Shown: positions 1-64,000 of the stretch, in pieces
How positions within the stretch are numbered: the first letter of the stretch is position 1
How the letters are laid out: each line of letters opens with the position of its first letter
Assembly (NCBI GenBank): GCA_963924565.1
Contig: OZ004614.1
Location: 22,072,001-22,136,000, forward strand
Source of the DNA: Ascidiella aspersa
Lineage: Eukaryota
Direction: 5' to 3'
Length of the DNA: 64,000 nt
Notes under the pieces: generated by a model
The model's database searches: none
What the model saw: the letters and a program-made list of their open reading frames with translations, nothing else
Told to the model about the DNA's origin: nothing
Made by a program: the position numbers and the translations under genes

Positions 1-268
1 TCATCATGAATTTGTTTAACGAGCAAGTGTCAGCGCGGCCGAATTTCGATTTTTTTGATAAGTGTATGCTGTGCAAATAAAGTTAGGGAGTTTAAATCGA
101 CGGTATTCGGTTTTCCCATGCTGTAGCTTCTGAAATACTAAATAACGAATTTCAACGCTAGTAGCGGTCGAAAAGTTGACAAACCATTTTAAGTTTTTCG
201 TTCAACCACAACAAAAAAAATTAGGAAAAAAAAATCAAAAAAATTCGTCGAACCATTTTAAACTAACT

Positions 269-568
269 CAGTGTTTTTCAACCTTTTTCGCGGCGGCCCA
301 AATATTATGTGTAAATATGACGAGTAAGGTTCAGCCACCTAATTGTTTTTTTCTTGTAAGCGAAATAAAAGCTAGGCATTGGCATAAAGAATTTCGAATT
401 TTAATAACTATACATTATTTGTATTGCTTCCTTAATTTTCCTAACTGAGAAATTTTGCTCAGAAACAATCCCAATTAGTAAAAACATGTGAATTAATGCA
501 GTCAGCGACCCAACCAAATCAAACAGCGACCCAATTTTGGGTCGCGACCCATAGGTTGAGAAGCACTG
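269..568. mobile_element. non-autonomous hAT (Buster/Charlie-type) MITE
   Basis: Termini CAGTGTTTTTCAACC / GGTTGAGAAGCACTG. Flanks AACTAACT (261-268) and CACTAACT (569-576) give an 8-bp TSD matching 7/8. Subterminal GGGTCGCGACCC; related to 7138-7449. Confidence 0.85.
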
Positions 569-1775
569 CACTAACTCCTTTATGGCATATCATGAATTGA
601 TAACAACGGGGTTATACAGGAAAACCGAAGTCTCCCACACAACGAGGGCAAAAAGCGTGTTTTTTGGTTTAGCTCGGTCGCCGACCAACTCATTAATCAT
701 TCAGAAACAAGTGAACCCTAAGCAACTCCGACTTGAATGTTCCTCGTCCATAAAATAAAAGTTTCTTTTTATCGAGCCGCGCCGTCGCCCTTTGCAGCGT
801 GCGTTATGCATTATGCAAAGCGGACGGACATCGAGGTGCCGAGGACGTGGTTCGATTAGGATCGAAAACAGAGGCGAATTTCGATCTGAGACGGCGAAAA
901 ATAAATTGTCGAAAAAAAAAAATCGTTCGCCTTAATTGACCGCGTGAAGCCGGCAGCCGACGTCGATGCCATGAATATGGATGATGACAAGTGTAGGAAG
1001 AATTCTGAGTACAATTTGAGGTGAAAAAAAATAAAAAAAATGTTGAAAGTCAAGTGAGTTGAAATGCAAAAAGAATGTTTGTCTGCTTATTGTCCGGTTT
1101 TAGCAATTTAAGGTATTGCTAGATTTTAACAGCTTTTAAAACTAAAAAAAAATTACATAAAAACATTAAATTTAAACCGATCGGCAGTAAACTTAACAAA
1201 ATATATTTTTTTTAATAAAAAAATTCAAATATTCTTTTTTTAATTTAAAAAAACAAAGGATTAGGTGTCTATCTATAAGGGCTCATTCGAGCAAAACGTT
1301 CCAAACTAGCAATTTTCACCTTCTCACACATAAATGCAGCAAAAAGATCCCATAAAGACAAAGCGCCTTTAAATAAAAGCGTGGACGACAAAAACAACCA
1401 AATCACGGCAACTTTCCGCCGTAAGCAAAAGGCCCTAATCCCACCAGACCTCTCTTTGATTCAAGCGATGGCCAGACAGGTCTCACCCATCACTTGGCTC
1501 GCCAGAGTGTTGCAAAAGATAATTGGTCGCGGTCGGAATAAAGGAGGGTAGACAGGAAATAGCTGCAAGGTCGTTATCTGCAACCCGAACGCCGGGTGTA
1601 GGGTTACATTGGGGCGGCGTGGTTTTAACGGGGTTGCGCAAATGGGGACGGTATGTTCGGATTGGCTGGGGCGATGTTGGGGCAATGGGTGGGGTTTAAG
1701 AAAGAGGGTCGTTTCGTAAGTAGTATGGCGAAACATATAAATTATGTTGTGCTTTTCGAGTTTCAGTATGGCCAA

Positions 1776-2628
1776 TAGGGATATTCAAAGTAGAATACCA
1801 AGGTATTCTAGAATAATAGGTTTCGAATCTAGAATAACGAATCCAGAATAGCGAATCCTAGTATATTTTTATTACATTATTTAACCTCGATTTTGTTTGG
1901 GGAAGGGATTTTTTGTTAACATGTGTACATTATAATAAAAAAAATCTGCCATATGTTTAACATTCTTAACAACTGTCATTTGAAGCAGTTGTGTAAACTG
2001 TAATATGTCAACTGTCCAGGTTGTTGCCAAAACTTATATTTTTGCCAATAGTGAGTACAATGCAACACCGAACACAGAACTCTTTAGCAATTCGGCCCTG
2101 TTTTTAAAGCATTGTTGCTTGTTGAGTTTTTGTGCTTCTTTTTTTGACTAAAAAGATCTGTTATGCAGTCAAATAATGTACTGCAAAGAATAAGTTACTA
2201 TTGACATAACGAATACTTGACAATTACGCTGTGCATTACTGTATAACCTCGCTGAAAATCCAGCACCTCTTACAACGTAATGTTACGTTTGCAACTTAAC
2301 GCATTTAGGGAAATTGGGAACTCCCCACCTGAAATTACACGTTAGTCGCTCGCCCAATAATGCTTGATTGACACCTAATTATTAGACGAACGTTATCGCG
2401 AGACGCGGTAATTTGTCGCCCGAAAAAACGCTGACACTGCACTACCAGGTTACATTTAAAGCAATCACGATAAATTGGTCGCCGCAGCGACAGGCCAACT
2501 TACCACACGCGTTTGTACAAACGTTAAATTATATCGGTTCCAATTACCCGAAATAAACGGCAGAATTGGATTCGAATCTCATCTGGATTCGAATCCAAGG
2601 ATTCGATATTCTACTTTGAACATCCCTA
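1776..2628. mobile_element. non-autonomous hAT (Ac-type) element
   Basis: 22-bp TIR TAGGGATATTCAAAGTAGAATA / TATTCTACTTTGAACATCCCTA (21/22). Perfect 8-bp TSD ATGGCCAA (1768-1775, 2629-2636) fits the nTnnnnAn pattern. Subterminal GATTCGAATC-like repeats. Confidence 0.93.
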
Positions 2629-3069
2629 ATGGCCAATGTCGTGATTTCTAGATTTTTAGCCAAACAGATTGCTTAGAGGCCAACATTTCGGTAATAGCCT
2701 ATCCAAACGCATCCCGGTAATTTAATAAGTATGGCGTTATGATTCGTCTGTACACTTCATCATCTGGGCTATATCACAATATGGGAAATTCATGGCTTGG
2801 TTGTTTTGATTTTCGAGTTGTTTTATATAAGCGTCAGTATATATTCATGTAGCACACCGCTGATGTGTCGCTAACAGCTTACATAGGTAATTACATATAT
2901 GTACTGGTCCACATTTCATACAGGAGATTTTTTTTTCGTGCGCCGTGACTGCTAAAACAACTAATCGCAGCCTACTACACTAGTAGCATTTACAAACGCC
3001 CCTATAATTTGTGCATTGCAAAGTTAAATTAAGAACGACACAAGCTTTGAAGAGCTCACGCCTCTTTGT

Positions 3070-3330
3070 TATCCAACTTGCGCGTTCAGCACCCCTCCAA
3101 ACCCCACGCGTACCCAGCCCCAACGAACAAGAGCCGGTATTTTCACACGGGGTAATTACCGCACCCCGACCGCCCCTTGTGGGGCAAAGCGGCGCCCAAG
3201 GGGGGTTTGGGGGGTGTGGCGTAATGATGTTTCGCCCGGCGTTGCGCTTGGCTACGTTACATAACCAGCGGGCGCAGAACTCGGCGGCATAGCATCCCTT
3301 TTGCCCGCGCGCAATTGAATGGCTATTACG
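3070..3330. promoter_or_regulatory. GC/CpG-rich non-repetitive island, possible intronic cis-regulatory element
   Basis: Abrupt rise in GC and CpG over the AT-rich background; palindromic GGTAATTACC. Compositional evidence only. Confidence 0.25.
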
Positions 3331-6300
3331 GGTCTGCGGTCCATGTGGGGGTATAGGGTTGAGGTGTGTGATTCCATGTCGGAATGTGGTTCACGGTCGA
3401 CAGATCCTTTGTGCGCCAACGAGCATACGTTACCCGGCGACGGGCATTTGCGTGTTTGCGGAGAGCGAAAGGCCCTTTATAGGCGGGATCGTGACAGCAG
3501 GGCTAGGAGGCGCTGCGAGTTGGGCCGGGAACGGGTTTGCGGGTTCCAACAACCGCTAACGGTTTTGTATAAATTACAAGGAAAGCGTGTGAACCGAGCG
3601 CAGAATTGAAACCGTCGGCTATCATGTGAACTTCGATTAGAGGCGAAAATGATAAAAGTTTGCGCACAGAACGTTCGGCAACCTTTTGGCGTGATGCTAT
3701 AACCAAGTGGTCTTTTTTATAACCGACCCCAATTTAAATAAAGTGAAATCAGCATTTACTGGATGCAACCTCAGTTGGTTGCTATAGCCGACTATTCTGT
3801 AGAGAACGAAAAACCTTTGCGTCGACAGTGAGAATCGGAGTTTAAATCAATTTGCGTCCACAAAATAAGTGTGCTTGTTTGCGGGGTATTATAGCGAACT
3901 AAAAGTATACTAAAAAGTATTCAGCTGTGACTTTTTTGTCAGTTCGCTGAGGGTTGCAGTAAGTTTCAAGCGAGCTTATCGGTTAATTATCGCCCACCGG
4001 AACATAATGACGTCATCAAACAACATACGGTGAAAAATAAACTGTAAAGCTGACGACTTTGTAGATATTAATGTACATAGTCATTTAAGCGTTTTAGCGT
4101 TAAGATTGTGACGCAGCAATTTTTTATGAGAATTTATTAGATTTAGGTATTTGGCAAAAAAAGAACCGTTATGAAACGCAGAATACACAGTATTCTGCTG
4201 TTACTGATCAGAAATTAAGGTCGACATTTATCTTGCAAGGGTCAAGGTGATTTCCATTATTCACATATTCAGTACAACACAATTATTAAAGCGTTTGATG
4301 TTTGGTGGGTAATCTACGAAGGCACTCGACTTGACTGATCACAATAGCATTGCAGCATGCAAATGCGTACAACGCTCCGAAAAAGCCTCTCGTAATTACA
4401 ACTGCGCGTAAACAAATACACAAAACGCCAGGGAAAATCGCCAACATATATAGACCGTTAGGACTTAAATCTCAAACGGCGCAAATAGCGATCGGCAGTG
4501 AAAAAACCTGAAACGCGTAAATCCAAGGCGCTCGTAACACTCCGTAACGACCGACGTTAAAGGCGAAAGCCGCCGGGCGCGAGGAACGAGACTCAATTAA
4601 CAAGGCGACGATGCTTCATATTATTGCCAGATGATAACTCAAACAAACGCCTGAGGCGAAAGTGTGTGCGTTCGGCGCTGTGAGGCAACAGGTCGCGTTA
4701 ATCATTGATCGGCCAACTTTAAACGGTCGCCACAGAAGTCAAACACAAGCGCTGGCGACTTTGCTTTTTTGCTGTTGCAAGAGGGGCATGTTTCTGAACG
4801 TTGTTGCTGAAGGGCTTTCCGTATATAAACATGGAAGTTGCGCAATGGGGAGTTATGGGAATGCACTGTTGAAACAGTATTTTCGATACTTTGTTCACAT
4901 TCCGAAACTGATACCCCATGAGCAAAAACACGGCGGTAAGACCTGATACCAACTACGTCATTACTATGGCCAAATAAGCAATATTGATCAAATTAAAACG
5001 TGCAACCGTGATGCTTTTCAGGTTTCGAGGGTTAAAATCGACTTTGAAGCTTGTTCATAGCATCGATTGTATTATCAATTCATTATTTTCGAGCAAAGGT
5101 CGAAAATGTTATGTTGATCCGCAAACTTTGGCTGAAATTCACGAATGAGGGATGAGATTCGACATTCAAACAAATCATAAATGAACGAAATAAAAACAGT
5201 TTGCACTTTTGCGCACTTGATTCGTTTGACGGAAGGTTCGTGCGTGATTTTTTGCTAAATTTCAATACCAATGACGATAATGTTGGTATCCGTCTGCATG
5301 TTCGCAGCTTACCAATTAAAAATGGTCAATCACAGGAAAAATTTGGACGCCTTTTGCAGCGGTTGTGGCAACATACAATTTCAACTAACTTTAAACCCAT
5401 TTAACCCATCGTATAGCGAGTCATCTCTGGACATTACGCAGAAATCACGTAACAACGTGCAGCTGATTTCTAACGGCATCAAGCATAAAGAGACTTGCCC
5501 CTCGTGAAATCGATTGTTCGCAAACGTCAGAAATGAATATAAAGTGCAACATTACGAATTAAACCCGGTGTATTTATAACTCACGTGTTGAATGCATGCA
5601 TTAAAAACAGTCTTGTAAGTTGAACAATAGCTAGACACACAAACAATCAGTCAATTTACAAATGTATTTTCATTGCTGGTTTTTGTAAATTACCCTTTTA
5701 TCACAAATATGCCTAATGAGAGCATAATTTCACACTGCATGACGAATCCCCGGCTTTGGTACCACCAAGGGGTACACGTACCTCTGGTTAAGAACCCCTG
5801 ACCTAAAAAATGCTTAGAGTTTTTCGCCCGACGTTACGCAACCATTTGCTGTCAGGCGGGAAAACCATTAGGGGTAAACGAGGCTCGACGGGGGAGGGGG
5901 TCCCGAAGCGGGGGGGGGGGGAGGTCACTGACGCTCTCCTGGCCGCAGTGACGTTCGTGGCCCGACACAGGTAGCGAAAATCACACCTGGCATCCGTCGC
6001 GCTTCGTTGAAAGAAGCGTGCGGTGTAAATTCGTGGGGGGAAAAAGCTGTTTTTTATCGGTAACGAAAAGAGCAGGTTGCGTTTAAAAAGGAAGGGGAGT
6101 TTAAATACACAAATCTTTTCCTTTTTAAATTTTGGAACTTGGTGTACATTTCTCATTTTCATCATTTCGGCCAAATTACGACAGTGTTAGGATTTCACTG
6201 ACGCGCGAAATTATTGGTTGAAAAACAAAAAAAATGTTTTGGTGGGTTGGGTTGTTGTAACATGTCACGTGCTTTACATTTAAATTTCAAACTATTTTTT

Positions 6301-6600
6301 TTTTTAAACCCAGAAAGATCCTAGTAGAAAAGTGTAACACCCCATCTGTCGAGTTCACGTGCAACAAGGGTGCGGCGGCATTGCGGAAGGTAACTTAATA
6401 CACACGCGACGGTCATACTTTGCCGGCGCTCGGTTGTGGCTCATTTGCTGTAGCGAGGACGTACGATTCACGCACATTCCTGTGAGGTCGCTAACTTTGC
6501 AAAACAAATGGGGGTGTCGTGTATCTATAGTCAGACTGCCAAGCAAACCACTTCGGTATCATGCTGCAGCCAAACCGGTGTTTAGTATTTTAGTCTGGAG

Positions 6601-7005
6601 CAGTGGTTCTCAACCGCCGGTCCGCGTCAACTTTCCTGCCGGCCCGTCAAATATATTACAATGTTAATCGCAATTGCAAAATTCAAGATGTTGAAGGCTT
6701 TTCCATCAAATTTAGAACTTCGCCAGCTCCGTAATTACACGTAACATAGAGTTAATGGTCTACTTTGGACTTCATTGTACGTCACAATGCTGCAAGTGTT
6801 TTGGCCAACTGTTTAAAAGTAGGCTACAACTCGTTCAAGTCTTAAATTTTAAGACCAGCTGTATGTGAAAGCTAAAAAGTGTTTTAGTTGCATACTGTTG
6901 CGTTATCAAATTTTGGGTTGATTTCGATTTTTGAAGGTCCACCGGTCCGCAAAACTTGTTTTGAAATTTTACCGGTCCGTGTGCTAGAAAGGTTGAGAAC
7001 CACTG
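6601..7005. mobile_element. non-autonomous hAT (Buster/Charlie-type) MITE
   Basis: Perfect 15-bp TIR CAGTGGTTCTCAACC / GGTTGAGAACCACTG. Perfect 8-bp TSD GTCTGGAG (6593-6600, 7006-7013). Confidence 0.95.
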
Positions 7006-7137
7006 GTCTGGAGGACCAAGTTCAACTCTTACTTGAATGTCACTTTTTGAGACGGATGTTGCTGGAATTTGGAATTTAGATTAGTTGTATCTTTAAAACG
7101 AACCCCAGCAAGTGCTTGTGACGCAGTCGGCATACAC

Positions 7138-7449
7138 CAGTGTTTCTAAATCCGTTTTTCGCGGCGACCCAAACAATACGCGTAGGGATAGGAGCAAAGC
7201 TCAGGCGACCAAATTCTCTTTACTGAACTCTTTGAAGCTTTGAGTGAGCAAAACGCAAATTAAACAAAGAATTACCAAACACAAATGTATTTCATATGAA
7301 CCATATCTTCCTTATTTTTTCCTCTAGATTTTGGAAAAAAATTGTTGAGAACCAACATTAATAAACCTAACGATAAGAACTACTGCAGTCGCCCTAACTA
7401 TAACGTTGTTGCGGATTTGGGGTCGCGAGCCATAGGTAGACAAACACTG
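7138..7449. mobile_element. older hAT MITE, same family as 269-568
   Basis: Starts CAGTGTTTCTAAATCCGTTTTTCGCGGCGACCC and ends GGGTCGCGAGCCATAGGTAGACAAACACTG. TSD degenerate (5/8). Confidence 0.7.
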
Positions 7450-7817
7450 TTATACATACTAACTTTAAACTGCTCAACGAAAATATTACGGGGTGAAGGG
7501 CGAGAAATAGAAACAACTCAGCTCACGATTTAAAAGTGTAGCATTTCGAAGCCACAAGGCGCATATGACTCACGAAATTCGACGAACTTAAACGTAAGGC
7601 TACAAGCCGCCCAAAGCCGTCTAAGCCCGTAAAGTAACTCGCCACCCAAGATGCATTTAGTGCGTGCTTGCGATACTGGGTCAAAAACTGGTGGGTGGTT
7701 TAGGGGGGAAGGGGGTGTGTTTAACGGTGTCGAGTTCTCACGTCGCCAGTCGTCAATGGAGCGTAACAACAACTGTCATAAAAGCATTAAGGTTTCTAAC
7801 AAATATTTTTTTTATTT

Positions 7818-7947
7818 GGGTACACTATGCACGGATCTGTAATGTAGCTTAATAATAATAAATAATACTAACTGAAGTTTATACAAGTATCGAAAACGTC
7901 TTAATCAAGATGCTGTCGATCTACTAGACCTTTTTGGCTTTGAAATT
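7818..7947. mobile_element. Penelope-like-element-derived short element, family F, with degraded hammerhead core
   Basis: 7872-7940 is near-identical to 21901-21973. 7821-7856 is the reverse complement of that family's 3' tail (21982-22019). Flanked by TATTTTTTTTATTT at 7804-7817 and 7948-7961 (low complexity). Confidence 0.65.
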
Positions 7948-10650
7948 TATTTTTTTTATTTTTTTGTGTTTTTCCATTTATTTTACTACGAGCGTTCAGT
8001 GTCCTTTAACATTTAAATAGATTTCCGAAATGTTGGTTAACAATTACAATTTCATGAGGAGCTGTTTTTAATTATTAATATTATCCCTGGTAGCAACAGT
8101 TTTTGTTTTGTTTTTTTTTTAACGAAAAATTTTAGTTATGTATACCTTTTGACAACTTCTCTGCAACGAAAAAATATATTACGTGCTAAACACACTGAAA
8201 TCACCCACAATAGCATTAGAAGACATGTTATCCTACGAATTATGAAACTACATACCAGCAAAACTGAACGCTACACAGTCGTGTAACGCCTTATTGCTTT
8301 TCACTTTTCGGTGCCCAGCTAAAAAAGCAACGCAGGTCACCCAAAGGAATGACCGCAGCCAGAATGCGGATGTTATCTTAACCGCACTAGGGCGCAACTC
8401 GAAAGACACCCGTGGGTCGTGGCGGTGGTTTGAGTAATGAACAAGTTGTCGGACCTTATCGTACGACTGACAATCAGGCCAACACAACAACTACAAGGAT
8501 TTTCAGCACCTGGGCAAGAGTGGAGCTTTCCAAAACACATTTAAGGAACGCTTTTGTCTTTCGATATTTTTTGATGTGAATATAAATCCACGATAAATCA
8601 AAACGCGAACCTTTTAATTTCTCGGGAAAACGGCCAGGATATTTACAAAAAAAATGCCCAGACCGCAGTTTTTCACTTTCAAATATTTAGACCAAAAGCC
8701 GGGTAGGAAACAAATTTTTTATGTCGTCTATTTCTGCGCACGTACAAGATTTTTCCGTAATACTGTAAAACTAGGCGACTCTTGCGCATTTCCGCAACCA
8801 ATGTTGGTCCAACCAAAAGAAAACACCAACAAGGTCCGAATAAAAAGGGGCAAAAACGGGGAGGAGTAGCTTTTAGACGAGGCATTGACCCAAAAAAGAA
8901 AAAATGTTAGGGAAGTCGTTAAAATGAGCAAACGGCCCTATAAGGTGAGAGAGTGCAGTGGATAGGGAGTCGTGGGTTGGTTTGCGTTGTAGAGGTGCAG
9001 TGAAGCGAAAAGAGCGGCCTCGCCGTCTCCAGGCATCACCTGTCCAACGTTTCGCTTTGCACCCGAAACGTTACTTTTCGCGGTAACTACGCCTCGAGAA
9101 AGCTGCACAGAACACGTGGATGGATCACGAACTGGGCGCCTGCAAACTGTCGACTTTTTTTGCTGGACGAAATGCGTTGCGTTTCGTTGCTAAGTGTGCA
9201 CGTGAAAATATGCCGAAAATGTGCGAACATTTAAACTATACTTTCAAGAAGTTATGGTTATTGCGCGCTTTTAGATTTATTTCCGACACTCGTATATGCG
9301 AATTACGATAAACGGACATCAAACCGTGTGCAATCTTGCCGACCTTAATTGGCATTTTTTCCTATATTTTTATTATTATTATTTGTTTGTTGAAGGGTAG
9401 GAGGGGGTAGACTGGTGGAACCATACTTTGACGTGTTTGAAATAACCGCTACAAGAAAGAATTAAAATTGTTTTGGCAAAGTGTAAAGTTGGACGTTAGC
9501 AACGCTTTAATCGTTACATCTCAAGAATCGGTATTCCTAGTTAAGCTACAGCCGACTGTACTGGACGCCTTATCACCTTGACTACTGAACAGCAGCAAGT
9601 AGGACTTCATCAAAGTCACTCAACTTCAGCCATTCAGCGAAATATTTAATACGGAAAATGCAAACTAGTGTGAACCAATTACTTTTCGACTGTGCTACAC
9701 GGCAAAAAGGAGCTAGTATTTTAAATCCTGATATACAGGCTGAGGTTTTGATATATGGGCTCAGGAGACGCCAGCGCCGACTACAAAGGCCAGCGATGGA
9801 GGCGCGACGACGGGCGAAATCGCACACGCAGCCTTAAACCGCAACATCAAGGCCCAGGCGCGCTGTTGACAAAGCATAGACTTATCTCGTTGGACTTGTT
9901 AAAAATCGCGATCTTTATCGGCGCCCCGGCTGGGACGAGATGCTGTGTGTGCTGTGCGTTGTGCCTTTATCGTGGAACTGCCGCCGACTCAATAAACCTC
10001 GCGATGGCGCAGGTCGTTTTGATAAGACCCCCTCCCCCGCTAAATCTGCGATTTTTTTTGTTTAGGGCTGAGATATGTGTTTTTATATGAAAAAAAAAAC
10101 GAAAAACCTGCGTAACGTCAATTGTTTTGCGCACGCTATTTGTATTTTCTGTTAAATATTTTTATTCCAAAGGTAATTTTTTTTTAACTGTTTTTTTTTA
10201 CAGTTGAGCTGCGATCAATAAATTAATGTGACGGGTAAACTGAAAGGCGTCTCGTGCAAGCGCGTGTCGAGAAAGACGGGGTTTCGCGTCTTCAGAGCGA
10301 CTTGAACACGAAGGGGGGACCGAGGGAGGTGAGAGCGGTGCTACTCAGGTGTTGTGAAGGCGCCGTCACGCACCAGAGCAGCAGAGCAGCAGGTATGCTG
10401 ACGCAAAAGCAACACAAGACATCGGCTCGATTCAAAACGGTTAGGGGGGTAGAAATGGTCCATCTAACCACGCCACCGAACGCGCAAAACCGCCGGCGAG
10501 CAGCATCTCGACTTGTGTACCGGTCAACTAGCACAGCCACTTAGCAAGCTGTGACTTTAACCCGTTAAAAAACAGAATCACTTTCAAACATGGTCAGTTT
10601 ACATTTTCGAGTTCTTTTTAATATACTAAAATACCACAATCCGACACTTT

Positions 10651-10840
10651 AATATTTTCACCTTTAAGTATTTTCGCAAAATGACTTGTACTTATAAAGT
10701 GACTTGTTAAAAAATCGAAATAAAGGCATTTTTTTAGAAAGTCTGCGGTTGTGCAAACAATTCGACGACTTGAGGCTCTAAATTTAAGTATTTTAGCAAA
10801 TGACTTGTCGACTTAAGGATAGAGTACTTTTGTAACAGTG
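10651..10840. mobile_element. degenerate fragment of the GACTT-repeat MITE family
   Basis: Multiple TGACTTG/GACTTAAG motifs; ends TTGTAACAGTG, resembling the family TIR. Confidence 0.45.
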
Positions 10841-11313
10841 TTTACGTCAGTACTATTCGTACTATAGACAAAAGAACTAGCCAAGATCGACAGGCAGTAT
10901 ACGAAGAAATTATAAAACCATCCGAAACACTTTTTTCATACCACGCACTTTCGATCATCCACAGAGTTCGAAATGTGAGATACAAAAAAAGCGACGCCCG
11001 AGACAACAATTGGCCAGGTTCTGAAAACAAACAGTGGCGTAAACCTGCCTCGAATTACGCGCGTCGATCGCGGCAAATTCACTGTCACGCGCGTCACGGT
11101 TCGGCGACGCCTCGTCGCGCTTGGTTGCGCAAGCAGCGACAGCGCTCTGCGGTTTTCCCTCGGAGCGAAAGCCAAGACGCCAAGGCGAAAGAAAGGCGCT
11201 GGGCGCGATCGTATCAATTGTACACCGGTTACTTGCGGTCTTTGGATGTCGGTGTTTGTTCTCAAGTTTAACGTGCGCGTCTGACCGTTAAGCAGACACT
11301 GGCGGACGAGGCG

Positions 11314-11314
11314 G

Positions 11315-11345
<31 letters not shown>

Positions 11346-11347
11346 GG
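11314..11347. repeat. (GT)n followed by a poly-G tract
   Basis: Directly visible simple repeat. Confidence 0.9.
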
Positions 11348-11899
11348 TCTGCTGCCAGGACGCCGCGTCCGGCTTCCGACATTACACAGAGGCGCCCTTA
11401 AACCTTCACAGGCGACGACGGCAAAAACAACATCGCCACGGTCAAGGCGCTTGCTTGTTCAGACGGAGGTTTGATTAGGCGAACTCAATGCCGTTGGTGG
11501 CGCTATAATCGATTTACTTTGCTTTATCCGGTGCTTCAGGGTTTTCGGGGCTTCGGAACTCGATTTTATCGCTTCGGGAATGACTTCAATTTTTTCGGTC
11601 TGGGCCGTCTCCGAAAGTTCGCAGGCTTTGTAGAAAGAGCCAAATATGACCGCGCTTATTTACAAATCAAACCACCGCACATTTCGCTTTCGGAACAAAA
11701 TCCGTCTGGCACTAAATTTTGCGGCAATATTTCGGCACATTTTATTTCGCAGTCGAGCAATTTCAGCAAAGCAAAACGCCAATCGCGCAAACTTCAAGCC
11801 GCACGTCTGAAGCGACGCACTGCGCTCATTAAAGCAATTAAAATTTCGGCGTCAAATAACAGATTGGAAGCTGCTTGAGCGCTGCAAAATGAGCATAAC

Positions 11900-12330
11900 G
11901 GCATCACGACCCGCAGTAGCAACAGCAGCGTCCTATTGTCGGCGTTTGGCAAATCGGCGAGCGCAATCTTATTGATTGGCACCTTCGGGCTGCTCCGTGA
12001 CGCAAAGCGCGGCTCCGAACGGGAATCGCGCGCAAACGGAATGTTAATACATTTAGGAGCGAGCGGGCGCGGCGGCAAAAGACTCGAAGCGACCAGTAAA
12101 AAATACTAGAGAGAAAAGAAGAGAAAACAGTGCGAGCGGCAACAACTAGAGGCCAGCAAACAGTGACATGGCTTTCTCGCCGCCATCGATTTTCGCGCTG
12201 CCTGTCTGCCGGCTCGTCACGCACCAGTTGGCGCGTGATTGATTGGCGAGCGAGAGGAAGCCATTTGCCGCTGCTTGCCGCAAACCTAGTGGTTTTTGTA
12301 CGTAGGCGCTTGTCAGGGCAGCCACCGACC
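11900..12330 (-). promoter_or_regulatory. candidate internal promoter/enhancer within the ZMIZ1 intron
   Basis: CpG-rich, with two ATTGATTGGC motifs (CCAAT on the minus strand) at ~11971 and ~12238 and a GA-rich tract at ~12107-12128. Confidence 0.35.
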
Positions 12331-13302
12331 AGTTGGCTGGCTTTTCGCTCGAAGAGTAGCTGCCGAGCTATGACGGAAAACGGCTGCAAGATGTCCAAAC
12401 AGGTTTTGGGTTCGATAGAGTGGGATTTCTTATGTATTTTTGTTGGAGAAAGTGCAAACTGAATGCAACCACATCGACACTTTTATGTAATTACATCGAC
12501 AAACAGCCCATGTTGTTAACCCCTAGTGTAATGGTTTTCCAACTGGGTTATCCCCCCCCCCTTGGGTTCGTGAAGAAATGGGTATCGGAATATTTTTAAA
12601 TTTATTCCCTGATGAATTTTATTACTTAAAGCACACCCGTCTCGTTTATTCAAACCTTGTAGAAGAAATTATTGTACAACTATTATTCTTAAATTTACGT
12701 GGTAAAAAGGGGGTTTTGCTAAGTAAACAAGTTTCAGAAGCACAGCTAAATGGCTTAAAGTATAGGGCAAGGCATAAAGCTATATATATATGTATATATT
12801 ATACGCATGCCACAGGAAAGTTCTAAAAATTCAGTAAATCTGGCAAAAAACGAGAAATATTTTAACCCAGTCTGGACATACCGGGGTGAAACCCTTTTAG
12901 TTGTGCAGAAATATTAAAAAAACGCGAGTGTGATGATGACTGACAACTGTTGGCACACAAAACGACAAATTTAATGATCGCCGAACGGCGCAATCGTGCG
13001 CTATACTCTGGCATCCAAAATCGCAGAAAGGCGTGATTTCGGTCACGCAGGCGCAATGAAAACGTCGCCAGAAACAAGTGCAACTTCAAGTCACACTGAG
13101 AAAAGACTGCCGTGAGCAAATGTTTTCGGATTCTAGTAGTCGTCGCACAGGGAACTGAACGCGTTTCTTTTTTCGCCATACATCGACAACAAAACAAGTA
13201 CTTTCAAACCCTTAATGCGAGCGACACGGTATTATTGACCTGCATTGGTTTGGAAAGGGGGGCTTTTCATTTTGCCCAGCGCCAAATTTGTAGAGTGTAG
13301 AC

Positions 13303-13832
13303 CAGGGATGTCCAACCTTTTAGCAGAAAAGGGCCGCATTGCCACTTTAAAAATTTCGATGGGCCTCAAACCTCTCAAATTAAAGGGGCGACGTCCTAAG
13401 TTACGTCATATCGTGACGTCATAAAACAACTTAACTTATAAACACCCGCTCTTGGAGAATGAACTTATGCGCGAATATGCAAGTAATCTCGATCTTATTT
13501 ATTAGTTGTATCATGGCGAAGCGCAAAAATTTGAGTTTTTACATCTTTGGCCTGATAAATTTCCTTAAAACGGTCCGAAAACATACACATTTAGAAAAAC
13601 ACACATCTTGCTTAGCAATGGTGTGTGCACAAAGTGTTCGATGGATGTTGAAAAGCGACATTAGACTCGATTATAGTCCCAGAAAAAACATAAGATTAGG
13701 CCTACGTCAAATACTGCATGTTCTACACGTTTTGATGATAGTCGAAACAATTGTATTTAATAATTACTGAAAGTGACAATAAGTGGTGGGCCGCACGTAA
13801 ATATCAGGCGGGCCGCAGGTTGGACATCCCTG
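13303..13832. mobile_element. non-autonomous hAT (Buster/Charlie-type) MITE
   Basis: Perfect 16-bp TIR CAGGGATGTCCAACCT / AGGTTGGACATCCCTG. Perfect TSD GTGTAGAC (13295-13302, 13833-13840). Confidence 0.95.
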
Positions 13833-14722
13833 GTGTAGACCATAAATTAATTCGACCATTCCCTCGGCAACTTTTTCCAAAACCAGCTTCGAATTTAAGA
13901 GTCACTGACAAGTAAAACTCATAGTTAAAAACACGAGTAAAAACAGGATAAGACGTTTTGTTTAAAAGGAAAATATATTTCGCCAAGTGGCATCATCAGT
14001 TCCTTAATTCGAATGAATCTAAGAGTCACTGGTAACGTTTATACTCGGGCTATAGCTCCGAGTTACAAGTTAACAAAACGCAATTAAGGCATGTTTGGTA
14101 AAAAAAATACGACTAGTGATCCAATGCAAACCAACCTTAGCGCTAAACATTTGGTAATCCAGTAAAACGACTATAGAAAAACGAGTAGGCTGTTCCGCAA
14201 CGTTTAAATGCTGCTGCTTTAACGATTTTGCTTCTTTGTTAGTTTAAACTTCAAACTATAGCAAACTCGTTACGAGCACTTTGAGGTCTAAACGTCTGCC
14301 AGGCGAACACTAACCACAGATCTAAGGGTGTTTGGAATTAACAACAACAACGTGCGTTATTTGCCGAGAGCATCTGATAGGGCTTTCCATTGACAACTAG
14401 AGCTTTGAAGCATTTTAATCCCAAATAAGCCAAGGCGGCTTAAAGAACTCTGTGACAACATAAACTGACAAATCACATTTCTGTCTAACATTTGCGTTTT
14501 AAAACCTAATGTTATTATTTGGCTACGATTCTGTAAAGCCGCAATGTGCGACAGTGTGCGAGAAAGCTTACGGTAAAATTGAAAATTGAAAACCAAAATC
14601 CGCAAGTTTCGTAAACGACTAGTTTAACTTAAAATCGCGAAAGCGACGCTAACGCTGTTTAGGTGCCTAACCGCATTCACGCTACCAAAGGAGCCATGTG
14701 AATTGATTTTCAGCCGTCTTAC

Positions 14723-14836
14723 CGTAAGGCAGTCCATCAGTGACTGGTGAAAGTGGTGCTGAAAAGCTCGCATGTCAGAGCACCATTCCAAAAGCTCCCG
14801 GGCAGTCTTGGTGAACAACTGTGGAGTTCGCAGATG
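14723..14836 (-). CDS. ZMIZ1: Zinc finger MIZ domain-containing protein 1 (Zimp10) orthologue, internal coding exon of the N-terminal (Zmiz1_N/TPR-like) domain
   Basis: 114-nt phase 0/0 exon: TTTTTGCAG|CAT...ACG|GTAAGA. Encodes [38 protein letters not shown], colinear with human ZMIZ1 [38 protein letters not shown] (recalled sequence). Confidence 0.93.
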
Positions 14837-15312
14837 CTGCAAAAAGTAGTGGCAAGTCATTATTATGATGGTTCGAAGACGATGGCGTTGTTCGCCGGAT
14901 AAGTTTCACTCGTTACACAGCAATTAAACTTCGCCGCTGTCGCTTTAAGTCGTTAATTGGTGGCCTCCGGAGCAACGAAATCTTACTGAAACGGCATTAA
15001 TCAATACACGCTCTTCAACTTCGCGGTAGTAACACAAAAGGTCCATTTGTGCGAATGCCATAAAGGCGATGTTTTAAGGAAATGAAAATGTAGCACGACG
15101 CCATTACCGCATTATCACAGTCATGCGGCTTTGCACTTTGCTAAGTACAATGCTGGTGGCAAATATATAATTTTAAATGATTAAGAAACACTCGGAAAGC
15201 TTTTTGAGCTTTTAAACCACCCAAACGAATAAAAAAACAATGTGGTCATTTTAATCGGTCGGTAGCAGGTTTTCCAATTTAATTGAAATCGAGCAGTTTT
15301 CAACGAACTTAC

Positions 15313-15441
15313 GTTTTGTATGCACTGCAGTCTGTCAAGAGTCTGTCTGGTGTGTGGGTCGTGGTTGAGGGGGTTTGGGGCCCCCATGTTGCCGACCGTC
15401 AAAGCTCGCATTGCGTTGTTGACCGTCGTCGAGCCCATCAC
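15313..15441 (-). CDS. ZMIZ1: ZMIZ1 orthologue, first recognisable coding exon
   Basis: Acceptor TTCCCCCAG|GTGATG at 15441; donor AAC|GTAAGT at 15313. In-frame ATGs at 15438, 15411 and 15387. Ends DPHTRQTLDRLQCIQN versus human DRHIQQTNDRLQCIKQ. Splices in frame to 14836 across a 476-bp intron. Confidence 0.9.
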
Positions 15442-16699
15442 CTGGGGGAATCACCAGCGCGAAGTTATCCGAGTGTTTCCGAATTTCGCCGAGCCCACAC
15501 GAACGAGTGGCGTCATTTGAGTCAATGGGTGTCAATTAGTGGCTCGCTGATTGGCGCACGACTACGTCCTTTTCAAAAAGCTTGGAAGTTCAGTTGCTGG
15601 GTGACTGGGTTTATTCCCTTCGTTTCTGCGCCGTTTCAGTCAAAGTGCTTGTAATAATTCCAAGAAATGGTGCTTGTCAAACTCTCCGCAAGCCAATTTG
15701 TTGTCACAAGTTTTATCAGTAGGCTACTGTATCTGCAGTGGAAGGAAAGGCATACAGTAATATGGGTCTAAACACGAAATAGGTACAAGCAAGTTAGGTT
15801 AATTACAACAAATATGTGAGCATTTTGGCCTTTCTCACGAAGAAAACTAGGCCACCCTCTTTCTGTAGACAAATATTCACAGCAAGATATGATTTGCTCG
15901 CTTTTGTTAACATGAGTCAGTTGTTAAGAAATGAAGCGTGGCCCGAGTCTGCCCAGGGACCGATTTGTAATCCTTGAGAAAGCTGTGCACAAAACGTGAC
16001 CTACATTGGCGAACTGCGCCAAATCAATAGCGCTTACAAAAGTAACTGCAGAAGTGCTGGAAATCGCAAGCACTGTTCGCTGATCTAACCCGCAAGTGTG
16101 GAGCACTGCTGTTAGATTGGCTATGCCCGGCCAACAACAGTTAACAACCACACGTTTATCGCGGTAAACGTAGTAAAGTGCTTTGAACTGGCTAGCTTAC
16201 TTGCTTTCCATGCGCAAGTCAAACTTCATTCAAATTTCAATCAGACAAGCACTCATATAAACTGCGTCCCCATCATAAAGGACGGCAAACACTCGAGACT
16301 GAAAGCGTAGGTTGACTAGCTAAATAAACATATTTACTCATGCCACTGCTATGTCAAGACAGTCTACTAAGCGAAATCTTACGACGACACACGACATTGC
16401 TAGTGGCTGACTGATTAGAAAGTCAGCATCCGTTGTGCGCACCTTAACTGTAGGGTGTTGCCAAAGCAGATAAACTGTACGCCGGTTTATTAGGATTTAA
16501 AGAGTTTGCCTTTCGTTAAAGCAACTCACAAACAGGCAACTGAGTCGTTTCGATCAATACAGGCAACTCGGCTATACTATGGCTGCCGCGCTTTTGATTT
16601 ATCTTTCATGCGCCACTTTTCCTCTCGCTTTCACGTTACAATATCGACCTGTTCAGCTCTCGAGCATCAGCAACAGCTCTAGCAGCAACTACAGTTTGT

Positions 16700-17040
16700 G
16701 CCGCCGTCAACACGCCAGACTATCCCGGTTCTAATGACCAAGAATTCACGCGCACGATCTCGCGAATTGGCCGCCAGCGCCGAACGGCGAGCGAAAGCGG
16801 CGCCCTCTCCCAATTCTCTGCCTTTTCGCGACCGACGCTTCTTCGCCGGCCCGGATAAAATAGAGAGCGTGAAAGAGAGAGAGTGAGAGCGAACGAGCGC
16901 ACGCGAGAAAAAGGGAGCGCGCCAGGAGAGAAGAGCCGGCGCTGGTCAGCGACAGACTGCAAGCGATATAGTGCGCTAGTAGTTCTTCGCGGCGAAGTGA
17001 CTCACTCCGCTTACACTACAGACTACACCGAAAGGACCTT
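16700..17040. promoter_or_regulatory. CpG- and GAGA-rich island ~1.3 kb upstream of the ZMIZ1 coding exon; candidate promoter
   Basis: Dense CpG, repeated GCGCG/TCGCGA and a (GA)n tract at 16861-16930. Not repeat-derived. Confidence 0.45.
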
Positions 17041-18271
17041 GTAAAGGCGCCCGCTTACAACATACAGCCATAACCCTTTTTAACCGTCAACAAACTCTTC
17101 AAGTTCGTGTGGCTACTTGAATGGCGTTTGGGAATACGTTAGCTGCATCCATAAAACCTAAAACTAGACAAAAGTAGGCGCTTTAAAAATCCTTTAAAGG
17201 CCAACGGCGGGGGCGGTAGCGAGTCGAGAAAACGAGACTTCATGACAGCTTACAAATGTACCGGCTGTACCGCGTGCATCAAGTGATTCAGCTGGTGTTT
17301 TTTCACCAGCGCGTGCAATCGCTACGGAGAAGTTTTTTTGTACCCAGCTCCACCATTTTTTATCGCACGCGAGTTTGAGTTTGGACGCAGGGCGCGTTCG
17401 GGTTAGAACCACCCACGGACTTTGCCAATGGCTTTTGTAAGAGAAAGGAGATCGTGACGAATCAAGGCTCTCAAAAAGGCCAAGTATTCCTTTCCCGGAT
17501 TTTCATGACTCAACAACAGCTTATAATTTTTAGAGCACAGATTGAAAAATTATAATTTGAAGAACCGAACGAACTCAAGCCTATATATATATAGTCAATT
17601 AAACATGAACACACACATGTGCATGTTAACCACTGAGATCTATCTCTTCTGAAACTGCTTTTTGACCAACGATTACGCCTTACGTATCATTAGTCATTGA
17701 TCGACAGATTCGGTGAGTCTGCAATGTATTTCGGTGTACTATATATATAGCTTTGAAATAAAATTGCGTTACTGTTAACTTTACGTTAAAACGCGAAGAG
17801 AATGTTTTTTGATAAAATATTTCACAGAGCGAATGAGGTCACGACATCATATGGCTGACACCAATAGACTGGCCGAACGCAAATTGCAAGTTAACAGAAT
17901 TTCGACAAAGAAACTTAAAAGACAGGTTCAACTTTCCAGAAATTGTAAATTTTAATGAAACTGTGTAACGGATTACGTTCAAGGCCCCCTGGGTAGGGAA
18001 AATCGGCAACAGGCACAAACAAATTGAATAGGGGTGTACGCAAGCTAACGACAACAAGAACAAGGACGCTTGGAGAGTCGTGCTTGCAGTTCAGGCTTTC
18101 GCGCAATTAAGTGCCGCTAATATTGTTAGTGTGGCCCGGGGGAACGAGAAAACGACGCGAGCCGACCGCTTTTGCTGGTGATTGCGCTTGTAAGAATCAC
18201 GAGCGACATTACGGCTGTAAACATTCTCCTTCGCGGCGCCTTCTCTATGGCTGGACAGTTTTAAAGCTTAC

Positions 18272-18389
18272 CTGTTCTTGTGTATAGACAGCTATACCTT
18301 GCTTGTTGCACACTGAGGCAGCATACGTTTCCAAAATAGTGGCAAATGTCCCATTACAATCGACGATGTTAAAATACGGTAAAATCACG
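18272..18389 (-). other. candidate upstream ZMIZ1 exon (5'UTR or N-terminal extension)
   Basis: TTTCCAG|CGTG...GAACAG|GTAAGC, 118 nt. Open in the frame that would join the 15441 exon. No recognisable homology. Confidence 0.3.
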
Positions 18390-20749
18390 CTGGAAATGTT
18401 TTTTAAAGCAGCCTTTACAACTGGCCGCAGGACCAATTAGCAAGGCCGTTTCTTGGCCTAATTGCGTACCCCGAGGGTCCGTTTAAAAAGACATCGATAC
18501 AGCAGTCATACAGTCGTATTGTTTGCGTTGTTCATGCTGCAAAAAAGCTAGTTGTTTTTGCAAAGCATAAGAACTTCTTCTCGTAAAATGCTAATAAATA
18601 AACGTTCAATCTGTTTCAACGGAAGATATAACAATGCCGAGAGAAAAAAAAGTATCACACAGTGTAGTATCTTCCCACACTTTTCGTTAAGTCACTTAAT
18701 TTCGTAGATGGCGTGTAAAAACTTCATTGTATCATGAAGGTATGCTTTCCGTTAGTAAATTCCGTTTTCAGCTATGATAAAAAGCTTAGTCAATCGGCAA
18801 GACATATATAGTTCAAGGTCTAAAGAAATAGACACGTTATAGTCGTATCACAAAGGGAGAGGGGAAAGATACTGAGAAAAACAGTGGGATGGAGTGATAA
18901 AAGGTAAACAAGACGACTCGCTTAATGGAGCGAACACAATAGAGTGGATTTATGGAGGAATGCGCATGTGACTGGATCTTACCGGTATTTTTTTAGCGGT
19001 TTCACTTTCTTCCGGACTGATGACGTACAAAGCAAAACCGAAGCCAGACTTGATCGCGGTATGATGTCATCGTACGACGTCACAATACAAACAACGCCAG
19101 ACAACAAAATAGATACACTGCTCAAACGAACACCAACAAATCCTGCCAATCATGAGACAAATAGCACTTCTTTCCGATTTGTCTCATTTTTATTTAAAGG
19201 CGAAATATTTACACGTTGGTGAAATTAGGCCAGTATAACGAGATTTGACATTTTATCTTTATGAAACAGAGTTCTGAGATTTGCTGTGCCAGGCAACTGT
19301 ACGGATGCCATTCAAGAAAATTCGACTACTACATCTAAACTAAGGACGAAATGCCTAGCCAGCACATAAAGGGGACAACTTTTTCCAACAGGTTCCTTTA
19401 CAGCGGAATTCAAGTCTCAAATAAAACTGTAAAGTTCGGCTCGCGGGCGATTTGTCTTAAGTTATGTATTGACTTGCCAACACCTGTGCCTTGAAGAGCG
19501 TGGCTCTAACAGACGACGAACGAAAAGCGATGAAGGACGCGTGGCATTGCTTGGCTTGTAAAACCAAGTGGAATTAGTCGCCCCACGTGACAAACTCACA
19601 GAAGTGCGATGTGTTTTTTTCTAAAAAACGAAAACCGACGACAATGTTCGGTTTGCGTAAAAACGCTGTTATTTAAGTACGTTGCTTTAGAAAAACAATT
19701 TCAATCAGGCTAAAGGTCATTCTGAGCAGATAAAGCGGGCGCTGCAGGCTGTGCAAATGGAACGATATTAATGCGCTCAAAACCGTCTAAGGCGAGGATA
19801 ATGCGTACCAAGTCGGTGTCAAATTGCATTGCAGCATGCGCGCCGTTTTCGGGAAAGCCAACCTTCAATTGCCCGCTCCTGTTACTTAGGCTAGACACCT
19901 CCCTCAGACGATTTGGGGAGACGGTCCTCTGTTATAAAGGCGATAGGCAGGACGGCGAACGCACCTCATAAAAACAGAAGTCACGCTATGTCGGTCTGCC
20001 AGAGAGATGAGGAGGTAAAAGGCGTTCGTATATCTCAAAATAAACTATTGAAAAGCGCCCGGGTACTTGCATTGCTGTTTACATACGCTTAACGCCTAAT
20101 TGACCAAATGCGTCTCCCTACCTTCGTTCGTTAATGTGGCGCGATTTTCGTAAACAAGGAAGTGAGAAGGCACGTTTAAGCGCTGTCGATAAACTTACAT
20201 CTTTAAAGAGACGTTGACAAAACGACACAATTTGCGTCGATCCACAACTCGGTTCAAACTCGCGTCAAACACACATAAAATTAATTCATTTCTGCCTTTT
20301 TTATAATTTCCTCTTTATAGTTTAAAAACTACTGGCAAACTTTTACCTGCATCAAGAACAATTGTCCGACAGCTGCACATACTGCACAAGGCTGCCAATC
20401 GACGGCATCAAGTTACTCGTTTCCGAGAAAATAAAACAGAGATCACAGTCTGCACAACTCACACTGTACCTTAAGCGTTTAGTTCTGGACAGCTTTCAAG
20501 CTCAACTAGCTGCAGCTGGAAGCTGACAACACCTGAGCCGCTCGCATTTTGGCCTATCGCCCGTAGCAAGTGACCCCAAGCAACACACTGCAAATCAGGT
20601 TCGTTTGTACGTAAGTCCCGGAGCCCTGAGACCTTTCATACCGTATTATTACCGAATGGGCTTCGCGGCGATGACGTGTCCTATCCCTTGCCTGTGGTAT
20701 TACAGTCGTTCGCTGCACGACGATCGCACTAGCGTCTGCACTTGCAGGC

Positions 20750-21270
20750 AAGCAAAGTAACAAAAGCGCCGCGGCCGCGGAAACGATACAAGTGCAACGC
20801 CCGCCCCTTATTGCCGCGGCAAGACAGAACGCGCGCCGACACAATTCAGTTATTTGCGTCCCCCGGCTGCGCGCCAGCTCGCTACAGGCTCAAGTGATGC
20901 GCGGTGCGGTGGCTACATTACACAACGAGGCTAGCTGCGAACGCGCAAACACGCCAGTCAGACACGATTGTCGAACTTTCTTTCCCACAATTCGCTCTCT
21001 CGTTTTTGCTCTTTCTCCCTTTCTCTCTTTCGCTCTCTCGGTCTGTCTCCCTCACTCATCTTGCTCGCCTTTCCCGCACGTGACATCTTATGAGCCCGGC
21101 CGTTTTCGGTCGTCCCCGCAGAAAGCGCCTCGCAGGGGAGAAAGAGAGACTTGCTGCTAACAAAGAAGCCCTATTTCTTTGTTCGACGTGAAATCTTGAC
21201 GAGGTGTCGCTCATCGCCGGTCGCTTTCTCGCGTGACGCATTTTCGCGCCGCCGAAGACGACGACGACCA
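20750..21270. promoter_or_regulatory. CpG-rich island with CT/GA tracts; candidate alternative promoter/enhancer
   Basis: GCCGCGGCCGCGG, a polypyrimidine tract at ~20990-21070 and CACGTG at ~21077. Confidence 0.4.
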
Positions 21271-21715
21271 TGACGAATAACTTTGTGCCGTCGAGCACGT
21301 GGACACACAGGAGGATTTATACACCACTCTGTAATGAGGTAACCGGACCCTTTTTTCCGTGTTTAGGAAACTTTTGTAAACTTCGCAACAAAAAATACGT
21401 TCTAGAAGCCCTGAAAAACAGCGCTGATTTATCCACACTTAATGCAAGAACACCCTACTCAGTAAAATGTAGCATTGTGTGGACATTTAATGTAGAAACA
21501 AAATGAATTTTGGAACATTATATACGGATCTGTTCATAAGTTTAATGGTGAAAATAACGGCCCAAATAGACGTAAAAAGAAAATGATCAATTTATTTGTG
21601 ATTTTTTACACTACGTGCATTTTTAGGGCTTTTCCAATAGTAAATCATCGACAAATACGAAAACGCCGTGTTCAATGACTCGCCCTCGATTTTATTTTAT
21701 GTCTAGCAAGCTTAC

Positions 21716-21783
21716 CTCTTCAGCTCATCACATTCAAGTCGGTCATGTTCCAAAATAAGTGTGAGTTGTGAGCTATTTTGTCG
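21716..21783 (-). other. candidate upstream ZMIZ1 exon
   Basis: CTCTACAG|CGAC...GAAGAG|GTAAGC, 68 nt. Phase-compatible with 18272-18389. Splice-signal evidence only. Confidence 0.22.
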
Positions 21784-21896
21784 CTGTAGAGTCCTTTATA
21801 GGTAATGGCCGGGTAAAGGTTTGTAACATGCCAACTTTATTGTGCACAGGAAATGCAGATTATCGCCGGCTCACGACCCCCAAACATAATGCACTT

Positions 21897-21937
21897 TTAA
21901 CTGAAAGATGATACAAGCTCGTATCGAAACGTCTTAA
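21897..21937 (+). ncRNA. minimal type I hammerhead ribozyme-like motif
   Basis: TTAA-CTGAAAGA-T-GATAC(aagctc)GTATC-GAAAC-GTC-TTAA. Stem I TTAA/TTAA, 5-bp stem II, GAAAC/GUC cleavage site. One extra A in the CUGANGA box. Confidence 0.6.
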
Positions 21938-22023
21938 TCAAGATGCTGTCGATCTACTCGACCTTTTTGGCTTTCCAAATCATTATCAAGCTACATTACA
22001 GATCCGTGCATATAGTGTATAAA
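21898..22023 (+). mobile_element. Penelope-like-element-derived short element, family F
   Basis: Shares body and tail with 7818-7947. Flanks AATGCACTTT (21888-21897) and AATGCGCTTT (22024-22033) give a 10-bp TSD matching 9/10. Begins with a hammerhead-like core. Confidence 0.7.
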
Positions 22024-22591
22024 AATGCGCTTTCGTATCTAAAATCCAGGTAAGTTATTAGAAAGGCTTCCTAAAAACATCAAAGTGTGTGGCATTACGC
22101 ACTGCGACCTTCATTCCCGTCTAAGCGGTTCTCACCCATTGTCGAACAGGGACGCTTTCTTATCTCAGAGCAATTACGTCATATTCGAAAAGTTGCAGCG
22201 CAGTTGCGTCATGAATACGGGGTGTTGTTCACTCGATAGAGCTTGGAATCCTGTTAAAGACTGACGCGTCTGGTTCCCTCTCCTTAAAAGGTGCCTGGCG
22301 TTTGCCAATGCAAACGAAATCCAATCTTTCGCAGTGAAGGCTCGCTTAAAGCCCGTCGCTTTGGGGTGCATTGTTGATATTGAGCGATCACCGCAGAATG
22401 CAACACTTTTCCGCCTGTTCTAAAACAATAGAACCTAAGAGGGTAATTATTATTATCGGTGTGTGGCCTTGCAGATATTGATCCGCATTCCGCACAGTGT
22501 TTAAGAGGCATTCGGGCATTTTTGTGCGACTGCGTGCCAATTGGCTAGGATTTATTTTCAAATTGAAACCAACATGAGAAACCGTATTTGC

Positions 22592-22715
22592 CAGTGTTGT
22601 ATTGACTGTTTTTAAATGACTTGACTTGACTAAAATATTTTGAACAAATACGTGGATTGAAATAAAATGCTTTTTTTCAAGCATTTTTTTATATAAAATT
22701 GGGTTATTTACCTGA
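22592..22715. mobile_element. 5' fragment of the GACTT-repeat MITE family
   Basis: Starts CAGTGTTGTA; contains TTTAAATGACTTGACTTG as in 58736-59103. Confidence 0.6.
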
Positions 22716-22959
22716 TTTTTCCAGATCAATGACACATACGCACGGCGCAATTCGGCAGGACACAGTACCACACTACAAAGCACAACCCTTCACAAAGGAA
22801 AGGCCAATCGGGCCCACTAATCGCGAAGAGAAGGGCCGGCGGCCATGTGGGTGTTAAAAGGACCCACGAAAGTGCTTCTCGGTTCAGGAAACTGCTCCGA
22901 CAAAAGACAGGAGGAAGGTTCGTTCAGCCAAGGGACAACCGACAAAGCCCGCCGCTCGT

Positions 22960-23330
22960 GTGACTAACTGCCTGCGCAAACAGGCGAATCACGCCGCGGC
23001 CACCGGCAAACAAGCCTAGGGACCACCTACGCCACCTACAAGGCACTGAGACCTGAGACTTTCGAGACGAGCGAGCACGCGAAGAAAAAAGAGAGAAAGA
23101 AAAGAGAGAGAGAGAGGAAAAAAGGGCAACGATAACGCGCGGCCGTCAATCAAAGTCGATTTTGCGGCAAGTATCCCATCCGCCTTTGTTGTTGCTGCCT
23201 TCGCGCCGCTTTTAAACAGCCAAGCAAGGCAAGCTGCTTCAATAACAACAACATACAGAAAGTTGCCCGCGAACGCGCGTATTCACTGGCGGCCCCAGCA
23301 TCCAAGGGTCGTTGGTTCGGCCCGCACTTA
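22960..23330. promoter_or_regulatory. CpG/GAGA-rich island, candidate regulatory element
   Basis: (GA)n purine tract at 23081-23125 within CpG-rich unique sequence. Confidence 0.3.
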
Positions 23331-24252
23331 GACGCGGTTTTAAAATTTATAAAAAGGCGTGTTTCAGTACCGGAATACAGTAACTGACAAACCTTTCCGA
23401 GGCATCCGGTTTCCCAGAAGACAGTTTTGATGATTTGCTAGTTTGGTGGATGACGACACTGTCGGCTGCGTTTATAGGGTCTGACGAGATAAAACTTAAC
23501 ACAAACAACTTTATTTTCATATGATAACAATATGCTATACCCTGCTAAGACTGAAGTCTCACGTGTAAAGTTTAGGTTATTTCGCATAAATAAGGATGTC
23601 TGTTTGTCGTTATTCCACGGTCATTGGTTCCGTACAGCGGGAAATAAGCAAAATACTCTTTCGGGCGCATGGAAGCACGTCGAAGCCCGGATTCTGGCGA
23701 CGTACATCAAACATTATGTGACCTGCTCAGCACGAGTAACACTGGGTCGTCAGCCCGTGCTTTTCGCGAGGCCAAAGGCTGAAAGAAGACGTTATACAAC
23801 AAAGCAGTCTTGTATTTTAGGTGAAGTCGAACCATCGCTTAACTTCAGCGTTAGAAAGGGAGAAATTAACAAACAAATCCATTAGGAAGACGGGACCTGG
23901 GCGTTTTTAGCACCGGGTGTCACGTTCCAGTTGTACAAAACCGCCGCGGTTCGAGCGCGAAAATCGACTCTTTGTTTAGCGAAACCGGAAAAGACGTACA
24001 AACAAACCGACAGAACAGAGTGGAGCCTATTCTTCGAGTTCGCGGCGACGCACTGTTCATTACGGATTTTAAAACTCTGACTTTATAAAGACGACTTCGA
24101 GAAACTTTCGGAATGTGTTTGCGGTTTCAAACGGCTTCAACTGCATATCCTGAAGCAATAAACTCTCTACAGCAAATGCGTGTGTCTACAGCTTGAATAA
24201 ACAGCCAGGTGCAATATTAATCATCTCCAAAAAGCGTGTATACTGCTTAGTG

Positions 24253-24550
24253 CAGTGTTTCTAAACCTTTTATGAATATGACTAATGGCACCCCTCAGAA
24301 ATAACACATAGATTGCGGCAATCTTACAAGATTTTTTCGTAGGTGATTCACTAAGAATGTCAGAATAAACGGAACTGGATAAATACACATCAATTCTACA
24401 CAACGTAGAAAGTTATATTTGGATTTGTTCCACTCTAATCTTTGCAAAAGTGTGTAAGAGTTGAGCAAAAGTCAGACTGTTTTCTCAAATATTTTCAAAT
24501 CTCTCTCGGCACCCTTGAGCATTAGAAATGGCACTCGGTTGAGAACCACT
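24253..24550. mobile_element. hAT (Buster-type) MITE
   Basis: CAGTGTTTCTAAACC ... GGTTGAGAACCACT, with TTAGTG on both flanks (partial TSD). Confidence 0.7.
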
Positions 24551-25439
24551 TTAGTGGATTCGTACATCTCATAAATCAGGTTTAATTATATTTCAAAATC
24601 ACAATCAGGTTAAATCAACTTCCAAACCAGCAGTGTCTAAAACTGTTTGCACTGCTCGCCTTATTCGGCGATAATTTATCTCGGTTTGCTGCAGTCACTG
24701 TAACTTATATAGTTAAAGGTGCTTACTGTTTTACAACACTGCTCGCCAAATGCCACCGCTGCGCACATTACTGGCGATCGCCCTATGCTCGAAACACGCA
24801 CTCCTTGCAATCTTCGTCGTCTTATAGCTGCACTCTAAACCCCTTATAAATAAATCATAACCATCACGCCCGCTTGTGAATCGTCCCAAGGGCCAACCTT
24901 GTTTTCGTCGATTTTCGAAACAAATCAACAACGAAACATAATAATCTAAACAATTTTTTTTTTCTTAGAAAAACAACCGAGCATTTATCACCGAATTAAA
25001 TCGGGTGGTTTGATTTGGCCATTTAGACAAACAAGCAACAACAACTGAACACGTTTGGGCCAGTAATGAGCAATGATACAACGTAGTGGAAATCGTATGT
25101 CGATCAACCAATCATAACTACAGGAAAAATCTTCCCAGGAACCCAATTTAAATCTTGTCAGCCATTGGTTTCGTCCATTTCTTCTACACCAACACAAACT
25201 CTGACACAAGCTTACGCGCACACAAGTTAGATGGGCGGGCATCGATCAACATATATCGAAAATTGTAGAACGATTTTGCACGTAAATTGCTTGGCTGTTT
25301 TTAGAAGGAAACCAGCACCCTTTTTTATTCACCCTGTATTTTTGCAAGTAAACAGTGAGCGCCCGGCGTCTTTGGTATTGCGCTTTAGTACTGTTGACAT
25401 TGGTACAAAAATACGCCGCGCGTTTGGCAAATTTCACTC

Positions 25440-25530
25440 GCCACGGGATTCTACGTCATCGCGACCCGCGTGACGTCACTGACGGCTGGCGAGCATCAGA
25501 ACTCGTGACTCACGCGCGACGACGCATTAT
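25440..25530. promoter_or_regulatory. clustered bZIP sites (CRE + AP-1)
   Basis: TACGTCA ~25452, TGACGTCA 25471-25478, TGACG ~25480 and TGACTCA 25506-25512, all in CpG-rich unique DNA. Confidence 0.45.
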
Positions 25531-26510
25531 CGATTCGTAAACCAGGCTCAGCGAAATAATAAGTTGGTCTGTAGAATTGAAAATAAAATTTGGCATGTTT
25601 TGTGGATCGCCACTCTGCCCATACTCGTTCTAAGGGCCTCGCTTTGCGATTTTGACCAGCACACAAATCAAGCAGCCTTTGGGCATAGAAAGCATTTAAG
25701 GGCGAAAACGAAACGTGACAAATGGCGGTATTTCGCCTTTGCAATTAATTATGCGCACCAACCGGCACCACCGTCTATATAGGCAAATTCAAAGTCGCGT
25801 AACGCTTCGTGATTGTCGTTTTGCATCGTAAATTCAAGCCGAAAATCGCGCCAACCAATCTGGGGTTAGAAGTGCGCTTGTCTGACGGTTATTGGTTTCT
25901 ATCAAAATGCAACGTGTTTTGCAAAAAAAAAAAAGAAACAAACGTGGCCAACCAATTCATCTCCGTCAGTTTTTCAAATTTAGCAGCCCCAATTTATGAC
26001 CTACAGCTAATAAATCTCGAAATTAAGAAAATGGCAGCAGCAAAAGTAAAATAAAAACAAGGACGAAAGTGGAACCCACAAAATTAACGCTGTTTTTTGT
26101 CAAGGTTCCATCGTTTTTTTTTACAAAGATTCAACGGATTCAAAAAATCTCGCAAATTAGTGTTATCAGTTCGGCGAGCAAATTGGCAAACGCGTTGTTT
26201 TTGACTTGACACAATCTCGACGTTCGTTCCGCGAAAGACCACAAAGAGAGGGGAGAGAATTCCGGACAAAAGAACACGCGGCGTTAGAGCTAATGTACTG
26301 TATAGAACACCATAAACATGTTATTGTTAGCGTGGCCCATTTGAGACGTGCCTGACGGGCAGACTTTGACAACTGGAATTATTTCGTTTTTTTGTGCAAT
26401 TCCTCCTCTGAATTATGTTTCAGAAGAAACTTGCTCTTTATACTAAAAGTTTAGCTTAATAAAATCTCAACGAACCGTTGAACAAAGCTCAGAAAGTGGA
26501 CTCCTCGTTC

Positions 26511-26948
26511 CAGCGTTGTAATCGCTTAAGTCACATCACTTGATTTAAGTGCACCTAAGTCACCGCTTTCCAACGACATGACTTGACACTTGACTTAGGC
26601 CTATGTAGTTTTATTTTTATATTTCTTACTTTCAAATTGAGCTATTGTTTTGAGTTTTGCACGGAAAACGATTAAATTGCTACACTTAGTTTTTTGTTAT
26701 TTTTTAGTTGAATTATTGGTCCTGATCAGACTAGGTTATCCATTTTAATCGTTTATTGTTTAATTTTATAACAGTGATTAAACTTAAAGTTAATTTACTC
26801 TAATAACGACTTGACTTGGGCAACTGATGACTTGGACTGGGACTTGACCTGTTTTTTGTTGAAAAGACTTGACTTGGACTAAAGTTATTTTACAAATGAC
26901 TTGACTGGGACTTTATAGTCAGTACAAAATAACTTGTTTACAACACCG
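26511..26948. mobile_element. GACTT-repeat MITE (hAT-like), full length
   Basis: Termini CAGCGTTGTAA / TTACAACACCG. Subterminal GACTTGACTT arrays around an AT-rich core; homologous to several other copies in the window. Confidence 0.8.
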
Positions 26949-28169
26949 TCTTCTTCACATTAAAAAAATCGGTAAACTCGAGAAACTTTCAATCGATATT
27001 GATTTAGGCCCAGGTTAATTACCCTTAGGAGCAGCAGGTGCGTGGCACGAACAGTCCGACGTGTTCTCTTGGTTCACTTGGTTCTCTGTGGCGACCGCAA
27101 TCGGCTGGCATGCATGGGACGTAGCTGAGAGAGGCTGTCTTATGGGCGCTACAAGGCGTGTAGGTAAATAAACAGCAGTGATTTTCTCAACAGCCAAACG
27201 GGAATGCGAATCACGGCGCTTCTGCGCTAATTGTGACGCAAGTTCGCTCCGAGCTAACCAGACCTGGTGCGGCGGTGCATACCGGAGACTGATAGCCCTC
27301 GAAATCGTAGATTGGCTGCATTATGCGTTAACCGCGAACGACGCTATACAGCGCGAAAGATCAGCTTTCTGACTTTTACGACCCCTGGTTCACAACGACG
27401 AAAGTTAAAAGCGCTCTTTGGAAGCAACACTGAAATCTATGCTGCGGATGGAACACTAAAAACACTCATAAAACCTATTTTTAGCCTTTGCTGGATAATT
27501 GCACGGCCAGAAAGTCAATAACAGCCAGGATAGTTTTGCTCTGCATAAGCTTTTGAATTTAATTCTAACAGTCCAAGTTTATGCTTGTCTGCATACTTTA
27601 ATGTATTTCATACTTTGAACAGTGTAACGCAATTAAGGCGAAGCGTAATTTTGCAAGCTTTTTTTGAGTTTGATAGAAAAGCATTGCTTACCATGACAAG
27701 TTACGTTTTTGCAGCTTTAGCTAGTCATAGCTGCTGCTCCATCCAATGCAATGACACCCACACCCGGTTTATTCTTTTGCCCTTTATGAAGTTCGTAAAC
27801 GCCCAGTGAAAAGAAAACAAGGCACACTTAAAAAAAGATGTCGGACTTTACAATTTTTTAGCAGCGGCTAGTGTGGCTTAACTGCTGTTTTAAACATTGT
27901 AAAACCGAACTTTTGCAAAACGCCAGGAGACCAGTATTAGGGCAAATTAAAGCACTTTGCTGAACAATAATCAGGAGCGACTCTGGCAGGCGTCGTTTTG
28001 CGGTAATTCCATACTTTTAAACAAAAAATGAGAGAAGCGTGACAACTATGAGACTTTTAATCGGCTTTACAGCAAACGCGGTAATCCAAGTCGCAGTGTC
28101 CAAGAGGGGCGATGTTAAATTAACTTATCTAACCGGTTGTTAGTTCCGGCCGCGTACAGTATTATAAAC

Positions 28170-28514
28170 CAGCGGTTTCCAAACTGGGGTCCGTGCAGCA
28201 GTTTCAGAGGGTCCGCAAAAAGAATTGAATTAGTCTACAAATATTAGGCTTGACGAATGTTTTTAACCATTAGTCTATGCTTTAAATTTTGTCTGTCATC
28301 ATTCTTAGTCTTTAGTTATTCTTTATTATTATGCTGTACAAGCTGCTATCAAAGTTGTTACATTGGAAAGAATCGTGACTGCACTAGTGTACTCTACAAG
28401 ATACATGGGTCAGCTGACCCTTGAATTTTTATATGGATAGCAAAATATCAAAACAGTTGCAACAGGTCCACCAGGCTTTGGAAAAGTATTTTGAAAAAAC
28501 TTTGCGAACCGCTG
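28170..28514. mobile_element. hAT (Buster-type) MITE
   Basis: CAGCGGTTTCCAAA / TTTGCGAACCGCTG (12/14). Flanks TTATAAAC and GTTTAAAC (6/8). 5' end resembles the element at 63505. Confidence 0.75.
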
Positions 28515-29988
28515 GTTTAAACCGACCCACCCGTATTCCAAAGGGCTTGCCAACTCGTCGCTCAACGACAGCGCTCGCGAGGCTTGGCAATGAGCCAGGG
28601 AAGGCGAAACCAAATGCGCGCGCTGCTCAGGTTCGAGGGAACACGTCTGGTCCGGCTTCCACGGAAGGATCGCGGTCCATTTATCACTTTCCCGACCCGC
28701 CTGATGCCGATACTGATAAGGGACGAGTGCAGAATCGGCAGCAGGGGTATAGAGGTCCTTTTGACGGGCGGCGGAGTGCTTAAGTTCGTTGGTTCGCATT
28801 TACCGACGCTTATAGTCTAGACGCCGCGTTCGACAGCCGAAGGGTCAAGGGTTAAAAGCGAGACCCATTAAAGGACGATCTGCGCGTTTACTTGGACGCC
28901 TTGCCTTGTCAGGTCGGTATGCGGCCCGGCGCTGTCAACAGGATATCATTCTACCTGTAGGTTTTACTTAGATGGGCGGAGTCATGTCCAGGTTTTACTA
29001 CCCAGGACAGATCTAAACTAGCTGGTAGAAGCCTCGCAAACCTTTTCGTGCATATAGTTTGATGCAGACTGCAAAATAGAGAACCTTGTGCTTCAAGCTC
29101 AAACGCACTTCAACCAGGTCGAACGGCGCCGACGAGGGTCCCTGGCCTGCAGAACTGATCGGAAATCGATCATACCTGTTTTGCCAAGCCATTGACAGGC
29201 TTTCACTTGAAGCCGCAATTGTGGGACGCCCTTGAGAAGTGGCTGCACACACAAACTCGCGATCGCTGCCGGCCAAGTTCGACCCACTTAAGTTAAGGGT
29301 ATTTTCTAAACTGCCTTGTTAGAAGTAAACCAAATTTAATCCAGCTAAGAACAACCAGCAACCTGCAATCAAAAAAAGGTAAGGCGCTCTTATGCAGCCC
29401 GAGCATTGTCAAATTGCCTTCAAAAACTAGTCATTCCTGTCAAAATAATTTCTACCTACGCTTGCGCTGCAAATCGCGGTTTGTTAGAGCGCCAAAGGGG
29501 CCAGGTTATACCACATTCCTCTGGCAATATGCCCTTGTTCGCCGAAATCGCCATCACGCAGGTTGTCGTTTAACTAACGCCACTTCCACAATCAATATTG
29601 CACCACAAAGCCTGTCAAGCAGCAAATCTCCAATTAAAAAGCCGCCAGCAACAGCAGCGGTTTGGTAAATCCCAAAGCGCTGGCACGCTAAAGCTGGGGC
29701 GCCGCAACATCGTTTCCGGCAGGTATCTTGAAACTGATTGACAGCGCTTGTCAGAGAGCTGCCTACACACGCGCGGGCCGCTACTTCCACTACTACTGCT
29801 GCTTGCTTGCCGGTTTTGGCCGCTGTACTCTCGGCCTATGCAAAAAAACGTGCCAAGCCACATTAATCAAGCGGTTTTTTGAACACTCGCCACGTTTTAA
29901 CGGCTGACTTAAACAACACCTGGTTCGCACTTGCTTTAAACCGACTCTGACGTTGAGTTATTGTCAACAAACTAAATGAAAATTAGAA

Positions 29989-30151
29989 TTTGGAGCATAA
30001 TATTTAGTTGTAGTAAGACGTAATAAGAATATTAAACCCATACAGAGCTATGGTATAATTTTGAACGTTTTGGATAACTCTTTATTCATTTTCAACATAG
30101 AATCAAGAGTTATTTGAAACGTGCAAAATAATACCTACTTCTGTATGGGCT
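29989..30151. mobile_element. foldback Penelope-like mini-element, family E (copy 1)
   Basis: Long arm 29989-30098 with an inverted partial arm at 30100-30151; homologous to 43209-43393. Possible degenerate TSD AAATTAGAAT/AAATTCGACT. Confidence 0.8.
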
Positions 30152-31489
30152 AAATTCGACTGTTGCTTTGCAAACGGCCCTTGTTGTTTCTGCAATTGAA
30201 AGCGGCGGACGAGCGTTGCTTGATGATGAATGTGGTGAGTCGTGAGGCAAGGCACGAACTGGGCAACGCACAATTGCGGGACGCAACCGAGCCTATGTAT
30301 CCGATATGAATACAATGGTGCGTACAAGGGGTCGCATTGAGCAAAACTTGCAGTGAACCGCGTGCGACCACGTTTTTGTTCAACACTTTGTTTTGTTCGA
30401 GCGCCACCGCGGAAAGAGAAACCGAGAAATAAATCACAACTTTTTGAACCGCCTTAAATGGTGGGCTGGTTATGCGCGTTGGTTTCTTTATGTGAAGACA
30501 TTTCCTTATACAAGTTTCGTAAAATAAGGGTCGTCTATTTAAATATGCCTCAAACCTCACGGTTTTCATAACATCCAGCTTGAAAATACACCCATATAGA
30601 ACCTTATAAAAGAAAAAAAAGAAAACAAAAACCAATAAAAATGCCAGAATTTTTTGAGACCGTCTTCCCAGATTTGTAAAAAGGCGCTAAATCTTACCAA
30701 AAAAATGTCGAACCGACGGATTGGGTAAAATTTGAGCTTTGCGTATTGAAGCTGCAATCGTTCTTTGCATCCAAACGAATTTCCAAGGCTAAATTTACTT
30801 GACAGAAAACCGTTGGCTATAATCGTCATGGCATTTAATCTGAAACTTAAAATCAGCGACGTTCATATTTGGGAAACAGTGCTGTACAGTGTACACGTAT
30901 CTGGTACGCTCGATTTCCGTTATTGAATAATTAACGGCCTATAGTGATGGTTTAAAGTAAAGATAAACGTTTCGGATTGATATGGCATAGTTTAGGTAGA
31001 TGGTTAAACTGGTTACTGGTACGGCGCCTAATTTTAAATACCAAATACGCTAATACTAGACGCGTGCATCACATTTCAAAAGGAACGATTACGTAATACA
31101 CTTTGTCGGGCAAGCGTGGCAACAGAAGATTACCCAGTTACATTTCACAGCAACAGCAACACAAGCGTGTATAGCAACACTTTTCGTACTAGTTCAACCG
31201 AAAACTCTATAGTCCGATGTCAATCACGTGGTTTTGGAGCGGAGTTACGTAAGAGAAGCGAGTAGACCATCCAATGGTACTCGCGCTCTTGTACGTGGAT
31301 TTAATTTCCAAGGGTGTCACAATGACTTTGTTACGTCTTCAAATTCAATCGTGATAGTAAACGTTTTCAGGTATTATTATCCCATGACAAATGCATTCTA
31401 AATCAATTTGCTAGAAAAGTGCACGACTCGATTAAGATTTTCCGATGCTACATTTGAAAAAAAAATAAAAATACGTACATTCCAATCGC

Positions 31490-31790
31490 TGTGTACGTAG
31501 CAAGTTTAGACATCCCAAGAAAAAGATTTTTTTGGAGAATCACCAAATGGGATTATAAGATACGTAACGACTTCAAATTATTTCCTTGTGATATTAATCA
31601 CGAGCCAAACTGTTAAGTACAACACACCGATCTGTTTTGGTGTAGGTAATTTTAACATCAATTTAAATATAGAAATACTTGTTTTGAATAAGCTTTTATG
31701 TAATAATTTTGATACTTTAACAAGCTAAATCTTCTTACTTTGTCTGAACGTTCTACTCAATCGACGAAAAACCTTGTCAGCACCACCTTT
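31490..31790 (+). pseudogene. decayed non-LTR retrotransposon (CR1/L2-like) AP-endonuclease remnant
   Basis: TTTAGACATCCC (FRHP ~ YRHP) at 31505 and GGTAATTTTAACATCAATTTA (GNFNINL ~ GDFNINL) at 31645. Correct order, but frameshifted. Confidence 0.4.
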
Positions 31791-32808
31791 TCGCAAATAC
31801 GCAAAGATACAAGGAATTTCTCGCTTTTCTACGCCACACGTGATACAATTAGCAAATATACTCCGAAGTTAGCAATAGCTGCCTGTCTGTTGCGTACGGC
31901 ACTAAATAGAACACCTTTTCTCCGCCTGCCTTTCACGTTACGGAAAGGCGCGCAAAAACGCTTCCAACGCACACGTTGCGACGTTTCTGGTACAAAAGTG
32001 CGAGCAATCATACCGAAAAGGGCAAATGATTCATTGCGTTTCGCGGAAAACGAGCGACTTAACGGGGATTTTATTTCCGATGCATGACCGCTCGACTGCT
32101 ATATAGAGACGCGGTGGCGAAAAAGCGTGATTTATTTAGTCGTTTGACGTTTCTAACGCTATATTGGTGTGGATTCTGACAAAACGACAAATTTGTTGGG
32201 AGATTTTATTGGATTCTGGCAAATCACAAAGTCAGTTAATTGGCAGAGTTTTAAATGAGAAAGGACTTAAGGAGACTTTCCAACAATCCAGAAACATTTT
32301 AAAGGGTGATGTCTTTTTGACACAAACCATGTACTCAGACAAAGGCTATTCGGCCTCTATGACCGCAATATATTTACTCTTTGTCTGCATTTCGAACCCT
32401 TACAGACAAAAGTGAGCTAATGTCAACTACCGTAAAGTTTACGGTTTAATGTTTGGATCAAACGGCGATTAAAAGTCAGAGGCGCTTTGTTAAGCGGGCG
32501 AAATAAATTCGCCCCATAAGGACCGACAATGGCGGTTTGTCATCTCGGACAAACAGTCGTTATCCAAAAAGCTATCAATCTATTTTCGGCAGGCAGGTTT
32601 CGTTTAACACACCCATCAGACACCAACTGGAAAACAAAGAATTGGCAGACGATTCAACAGTACCTTTGAAATCACAGTTGCGCCGAAGGTAAACAAGAAA
32701 AGCGATGTTTGGTCTACAGCTGATGCTGGGGAATTTGTTATTGCTGTCGGCACTATTTTGGACCTAACGAATCGAGCGAGCAATATTGACGCTTTGTAAT
32801 AAAATTGT

Positions 32809-33302
32809 CGGTGTTGTAATGAATTACGCTAGTGACTTGAATACACTTAAGTCACGGTTTTCAAATGACTTGACTTGAGTTAAGTATTTTCACCAAAATG
32901 ACCTGACTTGATTCAAGTCTTGAACTGAAGCCATTATGTCAAATAACTGAGGTTAAACTTGAGTGTTTTTATTAAACATTATTTAATAAAATAGTTATTT
33001 ATGTCAATTTGCACACATAAAACATTTTTCTTGCTGTATAATGCGTTTTTTGTTATTTTAGGTGTGTTATTGGTCATATAATCGTAGGACGATTTTACCA
33101 ATTTTAATCGTTTTATGTTTTATTTTTATGTCAATAGCTTGACTTGAAGTTGAAGTGCGCTCAAAATGACTTGACTTGGGCAATTGATGACTCGGGCTGG
33201 GATTTGAGTTATTTTGGAAACGAATTTAATTGGACATAAGTTATTTTTCAAATGACTTTGCTGAGACTTGAGTCATTTCAAAATGTCTTGTTCAGAACAC
33301 TG
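32809..33302. mobile_element. GACTT-repeat MITE, full length
   Basis: CGGTGTTGTAA ... TTCAGAACACTG, with AATTGT on both flanks. Colinear with 26511-26948. Confidence 0.8.
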
Positions 33303-34029
33303 GAATTGTTACTTTCATTGGACACGGTCTAAGGTTGCGACGAAAGTTTGAAACAAAATTTTCATGGCTTTACAAGATGCCGAAACTACAAGTCACGTCA
33401 TGTTTGAACACCGACTTTGTGTTTCTATTAATGCTGAGTCATGCATACTGGCTACAAAGCAGCAGCAGAAGCAGCAGAAGCAGCGAATTTACTGTACGTA
33501 TAGTAAGCGGTCATGGCCGAACTTAAAGCAGCTGTTAGCCAGGGCTTCGGTAACGTAAGCTAATTGATGCCAGCTTGAAAACCGGGGCAAACCGTAAAGC
33601 GAGTTCCACGCCACGCGTTTAGCCACTCAACAGATAACAAGTCGTCTTTCGACAGCAGCGGGAATTTACCGCGGCACAAATCCGTCTTTTACCTTGATTA
33701 CGACACATCAGGAACAATTCCACGACGATGCTATACATTATTTATCCACCCGTCTTTGTACATCTTTCTGTTGTGATGAGCAATCAACGGCAGAACAGAC
33801 GGAACGCACAAACACCAGTCATAAAATGGACTACACAAAAAACAACCCCAACACGGGTCTGTCAAGCAGCCGGCTACGATAATACTTTGAGACCTTTCAA
33901 TCCACACTATAACATGTCATCTAGAAACCGAAATCTGTTTTATGTCGTGCACTCGCCTACACCACATTGCAAACTGTTCTTCAATCACGAGCCTGCGTGA
34001 ATAATTTATTGCGCCATTCTCGCCGAGGC

Positions 34030-34110
34030 CCCGCTCGGTTATTTATACTACGGGGGGGGGGCAAGCGTCATTGTGACGTCACTGCGTCGCGCGACGTGGA
34101 AAATTTCGAG
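34030..34110 (-). promoter_or_regulatory. candidate TATA + CRE core promoter facing ZMIZ1
   Basis: In minus-strand order: TGACGTCA (34074-34081), C-tract (34052-34061), TATAAATA (34047-34040), in CpG-rich unique DNA. Confidence 0.35.
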
Positions 34111-35039
34111 CACGACCGACGCCGCGCCTCTTGGCTTTTTAGGAGTTTTTCTTGAAACTTTGCATACTTGTAAAACGTGCGCGCTGACTTACGCTGTTAA
34201 TGTCACGCTATATGTATATGGTGCATCTATGTAGACATTTAATTTAGAGCAAGGAGAGAAAATAGCGCACAGTTAATATAATTAGCGACTTGCACAGCCG
34301 TATACGTTACCCTATACGTTAGTTTTCCGGCTTGATATTTCTATGATGCACATATAAATATATAAAATTGTTGTGAATTAAGGGCTATGTATCAATCCGG
34401 AAATCTGATTGTTTTGTAACCTATATTATAAACCCTCAAAAACAGTTGAAACAGTTGTTCTGTTAAAATTCGTTACCAACAATGGATGAAAACTCAACAA
34501 ATGTGCTTCGTTGTTAAAATCGCCAGCTGGAAAGCTAACAGGCAAGCAATAAAACCGGTGCGGAAATACCCGCATCCAATTCATAAAGGAAAACTGCTCA
34601 AAACCGCAGACTGATGCGAAACAAATCCCAAATAAACAAAGCGCGCGCTCTGAACGGGACAAAGGCCACCGCTACAGTTCCTTCGCTCTTCTGTCCGCAG
34701 AAGATCACAATGTACTTGCATCCGGGATAGAGCTACTTCGGCCGCTTTTTCCGACAGACAGCGTTGAGCTACTGTGGAGCCGCTCAAATCCGCACTCTCG
34801 GCTGCGGTTGCATTCCCATCCCTGTTAATTCTACCTATATAAGTACGTTAAAACATAGCGTTGACTTCGAAACCTAGCGCTATTCTAGAGCCTTTTTTGA
34901 TTGCGTTACGAATGTCGGTGTTTTTTTTCTGCTCCCTGTTATTTCGGCTAGCCGAGTGATTCGCAACCCGAGGCCTACCATGTGGTTTTCGGCGACCCCG
35001 CGCAACCTATTTGCAACTTTTGGCAGCGTACAGTTTGTA

Positions 35040-35330
35040 TAATTGATGATTAGAATCCTGACCATATACTGTATTTTTTTAAATTTGTCTGTTTTAAAAA
35101 CTGATAGGGTCCGCCATAATTTAAAAGCAAAACGGCTCTAAAGGTTAAACAAGTTTGAGTACCATTGCACAAGGACCTATTTGGCAAAAAAAAAGTTATA
35201 CTTGAAATTTGTAAACCATATAAATAATCCATTAGATAAAAAAAACCATGCCCAAGCTGTAGAAAAACGCGCAACCTGATATTAAGCCATGAATCTGTGA
35301 AACGAATGCACCAATTTATCCAACGAAAAT
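35040..35330 (-). pseudogene. decayed non-LTR retrotransposon reverse-transcriptase remnant
   Basis: Frameshifted minus-strand fragments in RT order: FTDSWLNN, FLQL (~FLDL), WFTNF..LPNRS (~WFxSYLSNRS), LEPFCF..MAD (~LGPLLFLLYINDL). Confidence 0.4.
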
Positions 35331-36116
35331 AGACTTCTCCTTATATACCTGTCTAACGCTACCCAAAACTTTATGTCACTCACGTAGTGGTAAATAGATA
35401 GACTTAAACTGTATACTGTTGTACAACCTTGTAAGCAATATTATTCACCTCAAGAATCCGACTGTTAATAGTACTAAATCTTATCTTATTCCTTAGTCAT
35501 ATCAGCGCTACACTTTTAACATCAAAAAAAATCAGCCCAACAGTAAATAATTTTAACCAATCATGAAATGGTTAAAACGTAACAGTAAATATATACCCGT
35601 GCCTTCAAAAATATGTTGTTACATACAGTTAATTCGTATATAAACGTCACATTATTCGGCGTATTTCCAGAAAAGTGCGTCATCGGTCTATGCTTATCGA
35701 TTAGAAATGCGAAACACTCTGCTATGCGCATATATCGCGTCGCCTCTTTCAACTCTCTTTTGCTTGCAAATAGCAGCTGGCGTGACGCAATTCAACAAGA
35801 CATAGTAATAAACCAACAGGAAACATATTCTGAGAAAGTCAGCTACAACATAAGTAACGACGTCTTTGCGTCGGCACCCTACAGCCGTTCTTTAAAGTTG
35901 CTTGGTCATTTTCGACTTGAGAAGCCTCGCAGAACGGACTCTCCGAATTCGCATCCCTGGGAATTCTGTTCGATCGAAACTGCGACTAAAAGACGGAGTT
36001 AGCAAAAAGGTCGGACGGGAGCAAACGCAATACAGCTTTCCGACGCGAAAGCGAAGACTGGATGCGCACCCGAATAACCCCGGCTTCGCAGTACGGCGTA
36101 TAAGTCTCGTATGTGC

Positions 36117-36120
<4 letters not shown>

Positions 36121-36160
<40 letters not shown>
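36121..36160. repeat. (AC)20 microsatellite
   Basis: Perfect dinucleotide run. Confidence 0.98.
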
Positions 36161-36163
<3 letters not shown>

Positions 36164-36217
36164 TAGCGCGCGTCGGTTAGGCACCAATTCCATCCTCTGT
36201 TAGCAAGGGGTCTAGAA

Positions 36218-36514
36218 CAGTGGTTCTTAATTTTTGGTAACCTGTCGAACCCCTAAGTTATTCTGCAAGCGTTCGTCGAACCCCAAATTTTCGCTCAGTA
36301 TTCGTTTCTTCCTCCTATAGCAGCTGAAACTGGGCATAATCAAATTATCAACTTGACTTTATATAGGTTAAATTGGCCAAACTTTCAAATTATAACGTCA
36401 TATGACACCTTGGCACATAAAAGAGATTCGAATTTAGCTTAAAATAACAACATTTATGTTTTAGAGAACGTCCTCGCCGAATCCCTAAAACAGAACCCTG
36501 GTTAAGAAGCACTG
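36218..36514. mobile_element. hAT (Buster-type) MITE
   Basis: CAGTGGTTCTTAA / TTAAGAAGCACTG. TSD GTCTAGAA (36210-36217) / GGCTAGAA (36515-36522), 7/8. Confidence 0.88.
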
Positions 36515-36928
36515 GGCTAGAAGAATAGTGACTTCCCGGCACACATATATAGCCAATCCAGAAGAGTAATAAACGACCGGTGCATCCTTTTTAATGAGAC
36601 TGCGACAAGAGGTTAAGTGAGACGTATCTTGTTCCATGACCAAAAAAAGCTCGGCTAAAGGCTGTGATAACCTTTAAATCGCGCACATTTTCTTCTTCCA
36701 TTTCGATAAACAAAAATCAATTATATTGGTGGAAAACCTAAGGCAATTATCTCCAAATTAAATTACCCTACTCTCCCGTTTAAATTACAAATAAGGTTAG
36801 AAAAGTTTGTTTAAGTTCAATAATTGTTCTGCCGTTTTGCCTGTCAAGGTGAAAATAGCCTAAGTTGTAATCTTGTAGGAAAAAATATTTTTCGTTGAAA
36901 GAATACTTTACGAAAAGTTAGAAAAAGC

Positions 36929-36997
36929 TAGGCGGGTTGGTAAGACCATAGGCGGGTTGGTAAGACCATCGGAAAGCTAGGCGGGTTGGTAAGACCA
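36929..36997. repeat. three exact copies of the 20-mer TAGGCGGGTTGGTAAGACCA
   Basis: Copies at 36929, 36949 and 36978. Confidence 0.95.
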
Positions 36998-37761
36998 TAT
37001 GTTTTTACTCATTTATAAGTTTTAAGAACTCAAGATTTTAAAGCAAATAATTGAGCTTTCAAAACCATTAAAAACGTAATTGAGCTTTCAAAATCGTCAA
37101 AACTTGCTATGCAAATCAAACAAAAAGTGCACGCAAAGTTCCGAATTGCACATTTTTTCTCGGCCCAGCTTTGGATACACCTTGAAAAGAGCCGGATGTT
37201 TGTGTTCAATTTCTCACAATAGCGTGGAATGAAAGCGGTGTATCTTAAAATGCGCGTCAATGGCCAAATAGTAAAATCAATACGGAGCTATGTTTTTGAC
37301 CGCGAAACGCGTCCAATGTGACCCGAAGACACACGATTCCTGTTGGTGGGGCTTGTGTAGGTTGGGGGGGTCTAATATTTAACCTCCGTCATATTTACCC
37401 TTCGATCGTTACAGCTTAGGACATTAAAACATCACGCCGGTTTGAAATTCAGCAGTTAAAATGGAAGGTTAGACAAACACCGGGAAAACACAAATGCTTA
37501 AAAGCCTCCGTAAATATCATTTTCAATTTGTTGCAGCGATTGGCCTCTTAACGCATAAATACATACAGCCATGCCCGGAAGGATGACCTTTATATACGAC
37601 TTATATAGGTTCGTAAACAACAAGTGCTTTTAATAATGACGACCGTTTGTGTAATTTTGAGAGATCTAGCCACGGCTGGCAAAAACGGGAATTTTCACGT
37701 TTTGAGATCACTGGTTCCACAATTTTTTGCTTAACAAGTGTCATTGAATAGAAAGAAATCG

Positions 37762-37985
37762 AGCTGACCTCATCAGAGTAAACAATTCAAACGAGAATAA
37801 GTTACCTAACTTATATACAGAAAAAAGTATATATTAAAAAAAATATAAAATTAAAGTTGCTGCAGCGTATACCAGCTGGCTCCAGTAAACAATTAAAACG
37901 AGAATAAGTAAGCCGACTTATATTCTGAAAAAAAGTATAAAATAAAAAAAAATAAATTGGCAACGATGCCTCGTATACCGGTCAC
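37762..37985. repeat. diverged tandem duplication, ~107-bp period
   Basis: AGTAAACAATT(C/A)AAACGAGAATAAGT at 37777 and 37884, with continuing similarity. Confidence 0.85.
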
Positions 37986-38478
37986 CTGCATTTAGTTAAA
38001 TCATATAAATACCCAAAACAATTCTTAATAAAGGGGGAGGATCCTTCGGAAGCTGCCCATAAGCCCAATCTAATCCACGTGCCTTTTTACGTAGTGGCGG
38101 TCGTCGTTATTTTGTTGAAATCGCATTTACTGACGATTGTGTAACAGCGATTGACGCAAACGCGTATAAGCACGTACAAAGCCTTGTAAGTACACAGCGC
38201 TGGCAAAAGCGTCACCGGATCTGATTGCGCTATGAACATAAAAAACATCGAACCCGAAAAAAGTAAAACACATTGCCGTCTTGGACTTCAAATTACGGCA
38301 ATAAACGAAACGTATTTGTAATCTATAAATGTAAAAAAATGCACTTCCGCCTATTTACATGCCCTACTCGCTTTCAGTTATCAAGTTAACTAGAGTTAGT
38401 CGATTCAATGTACAACGCCACAAAATTAAAAAAAAAACAATATCGTTTGGGTGCGCAATTAAATCATAGTAGCTATAC

Positions 38479-38623
38479 GTAATAAGAATATCAAAGCCCA
38501 TACAGAAGTAGGTATCATTTTGAACGTTTCGAATAACTCTTTATTCATTTTCAACATCTTCTTCTGTATGGGCTTTGATATTCTTGTTACGTCTTACTAC
38601 AACCTCCAACCATTATGCTCCAT
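38479..38623. mobile_element. foldback Penelope-like mini-element, family E (copy 2)
   Basis: Inverted arms. Hammerhead-like core on the minus strand (38523-38554). 13-bp TSD ATAGTAGCTATAC (38466-38478) / ATAGTGGCTATAC (38624-38636). Confidence 0.85.
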
Positions 38624-38998
38624 ATAGTGGCTATACTTTAATTAAATTTGAGCCGGATTATTATAAGCAATAGGCTCCCCGTCTGTCGGGAAAAACAAAA
38701 CTGTTTAACTTGAACACTATTAATTGGTCGGTGTTAATCACATCAAAGCTTTGTAGAGACTGTTAGACTGTATTTTTACGCTTATTCTCCTGTCTTCTCC
38801 AGGCGCTCGCTCTTTATATACAGTTGCAACCACTGGCCGTTTTCTACCACAGTTTAACAGCGAAAAACTTTGAACCTGTAGGTAAACGGAACTGAGTCTT
38901 TGAAGCAAACTGGCAACATGTGCGAAATCCACAACTTAGCGTTCGACACAGATTGTTAAACCTCGAATATGTCTGTCTATCTCCAAAACACCTTCAGG

Positions 38999-39219
38999 CA
39001 GTAATGTAAACAAATCATTATTTTTTCCCAGTCAAGTCATTAGTAAAATAATTTAAGCATAAATCAAATCGAAAACACTTCATTTCAACCCAAGTCAATT
39101 GACCAAAAGAATCGAGTCAAGTCAAGCCATTTGTCCAAATGAAGTCAATTGGATCCATTTAAAAACGGTGACTTAAGTGCACTCAAGTTGTGTCATTGAC
39201 TTAAGTCCTTACCACACTG
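38999..39219. mobile_element. GACTT-repeat MITE, internally deleted, reverse orientation
   Basis: CAGTAATGTAA ... TTACCACACTG. Flanks CCTTCAGG / CTTTAAGG (6/8). Confidence 0.75.
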
Positions 39220-39720
39220 CTTTAAGGTTTCCGTTTGCGACCCAATAGCATTCTTGCTGAACAACTAGCTCAAGCAATTCAGCAAAACTTCGCGAACAGC
39301 CAGCACGCGTGCGTAACGTCGGGACCGAAATACGGCCTGACGCAAAAAAATCCATTTTCTCCCGTTTGCCCGCTCGCCCTACACAAAAGACGCTGGCGCA
39401 GTAATCGCTGTGCGCGAAATAGAAACGCAGGCGATCGGAACGCGCACGAAATGACTTTTTTTAGAGCTATGCTGTCATTTCCACCGATTCGGATACAAAT
39501 GCGTCACGTCCTTCGACCGAATTCGAATTCGACTTAATTTGCGACGCCGAGCGAAATTGCTGGCGATTCAGGCGCCTTGAATCACTCGCGAAAAAAGCAT
39601 GCTGTATTGCTGGATTTGTGTATATGATTTTACACAGTTCGTGATTAGCCGTTGACCTGACTCAAAATAGCGGACGGGCGGAAAAAAATTAAACTCGGGT
39701 AGTTTTACGCGGTCTTACTA

Positions 39721-39754
39721 GAGTCCCGAGTCCGACTCCGACTCCGCAGCCCTG
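39721..39754. mobile_element. solo terminus of a hAT-like MITE with (GGAGTC)n subterminal repeats
   Basis: CCGACTCCGACTCCGCAGCCCTG is the reverse complement of CAGGGCTGCGGAGTCGGAGTCGG. Confidence 0.5.
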
Positions 39755-40531
39755 GTTCCTCATAATGCACAAAGCTTTTTCGAGTTGGAGTGGAGGTGGA
39801 GTGCGATACGCTTCACGTTCAATTAAAGGAGTTGACTCGAATAGAAACGCCCCTATTTAACCCCAACCCAGTAACCGTGCAAGGGTGTTTAGGCTACCAC
39901 GCTCCCAATGTTTTTCACCAATCTGACTTCGTGTAACAACACCTCGCTGCGTGTAGGCCATTAAAGACAAACGAAATAGCGCAGCTTTACACAACTCGTC
40001 TTTGATTCAGCACCGATTGGCTGAAGCAGCAGAATTATGCCTCGACCTGTCATCTAGTCGCCACCAGTTTTGTATCCTGTTACCCGTGAAATAAGAGAGC
40101 GATCGCGCTTGTCCAGTGTGCTTATAGCTTAGCGTTCTGTTATGTGCAGGGCATATTTTTTTGGCAAACTCAGATTCAGGAACGCTCGCAGAAAATTTTT
40201 GAGCCGCCGTGGAATCATTTTTAAGTATTTGCAGGCAAACTCGTTCCAATTATAAAAACCTCTCAAGGTACTTTTAAAATTGCGAAAATCATCACGATTT
40301 AAGGCAACCCTTTACTTTGCAAAAATGAAGTAATATCTTCGATGGCGGAAAAATTGTCGAAAAGGAAAACTTCGAACGGTTTCAGTAAAATTCTTAACCC
40401 AAAACACATAATAATATTTTGTACTCACCACAATATTAAGGTTATTCACACCGTAACTTTGGCGCTTTCATGGTGTTCAGCAGCAATTGTCAAAAGGTGT
40501 GCACTTACGTGCCTCGAGAGATTCTTAATTA

Positions 40532-41743
40532 TAGAGATGTCCGATAATATCGGATCGGAGCCGATACCCGATACCAAGTGGAAGTGTCGGTACTTATCCG
40601 ACACAAGGTTGGTATCGGTGCTGATCCGATACCAAATTAATATGGAAATTTTAGCCTAAATTTTCAGCGATTTTTTCTAAAAAGATTTATTAAAAAAAAA
40701 ATAACTTAAACTAGAGCGAATTAAACTTCTCAGCGCTGAAATTTACGCCTAGTAAGATTTTTTTTATTTATTTTTTTAGCCTATGACGTTATTTGGTGGC
40801 TGATCAGGTTGCGTTAATTTTCGTCCAAAAACATCAAGTCTCGGTAACGAAGTAAAATATCAAGTATAATAAATCTATATTTTTAAACGTACCGCGATTT
40901 TTTTTTTTACTTAAAAAAAAAATAAAATAAAATATATATAAAAAACAAAATAAAACAATAAAAATACCGATTCAAATTCACGAAGAGTCTTGTAGGCATG
41001 CATGTGAAACTCGAATAGTTAGTAAGGGTAGAGCAACTTTTGTTGTAAAGAAAGTGTAGCGCGAACAATTTTTCTGCGCTTGGCGCAATGCAAATGGAAA
41101 GAGGTTTTTAAGAACCTCTGAAGTACAATGCACGAGCGTATGTACCATCTAGAAATGGGTTGGAATTGCGGTGTTCTACACTTAATATACCAATACCCAA
41201 TATTTTTGACAAAAATTATCACGATCCGATCACCAAATTACGTCATTTCTATGCTCAAATATGCAAAATAAATTTTCAACAGGTAAAAGGTTTCCACGCC
41301 TCAATATGCTTTAGCGTTATATTAAATATTACATCAGGAGAACACAAAATTGTCCCTTAATGGTATCAGAAAAGTTTAAAAGTAGAATTGCTATAGCATT
41401 TTGCCGTGAAATTTAAACGGTTAAACATTGTCTTTAAAGCGTCAAACGACTGAAATGTTACTGGGGTGTTGGGTTGTCGTGAAGAAATCCTAGTTGCTTT
41501 TTTAGAATATGCTTTAAAACTTCAAAGGCATTTTTTAATTACCCCGAGCTCAAGTTTTCAAACGACTACTTTTTAATAAAGTAACTTTTAAGACAAATAT
41601 ATCTCCATTGGATCGCAAACCATGTCTAAAATGCTTAACTGAATATCAGATCGGCACCGATACCGCCAAAGTATCGGACGAGTATCGATTCTATCTCTTG
41701 GCTTCGGGTATCGGCCCCGATCCGATATTATTGGAAGTTCCTA
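40532..41743. mobile_element. non-autonomous DNA transposon (hAT Ac-like) with CCGATA subterminal repeats
   Basis: ~45-bp imperfect TIR: TAGAGATGTCCGATAATATCGGATCGGAGCCGATACCCGA vs TCGGGTATCGGCCCCGATCCGATATTATTGGAAGTTCCTA. No TSD recognisable. A related solo end lies at 61328-61375. Confidence 0.8.
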
Positions 41744-42761
41744 GATTGAGGTGTAAAAGTGATTTTGCGTGGCTTGTACGCTATACTACCTCCGTGAGCT
41801 TGTTTGACAAAAAATACTAAGTTAACATCATACTATAGCGAAAATAAAGTTTCTTCATAAGTAAACTAAAGTTTCTTCATAAGATTGGAAACTTTTCTTA
41901 TCTTATGGAACAGCAGCGCCAGCATCAGTAAATCACAAATGCTACACGCGGTTTAATTTCTTAAGCGTGCATTATTTTACCTATACAGACACATTGAAAG
42001 TAAACGCATTGCGACAAAATGCATTTTGTTATTTTTTGTAAACGAATGTCAACAACTGCACAATAGCTCCTGGCAAAAGGCGTTTGGCCTACACTAAAAA
42101 AAATACACTGGTCGTCCCAATTCTGTTTGGCGCTAAGTGTGTCTCAAATCGGTTAACCTAAAGCTTCCCCACAATCAGAGTAACACCTTATACAGCCTGT
42201 GTAAAAGCGGCATTAATGGAATGGCATTTTTAATTATCTAACTTATCTGCGTGGCTCTAGGGCCTAATTATTTGTTTCTTTAGATTCTCATAATTTTTTT
42301 AATTTGGTTAAAATAGGGTAAAAATGAAAAATTGCAAAACTCTAGTAGCAGCTGCCGCTCGCTTTTTCACAAAAGTATAGCTATACTATGGCGAGACAGG
42401 CCGACTCGAGGAGGCGAATATTTAGTGCCACAACTCTATGCAAACTTCCTTCCATATTTGCACAATTAGCCTGTCACAGGAGCGCCATATGGAGTGAGCA
42501 ATAGCTTCTGGTTTCTTTGTATCGCCGGGTCGCGCCGAAATCATGCGCGAAAAAAATCTCGCGCGCGCCTCAAACTGTTGAAAGGCGAATTTAATTGCGA
42601 AACAGAAGCAGAAAAAAAAAATATCAGAAGCAGAAAAAATATTTAGAAAAAAAACGCTTTATATTAGGCGAAGTTTGAAAACCTAACCACGCTATATCAA
42701 AGTATGGCTAAAAATGAAAAAAAAATGAAAACATTAAGTAATTAAAAAATAATGTACAAAT

Positions 42762-42966
42762 ACGTAGTAAGAATATCAACACCCATACAGAAGTAGACAT
42801 CTTTTTGAACGTTTGCGAATAAATCTTACTTATTTTCAACATCGAATTAATAATTTTTGAAAATGAATAAAGATATATTCGAAACGTTAAAAATGGTACC
42901 TAATTCTGTATGGGCGTTGATATTCTTACTACGTCTTACTATAACCCCCAACCATTATGCTCCAAA
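42762..42966. mobile_element. foldback Penelope-like mini-element, family E (copy 3)
   Basis: Arms 42762-42842 and ~42857-42966 are inverted. The plus-strand arm reads TTGAAAA-T-GAATA..TATTC-GAAACGTTA. Confidence 0.85.
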
Positions 42967-43208
42967 CCTAACAAATAAAATGCAAACTAGTGTTGGATAC
43001 GTAATTTAGCTGTGGGTTAAAAAAACATTTTTTTACGAGGGCTGTCAAAAGGTTAACCGAAACTTGTTGCACACCCATGAATTTATTTCGAGTGAAAACC
43101 TATAATTCAGTGCATCTGCGCCCCCCTTGGTAATGTCCTGGTTAGACCTGCGCTTGAGAGTAAACGCGTTCATTTATGTAAATAATAGTTTAAATCAATA
43201 TTAAAATT

Positions 43209-43393
43209 TTGGAGCATAATGGTTGGAGGTTGTAGTAAGACGTAATAAGAATATCAAAGCCCATGCAGAAGCAGGTATCATTTTGAACGTTTCGAATAAC
43301 TCTTTATTCATTTTCAACATCGACAATGTTGAAAATGAATAAAGAGTTATTCGAAACGTTCAAAATGATACCTGCTTCTGTATGGACTTTGGT
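43209..43393. mobile_element. foldback Penelope-like mini-element, family E (copy 4, best preserved)
   Basis: 66-bp arms 43255-43320 / 43326-43391 are 64/66 complementary, with a 5-nt loop. Perfect 12-bp TSD AATATTAAAATT (43197-43208, 43394-43405). Confidence 0.9.
43326..43366 (+). ncRNA. minimal hammerhead ribozyme-like motif, U3:A8 variant (mirror copy on the minus strand at 43280-43320)
   Basis: TTGAAAA (43329-35), T, GAATAA(agag)TTATTC stem II, GAAAC-GTT. Stem I is weak. Confidence 0.5.
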
Positions 43394-44027
43394 AATATTA
43401 AAATTATGTTATTCGAGCAAAAAAATAACAACAAAATTTAGTCAACAGAATCTGGAAGCGCGGTTCCATTCGAGGTACTTTTGGTAGGCTTGGAAAGGCT
43501 TATGGGCGGGTAAGGAAGGCGGTTCGACTCCTGAGGGACACGCCTTAAAGCAGATGACAATTTGCGACACACTCACTAGCTTAACTACTATGCTAATCCC
43601 AAGCAGTGATAACAGCCTGTGATTAACAAACGGTGCCCATCATTTAAGCCAGGTGTAATTAAGTCGTCGGCACAGCATCTTCACTGTCATTAAAGCGTTA
43701 AACAACCCACATTTGCCGGCCGGCATTTAATTTTCACAGTTTAGTTTTGGAAGCGGAGCAAAGCCACTGATTACTCGCGCCACAGTGACCAACCTGCACA
43801 CTACACAGTGCAAACATTTGCCTAAATTCAGCCAAAGGCTAACCGAAACTTGTTGAGCATTTGTCTGTCAATTGCGTTTTGTAATATAGATTATATAGTC
43901 ATATAAGATAAGGACTTTAAACCTTTCTTATCTATATTAAAGGTTGTAGTATGTTGTACCTGCCTGATAATGCACTTGTAAATGCTAAAGGCACATTTAT
44001 CAGCAGTTTACTAGGTTTGTTATTAAA

Positions 44028-44155
44028 AGTGTAGTTGTTCTACTCCAAACAATCCAGATGCACCTAAGGCCGTGAGCTCGAACCTCACCCAAGCCTGGAT
44101 TACTTTCCTATCCCTTTATGCGCCATGCATAACAATAAACGACAATAAACAAACT
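44028..44155 (+). mobile_element. possible degenerate tRNA-derived SINE
   Basis: A-box-like GTGTAGTTGTT, B-box-like GAGCTCGAACCTC and a repetitive tail ACAATAAACGACAATAAACAAAC. Single copy in the window. Confidence 0.3.
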
Positions 44156-44859
44156 GTCGACGGCAAAACAAAACTGCATCTTTAACATGGCCGCCAAGCG
44201 AGGTGCCTAAAAAGACCCGTCAAGTCAATTGAACCGTTTAGAATTAGATGTTAGGCATTTACAGCAAAAATAAACGTTGAATGTTCGCTAAATCTTATAG
44301 CAGCTGCCTAATATAATAATGTCAATCAAGAACCCAATGCAAATATGTTAAACATTGTATGATTCAAATAAAGGGCTAGGGCTTTTGAACATTGCTAACC
44401 TAGGAGTTTATAAACATGGAAGTTGAAAACGAAATAATTTTGAATAGAAACACCTAACATCGGTACAATAACGTTTATTTTTTGTTCCAAATACGTCATT
44501 CAACTCTATTTTTGATATAGGCTAAATTAAATAATTCCAGTTCTAATTGAAACAAAATCGAAAAGCCACAGCGCTCAGTTTAAAAACTACCATCCAAAAG
44601 TAGTAAACAAACAAAAAAGCAGGCCATTGAACCGCTGTAAGCAACCTGCGCGAAAGGTGATACCAGCGCTGGGCAAACAGCAACAAAATGTAAACTGACA
44701 AACGAAAGCGCCGCCGACTTAACCCAAGGCATAAAGAGCGCTAGGAGAGGCGGTGAGTCCGACTAGCTGAGAGCATCCCGGCACATTTCAGTTTACCCAG
44801 AAAGTCACTCCCATTGAAAGGCAGCGATGCGTGCTACTAGCCAGGCGCACGTTACAAAT

Positions 44860-45340
44860 CAGCAGCAGACGTTAGGCCCGGGCGCTGGACGCGTCACAGG
44901 CAAATATGATTGTTTTCTTTAATGCGGCGGCGCAATGATTTTATTGAGTGGCGCGGCGCAACACTTGTCTCTAATAGCGACCCAGGCTGTGCGCGCCTTA
45001 TCGCTGAAACGATTTGGGAATGTACACAAACCACTCTCCCTCGCTTTCTCTTTTTTCTCGCTCCTCCCTCTACACTCCGCTCTCAGCGCGCTCGCTTTTG
45101 CTCCTGGCTGCTGACTACAGCGCCTTGTTGATTGTAAACGATTGTATACAGAAACCGCAGACGATTATACGCCGAGCTTGCTTCTACATACACAAAGTGA
45201 CGGATTGAACACACAAAAACAACCGCCGCCGTTCAAAGCGGATTTAAAAGTCGCGCAAGGTTGCTGAGTTGCTGTCCGACAGACAATACACATCACTGAA
45301 TTGTGAACGGGTTAACTTCCGGCGTTTGCAACCGAGCGGA
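44860..45340. promoter_or_regulatory. CpG-rich island with a long CT tract; candidate distal promoter
   Basis: GCGCG-rich, polypyrimidine tract at 45033-45075, ETS-like ACTTCCGG ~45315. Confidence 0.4.
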
Positions 45341-46491
45341 AACAGCTTGCAGCCATAACAACAACGTAAACATTGCTAATCTGATTAACATTTTAGGTGC
45401 AAACTAATGTTTTTGCTCACCTTTGCATTGCAAAGCGAGTAATTTGCAACGTTCTACAAGTAATACCAGTCGTTTGTTTTATGGTGAATTCATAATAGTG
45501 TGGGGCTTTAAACACCGTTGACGAAAAAACTTTTTAAAATCGAAAAAGTTTGGCAATTCGGAAGTTAACATTTTAGCTTACATTTATAATATAACAAATT
45601 CCCAATAAATTGTTCCGTTTCAATGACCAAGCTAAACAACAACGAAAAGATAAGATAAAACAAAGGTAGAAAAAAGTTGTTCATTCAATCGACCAAGATT
45701 TTGCTCCTCAGCATTACGTTTTTACTCTATACCGGCATATTTTACCAATGGGTAAAGGTTAGGTCGCGACCGCACTTCGAAATGAAACGATTTAAAATTC
45801 AACTAGTTTCTCAAATAAAATATTTAGCCTCAACCTATTTATCAAAAATGCTTAAGGGGTAAAACTAACTTTCAAGATTTGGGTAAATTTGAAAACGTTA
45901 GGCATTTTGTGCTTAATTTTGCACAGACGGGCTGCTTGTTAATCTTTGGGTTGCTTTGAGGTTTTCTAAAATATATATTTGTTGTTGGGACTCAACAAAG
46001 CAATTATTTTATTTTAAATATAGATGGGTAGAATATAGAAAAGTGAGATTAAACACTCTGCAACCGAGGATAAACTGGGGGTTGGATTTAAAATTTGATC
46101 TTACGACAAAAGTGTTGTTGGTAACCGCTGTTTAAGAAGAAATGCGTTTTTAAGCTTTCAGCAAAATATATATTTTCGTCGGATAGTCGCAAAATTACAT
46201 TTTTTACTAACCAAAAACGAAAGTTGAAAGTAAAATGAGGGCTGAATGTGAAGTGGCAGTCTTTTTTCCATTGACCTAAAAGTTGGGTGGGAATAACTAA
46301 AATGGAAGTAGCCGCTCCCCCCCCCCCCCACACACACACCCGTCCCCCAGTCTCAACCCCTCCCGTTGCCCTGGCAAGCGTGCGTGACAGCGAAAGTGTC
46401 AGAGCACACAAGAGGGGCCGCAACCCCTCACTCGCTAGCTTGCTTGCTCGTATTGGCAGCGAAAGCATTCTTGGTCCTGTATACCTCATTG

Positions 46492-46826
46492 TACAGGCGT
46501 AGCCAGGGGGCACAGGGGCAACTCCCCCCAAACAAAAAATAATAGTTTATAAATATTGTACTCCAAATAAAACAAATAAATTGTTTTGTAGTATTTATAA
46601 GCAGCACCACAATATTCGATCACAGTCATACTTATTAATGAAGTTTTCCTACTTTTTAGTCATTTTGTTTTTGCTCTTTGAATGGTTTTTCAGTATAGCG
46701 TTAAAACTCAGTCAGTTGCTGCTCGAAACGGTTTGCTAGCAAATTTATTTGTGTTCGATACGGCAGTTCATACAATGGCAAAAGCACCACCCACCCACCG
46801 AAAAAAATCGGCTGGCTACGCCACTG
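46492..46826. mobile_element. MITE with CAGTGGCGTAGCC termini
   Basis: TACAGGCGTAGCCAG / CTGGCTACGCCACTG. TSD CCTCATTG (46484-46491, 46827-46834). A partial inverted copy lies at 57221-57423. Confidence 0.88.
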
Positions 46827-47099
46827 CCTCATTGTCGCCGGCACTGTATCAGTGGTGCGTGTCAGCTGGACCGGTGGCCGGTAAGCGAAAAGGCGACGAC
46901 GGAGTGCGCGCTTTTGTCGAAGATGGCAAATATTGACCCGTTTGCGCTGGATATTATCGGCGCCTGTTCGCCGTGTCGACTGACTCTTCACAGAGAAGAA
47001 CTCGTTTCGCTGGGCCGCGATATTTTCAGCTGCGCCCCTTGATTCTCGTTTCGCAGCTCGCTTTCAACCGTTGGCCCTTTGACGCACACGGTTAGACTG

Positions 47100-47664
47100 C
47101 AGTGGTTCCAAAATATACTTCAGTTCGACTCAAGTTTTGTACACATCTCGCGGCCCAAAACATTGTCAGCTTGAATGCAAAAAGCTGTGCTTTGAAATTT
47201 GCAAGCAGTTAATGTTAAAGCGTATTAGTCCACTGACTTTTTCGAAGATGACGTCACAAAGTTGATTCGGGCGTAAAATATAAGTGAAATGTTGTCTAAT
47301 CACGCGAAGCGCGAAAAAGTAGCTCTTATTTGGTAACAATTGCAAAAACTTAAATTCAAAACGACCTGATGCACATTAAGCTCACACAAGAGATTCGCCT
47401 AACATAACGGTATTTTTTTAATTTAACATAATTTGCACGTTGCAGAGTTTATGACTTTTGGGCTAAATAGAATTGACGAAAAACTAGTAAAACGTATAGA
47501 GATGTTCGCGGAAGCCCAAAAATGCTTGTCTTAACATAGTAAATGCTACTAAAAATATAGTTGTATGTGGGCATGAGCTGGTACCCCGGTACCCCTTCTA
47601 GCCAGAATCAGCCCCAACCCCCCGACCTCTAGTGGGTCGCGACCCATAGTTTGGGAAACGCTTG
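47100..47664. mobile_element. degenerate hAT (Buster-type) MITE
   Basis: Starts CAGTGGTTCCAAAA; ends GGGTCGCGACCCATAGTTTGGGAAACGCTTG. No clear TSD. Confidence 0.6.
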
Positions 47665-49297
47665 CTTAAACGTTCCAACGCCCCCTTCTGGCTGTTTGCA
47701 TAAACGCTTTCCTAAAAATGCAGATCTAAAATTTATAGAAAATATTGTAAAGTGTTGTTTAAATGCCTTCTACGCCGAACCCGGTTTGACCCCGATTTCT
47801 GCTCCACGCTAAACAAAGCTGTGACGCCTTAAGTGATTCGGTCGTTTATGAATACAGCTGCCACTTGCGTGTTGCGTCCGACGCGCCACCTATCTTTCCG
47901 GTGAGACTTTTGCTTGGTTGACAAAACTGCCTCACGTCGCAATGTATTCCGTATAGTAGCTCCTAAAATCACTTTTCGTGAATACTTTGCAATGAAAACA
48001 GCATTTTTGCGACTTTTGTACCGTGCCGATTTCTGACCACGATAAAATGGGGTCACCTGTTTTCTTAAATGGCCAAATTAACTGAAAAATGTTTTAGTGC
48101 TATATTTACCAAAAAACTGTTACGCTTTTTTGAAGACGTTGCCGACCAAACAGAGGCATTTTTGGTTATTGTAGTCATGAACAATAATTTCTTTTTTCGT
48201 CAGAAATTAAAGGTTCGTTTTGTCAAAAAATAATCGTGAATCAGAAGAAGCGTTAAAACATTCAAGCAAGTATTCGACAAGAAATTACGTTACGTTGTGC
48301 TCATTTCGGCGCAACACACTTTTATGTAAATCAGTGTTTGATGAGAGGAATGGTCAAGTCATATTCAAAAATGCAAGTCATTTGTTGCGTTACTAAAAAA
48401 AATTATTAAAAAAATAACTCTTTAGTTATACGGTAAGCAAGTCAAGTCCGGCATCAGAAATGAAGAGCAAACTCACGGAAGTTCGTTAGGGATTCGTTTT
48501 TGCGAAACGAGCAAACCTGGTTTCCAACTGTGTTACCTGTTAGTTTGGAAGCCAAAACTGTCAAACGAATTCTTAATTTCCCTTAAAAGAGTGTAATAGG
48601 TGCTAACTTATAAACGACAGACGTCAATAGTGAACGTTGCTTAGCTGCAGTCCAGTTGTTTGGTCTAAATGTTCCTTTGGTAGAACAGAATTGTCATCCT
48701 ATTCGATTGTTGCTTAGTTAGCCAGTAAAGGAAAGTTCGCAGCTCTTTCATTGTACAAATAAGGTATCTCAGTTAACCGTCTCGCTATGTAAACGTGGCT
48801 GGTGATATCGTTCCCCATATTACGAGTCAGGCATTCTCTAACAGCCACTTGACACCCGGACCATTACTCAAACTTTTTATTTTAACCTATCACGTCAGAC
48901 TTCCTTCAGTATACTTCTTTGCTTGGAAGACAACGCAAAGTTAATATTTGAGCGCAGCGCCAAACTCTGTAGAGGCGGAAATGAAGTGTCCGCCCACGCC
49001 ATCTCGCAGTATTATTGACTACCCTTTTTGAGTTTAACTACCCTTTTTGAGTAAAACACGTTCAAATAGAATTTTAAAGCCTTGACGATGGCAGCTGTAA
49101 TCCAGCAGTACCATATATTTCTTTCCTCGTTTTGCGATATTGATTGTTTGACCGGTATCGTGCACGTTTTGTTGGCTCCCTGTATATGGAAAGAAAGTGT
49201 TGCGAAACCCATCAAACGCAAGCAAATATATACTGAAAACAGCAAATATATCTACCGTTAGCTCATAGATCTCCATTGACCTAACACTGACCTATAA

Positions 49298-49722
49298 CAG
49301 GGATGGCGAATCATTGACCCGCGGGTCACTAATGACCCACCACAGATTGTTAATGACCCACTTGTCTCTCTAGAAATACCGCAATGTTATCAATTTTTAA
49401 GGGAAATTAGGAGCTCGAACACTAAATATTCGGACAACCCTGGTTAAACCATGCTGAAAAGCTGTCTGCTGAACTCCTGTAATCCAATAAAAATGCTGCA
49501 GCATTTGTTAACTATTTATGTTCCTAATATTATTGGAGATTCGAATTTGAAAATCGTCCAAAAACCTTGATTTACCAACCCAGACAATAACCTTAAAAAC
49601 GACGCAGATGCTAAGTTTCGCATAAAATGAGCATATAATGAAAAATATATGACCCACTTGTGCATTTTGTAAGGATTAAGGTTTTGTTTGGATCCGTGTG
49701 ATGAAAAGGTTCGCCATTCCTG
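49298..49722. mobile_element. hAT (Buster-type) MITE
   Basis: CAGGGATGGCGAA / TTCGCCATTCCTG (12/13). TSD ACCTATAA / ATCTATAA (7/8). Confidence 0.88.
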
Positions 49723-50071
49723 ATCTATAACGTGCCGAAACCACTGTATAGTATTGGTGTTAGCAAGCGATTTTGGGATTTCCTGGTGGCGGGAACAAAC
49801 GAAATGCAACCCCGCGTTTAACAAAATCTGATTTTGGAGTACTGGAACGCAGAAACAAATTTACACGGGCCTTGTACATTAGCGCGTCAAACGTTCGACG
49901 GCTCGTTTTCAGCGCCGTACGTTGGACAGCAATATGGCAAGTGATAAATCAGGCAATTTTAATTTTCCATCTACTTGGTAGCAAGCAATCGGTCGATGGA
50001 TCGACAAACTCAGAAGTGGCTGGTATAGGGATTTTCGAAACCGTGAAGGGATGTTTTGTGATAGGTAAATG

Positions 50072-50365
50072 CCAACCCCCATGCCTATTATTAAGTGATA
50101 TTTCACTTCTTTTTAGGACAGTTAAGTATTGAGTATTTCTCCACGTGAACAAAAATGAAAAAAACAACAACAATTTTTTTCGTAAAACTGTCAAAAAATC
50201 GTGTTTTTGTATAGCAACCCCGTTGCCTATTATAAAGTACTATTTCACTTCTTTTTAGGACAGTTAAGTATTAAATAATTTTCAACGTGAATAAAAAGGA
50301 AAAAAACAACAATAACATGTTTTTCTTAAAAGTATCAAAAAATGTACACAGGGTTTTTCTATAGC
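50072..50365. repeat. tandem duplication, ~142-bp period
   Basis: TATTTCACTTCTTTTTAGGACAGTTAAGTATT is identical in both units. Confidence 0.9.
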
Positions 50366-50887
50366 TGCCGTATTATATGCACCTTTAAAAGTATCTCGTT
50401 GGTCCTATATATAGCATTACATGTTTTAATATACGTTTGCGTTGTATATTTGCGTGTGTGGGGGCGGTAAGCGTATTGCCACGGCAAAACCTCTACCCTG
50501 TTCCAAGTTATTTGTAAATCATCTACCGAGTTCAAATAACACTCGTGTCAATCCACAAAGAAACGCTCCGTGTGTGATAACAGCTAGTATATGTAAATGT
50601 GACCTTCAAAGCCAATAAAATTTCGCTGTTTGTGCTGGGTAGAAATAGACACAAATGCTGCACATTCTCGAAACACCAAAATAAAATGGGGCCGTTTATT
50701 TTGTTGTACAAAATCTTCAAACCAAATGGAAACAATTGTTGGCATATAGGAGATATTTGCATTACAAGCCTTAAGCATTTTTATTTTGACATTTAGGCAG
50801 CTGGTATTAACTTTGTTTAAGCCTGTACTATCCATTTTATTCAGGCTTGTATATTTGTGGCAGAGCGAGAAACGTAAGACTAAACGT

Positions 50888-51018
50888 AGTAAGAATATGA
50901 AAGCCCATACAGAAGTAAGTATCATTTTGAACGTTTCTGAAAACTATTAAAGATTTATTCTAAACGTTCAAAGTGCTACTTACTCCTATATGGGCTTTGG
51001 TACACTTATCACGTCTTA
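50888..51018. mobile_element. foldback Penelope-like mini-element, family E (copy 5, older)
   Basis: Inverted arms homologous to the family. 14-bp TSD GTAAGACTAAACGT (50874-50887) / GTAAGACTTAACGT (51019-51032). Confidence 0.8.
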
Positions 51019-51677
51019 GTAAGACTTAACGTTTTGTGCAAGGATTAATTTACAATTGCCCGGTTAATATTTAAGTTATTTTTCTGTTTCGCGTTGTTTG
51101 GTTTACCCGTATTGTAAAGCAGCATTACATAACAAACTTGAAAAGAGAGTAGAGTGCTTCTTAGGATAACAGACAAACTATTTGATTTGGTTCGCCATTA
51201 CGCTACAGTGAATCACAACGTTAACATTTTAATACCTGCCCTGTCAGGCCCACTCACGTCTGGCAAATAGAAAGGACAATCCAAGGTAAACGTTCCTGGT
51301 TTACAGGCATAGGAGATGAATGCTGCTAAAACGATGTCTACGCACAAAGGGGAATTCGGAAGTTTAGACAGTGGTTATACAGAGCAAGTGTTGGTAGGTC
51401 GACGCATTTGGGCAAAACTGCAGCTGTTTCTAAAGTGGCATACTTTACTAAAATATCACACATTTTAATTTTGTAACCGCCAAAACATAATCACATAGTT
51501 TATGTATGTTTTAAACAAGGTGCTGACTGTTTAAAGTGTGTTTTGCAATCAGTGCCACCAACGCTAGGCTATACTGAATCGGTACAATTTGCCACACATT
51601 GTAAAGCACAACTAGATAGGTTTCGGCTGAGGTTTTTCAAAGCATTTAAATACAAGGAGCCATTTAAAAATTACGTG

Positions 51678-51822
51678 CGAGAGAGATGTAGAGAAAAAAG
51701 AAGCGAGAGAGAGAGTGAGAGGGGGAAAAAACAGAGAGAGAGAGAGAGAGAAAAAAAGAGAGAGCGAGAGAAAGTGAGAGAAAAAAACAAACAAGATAGA
51801 CAGAGAGAGAAAAAATGGAGAA
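51678..51822. repeat. (GA)n/A-rich purine low-complexity tract
   Basis: Directly visible. Explains the spurious RE/K-rich ORF 51543-51866. Confidence 0.95.
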
Positions 51823-52066
51823 GCGGAGTGAGACAGTTTGTCACCTTTTTGGTTGAAAGGCGTTAGTCAACAGAAAGTGTACTCGGCGAAGTTTTTCGCG
51901 CTTGTTCGCCTTCGTTTGCGGAAGACTGACAATGACGCACATTGATGTTCATCTTTTTAGTTAACTCGTCGCATTTTTGAGCGAATATTCCTCTCCCCGT
52001 TCGCCAATTGGCCAGCGTTCGGCAAAGAACAGATAAACTGAAAATGTATGACTTTATAGTTTACAC

Positions 52067-52427
52067 CAGTGTTTCCTAATGGAGCAAATAAGGATGAACC
52101 GTCGGAAATGGATGATAGCTCTGCAGTAAATCGACTACTCACTGTTTGTTGGGGGGGGGATATTTTTGCTTATTGAAATAATGGTGAAGTTGGTTGGCAC
52201 TGACTGTATGTACAAAAAGTACAAAAAGTTTGGTGACTGTGTTTTGTGCTTTTGCAGCTTTATACTTCTGGAGTCGAGAAATTGTAGATTTGCAATGGTA
52301 AAACTAAGCTTAAGTTGATCATAACAAAAATCGAAACATCCTTTTATCATATCATGAGACAAGGGTGAATGCAATCTGGAGATAGATGCTAGGGGTGAAC
52401 AAAACTAAAAAAGTTCAAGAAGCACTG
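52067..52427. mobile_element. old hAT-type MITE
   Basis: CAGTGTTTCCTAA ... TTCAAGAAGCACTG. TSD only 5/8. Confidence 0.45.
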
Positions 52428-53590
52428 ATCTAAACAACTGTAAAGTCAACAGCTCAAACAATCTGTTTGCAAAAAGTAACTTCACAGTAGCATTTATTAG
52501 GCAGTGTAATAATCATTTGTGCCCTTGTGTCACTTTGCCTTCTAAAATAAAAGCTTTTGCGATTTAAACCGATAAACACAATTTGTCTGCGCTCCAAGGA
52601 TATATCCAGCCAGGGGCGTATCCAGGGCGGAGGGCAAGGATATATCCCCACAAAATAAATATATTACCTACCTAATTTAAAATATATAAAACTTTTGTTG
52701 TTTTTAATAGAAACACAACACTAAAACTACAAAGACCATATTATTCAACTTGCATTTTGTTTTGCTCACTTATAACAAAATAAATAATAAGATATTATTT
52801 GGGGATAAACGAACTGCGTGTTTTTGTGTATATATACCTATTTCGTAGTAGGATTCATCCGTTTTTTTAGGGGAATTCGCTTTGCCGCCGCACCTTATAT
52901 GGGGACGCAACGTTTGTAGTATATAATCATCCTGCTGCCAAACAACGAATTTACAAACTTTTAAGGAGTGATTTAAAATACTAACTGGTAAAAACAAAGC
53001 AAGCTTAGTTATAAAATGACAACTTCTTAAGTTGAGCTTGAAAACTGGTTAATGATGCTGTACCAAAGGCGCACAGAAAAGGCTTTGAAGCAACAGTCCC
53101 ACCTAAAACACGTAAAACAAAACTAAAAACACTTCAAGTACGCCGAAAATGTTTTAATTTGGTTACGTCATTGTCAATCACGCCCCTCGAAGCCAAAAGA
53201 ATGATGTGCCGCCATCCGTGGCAAGATGTCTCTTCGGGAAACCAAAGCTCGTGATTATTTTGACCAAACACGAAGTCAAATGCACGTCAGACGAGCAACC
53301 TTTGCAGTTAACCGAAGGCAAGCAATGTAAAAGTTACTACCAAGTGCGAAGACGTTGGCGCGCCGTTTTATCCGCACGAGACATCGACATTAAAGTGGAA
53401 GTGGAGATCGTCCGCGTCACGTCCCTTTGTGAAGTACGTATGAAACGAAGTGCCCAAGTCCCAAGGAAGGCAAGACTCCCCCCTTGGCCCGTCGTTCAAC
53501 TGCCAGCAAGAATGCACACCGGCATCAGCCTTAATCTCATAAAAGTAAGTTTTAAGATTTGCCTGTCGGCTATTAACAGTCGCTTTAAAC

Positions 53591-53933
53591 CAGGGGTTCC
53601 CAAACTTTTTTTAACGCGGGCCCCTTAAACCATTTGTTTGGTTTGCTTGGACCAAGGTCGCCAATAATTTTTTCGAGATGACGTCACAAATTGACGTCAT
53701 AAAACAAGAAGACTTAAGAAACCTGCTGTTTTTAATCCAACAGACGTAAAACCTAAATAAAGTCTAAATACATTTAAGGAAAAGGCGCTAAAGCATTTGT
53801 TTTCAGTATTTAATTTAATTTTTTTTTTCTATTTCAAATTATACAGCAATATTTTTATTAGGCCTTCATTGACCCCCTAAAACTAGTCGACGTACCCCCA
53901 AGGGATCCATGGACCCCAGTTTAAGAACCCCTG
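53591..53933. mobile_element. hAT (Buster-type) MITE
   Basis: CAGGGGTTCCCAAACT / AGTTTAAGAACCCCTG. TSD CTTTAAAC / TTTTAAAC (7/8). Confidence 0.88.
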
Positions 53934-54993
53934 TTTTAAACCCACCGTTTTTTCTACATTTTTGTGCGGCTTCCTAACCCCAAGAAATCAATGTGGACCA
54001 CGACCGCCGGTTAATTTTGATGCAAGCAAGAAAAATCGAAGAGAGAAGTCGCAGTTCTCAACCAAGAACCGTGGCGCGCTTTTGAAACGGCCTTGTAAAT
54101 CGAATCAATAGGCCACAAACGACTTCCGGACCCCCCTTCTGTCTCCCTCTTCCTCCTGTAGTTCAATTACAGTTGACAGGGGAGCAGCCTTGTTGACGGT
54201 TCCCCCCTCCTCTTTATTGCGCAATCGCGAGAGTTCTAGGGCGAAGCTCGCGCGACCTTAAATGGCCAGGGCGGCAAAAGGTCGCTCGGCGCTCGAAATA
54301 GCAACTATAAGTCCTATCGTCTGATTGGCTTGTCTAATATTTGAAATGTTTTGCTCGCTCACAAGAGGAAGAGAATCGCAGAAAAACATAGTCCACCCTA
54401 TAAGGGACGACCGACCCCTGGGTTATACCGCTTGGGGTTAGGATACTGCAAAAGGCGATTTACGTAAATTACGATAGAAAAGTAAAATGTTGTGGGGTTA
54501 AACTGTGGGTTACATCGCATAACTCTAAAGGAATATGGTTTTGCTTTTCCATTGACTATATTTATGTAACCATCCAAAAAAAATTAAATAATATACAATT
54601 ATCCAAATAACAACAATACAAAATATAATGTATTTATTTGGCCAACATGTGTTGTTAGAAGTAGAAAAAACAAACGCCACTGCTTCTGAAGAAAGAATGG
54701 AACTTGACATTATTACCAGAATAATTCACACTCAACTTAACGACAAGTGTGGAAAAGCGCGGGATTATAGGTTTGAGACAGAATATCGCGTTATATATTG
54801 ACCGTAAGCTGCAGGCTCGACGCGACCCGATTTTCCTGTGTGTCGCCTCCCGATATTGGGCTTCAACAGACGGGAAGCGAACATGTAAAACGACACTTGT
54901 GCCGAGCGAGAATTGCGCGTTGACAGCACGCCACTGCGCAACTCGATGCACCCACACACTCGCACAGTCAGGTCCGACAGCGCCGTTTTAAGG

Positions 54994-55373
54994 CCGTTCT
55001 TATGAAACGGTGAAAGATGTAAGAAAACCGTTGGCAAAATGAAACGAGTGGTTTTAAGGCTGGCCCTGTATTGTATGAATGCCGGTCGAAGACGAATAAA
55101 CTCGACTGTAAAACTGATCTCTGACTGTGGCAGAGAATCGTTTCGCACCTAAAACCGTTTGGATTCTCAGCGCAACTCGCACACTCAGGCAACAAAGTGC
55201 CGTTTACAGACCGTTCTTGTGAAACGGTTAAGGATGTACGTAAGATGTCTGGTTTCAGTGCTGGCCCGTTATACATATTGGTTGAAGACGAATAACCTCG
55301 GCTGTAAAACTTCTCTCTGCGTGACTGTGCCAGAGAACGAACGCTTTTTTATCCAAACCGTTTGGATTCTCAG
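54994..55373. repeat. diverged direct duplication (units start at 54994 and 55211)
   Basis: Shared blocks CCGTTCTT(A/G)TGAAACGG, GAAGACGAATAA, CTGTAAAACT and AAACCGTTTGGATTCTCAGC. Confidence 0.85.
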
Positions 55374-56210
55374 CAAAAGCAAGCTTCAAAACACAGGGCC
55401 GCGGCCAGGAAAAGAACGCGTTGATAGGACCTTTTCCAAATCTTAGAGCGCTGTCACTGGAACGAACTTGGTCTTATAGTTTATAATATGCGGTGCTGAC
55501 TGAAAAATACTATCAGCGTATAGTCTATGGTAAAATACAACTGTGTTTGTCCCTGTAATGCAAAAACTAATAAAATCTCGGAACTAAGGTTTTTTTGAAT
55601 TTAAAAGCAAACTCTCAAAAGTATTTAACGCAAAAATTGGCGAAAACAGCAACAACATAACAATCGCCGTATAAAAAGCACAACAAAAGCTATCGCACTC
55701 ACGGTTTGTGGCACCCCTCCGGCCGATTCGGAACTGCGTCGTGTGGAAGAGATACGAACGCCTCCAGACCTTAAAATATCGCATAAAAACCAGGTGCCCG
55801 ACCGTTGAGCGCACAAAGCGAGCGTTGCCTATGGGCCCTTCACCGGTTTCGACTTTAAATCATCGAAATTGAACAAGGGCGAAAGCAGTCGGGAACACTT
55901 AAAACCTCGTCGACGAGCACTCGTCATTCGGGCCGAGTGCTGTCCGTTGGGGGACCTTCTTCGCGGCGTATTCTATATTGCCCTTGAGCAGGTCTCGCGC
56001 GCATTACTTTCCACTTTCGGTCGAGTGCCGATCGCGCCGCGAAACACAATGGCCACGTCGAATGTCGATTATGCGATGAACACTGCTTGAAACTCGCGCC
56101 GGCCGACGAGTTTCAACCAGCCACGAAGCAGCGTCACCCTATACAGCGCTTGCGTGGCCTATTAGATGTTCCTGGGCAATACTAAGCTGCTTCACATACG
56201 AACATCCAAG

Positions 56211-56584
56211 CAGTGTTCTAAACAAGTTAGTTTGAAATAACAAGTCACCAGTTGCCCAAGTCACGTCATAATTAGGGCAAGTCAACTTAAAGTCAAGTCC
56301 TTGTCATCAATTTAAAGCGTTAACAGATAAACTCGTCCAACTATGAGCAATAAGTCATGTAAATATATCATAAATCAAATTGTTTTACGAGCAAAAAATA
56401 ATATAACTACCCCAATCAAAAAAAAGCTTAATGAAAATTTTTTTTCAACCCAAGTCAGTTGTCCGAAAGACTTAAGTCAAGTCAAGTCATTTTGCGCAGA
56501 AGACTTAAGTTGAGTCAAGTCATTTCAAAACAATGACTTAAGTGCACTTAAGTCAAGTGATTGTCAAGCGAGCAACAAGTATTG
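56211..56584. mobile_element. GACTT-repeat MITE, reverse orientation
   Basis: Starts CAGTGTTCTAAACAAG; AAGTCAAGTC arrays; GACTTAAGTGCACTTAAGTC palindrome. Confidence 0.78.
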
Positions 56585-57220
56585 CCAAACAGATGAATTA
56601 AGGCACAACACAGTGCCATAACAGCGCCAAACATTCTTGCTACCACCAAGTTTTTGTACCACACACTTTGTCCCCCTATCGTTACTTTTGCGTACGTGTT
56701 GGTTTGTCGCCGCCTCCTCAAATAAATTTTTTCACAACTTGATTTTCAGGAGAAAGAGTTGATCGTTTTTTTCTCTTCGACAGTTCAATCAGATGATTTT
56801 TTACCACAAAAACGCCACACGGATGTTTTTTGGCAAAATAAAATCGTAACATGACTGAGGTTGAGAAAAAATCCTTTGAGCTTTTGTTGTACATTTGTTC
56901 ACAATAAAAGAGGCTTTGGAAGTCTAAAAAAAAGAAAATTGGAAGAACGTGACAAAACACTAAGGCATAATCCCGCAAAATACACTGAAATCCATCAACT
57001 GGTGTTTCCACCAATTAAGCAGTGGCAGCGTTTGTGAATCGCGCCAATACGGCTTATGTCTGCAGCTAACCTGACATAATATCAAGCACGTTGCAGCGTA
57101 CGCTGCAGCAACAAAGAGTGTGCAATTTGCAACGGGCGACTGCTGGCGTCATATTTACTCTTCTTCGCATTCGCGGCGGCATAGGAAAGTTTGCAAGGCA
57201 ACACTCCTCAGCCTACACGG

Positions 57221-57423
57221 CAGTGGCGTAGCCAGCCAAAAATTTGTTGGGGGGCCAAAAAGTTTGAACTTTTTTTTAACTTTTGCCATTGTATGAACGG
57301 TCGTATCGAACACAAATAAATATGCTAGCAAACCGTTTCGAGCAGCAACTGACTGAGTTTTAGCGCAATACTCAAAAACCATTCAAATAGCAAAAACTGA
57401 CTAAAAGTAGTAAAACTACATTA
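57221..57423. mobile_element. truncated copy of the 46492-46826 MITE (inverted)
   Basis: High identity to the reverse complement of ~46636-46826. Starts CAGTGGCGTAGCCAGCC. Confidence 0.88.
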
Positions 57424-57763
57424 TTGTTTACCAAACGTAAGATTAACTACATCGTTTGTGACGTAACATTGCATGACAATTAAAGGTGTGGCTTGCCTGT
57501 GATCGACTGTTGTGGTACTGCTCATAAAATACTTTACCGTTGCTGGTTAACAACTGTGTTAGCCTATTTGGCTTTTAGGCAATCCGGTCACAATTCCAGT
57601 GACGTTATTATATTACAGGGCACGCGGCAAAATGTAATGCGATGTATTCGCTCTGGCGTTTACGCCTGTTTATGTTACGTCACAATGGCAGCTCTTACCA
57701 TGCGGTACAGTGAACAGTTAACTAACTCCTTTTAAACGTTCAGCTGTACAGGTTACAAAATTT

Positions 57764-57795
57764 GTGACACTGTTTACTCGTGACACTGTTTACTC
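57764..57795. repeat. exact 16-bp tandem duplication GTGACACTGTTTACTC
   Basis: Two adjacent identical units. Confidence 0.9.
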
Positions 57796-58735
57796 GTCCT
57801 GAAAGCTTGCAGGAGATATTCCCAAAAGACACCACTTTGTCTTTGTAGCGTTATAATAAACAAAAACAAATATGAAAACAAACATAAATAATGAGCCGAA
57901 AAGCAGTCAACTTCATGTAACTCGAACTAGTCTGAAACACGCTGGAGCCAGTCAAGTCGTTCAAACAAGATAGCATTTACCCAAGTCTCAAAGGCGACAA
58001 ACTTGCGGTTCTAGGTTCAGACGACAATGACATCTATTGTTTCTCTAATCACATTTTCCCTGTGCTGTATTATATTGTTGTCTAATAACAGTGCAATACA
58101 AACCGCCACTCTTTCAAAGCCTCAGCTTAACCCTAAAATACACAGGTGGCCCGTTTCGTTCGATAAACACGCTCAATACCGGTACTCCTACTTAAGGTAA
58201 ACAAAAACAGCTAATCAACTGCAATACAAACTGCGCGCAATTACTTGCACCTGTCTCCGAAATCCACTCACAAACTATCAACCACACCCAATGTTTGAAG
58301 GATAAGAGCTGATCCGTCCAAAAAAACTACACTGCAGCTATGACTGCCAAAGCTTGAAAACTGCAAATTAACTTTTTAATTACTGCCGGCACGCAGCACT
58401 TCTTGAGCGAACACAGCAGCCAAGTAATTCAGTAGGCGAGTGACATTTAGCCGGGCACGGGCCAAACTGATGCCTTTTCCCTGTAGCAAGTCGACATGTC
58501 ACTTACAAAAGGCCGAGTTGTGTCGAATTAGGTGTAACATTAGGTTTCCACAAAGCGGACGAGCTAAACAACAACGGCACGTTTTCCGTTTTTAAACAAT
58601 CTCGCCTATCGCCGGCCTTTGTCCAAAAACTTGTGGTGAACAATAAAAGGCTTGATTTGTTTTTCAAGCACCCAGGTTAAAGAGCCCAACATTGTCTGGC
58701 TGACGCAGCATCGCCTGTAATTTGAATCCCTTTAC

Positions 58736-59103
58736 CAGTGTTGTAAAAGTGCACTTAAGTCACTGATTTTAAATGACTTGACTTGGCCAAGGTATTTTGA
58801 GGAAAATGACTTGACTTAAGTCTTTTGAACAAATGGCTTGGGTTGAAATTAAGTGTTTTCATTACGAATTTGCTTTATAAATTTGAGCTAATTATCTCAG
58901 TTTTTGTACATAAACAATTTGCATACGTTTTTGTCGTTTTTTAGTTGTCACCAATTTTTAATAGTTTATCGTTTATTTTGGTTACAAAAACTGGGCTTGG
59001 AATTGAGTAACTCTAATAATGACTTGACTGGCACTTGACTTGTGCTTTTTCCAAAAAGACCTAAGTTACCTGACTGGGACTAAAATAACTTGTTTATAAC
59101 ACT
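58736..59103. mobile_element. GACTT-repeat MITE
   Basis: CAGTGTTGTAAAAGTGCACTTAAGTCA ... ACTTGTTTATAACACT. Confidence 0.82.
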
Positions 59104-59659
59104 AAGGCCTGGTAGTTGTTTGCGGATAACTTCAAATTTACATTGACGTTACTCTTCCTAGCGTCTAAACAGCTAGTTTGCCTTCCATGTTACATTTGTA
59201 ATGCGCTATTAATTTTTCGTTTCTTTTTACATCAAGTTACTTACAAAAGATATCTTTATCTTTTCAATAAAACAGCAATAAGAAGCTTTACAATATTATT
59301 CAATAAAATGTGTTCGTTTAGAGATACAAAAAGAAGCTCTACGGACCCAGGAATTAACACAGCGCGAAACAGTGGAAACTTTAACCCGGTAACCAATGAA
59401 GATTAACAAGATTGGAATTAGGTTTATCCCGCACCGAGGAAACTTTACTACCCGTGTTTATAGCAATACTTTTTTTTATTTTTTTTTCATTAAATGCCGA
59501 GGAAGTTGTAAAATGTCGACGCCGACACATATCGTGTTTTTATGTATACAATTTTATTTGCTACATTCAATGACTAATTTCGACTGTGTGGTGTAGTTGA
59601 TATAAGTTAGGCACCTAGCCATACCCCCTCTCCAAATATAGGTTTTGCCAACTTTAATA

Positions 59660-59936
59660 CAGAGGTGAAAGTCAGGCAGAACGGCATTGAACATGTTTCC
59701 GAGAAAATAAGGATGCAGGTAAGCCGGGTATGGCGTACCCGGAAAAAAATGTTTTTACCTGGTCGTTTCCTTTTTCACCTGGCCATCCGCCATCTTCTTG
59801 AATGTATTTAAACGAAGATTTCAGTTGCATATTTGTGCATATTTGTGAACGATGACATTTGATATTTGAAGGTTATTTTTAGATATCAAAGTATGACGTA
59901 ACTCTGTGATATCTAAAAATTCTTCTTTCACCTGTG
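59660..59936. mobile_element. hAT-type MITE
   Basis: CAGAGGTGAAAG / CTTTCACCTGTG (11/12). TSD CTTTAATA / CTTTAACA (7/8). Confidence 0.75.
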
Positions 59937-60089
59937 CTTTAACAACGTCACTGCAAAACAACACGTTTTGCGCTAATCTTATCATTGTCAATTTGTGTTT
60001 TTTTCTGTTTTGGAAAACGTTTTTCTCTCAACGTCTCTGTGCATATGCCAATGCATGTTATGCGTTTAATAAAAGTACACATATTATTA

Positions 60090-60275
60090 GGCAGGTAGTC
60101 AAAGGAACATTTAGTAAAATACAATTAAATATATTGAACACAATTAAATATATCGAAGCCGTAATCGTTGGTCAAAAAGCAGCTTCAGAAGGGCTAGATT
60201 TCAGTTGTATATACACACATATGTGTGGACATGTTTCATTGGATGATATATCGAACATATTCGAAAAATTACATT
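60090..60275 (+). pseudogene. decayed hAT transposase C-terminal dimerisation-domain remnant
   Basis: GTFSKIQL..IK, then (frameshifted) RNRWSKSS, then EGLDFSCI..VSLDDISNIF. Resembles the ERxFSxLxxIKxxLRNRLSxxxLxxL..SI..LDDIIxxF pattern. Confidence 0.45.
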
Positions 60276-61722
60276 TATTGCCAACTGAGCTAAACGTTTT
60301 ATTGTCACGCTCCCCGAAGTATTTCTCCTTTTCTTTTAAATATTTTCTACTTGACAAAAAGCTATAGCGCCAGAGGTCTCAAGCATTTGGGACGTTTGGA
60401 AAAATCATGTTTATTACAATATGGCCGAAGGATTATGTTAGGTATATGTATAGGCCTAGAATAATTTCATCGTCCAATGAGAGGGCAATTTCGCCCACAA
60501 AGAGAAAGAAAAAAATTTGCCAATGGCCGATTTATTGCATCGTTTTGAATAATCATACGGATATTCAGCTTTTTAAATTAAAATCAAATTTTCACTTAAT
60601 ATTTTGAAAAATATGCCGAGCAGTCCTTTAAGATTCGGTTCAGTTGCGGTTCGACTCGTTAAAAACAGGTTACTGTTAAAAACAGGTTAAAAACAGGTTA
60701 CTGTATTAATGGCTATAAATTCGAGAGATATAAAGGCAATACCCAGAAGTCGAATAAAAATAATTCGAAATGCACATGTTAATTGGGAATACACAACGTT
60801 TTGAACCTTAACGCAATATACTGTATACATTACAATTAGTATAAGTTTTACAGGCAACATTTTTTTCGTGCATTGGAGTAAACGCAAGATGCGCCCACGT
60901 TAAGTAAGTGTAGCCGCTACAGGCAACATTGTGCCTTAATGACTGTTTTAAAAGGTGCTTGCGCGACCTCTTTTGGTGTAAAACTATATAATTTTTCGTC
61001 GTTGGAGTTTATGAATTGCTTACTGTTATGTGCGCGCTTCCTTATATACCGTTGTTGGTATGCAAATACGTTACCGACGCTTTTTGTGTTTGTTTTATGA
61101 TCAAGTCTATGAAAGACCCTGAGTATATGTGCTTTGAAAAATCTCGCAATTCATAAAGTTAAATTGACCGGCCTTAAGCCCAAATTGTCGCTGCCTGATC
61201 GGTGCTATTTTTTATTCTCATCCGTCTTTTTTGTTGTTTAAGTGTAATGAGAATAATAAAAAAAGATAAGCTTTCTCACAATTTACATAACTTTTCATTT
61301 TTAATGGTATTTAACTTTATTTTCCAATACCGGTTTTCGGTATCAGAATATAACTTTAAGTATCGGACATTCCTATTGTCAACATTCCACGTTGTAAGGC
61401 TACGACTGCATTACTTTGTTGTTGTTTATCGCCTTTACTGACACGTTTTAAGCAGGATGCAAAGTAGCTCGTTGTCGTATAGAAAAACTAAGTGACCGCC
61501 ATCACGATATTAATATAGACAGAGTTAATTAAACGAAAGCATTCTTACGAAACGACCTATTATAGTTTATGTATGCGACCTATTACAGTTTATGTATAAG
61601 TCAGTGAAAAGTATAAGCATCGTGCAGTACATATTGTACATTATTTATTACACCTATTTTATAGATGTTAAGTTTTATGTTATTATCTAGACTAGAGTAG
61701 CTAAATGAACAAAGTAATAGCT

Positions 61723-62131
61723 CAGGGGGAGGCAAATGTATTCAATGGAAGAGCCATTTGCAGAAAATACAAGTACCAAAGAGCCACTAAAATATTTCAA
61801 TACAAAAACGGTAAATAATGCAAGGTCAGCCGCAATAATAACAGAATTGTAATAAAACGGTCATAATCAACACAATAATAATTCCGGTAATAGCAAAATA
61901 AAACGCAAAATATTTATTAATATCAGTCGTTTGTGAACCATGCAACTCTTCGGACTCTATGTCTAGTGTTACGTCATAAACGAAATGCTGGCCTAAATAA
62001 AGAAAAGAAAAAGAGAGAAACGTTTATAAACGATACTATTGATGGTAGCCTTTACAATTTTTCGGAATTTTGCGATTCAACTAGAAGAGCCACAAAAAAC
62101 ATGCCGGCGAGCCGCAGTTTGCCCACCCCTG
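61723..62131. mobile_element. hAT (Buster-type) MITE
   Basis: CAGGGGGAGGCAAA / TTTGCCCACCCCTG (12/14). Perfect TSD TAATAGCT (61715-61722, 62132-62139). Confidence 0.92.
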
Positions 62132-62313
62132 TAATAGCTGTTTGCAAACCGGCAATTATGTCAGATAAACCAAGATAACTTACCAAGATAAATTTTTTCA
62201 ACCATAATTAAAAACAAATGACGGGGCCTAATTATGCAAGAGTGTTTCGCGATTTCAGCCTAATTGTATACTTGTAAGCTATGTATATAGTAGAGGTCAG
62301 GTAATGGAAACGT

Positions 62314-62572
62314 CAGTGTTGTAGGCCTAAACAAGTCATTTCAAGTCCAAGTCAAGTCTTTTTAAATAAATAACAAGTCAATTAATCGTTAGAGCAAGTC
62401 AAGTCCTTATGAGAAAACCCAACTAAAAACAACAAAAACGCAGCATATAACAAGCAAATAATTAACAAATGCTCGCATTTAAAAAAATGCTTAATGAAAA
62501 CACTTTATTTCAACCCAATACATTTGTTTAAAAGACTTACTTCAAGCCAGGTTATTTGAAAACATTGACTTA
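62314..62572. mobile_element. truncated GACTT-repeat MITE, reverse orientation
   Basis: Starts CAGTGTTGTA; AAGTCAAGTC arrays; similar to 56211-56584. Confidence 0.75.
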
Positions 62573-62739
62573 TCATTAAAACTATGAAAAAACATTTTTA
62601 TTACGTGTTCCAATTATTTTTGCTTTATGATGGCATTTTGCGGCATTACTCTATGTGGTAACGTGTAATATATTAACAAACGTGGTTTGCAACACAGAAT
62701 CGTGCACATGCAAAGTGTAACACGTAAAGAGCTACAGAC

Positions 62740-63278
62740 ATGAGTTTATCGGACGAGTTCGAAATGAGGCAGCTCGGCGAGGAAGACTTCGAAAGTGGCG
62801 TCAAGGATTTTCTCATAAAGTTCTACAGTCGGGCCGACGTCCTGGTCCAGGTACTGGGTGCAAACGAAGCCGATGAGGGAGGAATGTACGCCTACCGGGC
62901 CTATGTGGCGCTAAAGTACCACAAGGCGTCCTTCGCCGTGTACAAGCGATCTACAGGTCAGTTGGCCGGCGTCAAGTTTAACTTTGTGCACAGCTGCGAA
63001 GCGAGCTCGACTCCCGTGAGTATGTTGTCCACTAAGTACGACGCCGGTGAGATTTCGGACAAGGCCAAGACCGCCATTAAGTTCGTCGACAACTTCTTCG
63101 GCGATATTTACAAGGAGCTGGGCGTGCAGCGCTACATGGAGTCGGGAATGGTCTGCGTGGACAAGCAGTTCGCCAACATGGGTCTGGCCACGCAGCTTGG
63201 GAAGCGCAGTTCTCGGGAGGCCAAGCTACTCGGCTGCGAATGCATCGTGTCTTTCAACACCTCGGCCTTCACTTGCAA
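62740..63278 (+). CDS. GNAT-family N-acetyltransferase (insect-type AANAT / dopamine N-acetyltransferase-like), first coding exon
   Basis: The only long ORF with strong GC3 codon bias. GNAT hallmarks: SFAVYKRSTGQLAGVKFN beta-hairpin, motif A MVCVDKQFANMGLATQL, motif B start AKLLGCECIVSFNTSAFTC. The ORF-track stop overlaps a donor AA|GTGAGA at 63279, and the usual C-terminal KLGF segment is missing, so a further exon is expected. Confidence 0.88.
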
Positions 63279-63504
63279 GTGAGAACGTAACGTACAATGC
63301 TTAACGTTTCACGAAATGTGCGTTCTCATTTGCATATACCGCCACTATGACTAACTTTATACAAAACTTAGCGGCAGCCTCTGGGTATTGTTTTGAGAAA
63401 GAAGTGCGTAACAAAACAACATTTAGCGGTTTCAACCCTAATTCTAAATAAAGCTAGCATGAAAATCGAAAAACGCTTCTTTTTATATCGATATTCTATT
63501 AAAC

Positions 63505-64000
63505 CAGTGGTTCTCAAACTGGGGTCCGCGGTCTTTTTGGGGTCGACGAGACAATTTTCTGGGACCGCGAAGCACCTAACAAAAATATCAACACGACTCT
63601 CCTAAAGAAAACAATTGTTCGAGCAATAACATTTTGAGGCAACTTACTTTTCCAAACCAAGCTGATTAGTTGTTCATTTACGTTATTGCACGCTTAAGTT
63701 AAATTGTCAATTGTGACGTCATAGTGTTGCGTTGTTCTAGTGAGAATTACGATTTTACAGCTTGCTGCGCTGCCACTGTGGGGCACCGGTTTTAAAACTG
63801 TTCGTGATTGCTAGACTAGAATAAAGTGATTTGTTAATTAGAGGTTAACATAACTGATAGCAAAGAAGCAAGTGCACCCGTCCCATTGATACAATTAAAA
63901 ACAACGTGTTATTTTGAGTTTATTTGTGTATATTTTTAAGGACCGTGAGCAATCAAAAATTGCTGGGGGACCGTTGCGTAATTTTTTAACAAAAGTTTGA
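63505..64000. mobile_element. hAT (Buster-type) MITE, cut by the window end
   Basis: Starts CAGTGGTTCTCAAACT. The window ends in AGTTTGA, the start of the complementary TIR. Confidence 0.85.

Follow-up and report, generated by a model that had tools for sequence, protein, structure and literature searches.

Insertion of Penelope-like elements (PLEs) is still poorly understood, and we know of only one biochemical study of it, in which both strands were cleaved and extended and two internal start sites were used. In that work, purified PLE protein cleaved and extended both strands, and the two start sites on the RNA delimited the tail of the insertion (Frangieh et al. 2024, PMC11167929). Two features of genomic PLE insertions are absent from LINE insertion: a 5'-truncated copy in inverted orientation, and a tail of 30-40 bp on one side only (Craig et al. 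2021, PMC8557442). Close pairs of motifs on opposite strands have been noted for the minimal hammerheads of metazoan PLEs, and a U3-A8 variant of the hammerhead core is found in the Cercyon elements of Schistosoma mansoni (Cervera and de la Pena 2014, PMC4209133). In animals, non-LTR retrozymes have canonical type I hammerheads; their units, 170-400 nt long, repeat head-to-tail in tandem and are expressed as circular RNA (Cervera and de la Pena 2020, PMC7229834; Li et al. 2026, bioRxiv 10.64898/2026.07.22.740005).

We found five copies of a short foldback repeat (family E) in the window, the 64,000-nt stretch of Ascidiella aspersa DNA analyzed here. BLAST of the repeat unit against the window returned exactly these five, in agreement with the initial annotation, and each consists of one arm joined head-to-head to a shorter inverted arm (Table 1). 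Target-site duplications of 12-14 bp had been reported for three copies; we read duplications of 13, 12 and 13 bp at copies 2, 4 and 5. The duplication of copy 4 and the end of its arm overlap through microhomology of a few bases. The motif string quoted in the initial annotation is present at four sites in the window, but the unit starts 3 nt upstream of the string, at an ATG.

Table 1. Coordinates of the family E copies and their parts in the window
Feature	Position	Strand	Remarks
Copy 1	29989-30151	-	BLAST extent 29989-30151; older, ~88% identical to consensus; hammerhead-like motif decayed
Copy 1, tail-bearing arm	29989-30098		complete; sense on minus strand
Copy 1, inverted arm	30100-30151		unit positions 12-63
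Copy 1, target-site duplication	29980-29989 and 30152-30161		10 bp, 8/10
Copy 2	38479-38623	+	BLAST extent 38469-38622; foldback element
Copy 2, inverted arm	38479-38557		tail-less; inward to unit position 1
Copy 2, hammerhead-like motif	38523-38554	-	sole intact one of copy 2; on tail-less arm
Copy 2, tail-bearing arm	38558-38622		5'-truncated at unit position 47
Copy 2, target-site duplication	38466-38478 and 38624-38636		13 bp, 12/13
Copy 3	42753-42966	+	BLAST extent 42753-42966; older subfamily
Copy 3, inverted arm	42753-42842		followed by 14-nt filler, 42843-42856
Copy 3, tail-bearing arm	42857-42966
Copy 3, hammerhead-like motif	42857-42888	+	helix II of 5 bp
Copy 3, target-site duplication	42743-42752 and 42969-42978		10 bp, 9/10
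Copy 4	43208-43392	-	BLAST extent 43208-43400; young, 98% identical to consensus
Copy 4, tail-bearing arm	43208-43320		complete; sense on minus strand; motif 43286-43317 (-)
Copy 4, centre	43321-43325
Copy 4, tail-less arm	43326-43392		motif 43329-43360 (+)
Copy 4, target-site duplication	43197-43208 and 43393-43404		12/12
Copy 5	50887-51018	.	BLAST extent 50884-51021; old, 82-89% identical; both arms also truncated at centre
Copy 5, outer ends			both short and tail-less, at ~unit positions 81 and 86
Copy 5, target-site duplication	50874-50886 and 51019-51031		13 bp, 12/13

The family E unit is a non-coding sequence of 113 nt that runs from ATGTTG to CTCCAAA. A hammerhead-like motif occupies positions 4-35 of the unit; downstream of it come ~43 nt of spacer and then the A+C-rich tail, 32-35 nt long. 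A longer form carries ~90 nt (segment X) upstream of the unit, for ~330 nt in all, and has no open reading frame of at least 100 amino acids. Starting at its ATG, the unit can be read in frame 1 for 37 codons without a stop, which is not significant by itself, and tblastn with the 37-codon peptide matched only other family E copies. Folding of the unit was not more stable than that of shuffled sequences (z = 0.70 and -0.23).

Family E is abundant in the genome, with ~3,500 complete 3' ends and ~7,500 arms. A 23-nt pattern from the tail (up to 2 mismatches) matched 3,522 times and a 23-nt pattern from the body 7,519 times; the reversed control of each matched 0 times. This abundance is far above chance. 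One tandem cluster of units was seen (L007:1248-1725). RNA-seq reads contained family E only within longer transcripts, on both strands, and no discrete 5' end was seen at unit position 1. A scan of the window at the Rfam gathering thresholds gave no match. At E values up to 10, one family E copy matched only generic microRNA-hairpin models, below threshold, and family F gave no match.

We read the insertion anatomy in 65 family E copies, 43 of which were used for duplications and 26 of which formed a positional sample. Head-to-head dimers (hairpins) made up 20 of these 26 copies (~77%). The tail-bearing arm of the dimers reaches unit position 113, and the outer end of the inverted arm always lies at position 65-92 (median 78-81), leaving a one-sided tail (median 32-35 nt) at a single end. 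The target-site duplications were 9-17 bp long (median 12; 77% A+T). Monomers with duplications begin at position 1 or are 5'-truncated, and one copy consisting of 25 nt of tail is flanked by a duplication of its own. A gapped pattern for the centre junction had at least 100 matches per strand; among the matches listed, ~50 junctions were nearly all different. Filler at the centre measures 0-76 nt, and small duplications occur there. The two arms of a copy carry the same source variants: at unit positions 35 and 49, both of them polymorphic, the arms agree with Fisher p = 9e-7 and 6e-6, respectively.

The same anatomy is found in two autonomous families of the genome, PLE-A and PLE-B, which encode a reverse transcriptase (RT) with a GIY-YIG domain (RVT_1 plus, at the C terminus, a GIY-YIG domain in PLE-A) and have a minimal hammerhead upstream of their ends. 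Two kinds of end occur in PLE-A: a short one, 53-55 nt past the hammerhead cut site, and a long one that extends 36 nt more, the length of the PLE-A tail. An inverted pair combines a short with a long end, its arms are very unequal, its unique centre measures 326-528 nt, and duplications of 10-12 bp flank it. PLE-B inserts like PLE-A and has a tail of ~78 nt. Family E reproduces this anatomy in miniature but has no sequence similarity to either family.

Published PLE insertions are also like those of family E. Their head-to-head inverted copy lacks part of its 5' side, a tail of 30-40 nt may be present at a single end (PMC8557442, PMC11167929), and the duplications, in an A+T-rich target, vary in length. 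PLE terminal regions likewise have a minimal hammerhead upstream of the ends and an A+C-rich zone where reverse transcription begins. In contrast to autonomous PLEs, family E has no open reading frame and its whole unit is 113 nt; it also differs from the PLEs compared in that about three-quarters of insertions are dimers. Given the anatomy shared with the two genomic families and with the published signature, which supports the PLE-derived, retro-mobilized origin put forward in the initial annotation, we think it probable that family E is non-autonomous, a retroelement whose RNA is copied into the genome by PLE machinery.

Against this reading, no copy attached to an ORF with RT and GIY-YIG domains, the link that the initial annotation proposed to look for, was found. 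When family E was compared by BLAST with 30 GIY-YIG loci, no match exceeded 12 nt, and a genome search with RVT_1 returned only LINE- and LTR-type hits, none beside long-form copies. On contig 1, a weak GIY-YIG hit is found at a distance of 2 kb from one long-form copy.

The hammerhead-like motif of family E has the core UUGAAAA ... GAAA, where the canonical boxes are CUGANGA and GAAA. Of the 13 positions counted as fixed, which comprise the conserved bases of the core and the G10.1-C11.1 pair, 11 are unchanged, and the remaining two, positions 3 and 8, are jointly changed to U-A. A U is bulged between 9 and 10.1, helix II is 6 bp long (G to C), 15.2-16.2 is a palindromic CG, and H17 is U (~2/3) or C (~1/3). 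The minimal hammerheads of metazoan PLEs share the unpaired base between 9 and 10.1, a long helix II (6 bp) closed by G10.1-C11.1, the palindromic CG at 15.2-16.2, and U or C at H17, and the Cercyon variant among them shares the U3-A8 core. Helix I, as read from the sequence, is only 2 bp in family E (G-C and U-A alone can pair), compared with 4-5 bp in most PLE families; that of Drosophila virilis is also 2 bp. Judged by its sequence, and counting the U3-A8 core as a natural variant of the canonical boxes, the putative ribozyme motif has every published hallmark of PLE minimal hammerheads except helix I. The U3:A8 core proposed in the initial annotation is right as a sequence feature and fits these hallmarks, with a helix I of only 2 bp standing against it. 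The variant is not new, having been reported in 2014 (PMC4209133). Most likely, the motif was inherited from a PLE terminal region.

In 726 kb of strand sequence, a descriptor of PLE minimal hammerheads matched 80 arms of family E and 18 copies of PLE-A; block-shuffled sequence gave 0-1 matches. Rfam hammerhead models did not match a family E copy at E values up to 10. They also missed the canonical minimal hammerhead of PLE-A, and because this positive control failed, Rfam cannot judge minimal motifs. A genome search with RF00163 gave no match among the 74 of 39,749 candidates scored. In the minimum-energy fold, the core pairs with the cut site. RNA-seq read ends did not pile up at the predicted cut site (position 35/36), which is weak evidence. 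Like family E, non-LTR retrozymes are short, non-coding and hammerhead-bearing, and are thought to be PLE-dependent. Unlike retrozymes, family E is dispersed, with inverted rather than tandem units, and RNA-seq revealed no discrete RNA.

We suggest that the template for insertion would be the 113-nt RNA unit. An endonuclease would nick A+T-rich DNA with a stagger of 9-17 bp, and both 3'-OH ends would prime reverse transcription on one RNA, or on RNAs of one source. The first cDNA would begin at the distal site (~113) and the second at the proximal site (~78-81). At the RNA 5' end the two cDNAs would meet, and an imprecise join there would account for the filler (0-76 nt) and the small duplications. 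The RNA-seq picture, with family E only inside longer transcripts, and the existence of the longer form count against this scheme. The outcome would be a hairpin-shaped insertion with its tail at a single end.

Concordant arms might also indicate that reverse transcription is primed once at the target and that the cDNA then snaps back and copies itself, stalling ~35 nt short of where it began. Snap-back would predict symmetric arms on either side of the centre, as in some copies (27/27 and 44/44), and the junctions of only 0-2 nt seen in some. The symmetric copies are also compatible with later deletion at the centre of a palindrome. However, in 9 of the 20 sample hairpins the inverted arm reaches position 1 and the tail-bearing arm begins at position 4-68, a product that simple snap-back cannot yield. 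A loop of zero length is sterically impossible in a fold-back, the very unequal arms and the long unique centre of PLE-A do not fit, and PLE protein extends both strands (PMC11167929). Snap-back is unlikely, and we infer that both strands prime.

We consider it very improbable that family E is a SINE-like element moved by a LINE, with inversions arising by twin priming. Variable duplications of 10-15 bp and 5' truncation are also seen with LINE insertion, and with many LINE-type RT ORFs intact in the genome, a LINE partner is conceivable. However, twin priming gives non-overlapping segments, not one sequence twice. The 3' end of family E has no poly(A) or microsatellite, and no Pol III-type head was found: ARAGORN found no tRNA-like gene in segment X, and Rfam gave no tRNA, 7SL or 5S match. 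The second start, fixed 32-35 nt from the end, and the frequency of dimers correspond to the PLE-specific tail (PMC8557442), as in PLE-A and PLE-B.

In its long inverted repeat and small size, family E resembles a MITE or foldback DNA transposon mobilized by a DDE transposase. This reading is contradicted by the data and has a negligible chance of being correct, because the ends are asymmetric (one-sided tail), the duplications vary in length, 5'-truncated monomers and tail-only fragments have duplications of their own, and the centre junctions arise de novo and are unique to each copy, with source variants mirrored in both arms.

Family E is a clean example of PLE-type insertion with a hammerhead-like variant that had already been described. 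Thousands of its natural insertions display the features of the biochemical study. At ~230 bp each, they are short enough for one continuous sequence to cover the two start sites, the two duplications and the junction between the cDNAs, and family E is therefore convenient for testing the two-strand model. For annotation, repeat finders will call family E MITEs or microRNA-like hairpins; the initial annotation also expected the MITE label. Symmetric termini and a fixed duplication length are absent.

More tentatively, family E could be a natural record of a PLE particle priming both nicked strands on one RNA molecule at two fixed sites 32-35 nt apart, with the hammerhead-like head plus 78 nt as the minimal in vivo template and the head-to-head product as a possible portable promoter; that all of this holds jointly is possible but somewhat doubtful. 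If two-strand priming on one RNA is true, a minimal in vivo PLE template would be defined. The head-to-head product would also set a constant sequence upstream of each arm, and every dimer would be a potential new source.

We found that family E, the foldback repeats that carry a hammerhead-like motif, is an abundant, non-autonomous retroelement of the Penelope-like element (PLE) type, usually inserted as a hairpin. This class was already known; the member is new. All five copies reported in the window by the initial annotation were present where it had placed them, both on reading the window sequence and by BLAST of the unit. We defined the unit from 30 genomic copies picked by similarity and 30 picked by position along contig 1. 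It is 113 nt long, starts with ATGTTGAAAATG and ends with CCATTATGCTCCAAA, and its tail is 69% A+C. In the 308-Mb genome, a 23-nt tail pattern (up to 2 mismatches) had 3,522 matches and a 23-nt body pattern had 7,519, compared with 0 for the reversed control of the tail pattern and 0 for the body control. Because bodies outnumber tails by more than 2:1 genome-wide, some copies must be tail-less at both ends, as is window copy 5.

A typical insertion, read with the tail 3', consists of a target-site duplication, an inverted arm, a centre junction, the sense (tail-bearing) arm, and the other copy of the duplication. The sense arm extends to unit position 113. The outer end of the inverted arm is at position 65-92 (median 78-81), from which the arm runs inward. 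Among the dispersed insertions tabulated, no inverted arm (0) reached position 113, and the tail (32-35 nt) is therefore one-sided. The sole exception was in a tandem cluster at one sampled locus (L007), where an internally deleted hairpin unit is repeated head-to-tail ~2.5 times and the array terminates in a copy whose arms are both complete. Partial tandems of a similar kind are typical of PLEs. Target-site duplications were 9-17 bp (median 12) and 77% A+T. Hairpins made up 20/26 of the positional sample and monomers 6/26. Unit position 1 was the start of two monomers, and in one of these a further 90-nt segment lies upstream; other copies were 5' truncated, and one consisted of the last 25 nt alone, flanked by its own duplication. 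In 9/20 hairpins the inverted arm extended exactly to position 1 and the tail-bearing arm began at position 4-68; the converse was rare. Among the junctions listed, the centre was nearly always copy-specific, and only junctions of 0-2 nt recurred. Junction filler was 0-76 nt and frequently repeated short stretches from the 5' end of the unit itself.

An inverted, 5'-truncated copy and a one-sided tail of 30-40 bp are features of PLEs that are not observed with LINE insertion (Craig et al., PMC8557442). A purified PLE protein was shown to cleave both strands and to extend them; reverse transcription began within an A+C-rich region, at two internal sites, the tail being the sequence between them (Frangieh et al., PMC11167929).

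The genome contains at least 62 GIY-YIG matches, including two autonomous families, PLE-A and PLE-B, both with an RVT_1 domain followed by a GIY-YIG domain, which is C-terminal in the PLE-A ORF. PLE-A has a canonical minimal hammerhead ~235 nt downstream of the GIY-YIG domain (CUGAUGA, bulged A, 4-bp helix II, GAAA, GC, UU). Its copies end in two classes, either 53-55 nt past the cut site or a further 36 nt beyond, giving a one-sided tail of 36 nt. At every PLE-A locus with two inverted copies (e.g., L034, L035), a long end was paired with a short one and the duplication measured 10-12 bp. The arms were of unequal length. The PLE-B hammerhead consists of CUGAUGA, a bulged U, a 3-bp helix II, GAAA, the palindrome UGCA, and UA; its ends fall into two classes as in PLE-A, with a one-sided tail of ~78 nt and duplications of 10-11 bp. 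Family E, with a predicted cut at 35/36, a short end 43-46 nt past the cut and a long end 78 nt past it, has the same layout in miniature. BLAST against 30 GIY-YIG loci and a genome search for RVT_1 found no autonomous partner of family E. The best GIY-YIG matches of the assembly are on small contigs. One (L032, contig 11) is in an ORF for a bacterial-type UvrC (GIY-YIG and UvrC RNase H domains), on a contig that is probably a contaminant or symbiont; the same probably holds for L031 (contig 35).

The initial annotation had proposed a hammerhead with a U3:A8 core. The motif is genuine as a motif, and the variant had already been described: the U3-A8 core is a natural covariant with ~1,300 matches in Schistosoma mansoni (PMC4209133). 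Unit positions 4-35 comprise UUGAAAA, a bulged U, a 6-bp helix II (G-C closed, loop AGAG), GAAA, CG, U, and U/C, with the hallmarks listed for PLE minimal hammerheads by Cervera and de la Pena (PMC4209133), who also noted paired motifs on opposite strands. In 726 kb of strand sequence, a descriptor of the PLE rules matched 80 family E arms, 18 PLE-A copies and 1 other site; block-shuffled sequence gave 0-1 matches. The only fixed positions changed are 3 and 8, which compensate each other; we estimate that two random changes among the 13 fixed positions would do so ~0.4% of the time. H17 (U or C), the site of the main polymorphism among source copies, varies as hammerhead rules allow. In our interpretation, the motif descends from the terminal region of a PLE, and some constraint probably still acts on it. 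Self-cleavage is putative. Counting against an active ribozyme, helix I is only 2 bp, the core pairs with the cut site in the minimum-energy fold, the tabulated copies had no excess of cDNA ends at position 36, and one RNA-seq run had no read ends at the predicted cut site. PLE insertion does not need hammerhead cleavage (PMC11167929). Rfam did not match the motif; it equally missed the canonical PLE-A motif and so gives no verdict. Another window repeat, family F, has a similar layout (CUGAAAGA, U, 5-bp helix II, GAAAC, GUC) with an additional base in its first core box, and no Rfam match at E up to 10.

In the same-species RNA-seq run, family E was covered on both strands at a depth of several hundred, with zero coverage of unique flanks and no discrete starts or ends flagged. 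Since 97% of the reads continue into unlike sequence, they stem from copies embedded in longer transcripts. Many reads crossing position 1 extend into segment X, which is ~90 nt long and lies immediately 5' of the unit in a minority of the copies (~156 candidates at first look). Fragments of X also make up several of the junction fillers. The upstream and filler occurrences together indicate that longer transcripts exist, and X may represent the 5' portion of the source transcript. At one locus (L092), X forms a composite hairpin of 464 nt, which is found again close to several chromosome ends. Two sites may lead to a longer relative, which could be autonomous. At one, a long-form copy (X plus unit) and a weak GIY-YIG match are 2 kb apart; at the other, two X segments face each other 1.4 kb apart. 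Frame 1 of unit positions 1-111 is open for 37 codons from an ATG at position 1, and X supplies an in-frame stop 4 codons further upstream. Another ATG is formed by A9, the bulged base and G10.1, where the Anolis PLE has the start of its ORF. All this could arise by chance alone (p ~0.1-0.25).

Locations of Penelope-like families, segment X and related features in the A. aspersa assembly (G000)
Feature	Location	Description
PLE-A	loci L033-L044, L057	autonomous RT + GIY-YIG, minimal hammerhead
PLE-B	loci L046-L059	autonomous RT + GIY-YIG, minimal hammerhead
Segment X	L074:1318-1413; L092:2190-2456; L077 filler 1398-1472	
Family E tandem cluster	L007:1248-1725	
Long-form copy and GIY-YIG match	contig 1, 20972454-20972652 (-) and 20974596-20974799 (+)	
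Facing X segments	contig 3, 15368530 (-) and 15370035 (+)	
Family F	window 21897-22023	

Both arms of a family E copy derive from one source. The arms agreed far more often than expected by chance at the two common polymorphic positions, 35 (25 copies T/T, 12 C/C, 4 discordant; p = 9e-7) and 49 (37 A/A, 5 G/G, 1 discordant; p = 6e-6). Had a palindromic master been copied as a whole, new mutations could not have stayed mirrored, so the second arm is remade at each insertion. Across all copies, differences between arms concentrate at the unit's two CpG sites (positions 27-28 and 32-33), consistent with post-insertion decay caused by CpG methylation. Family E is useful chiefly because it records PLE insertion in a natural and compact form.
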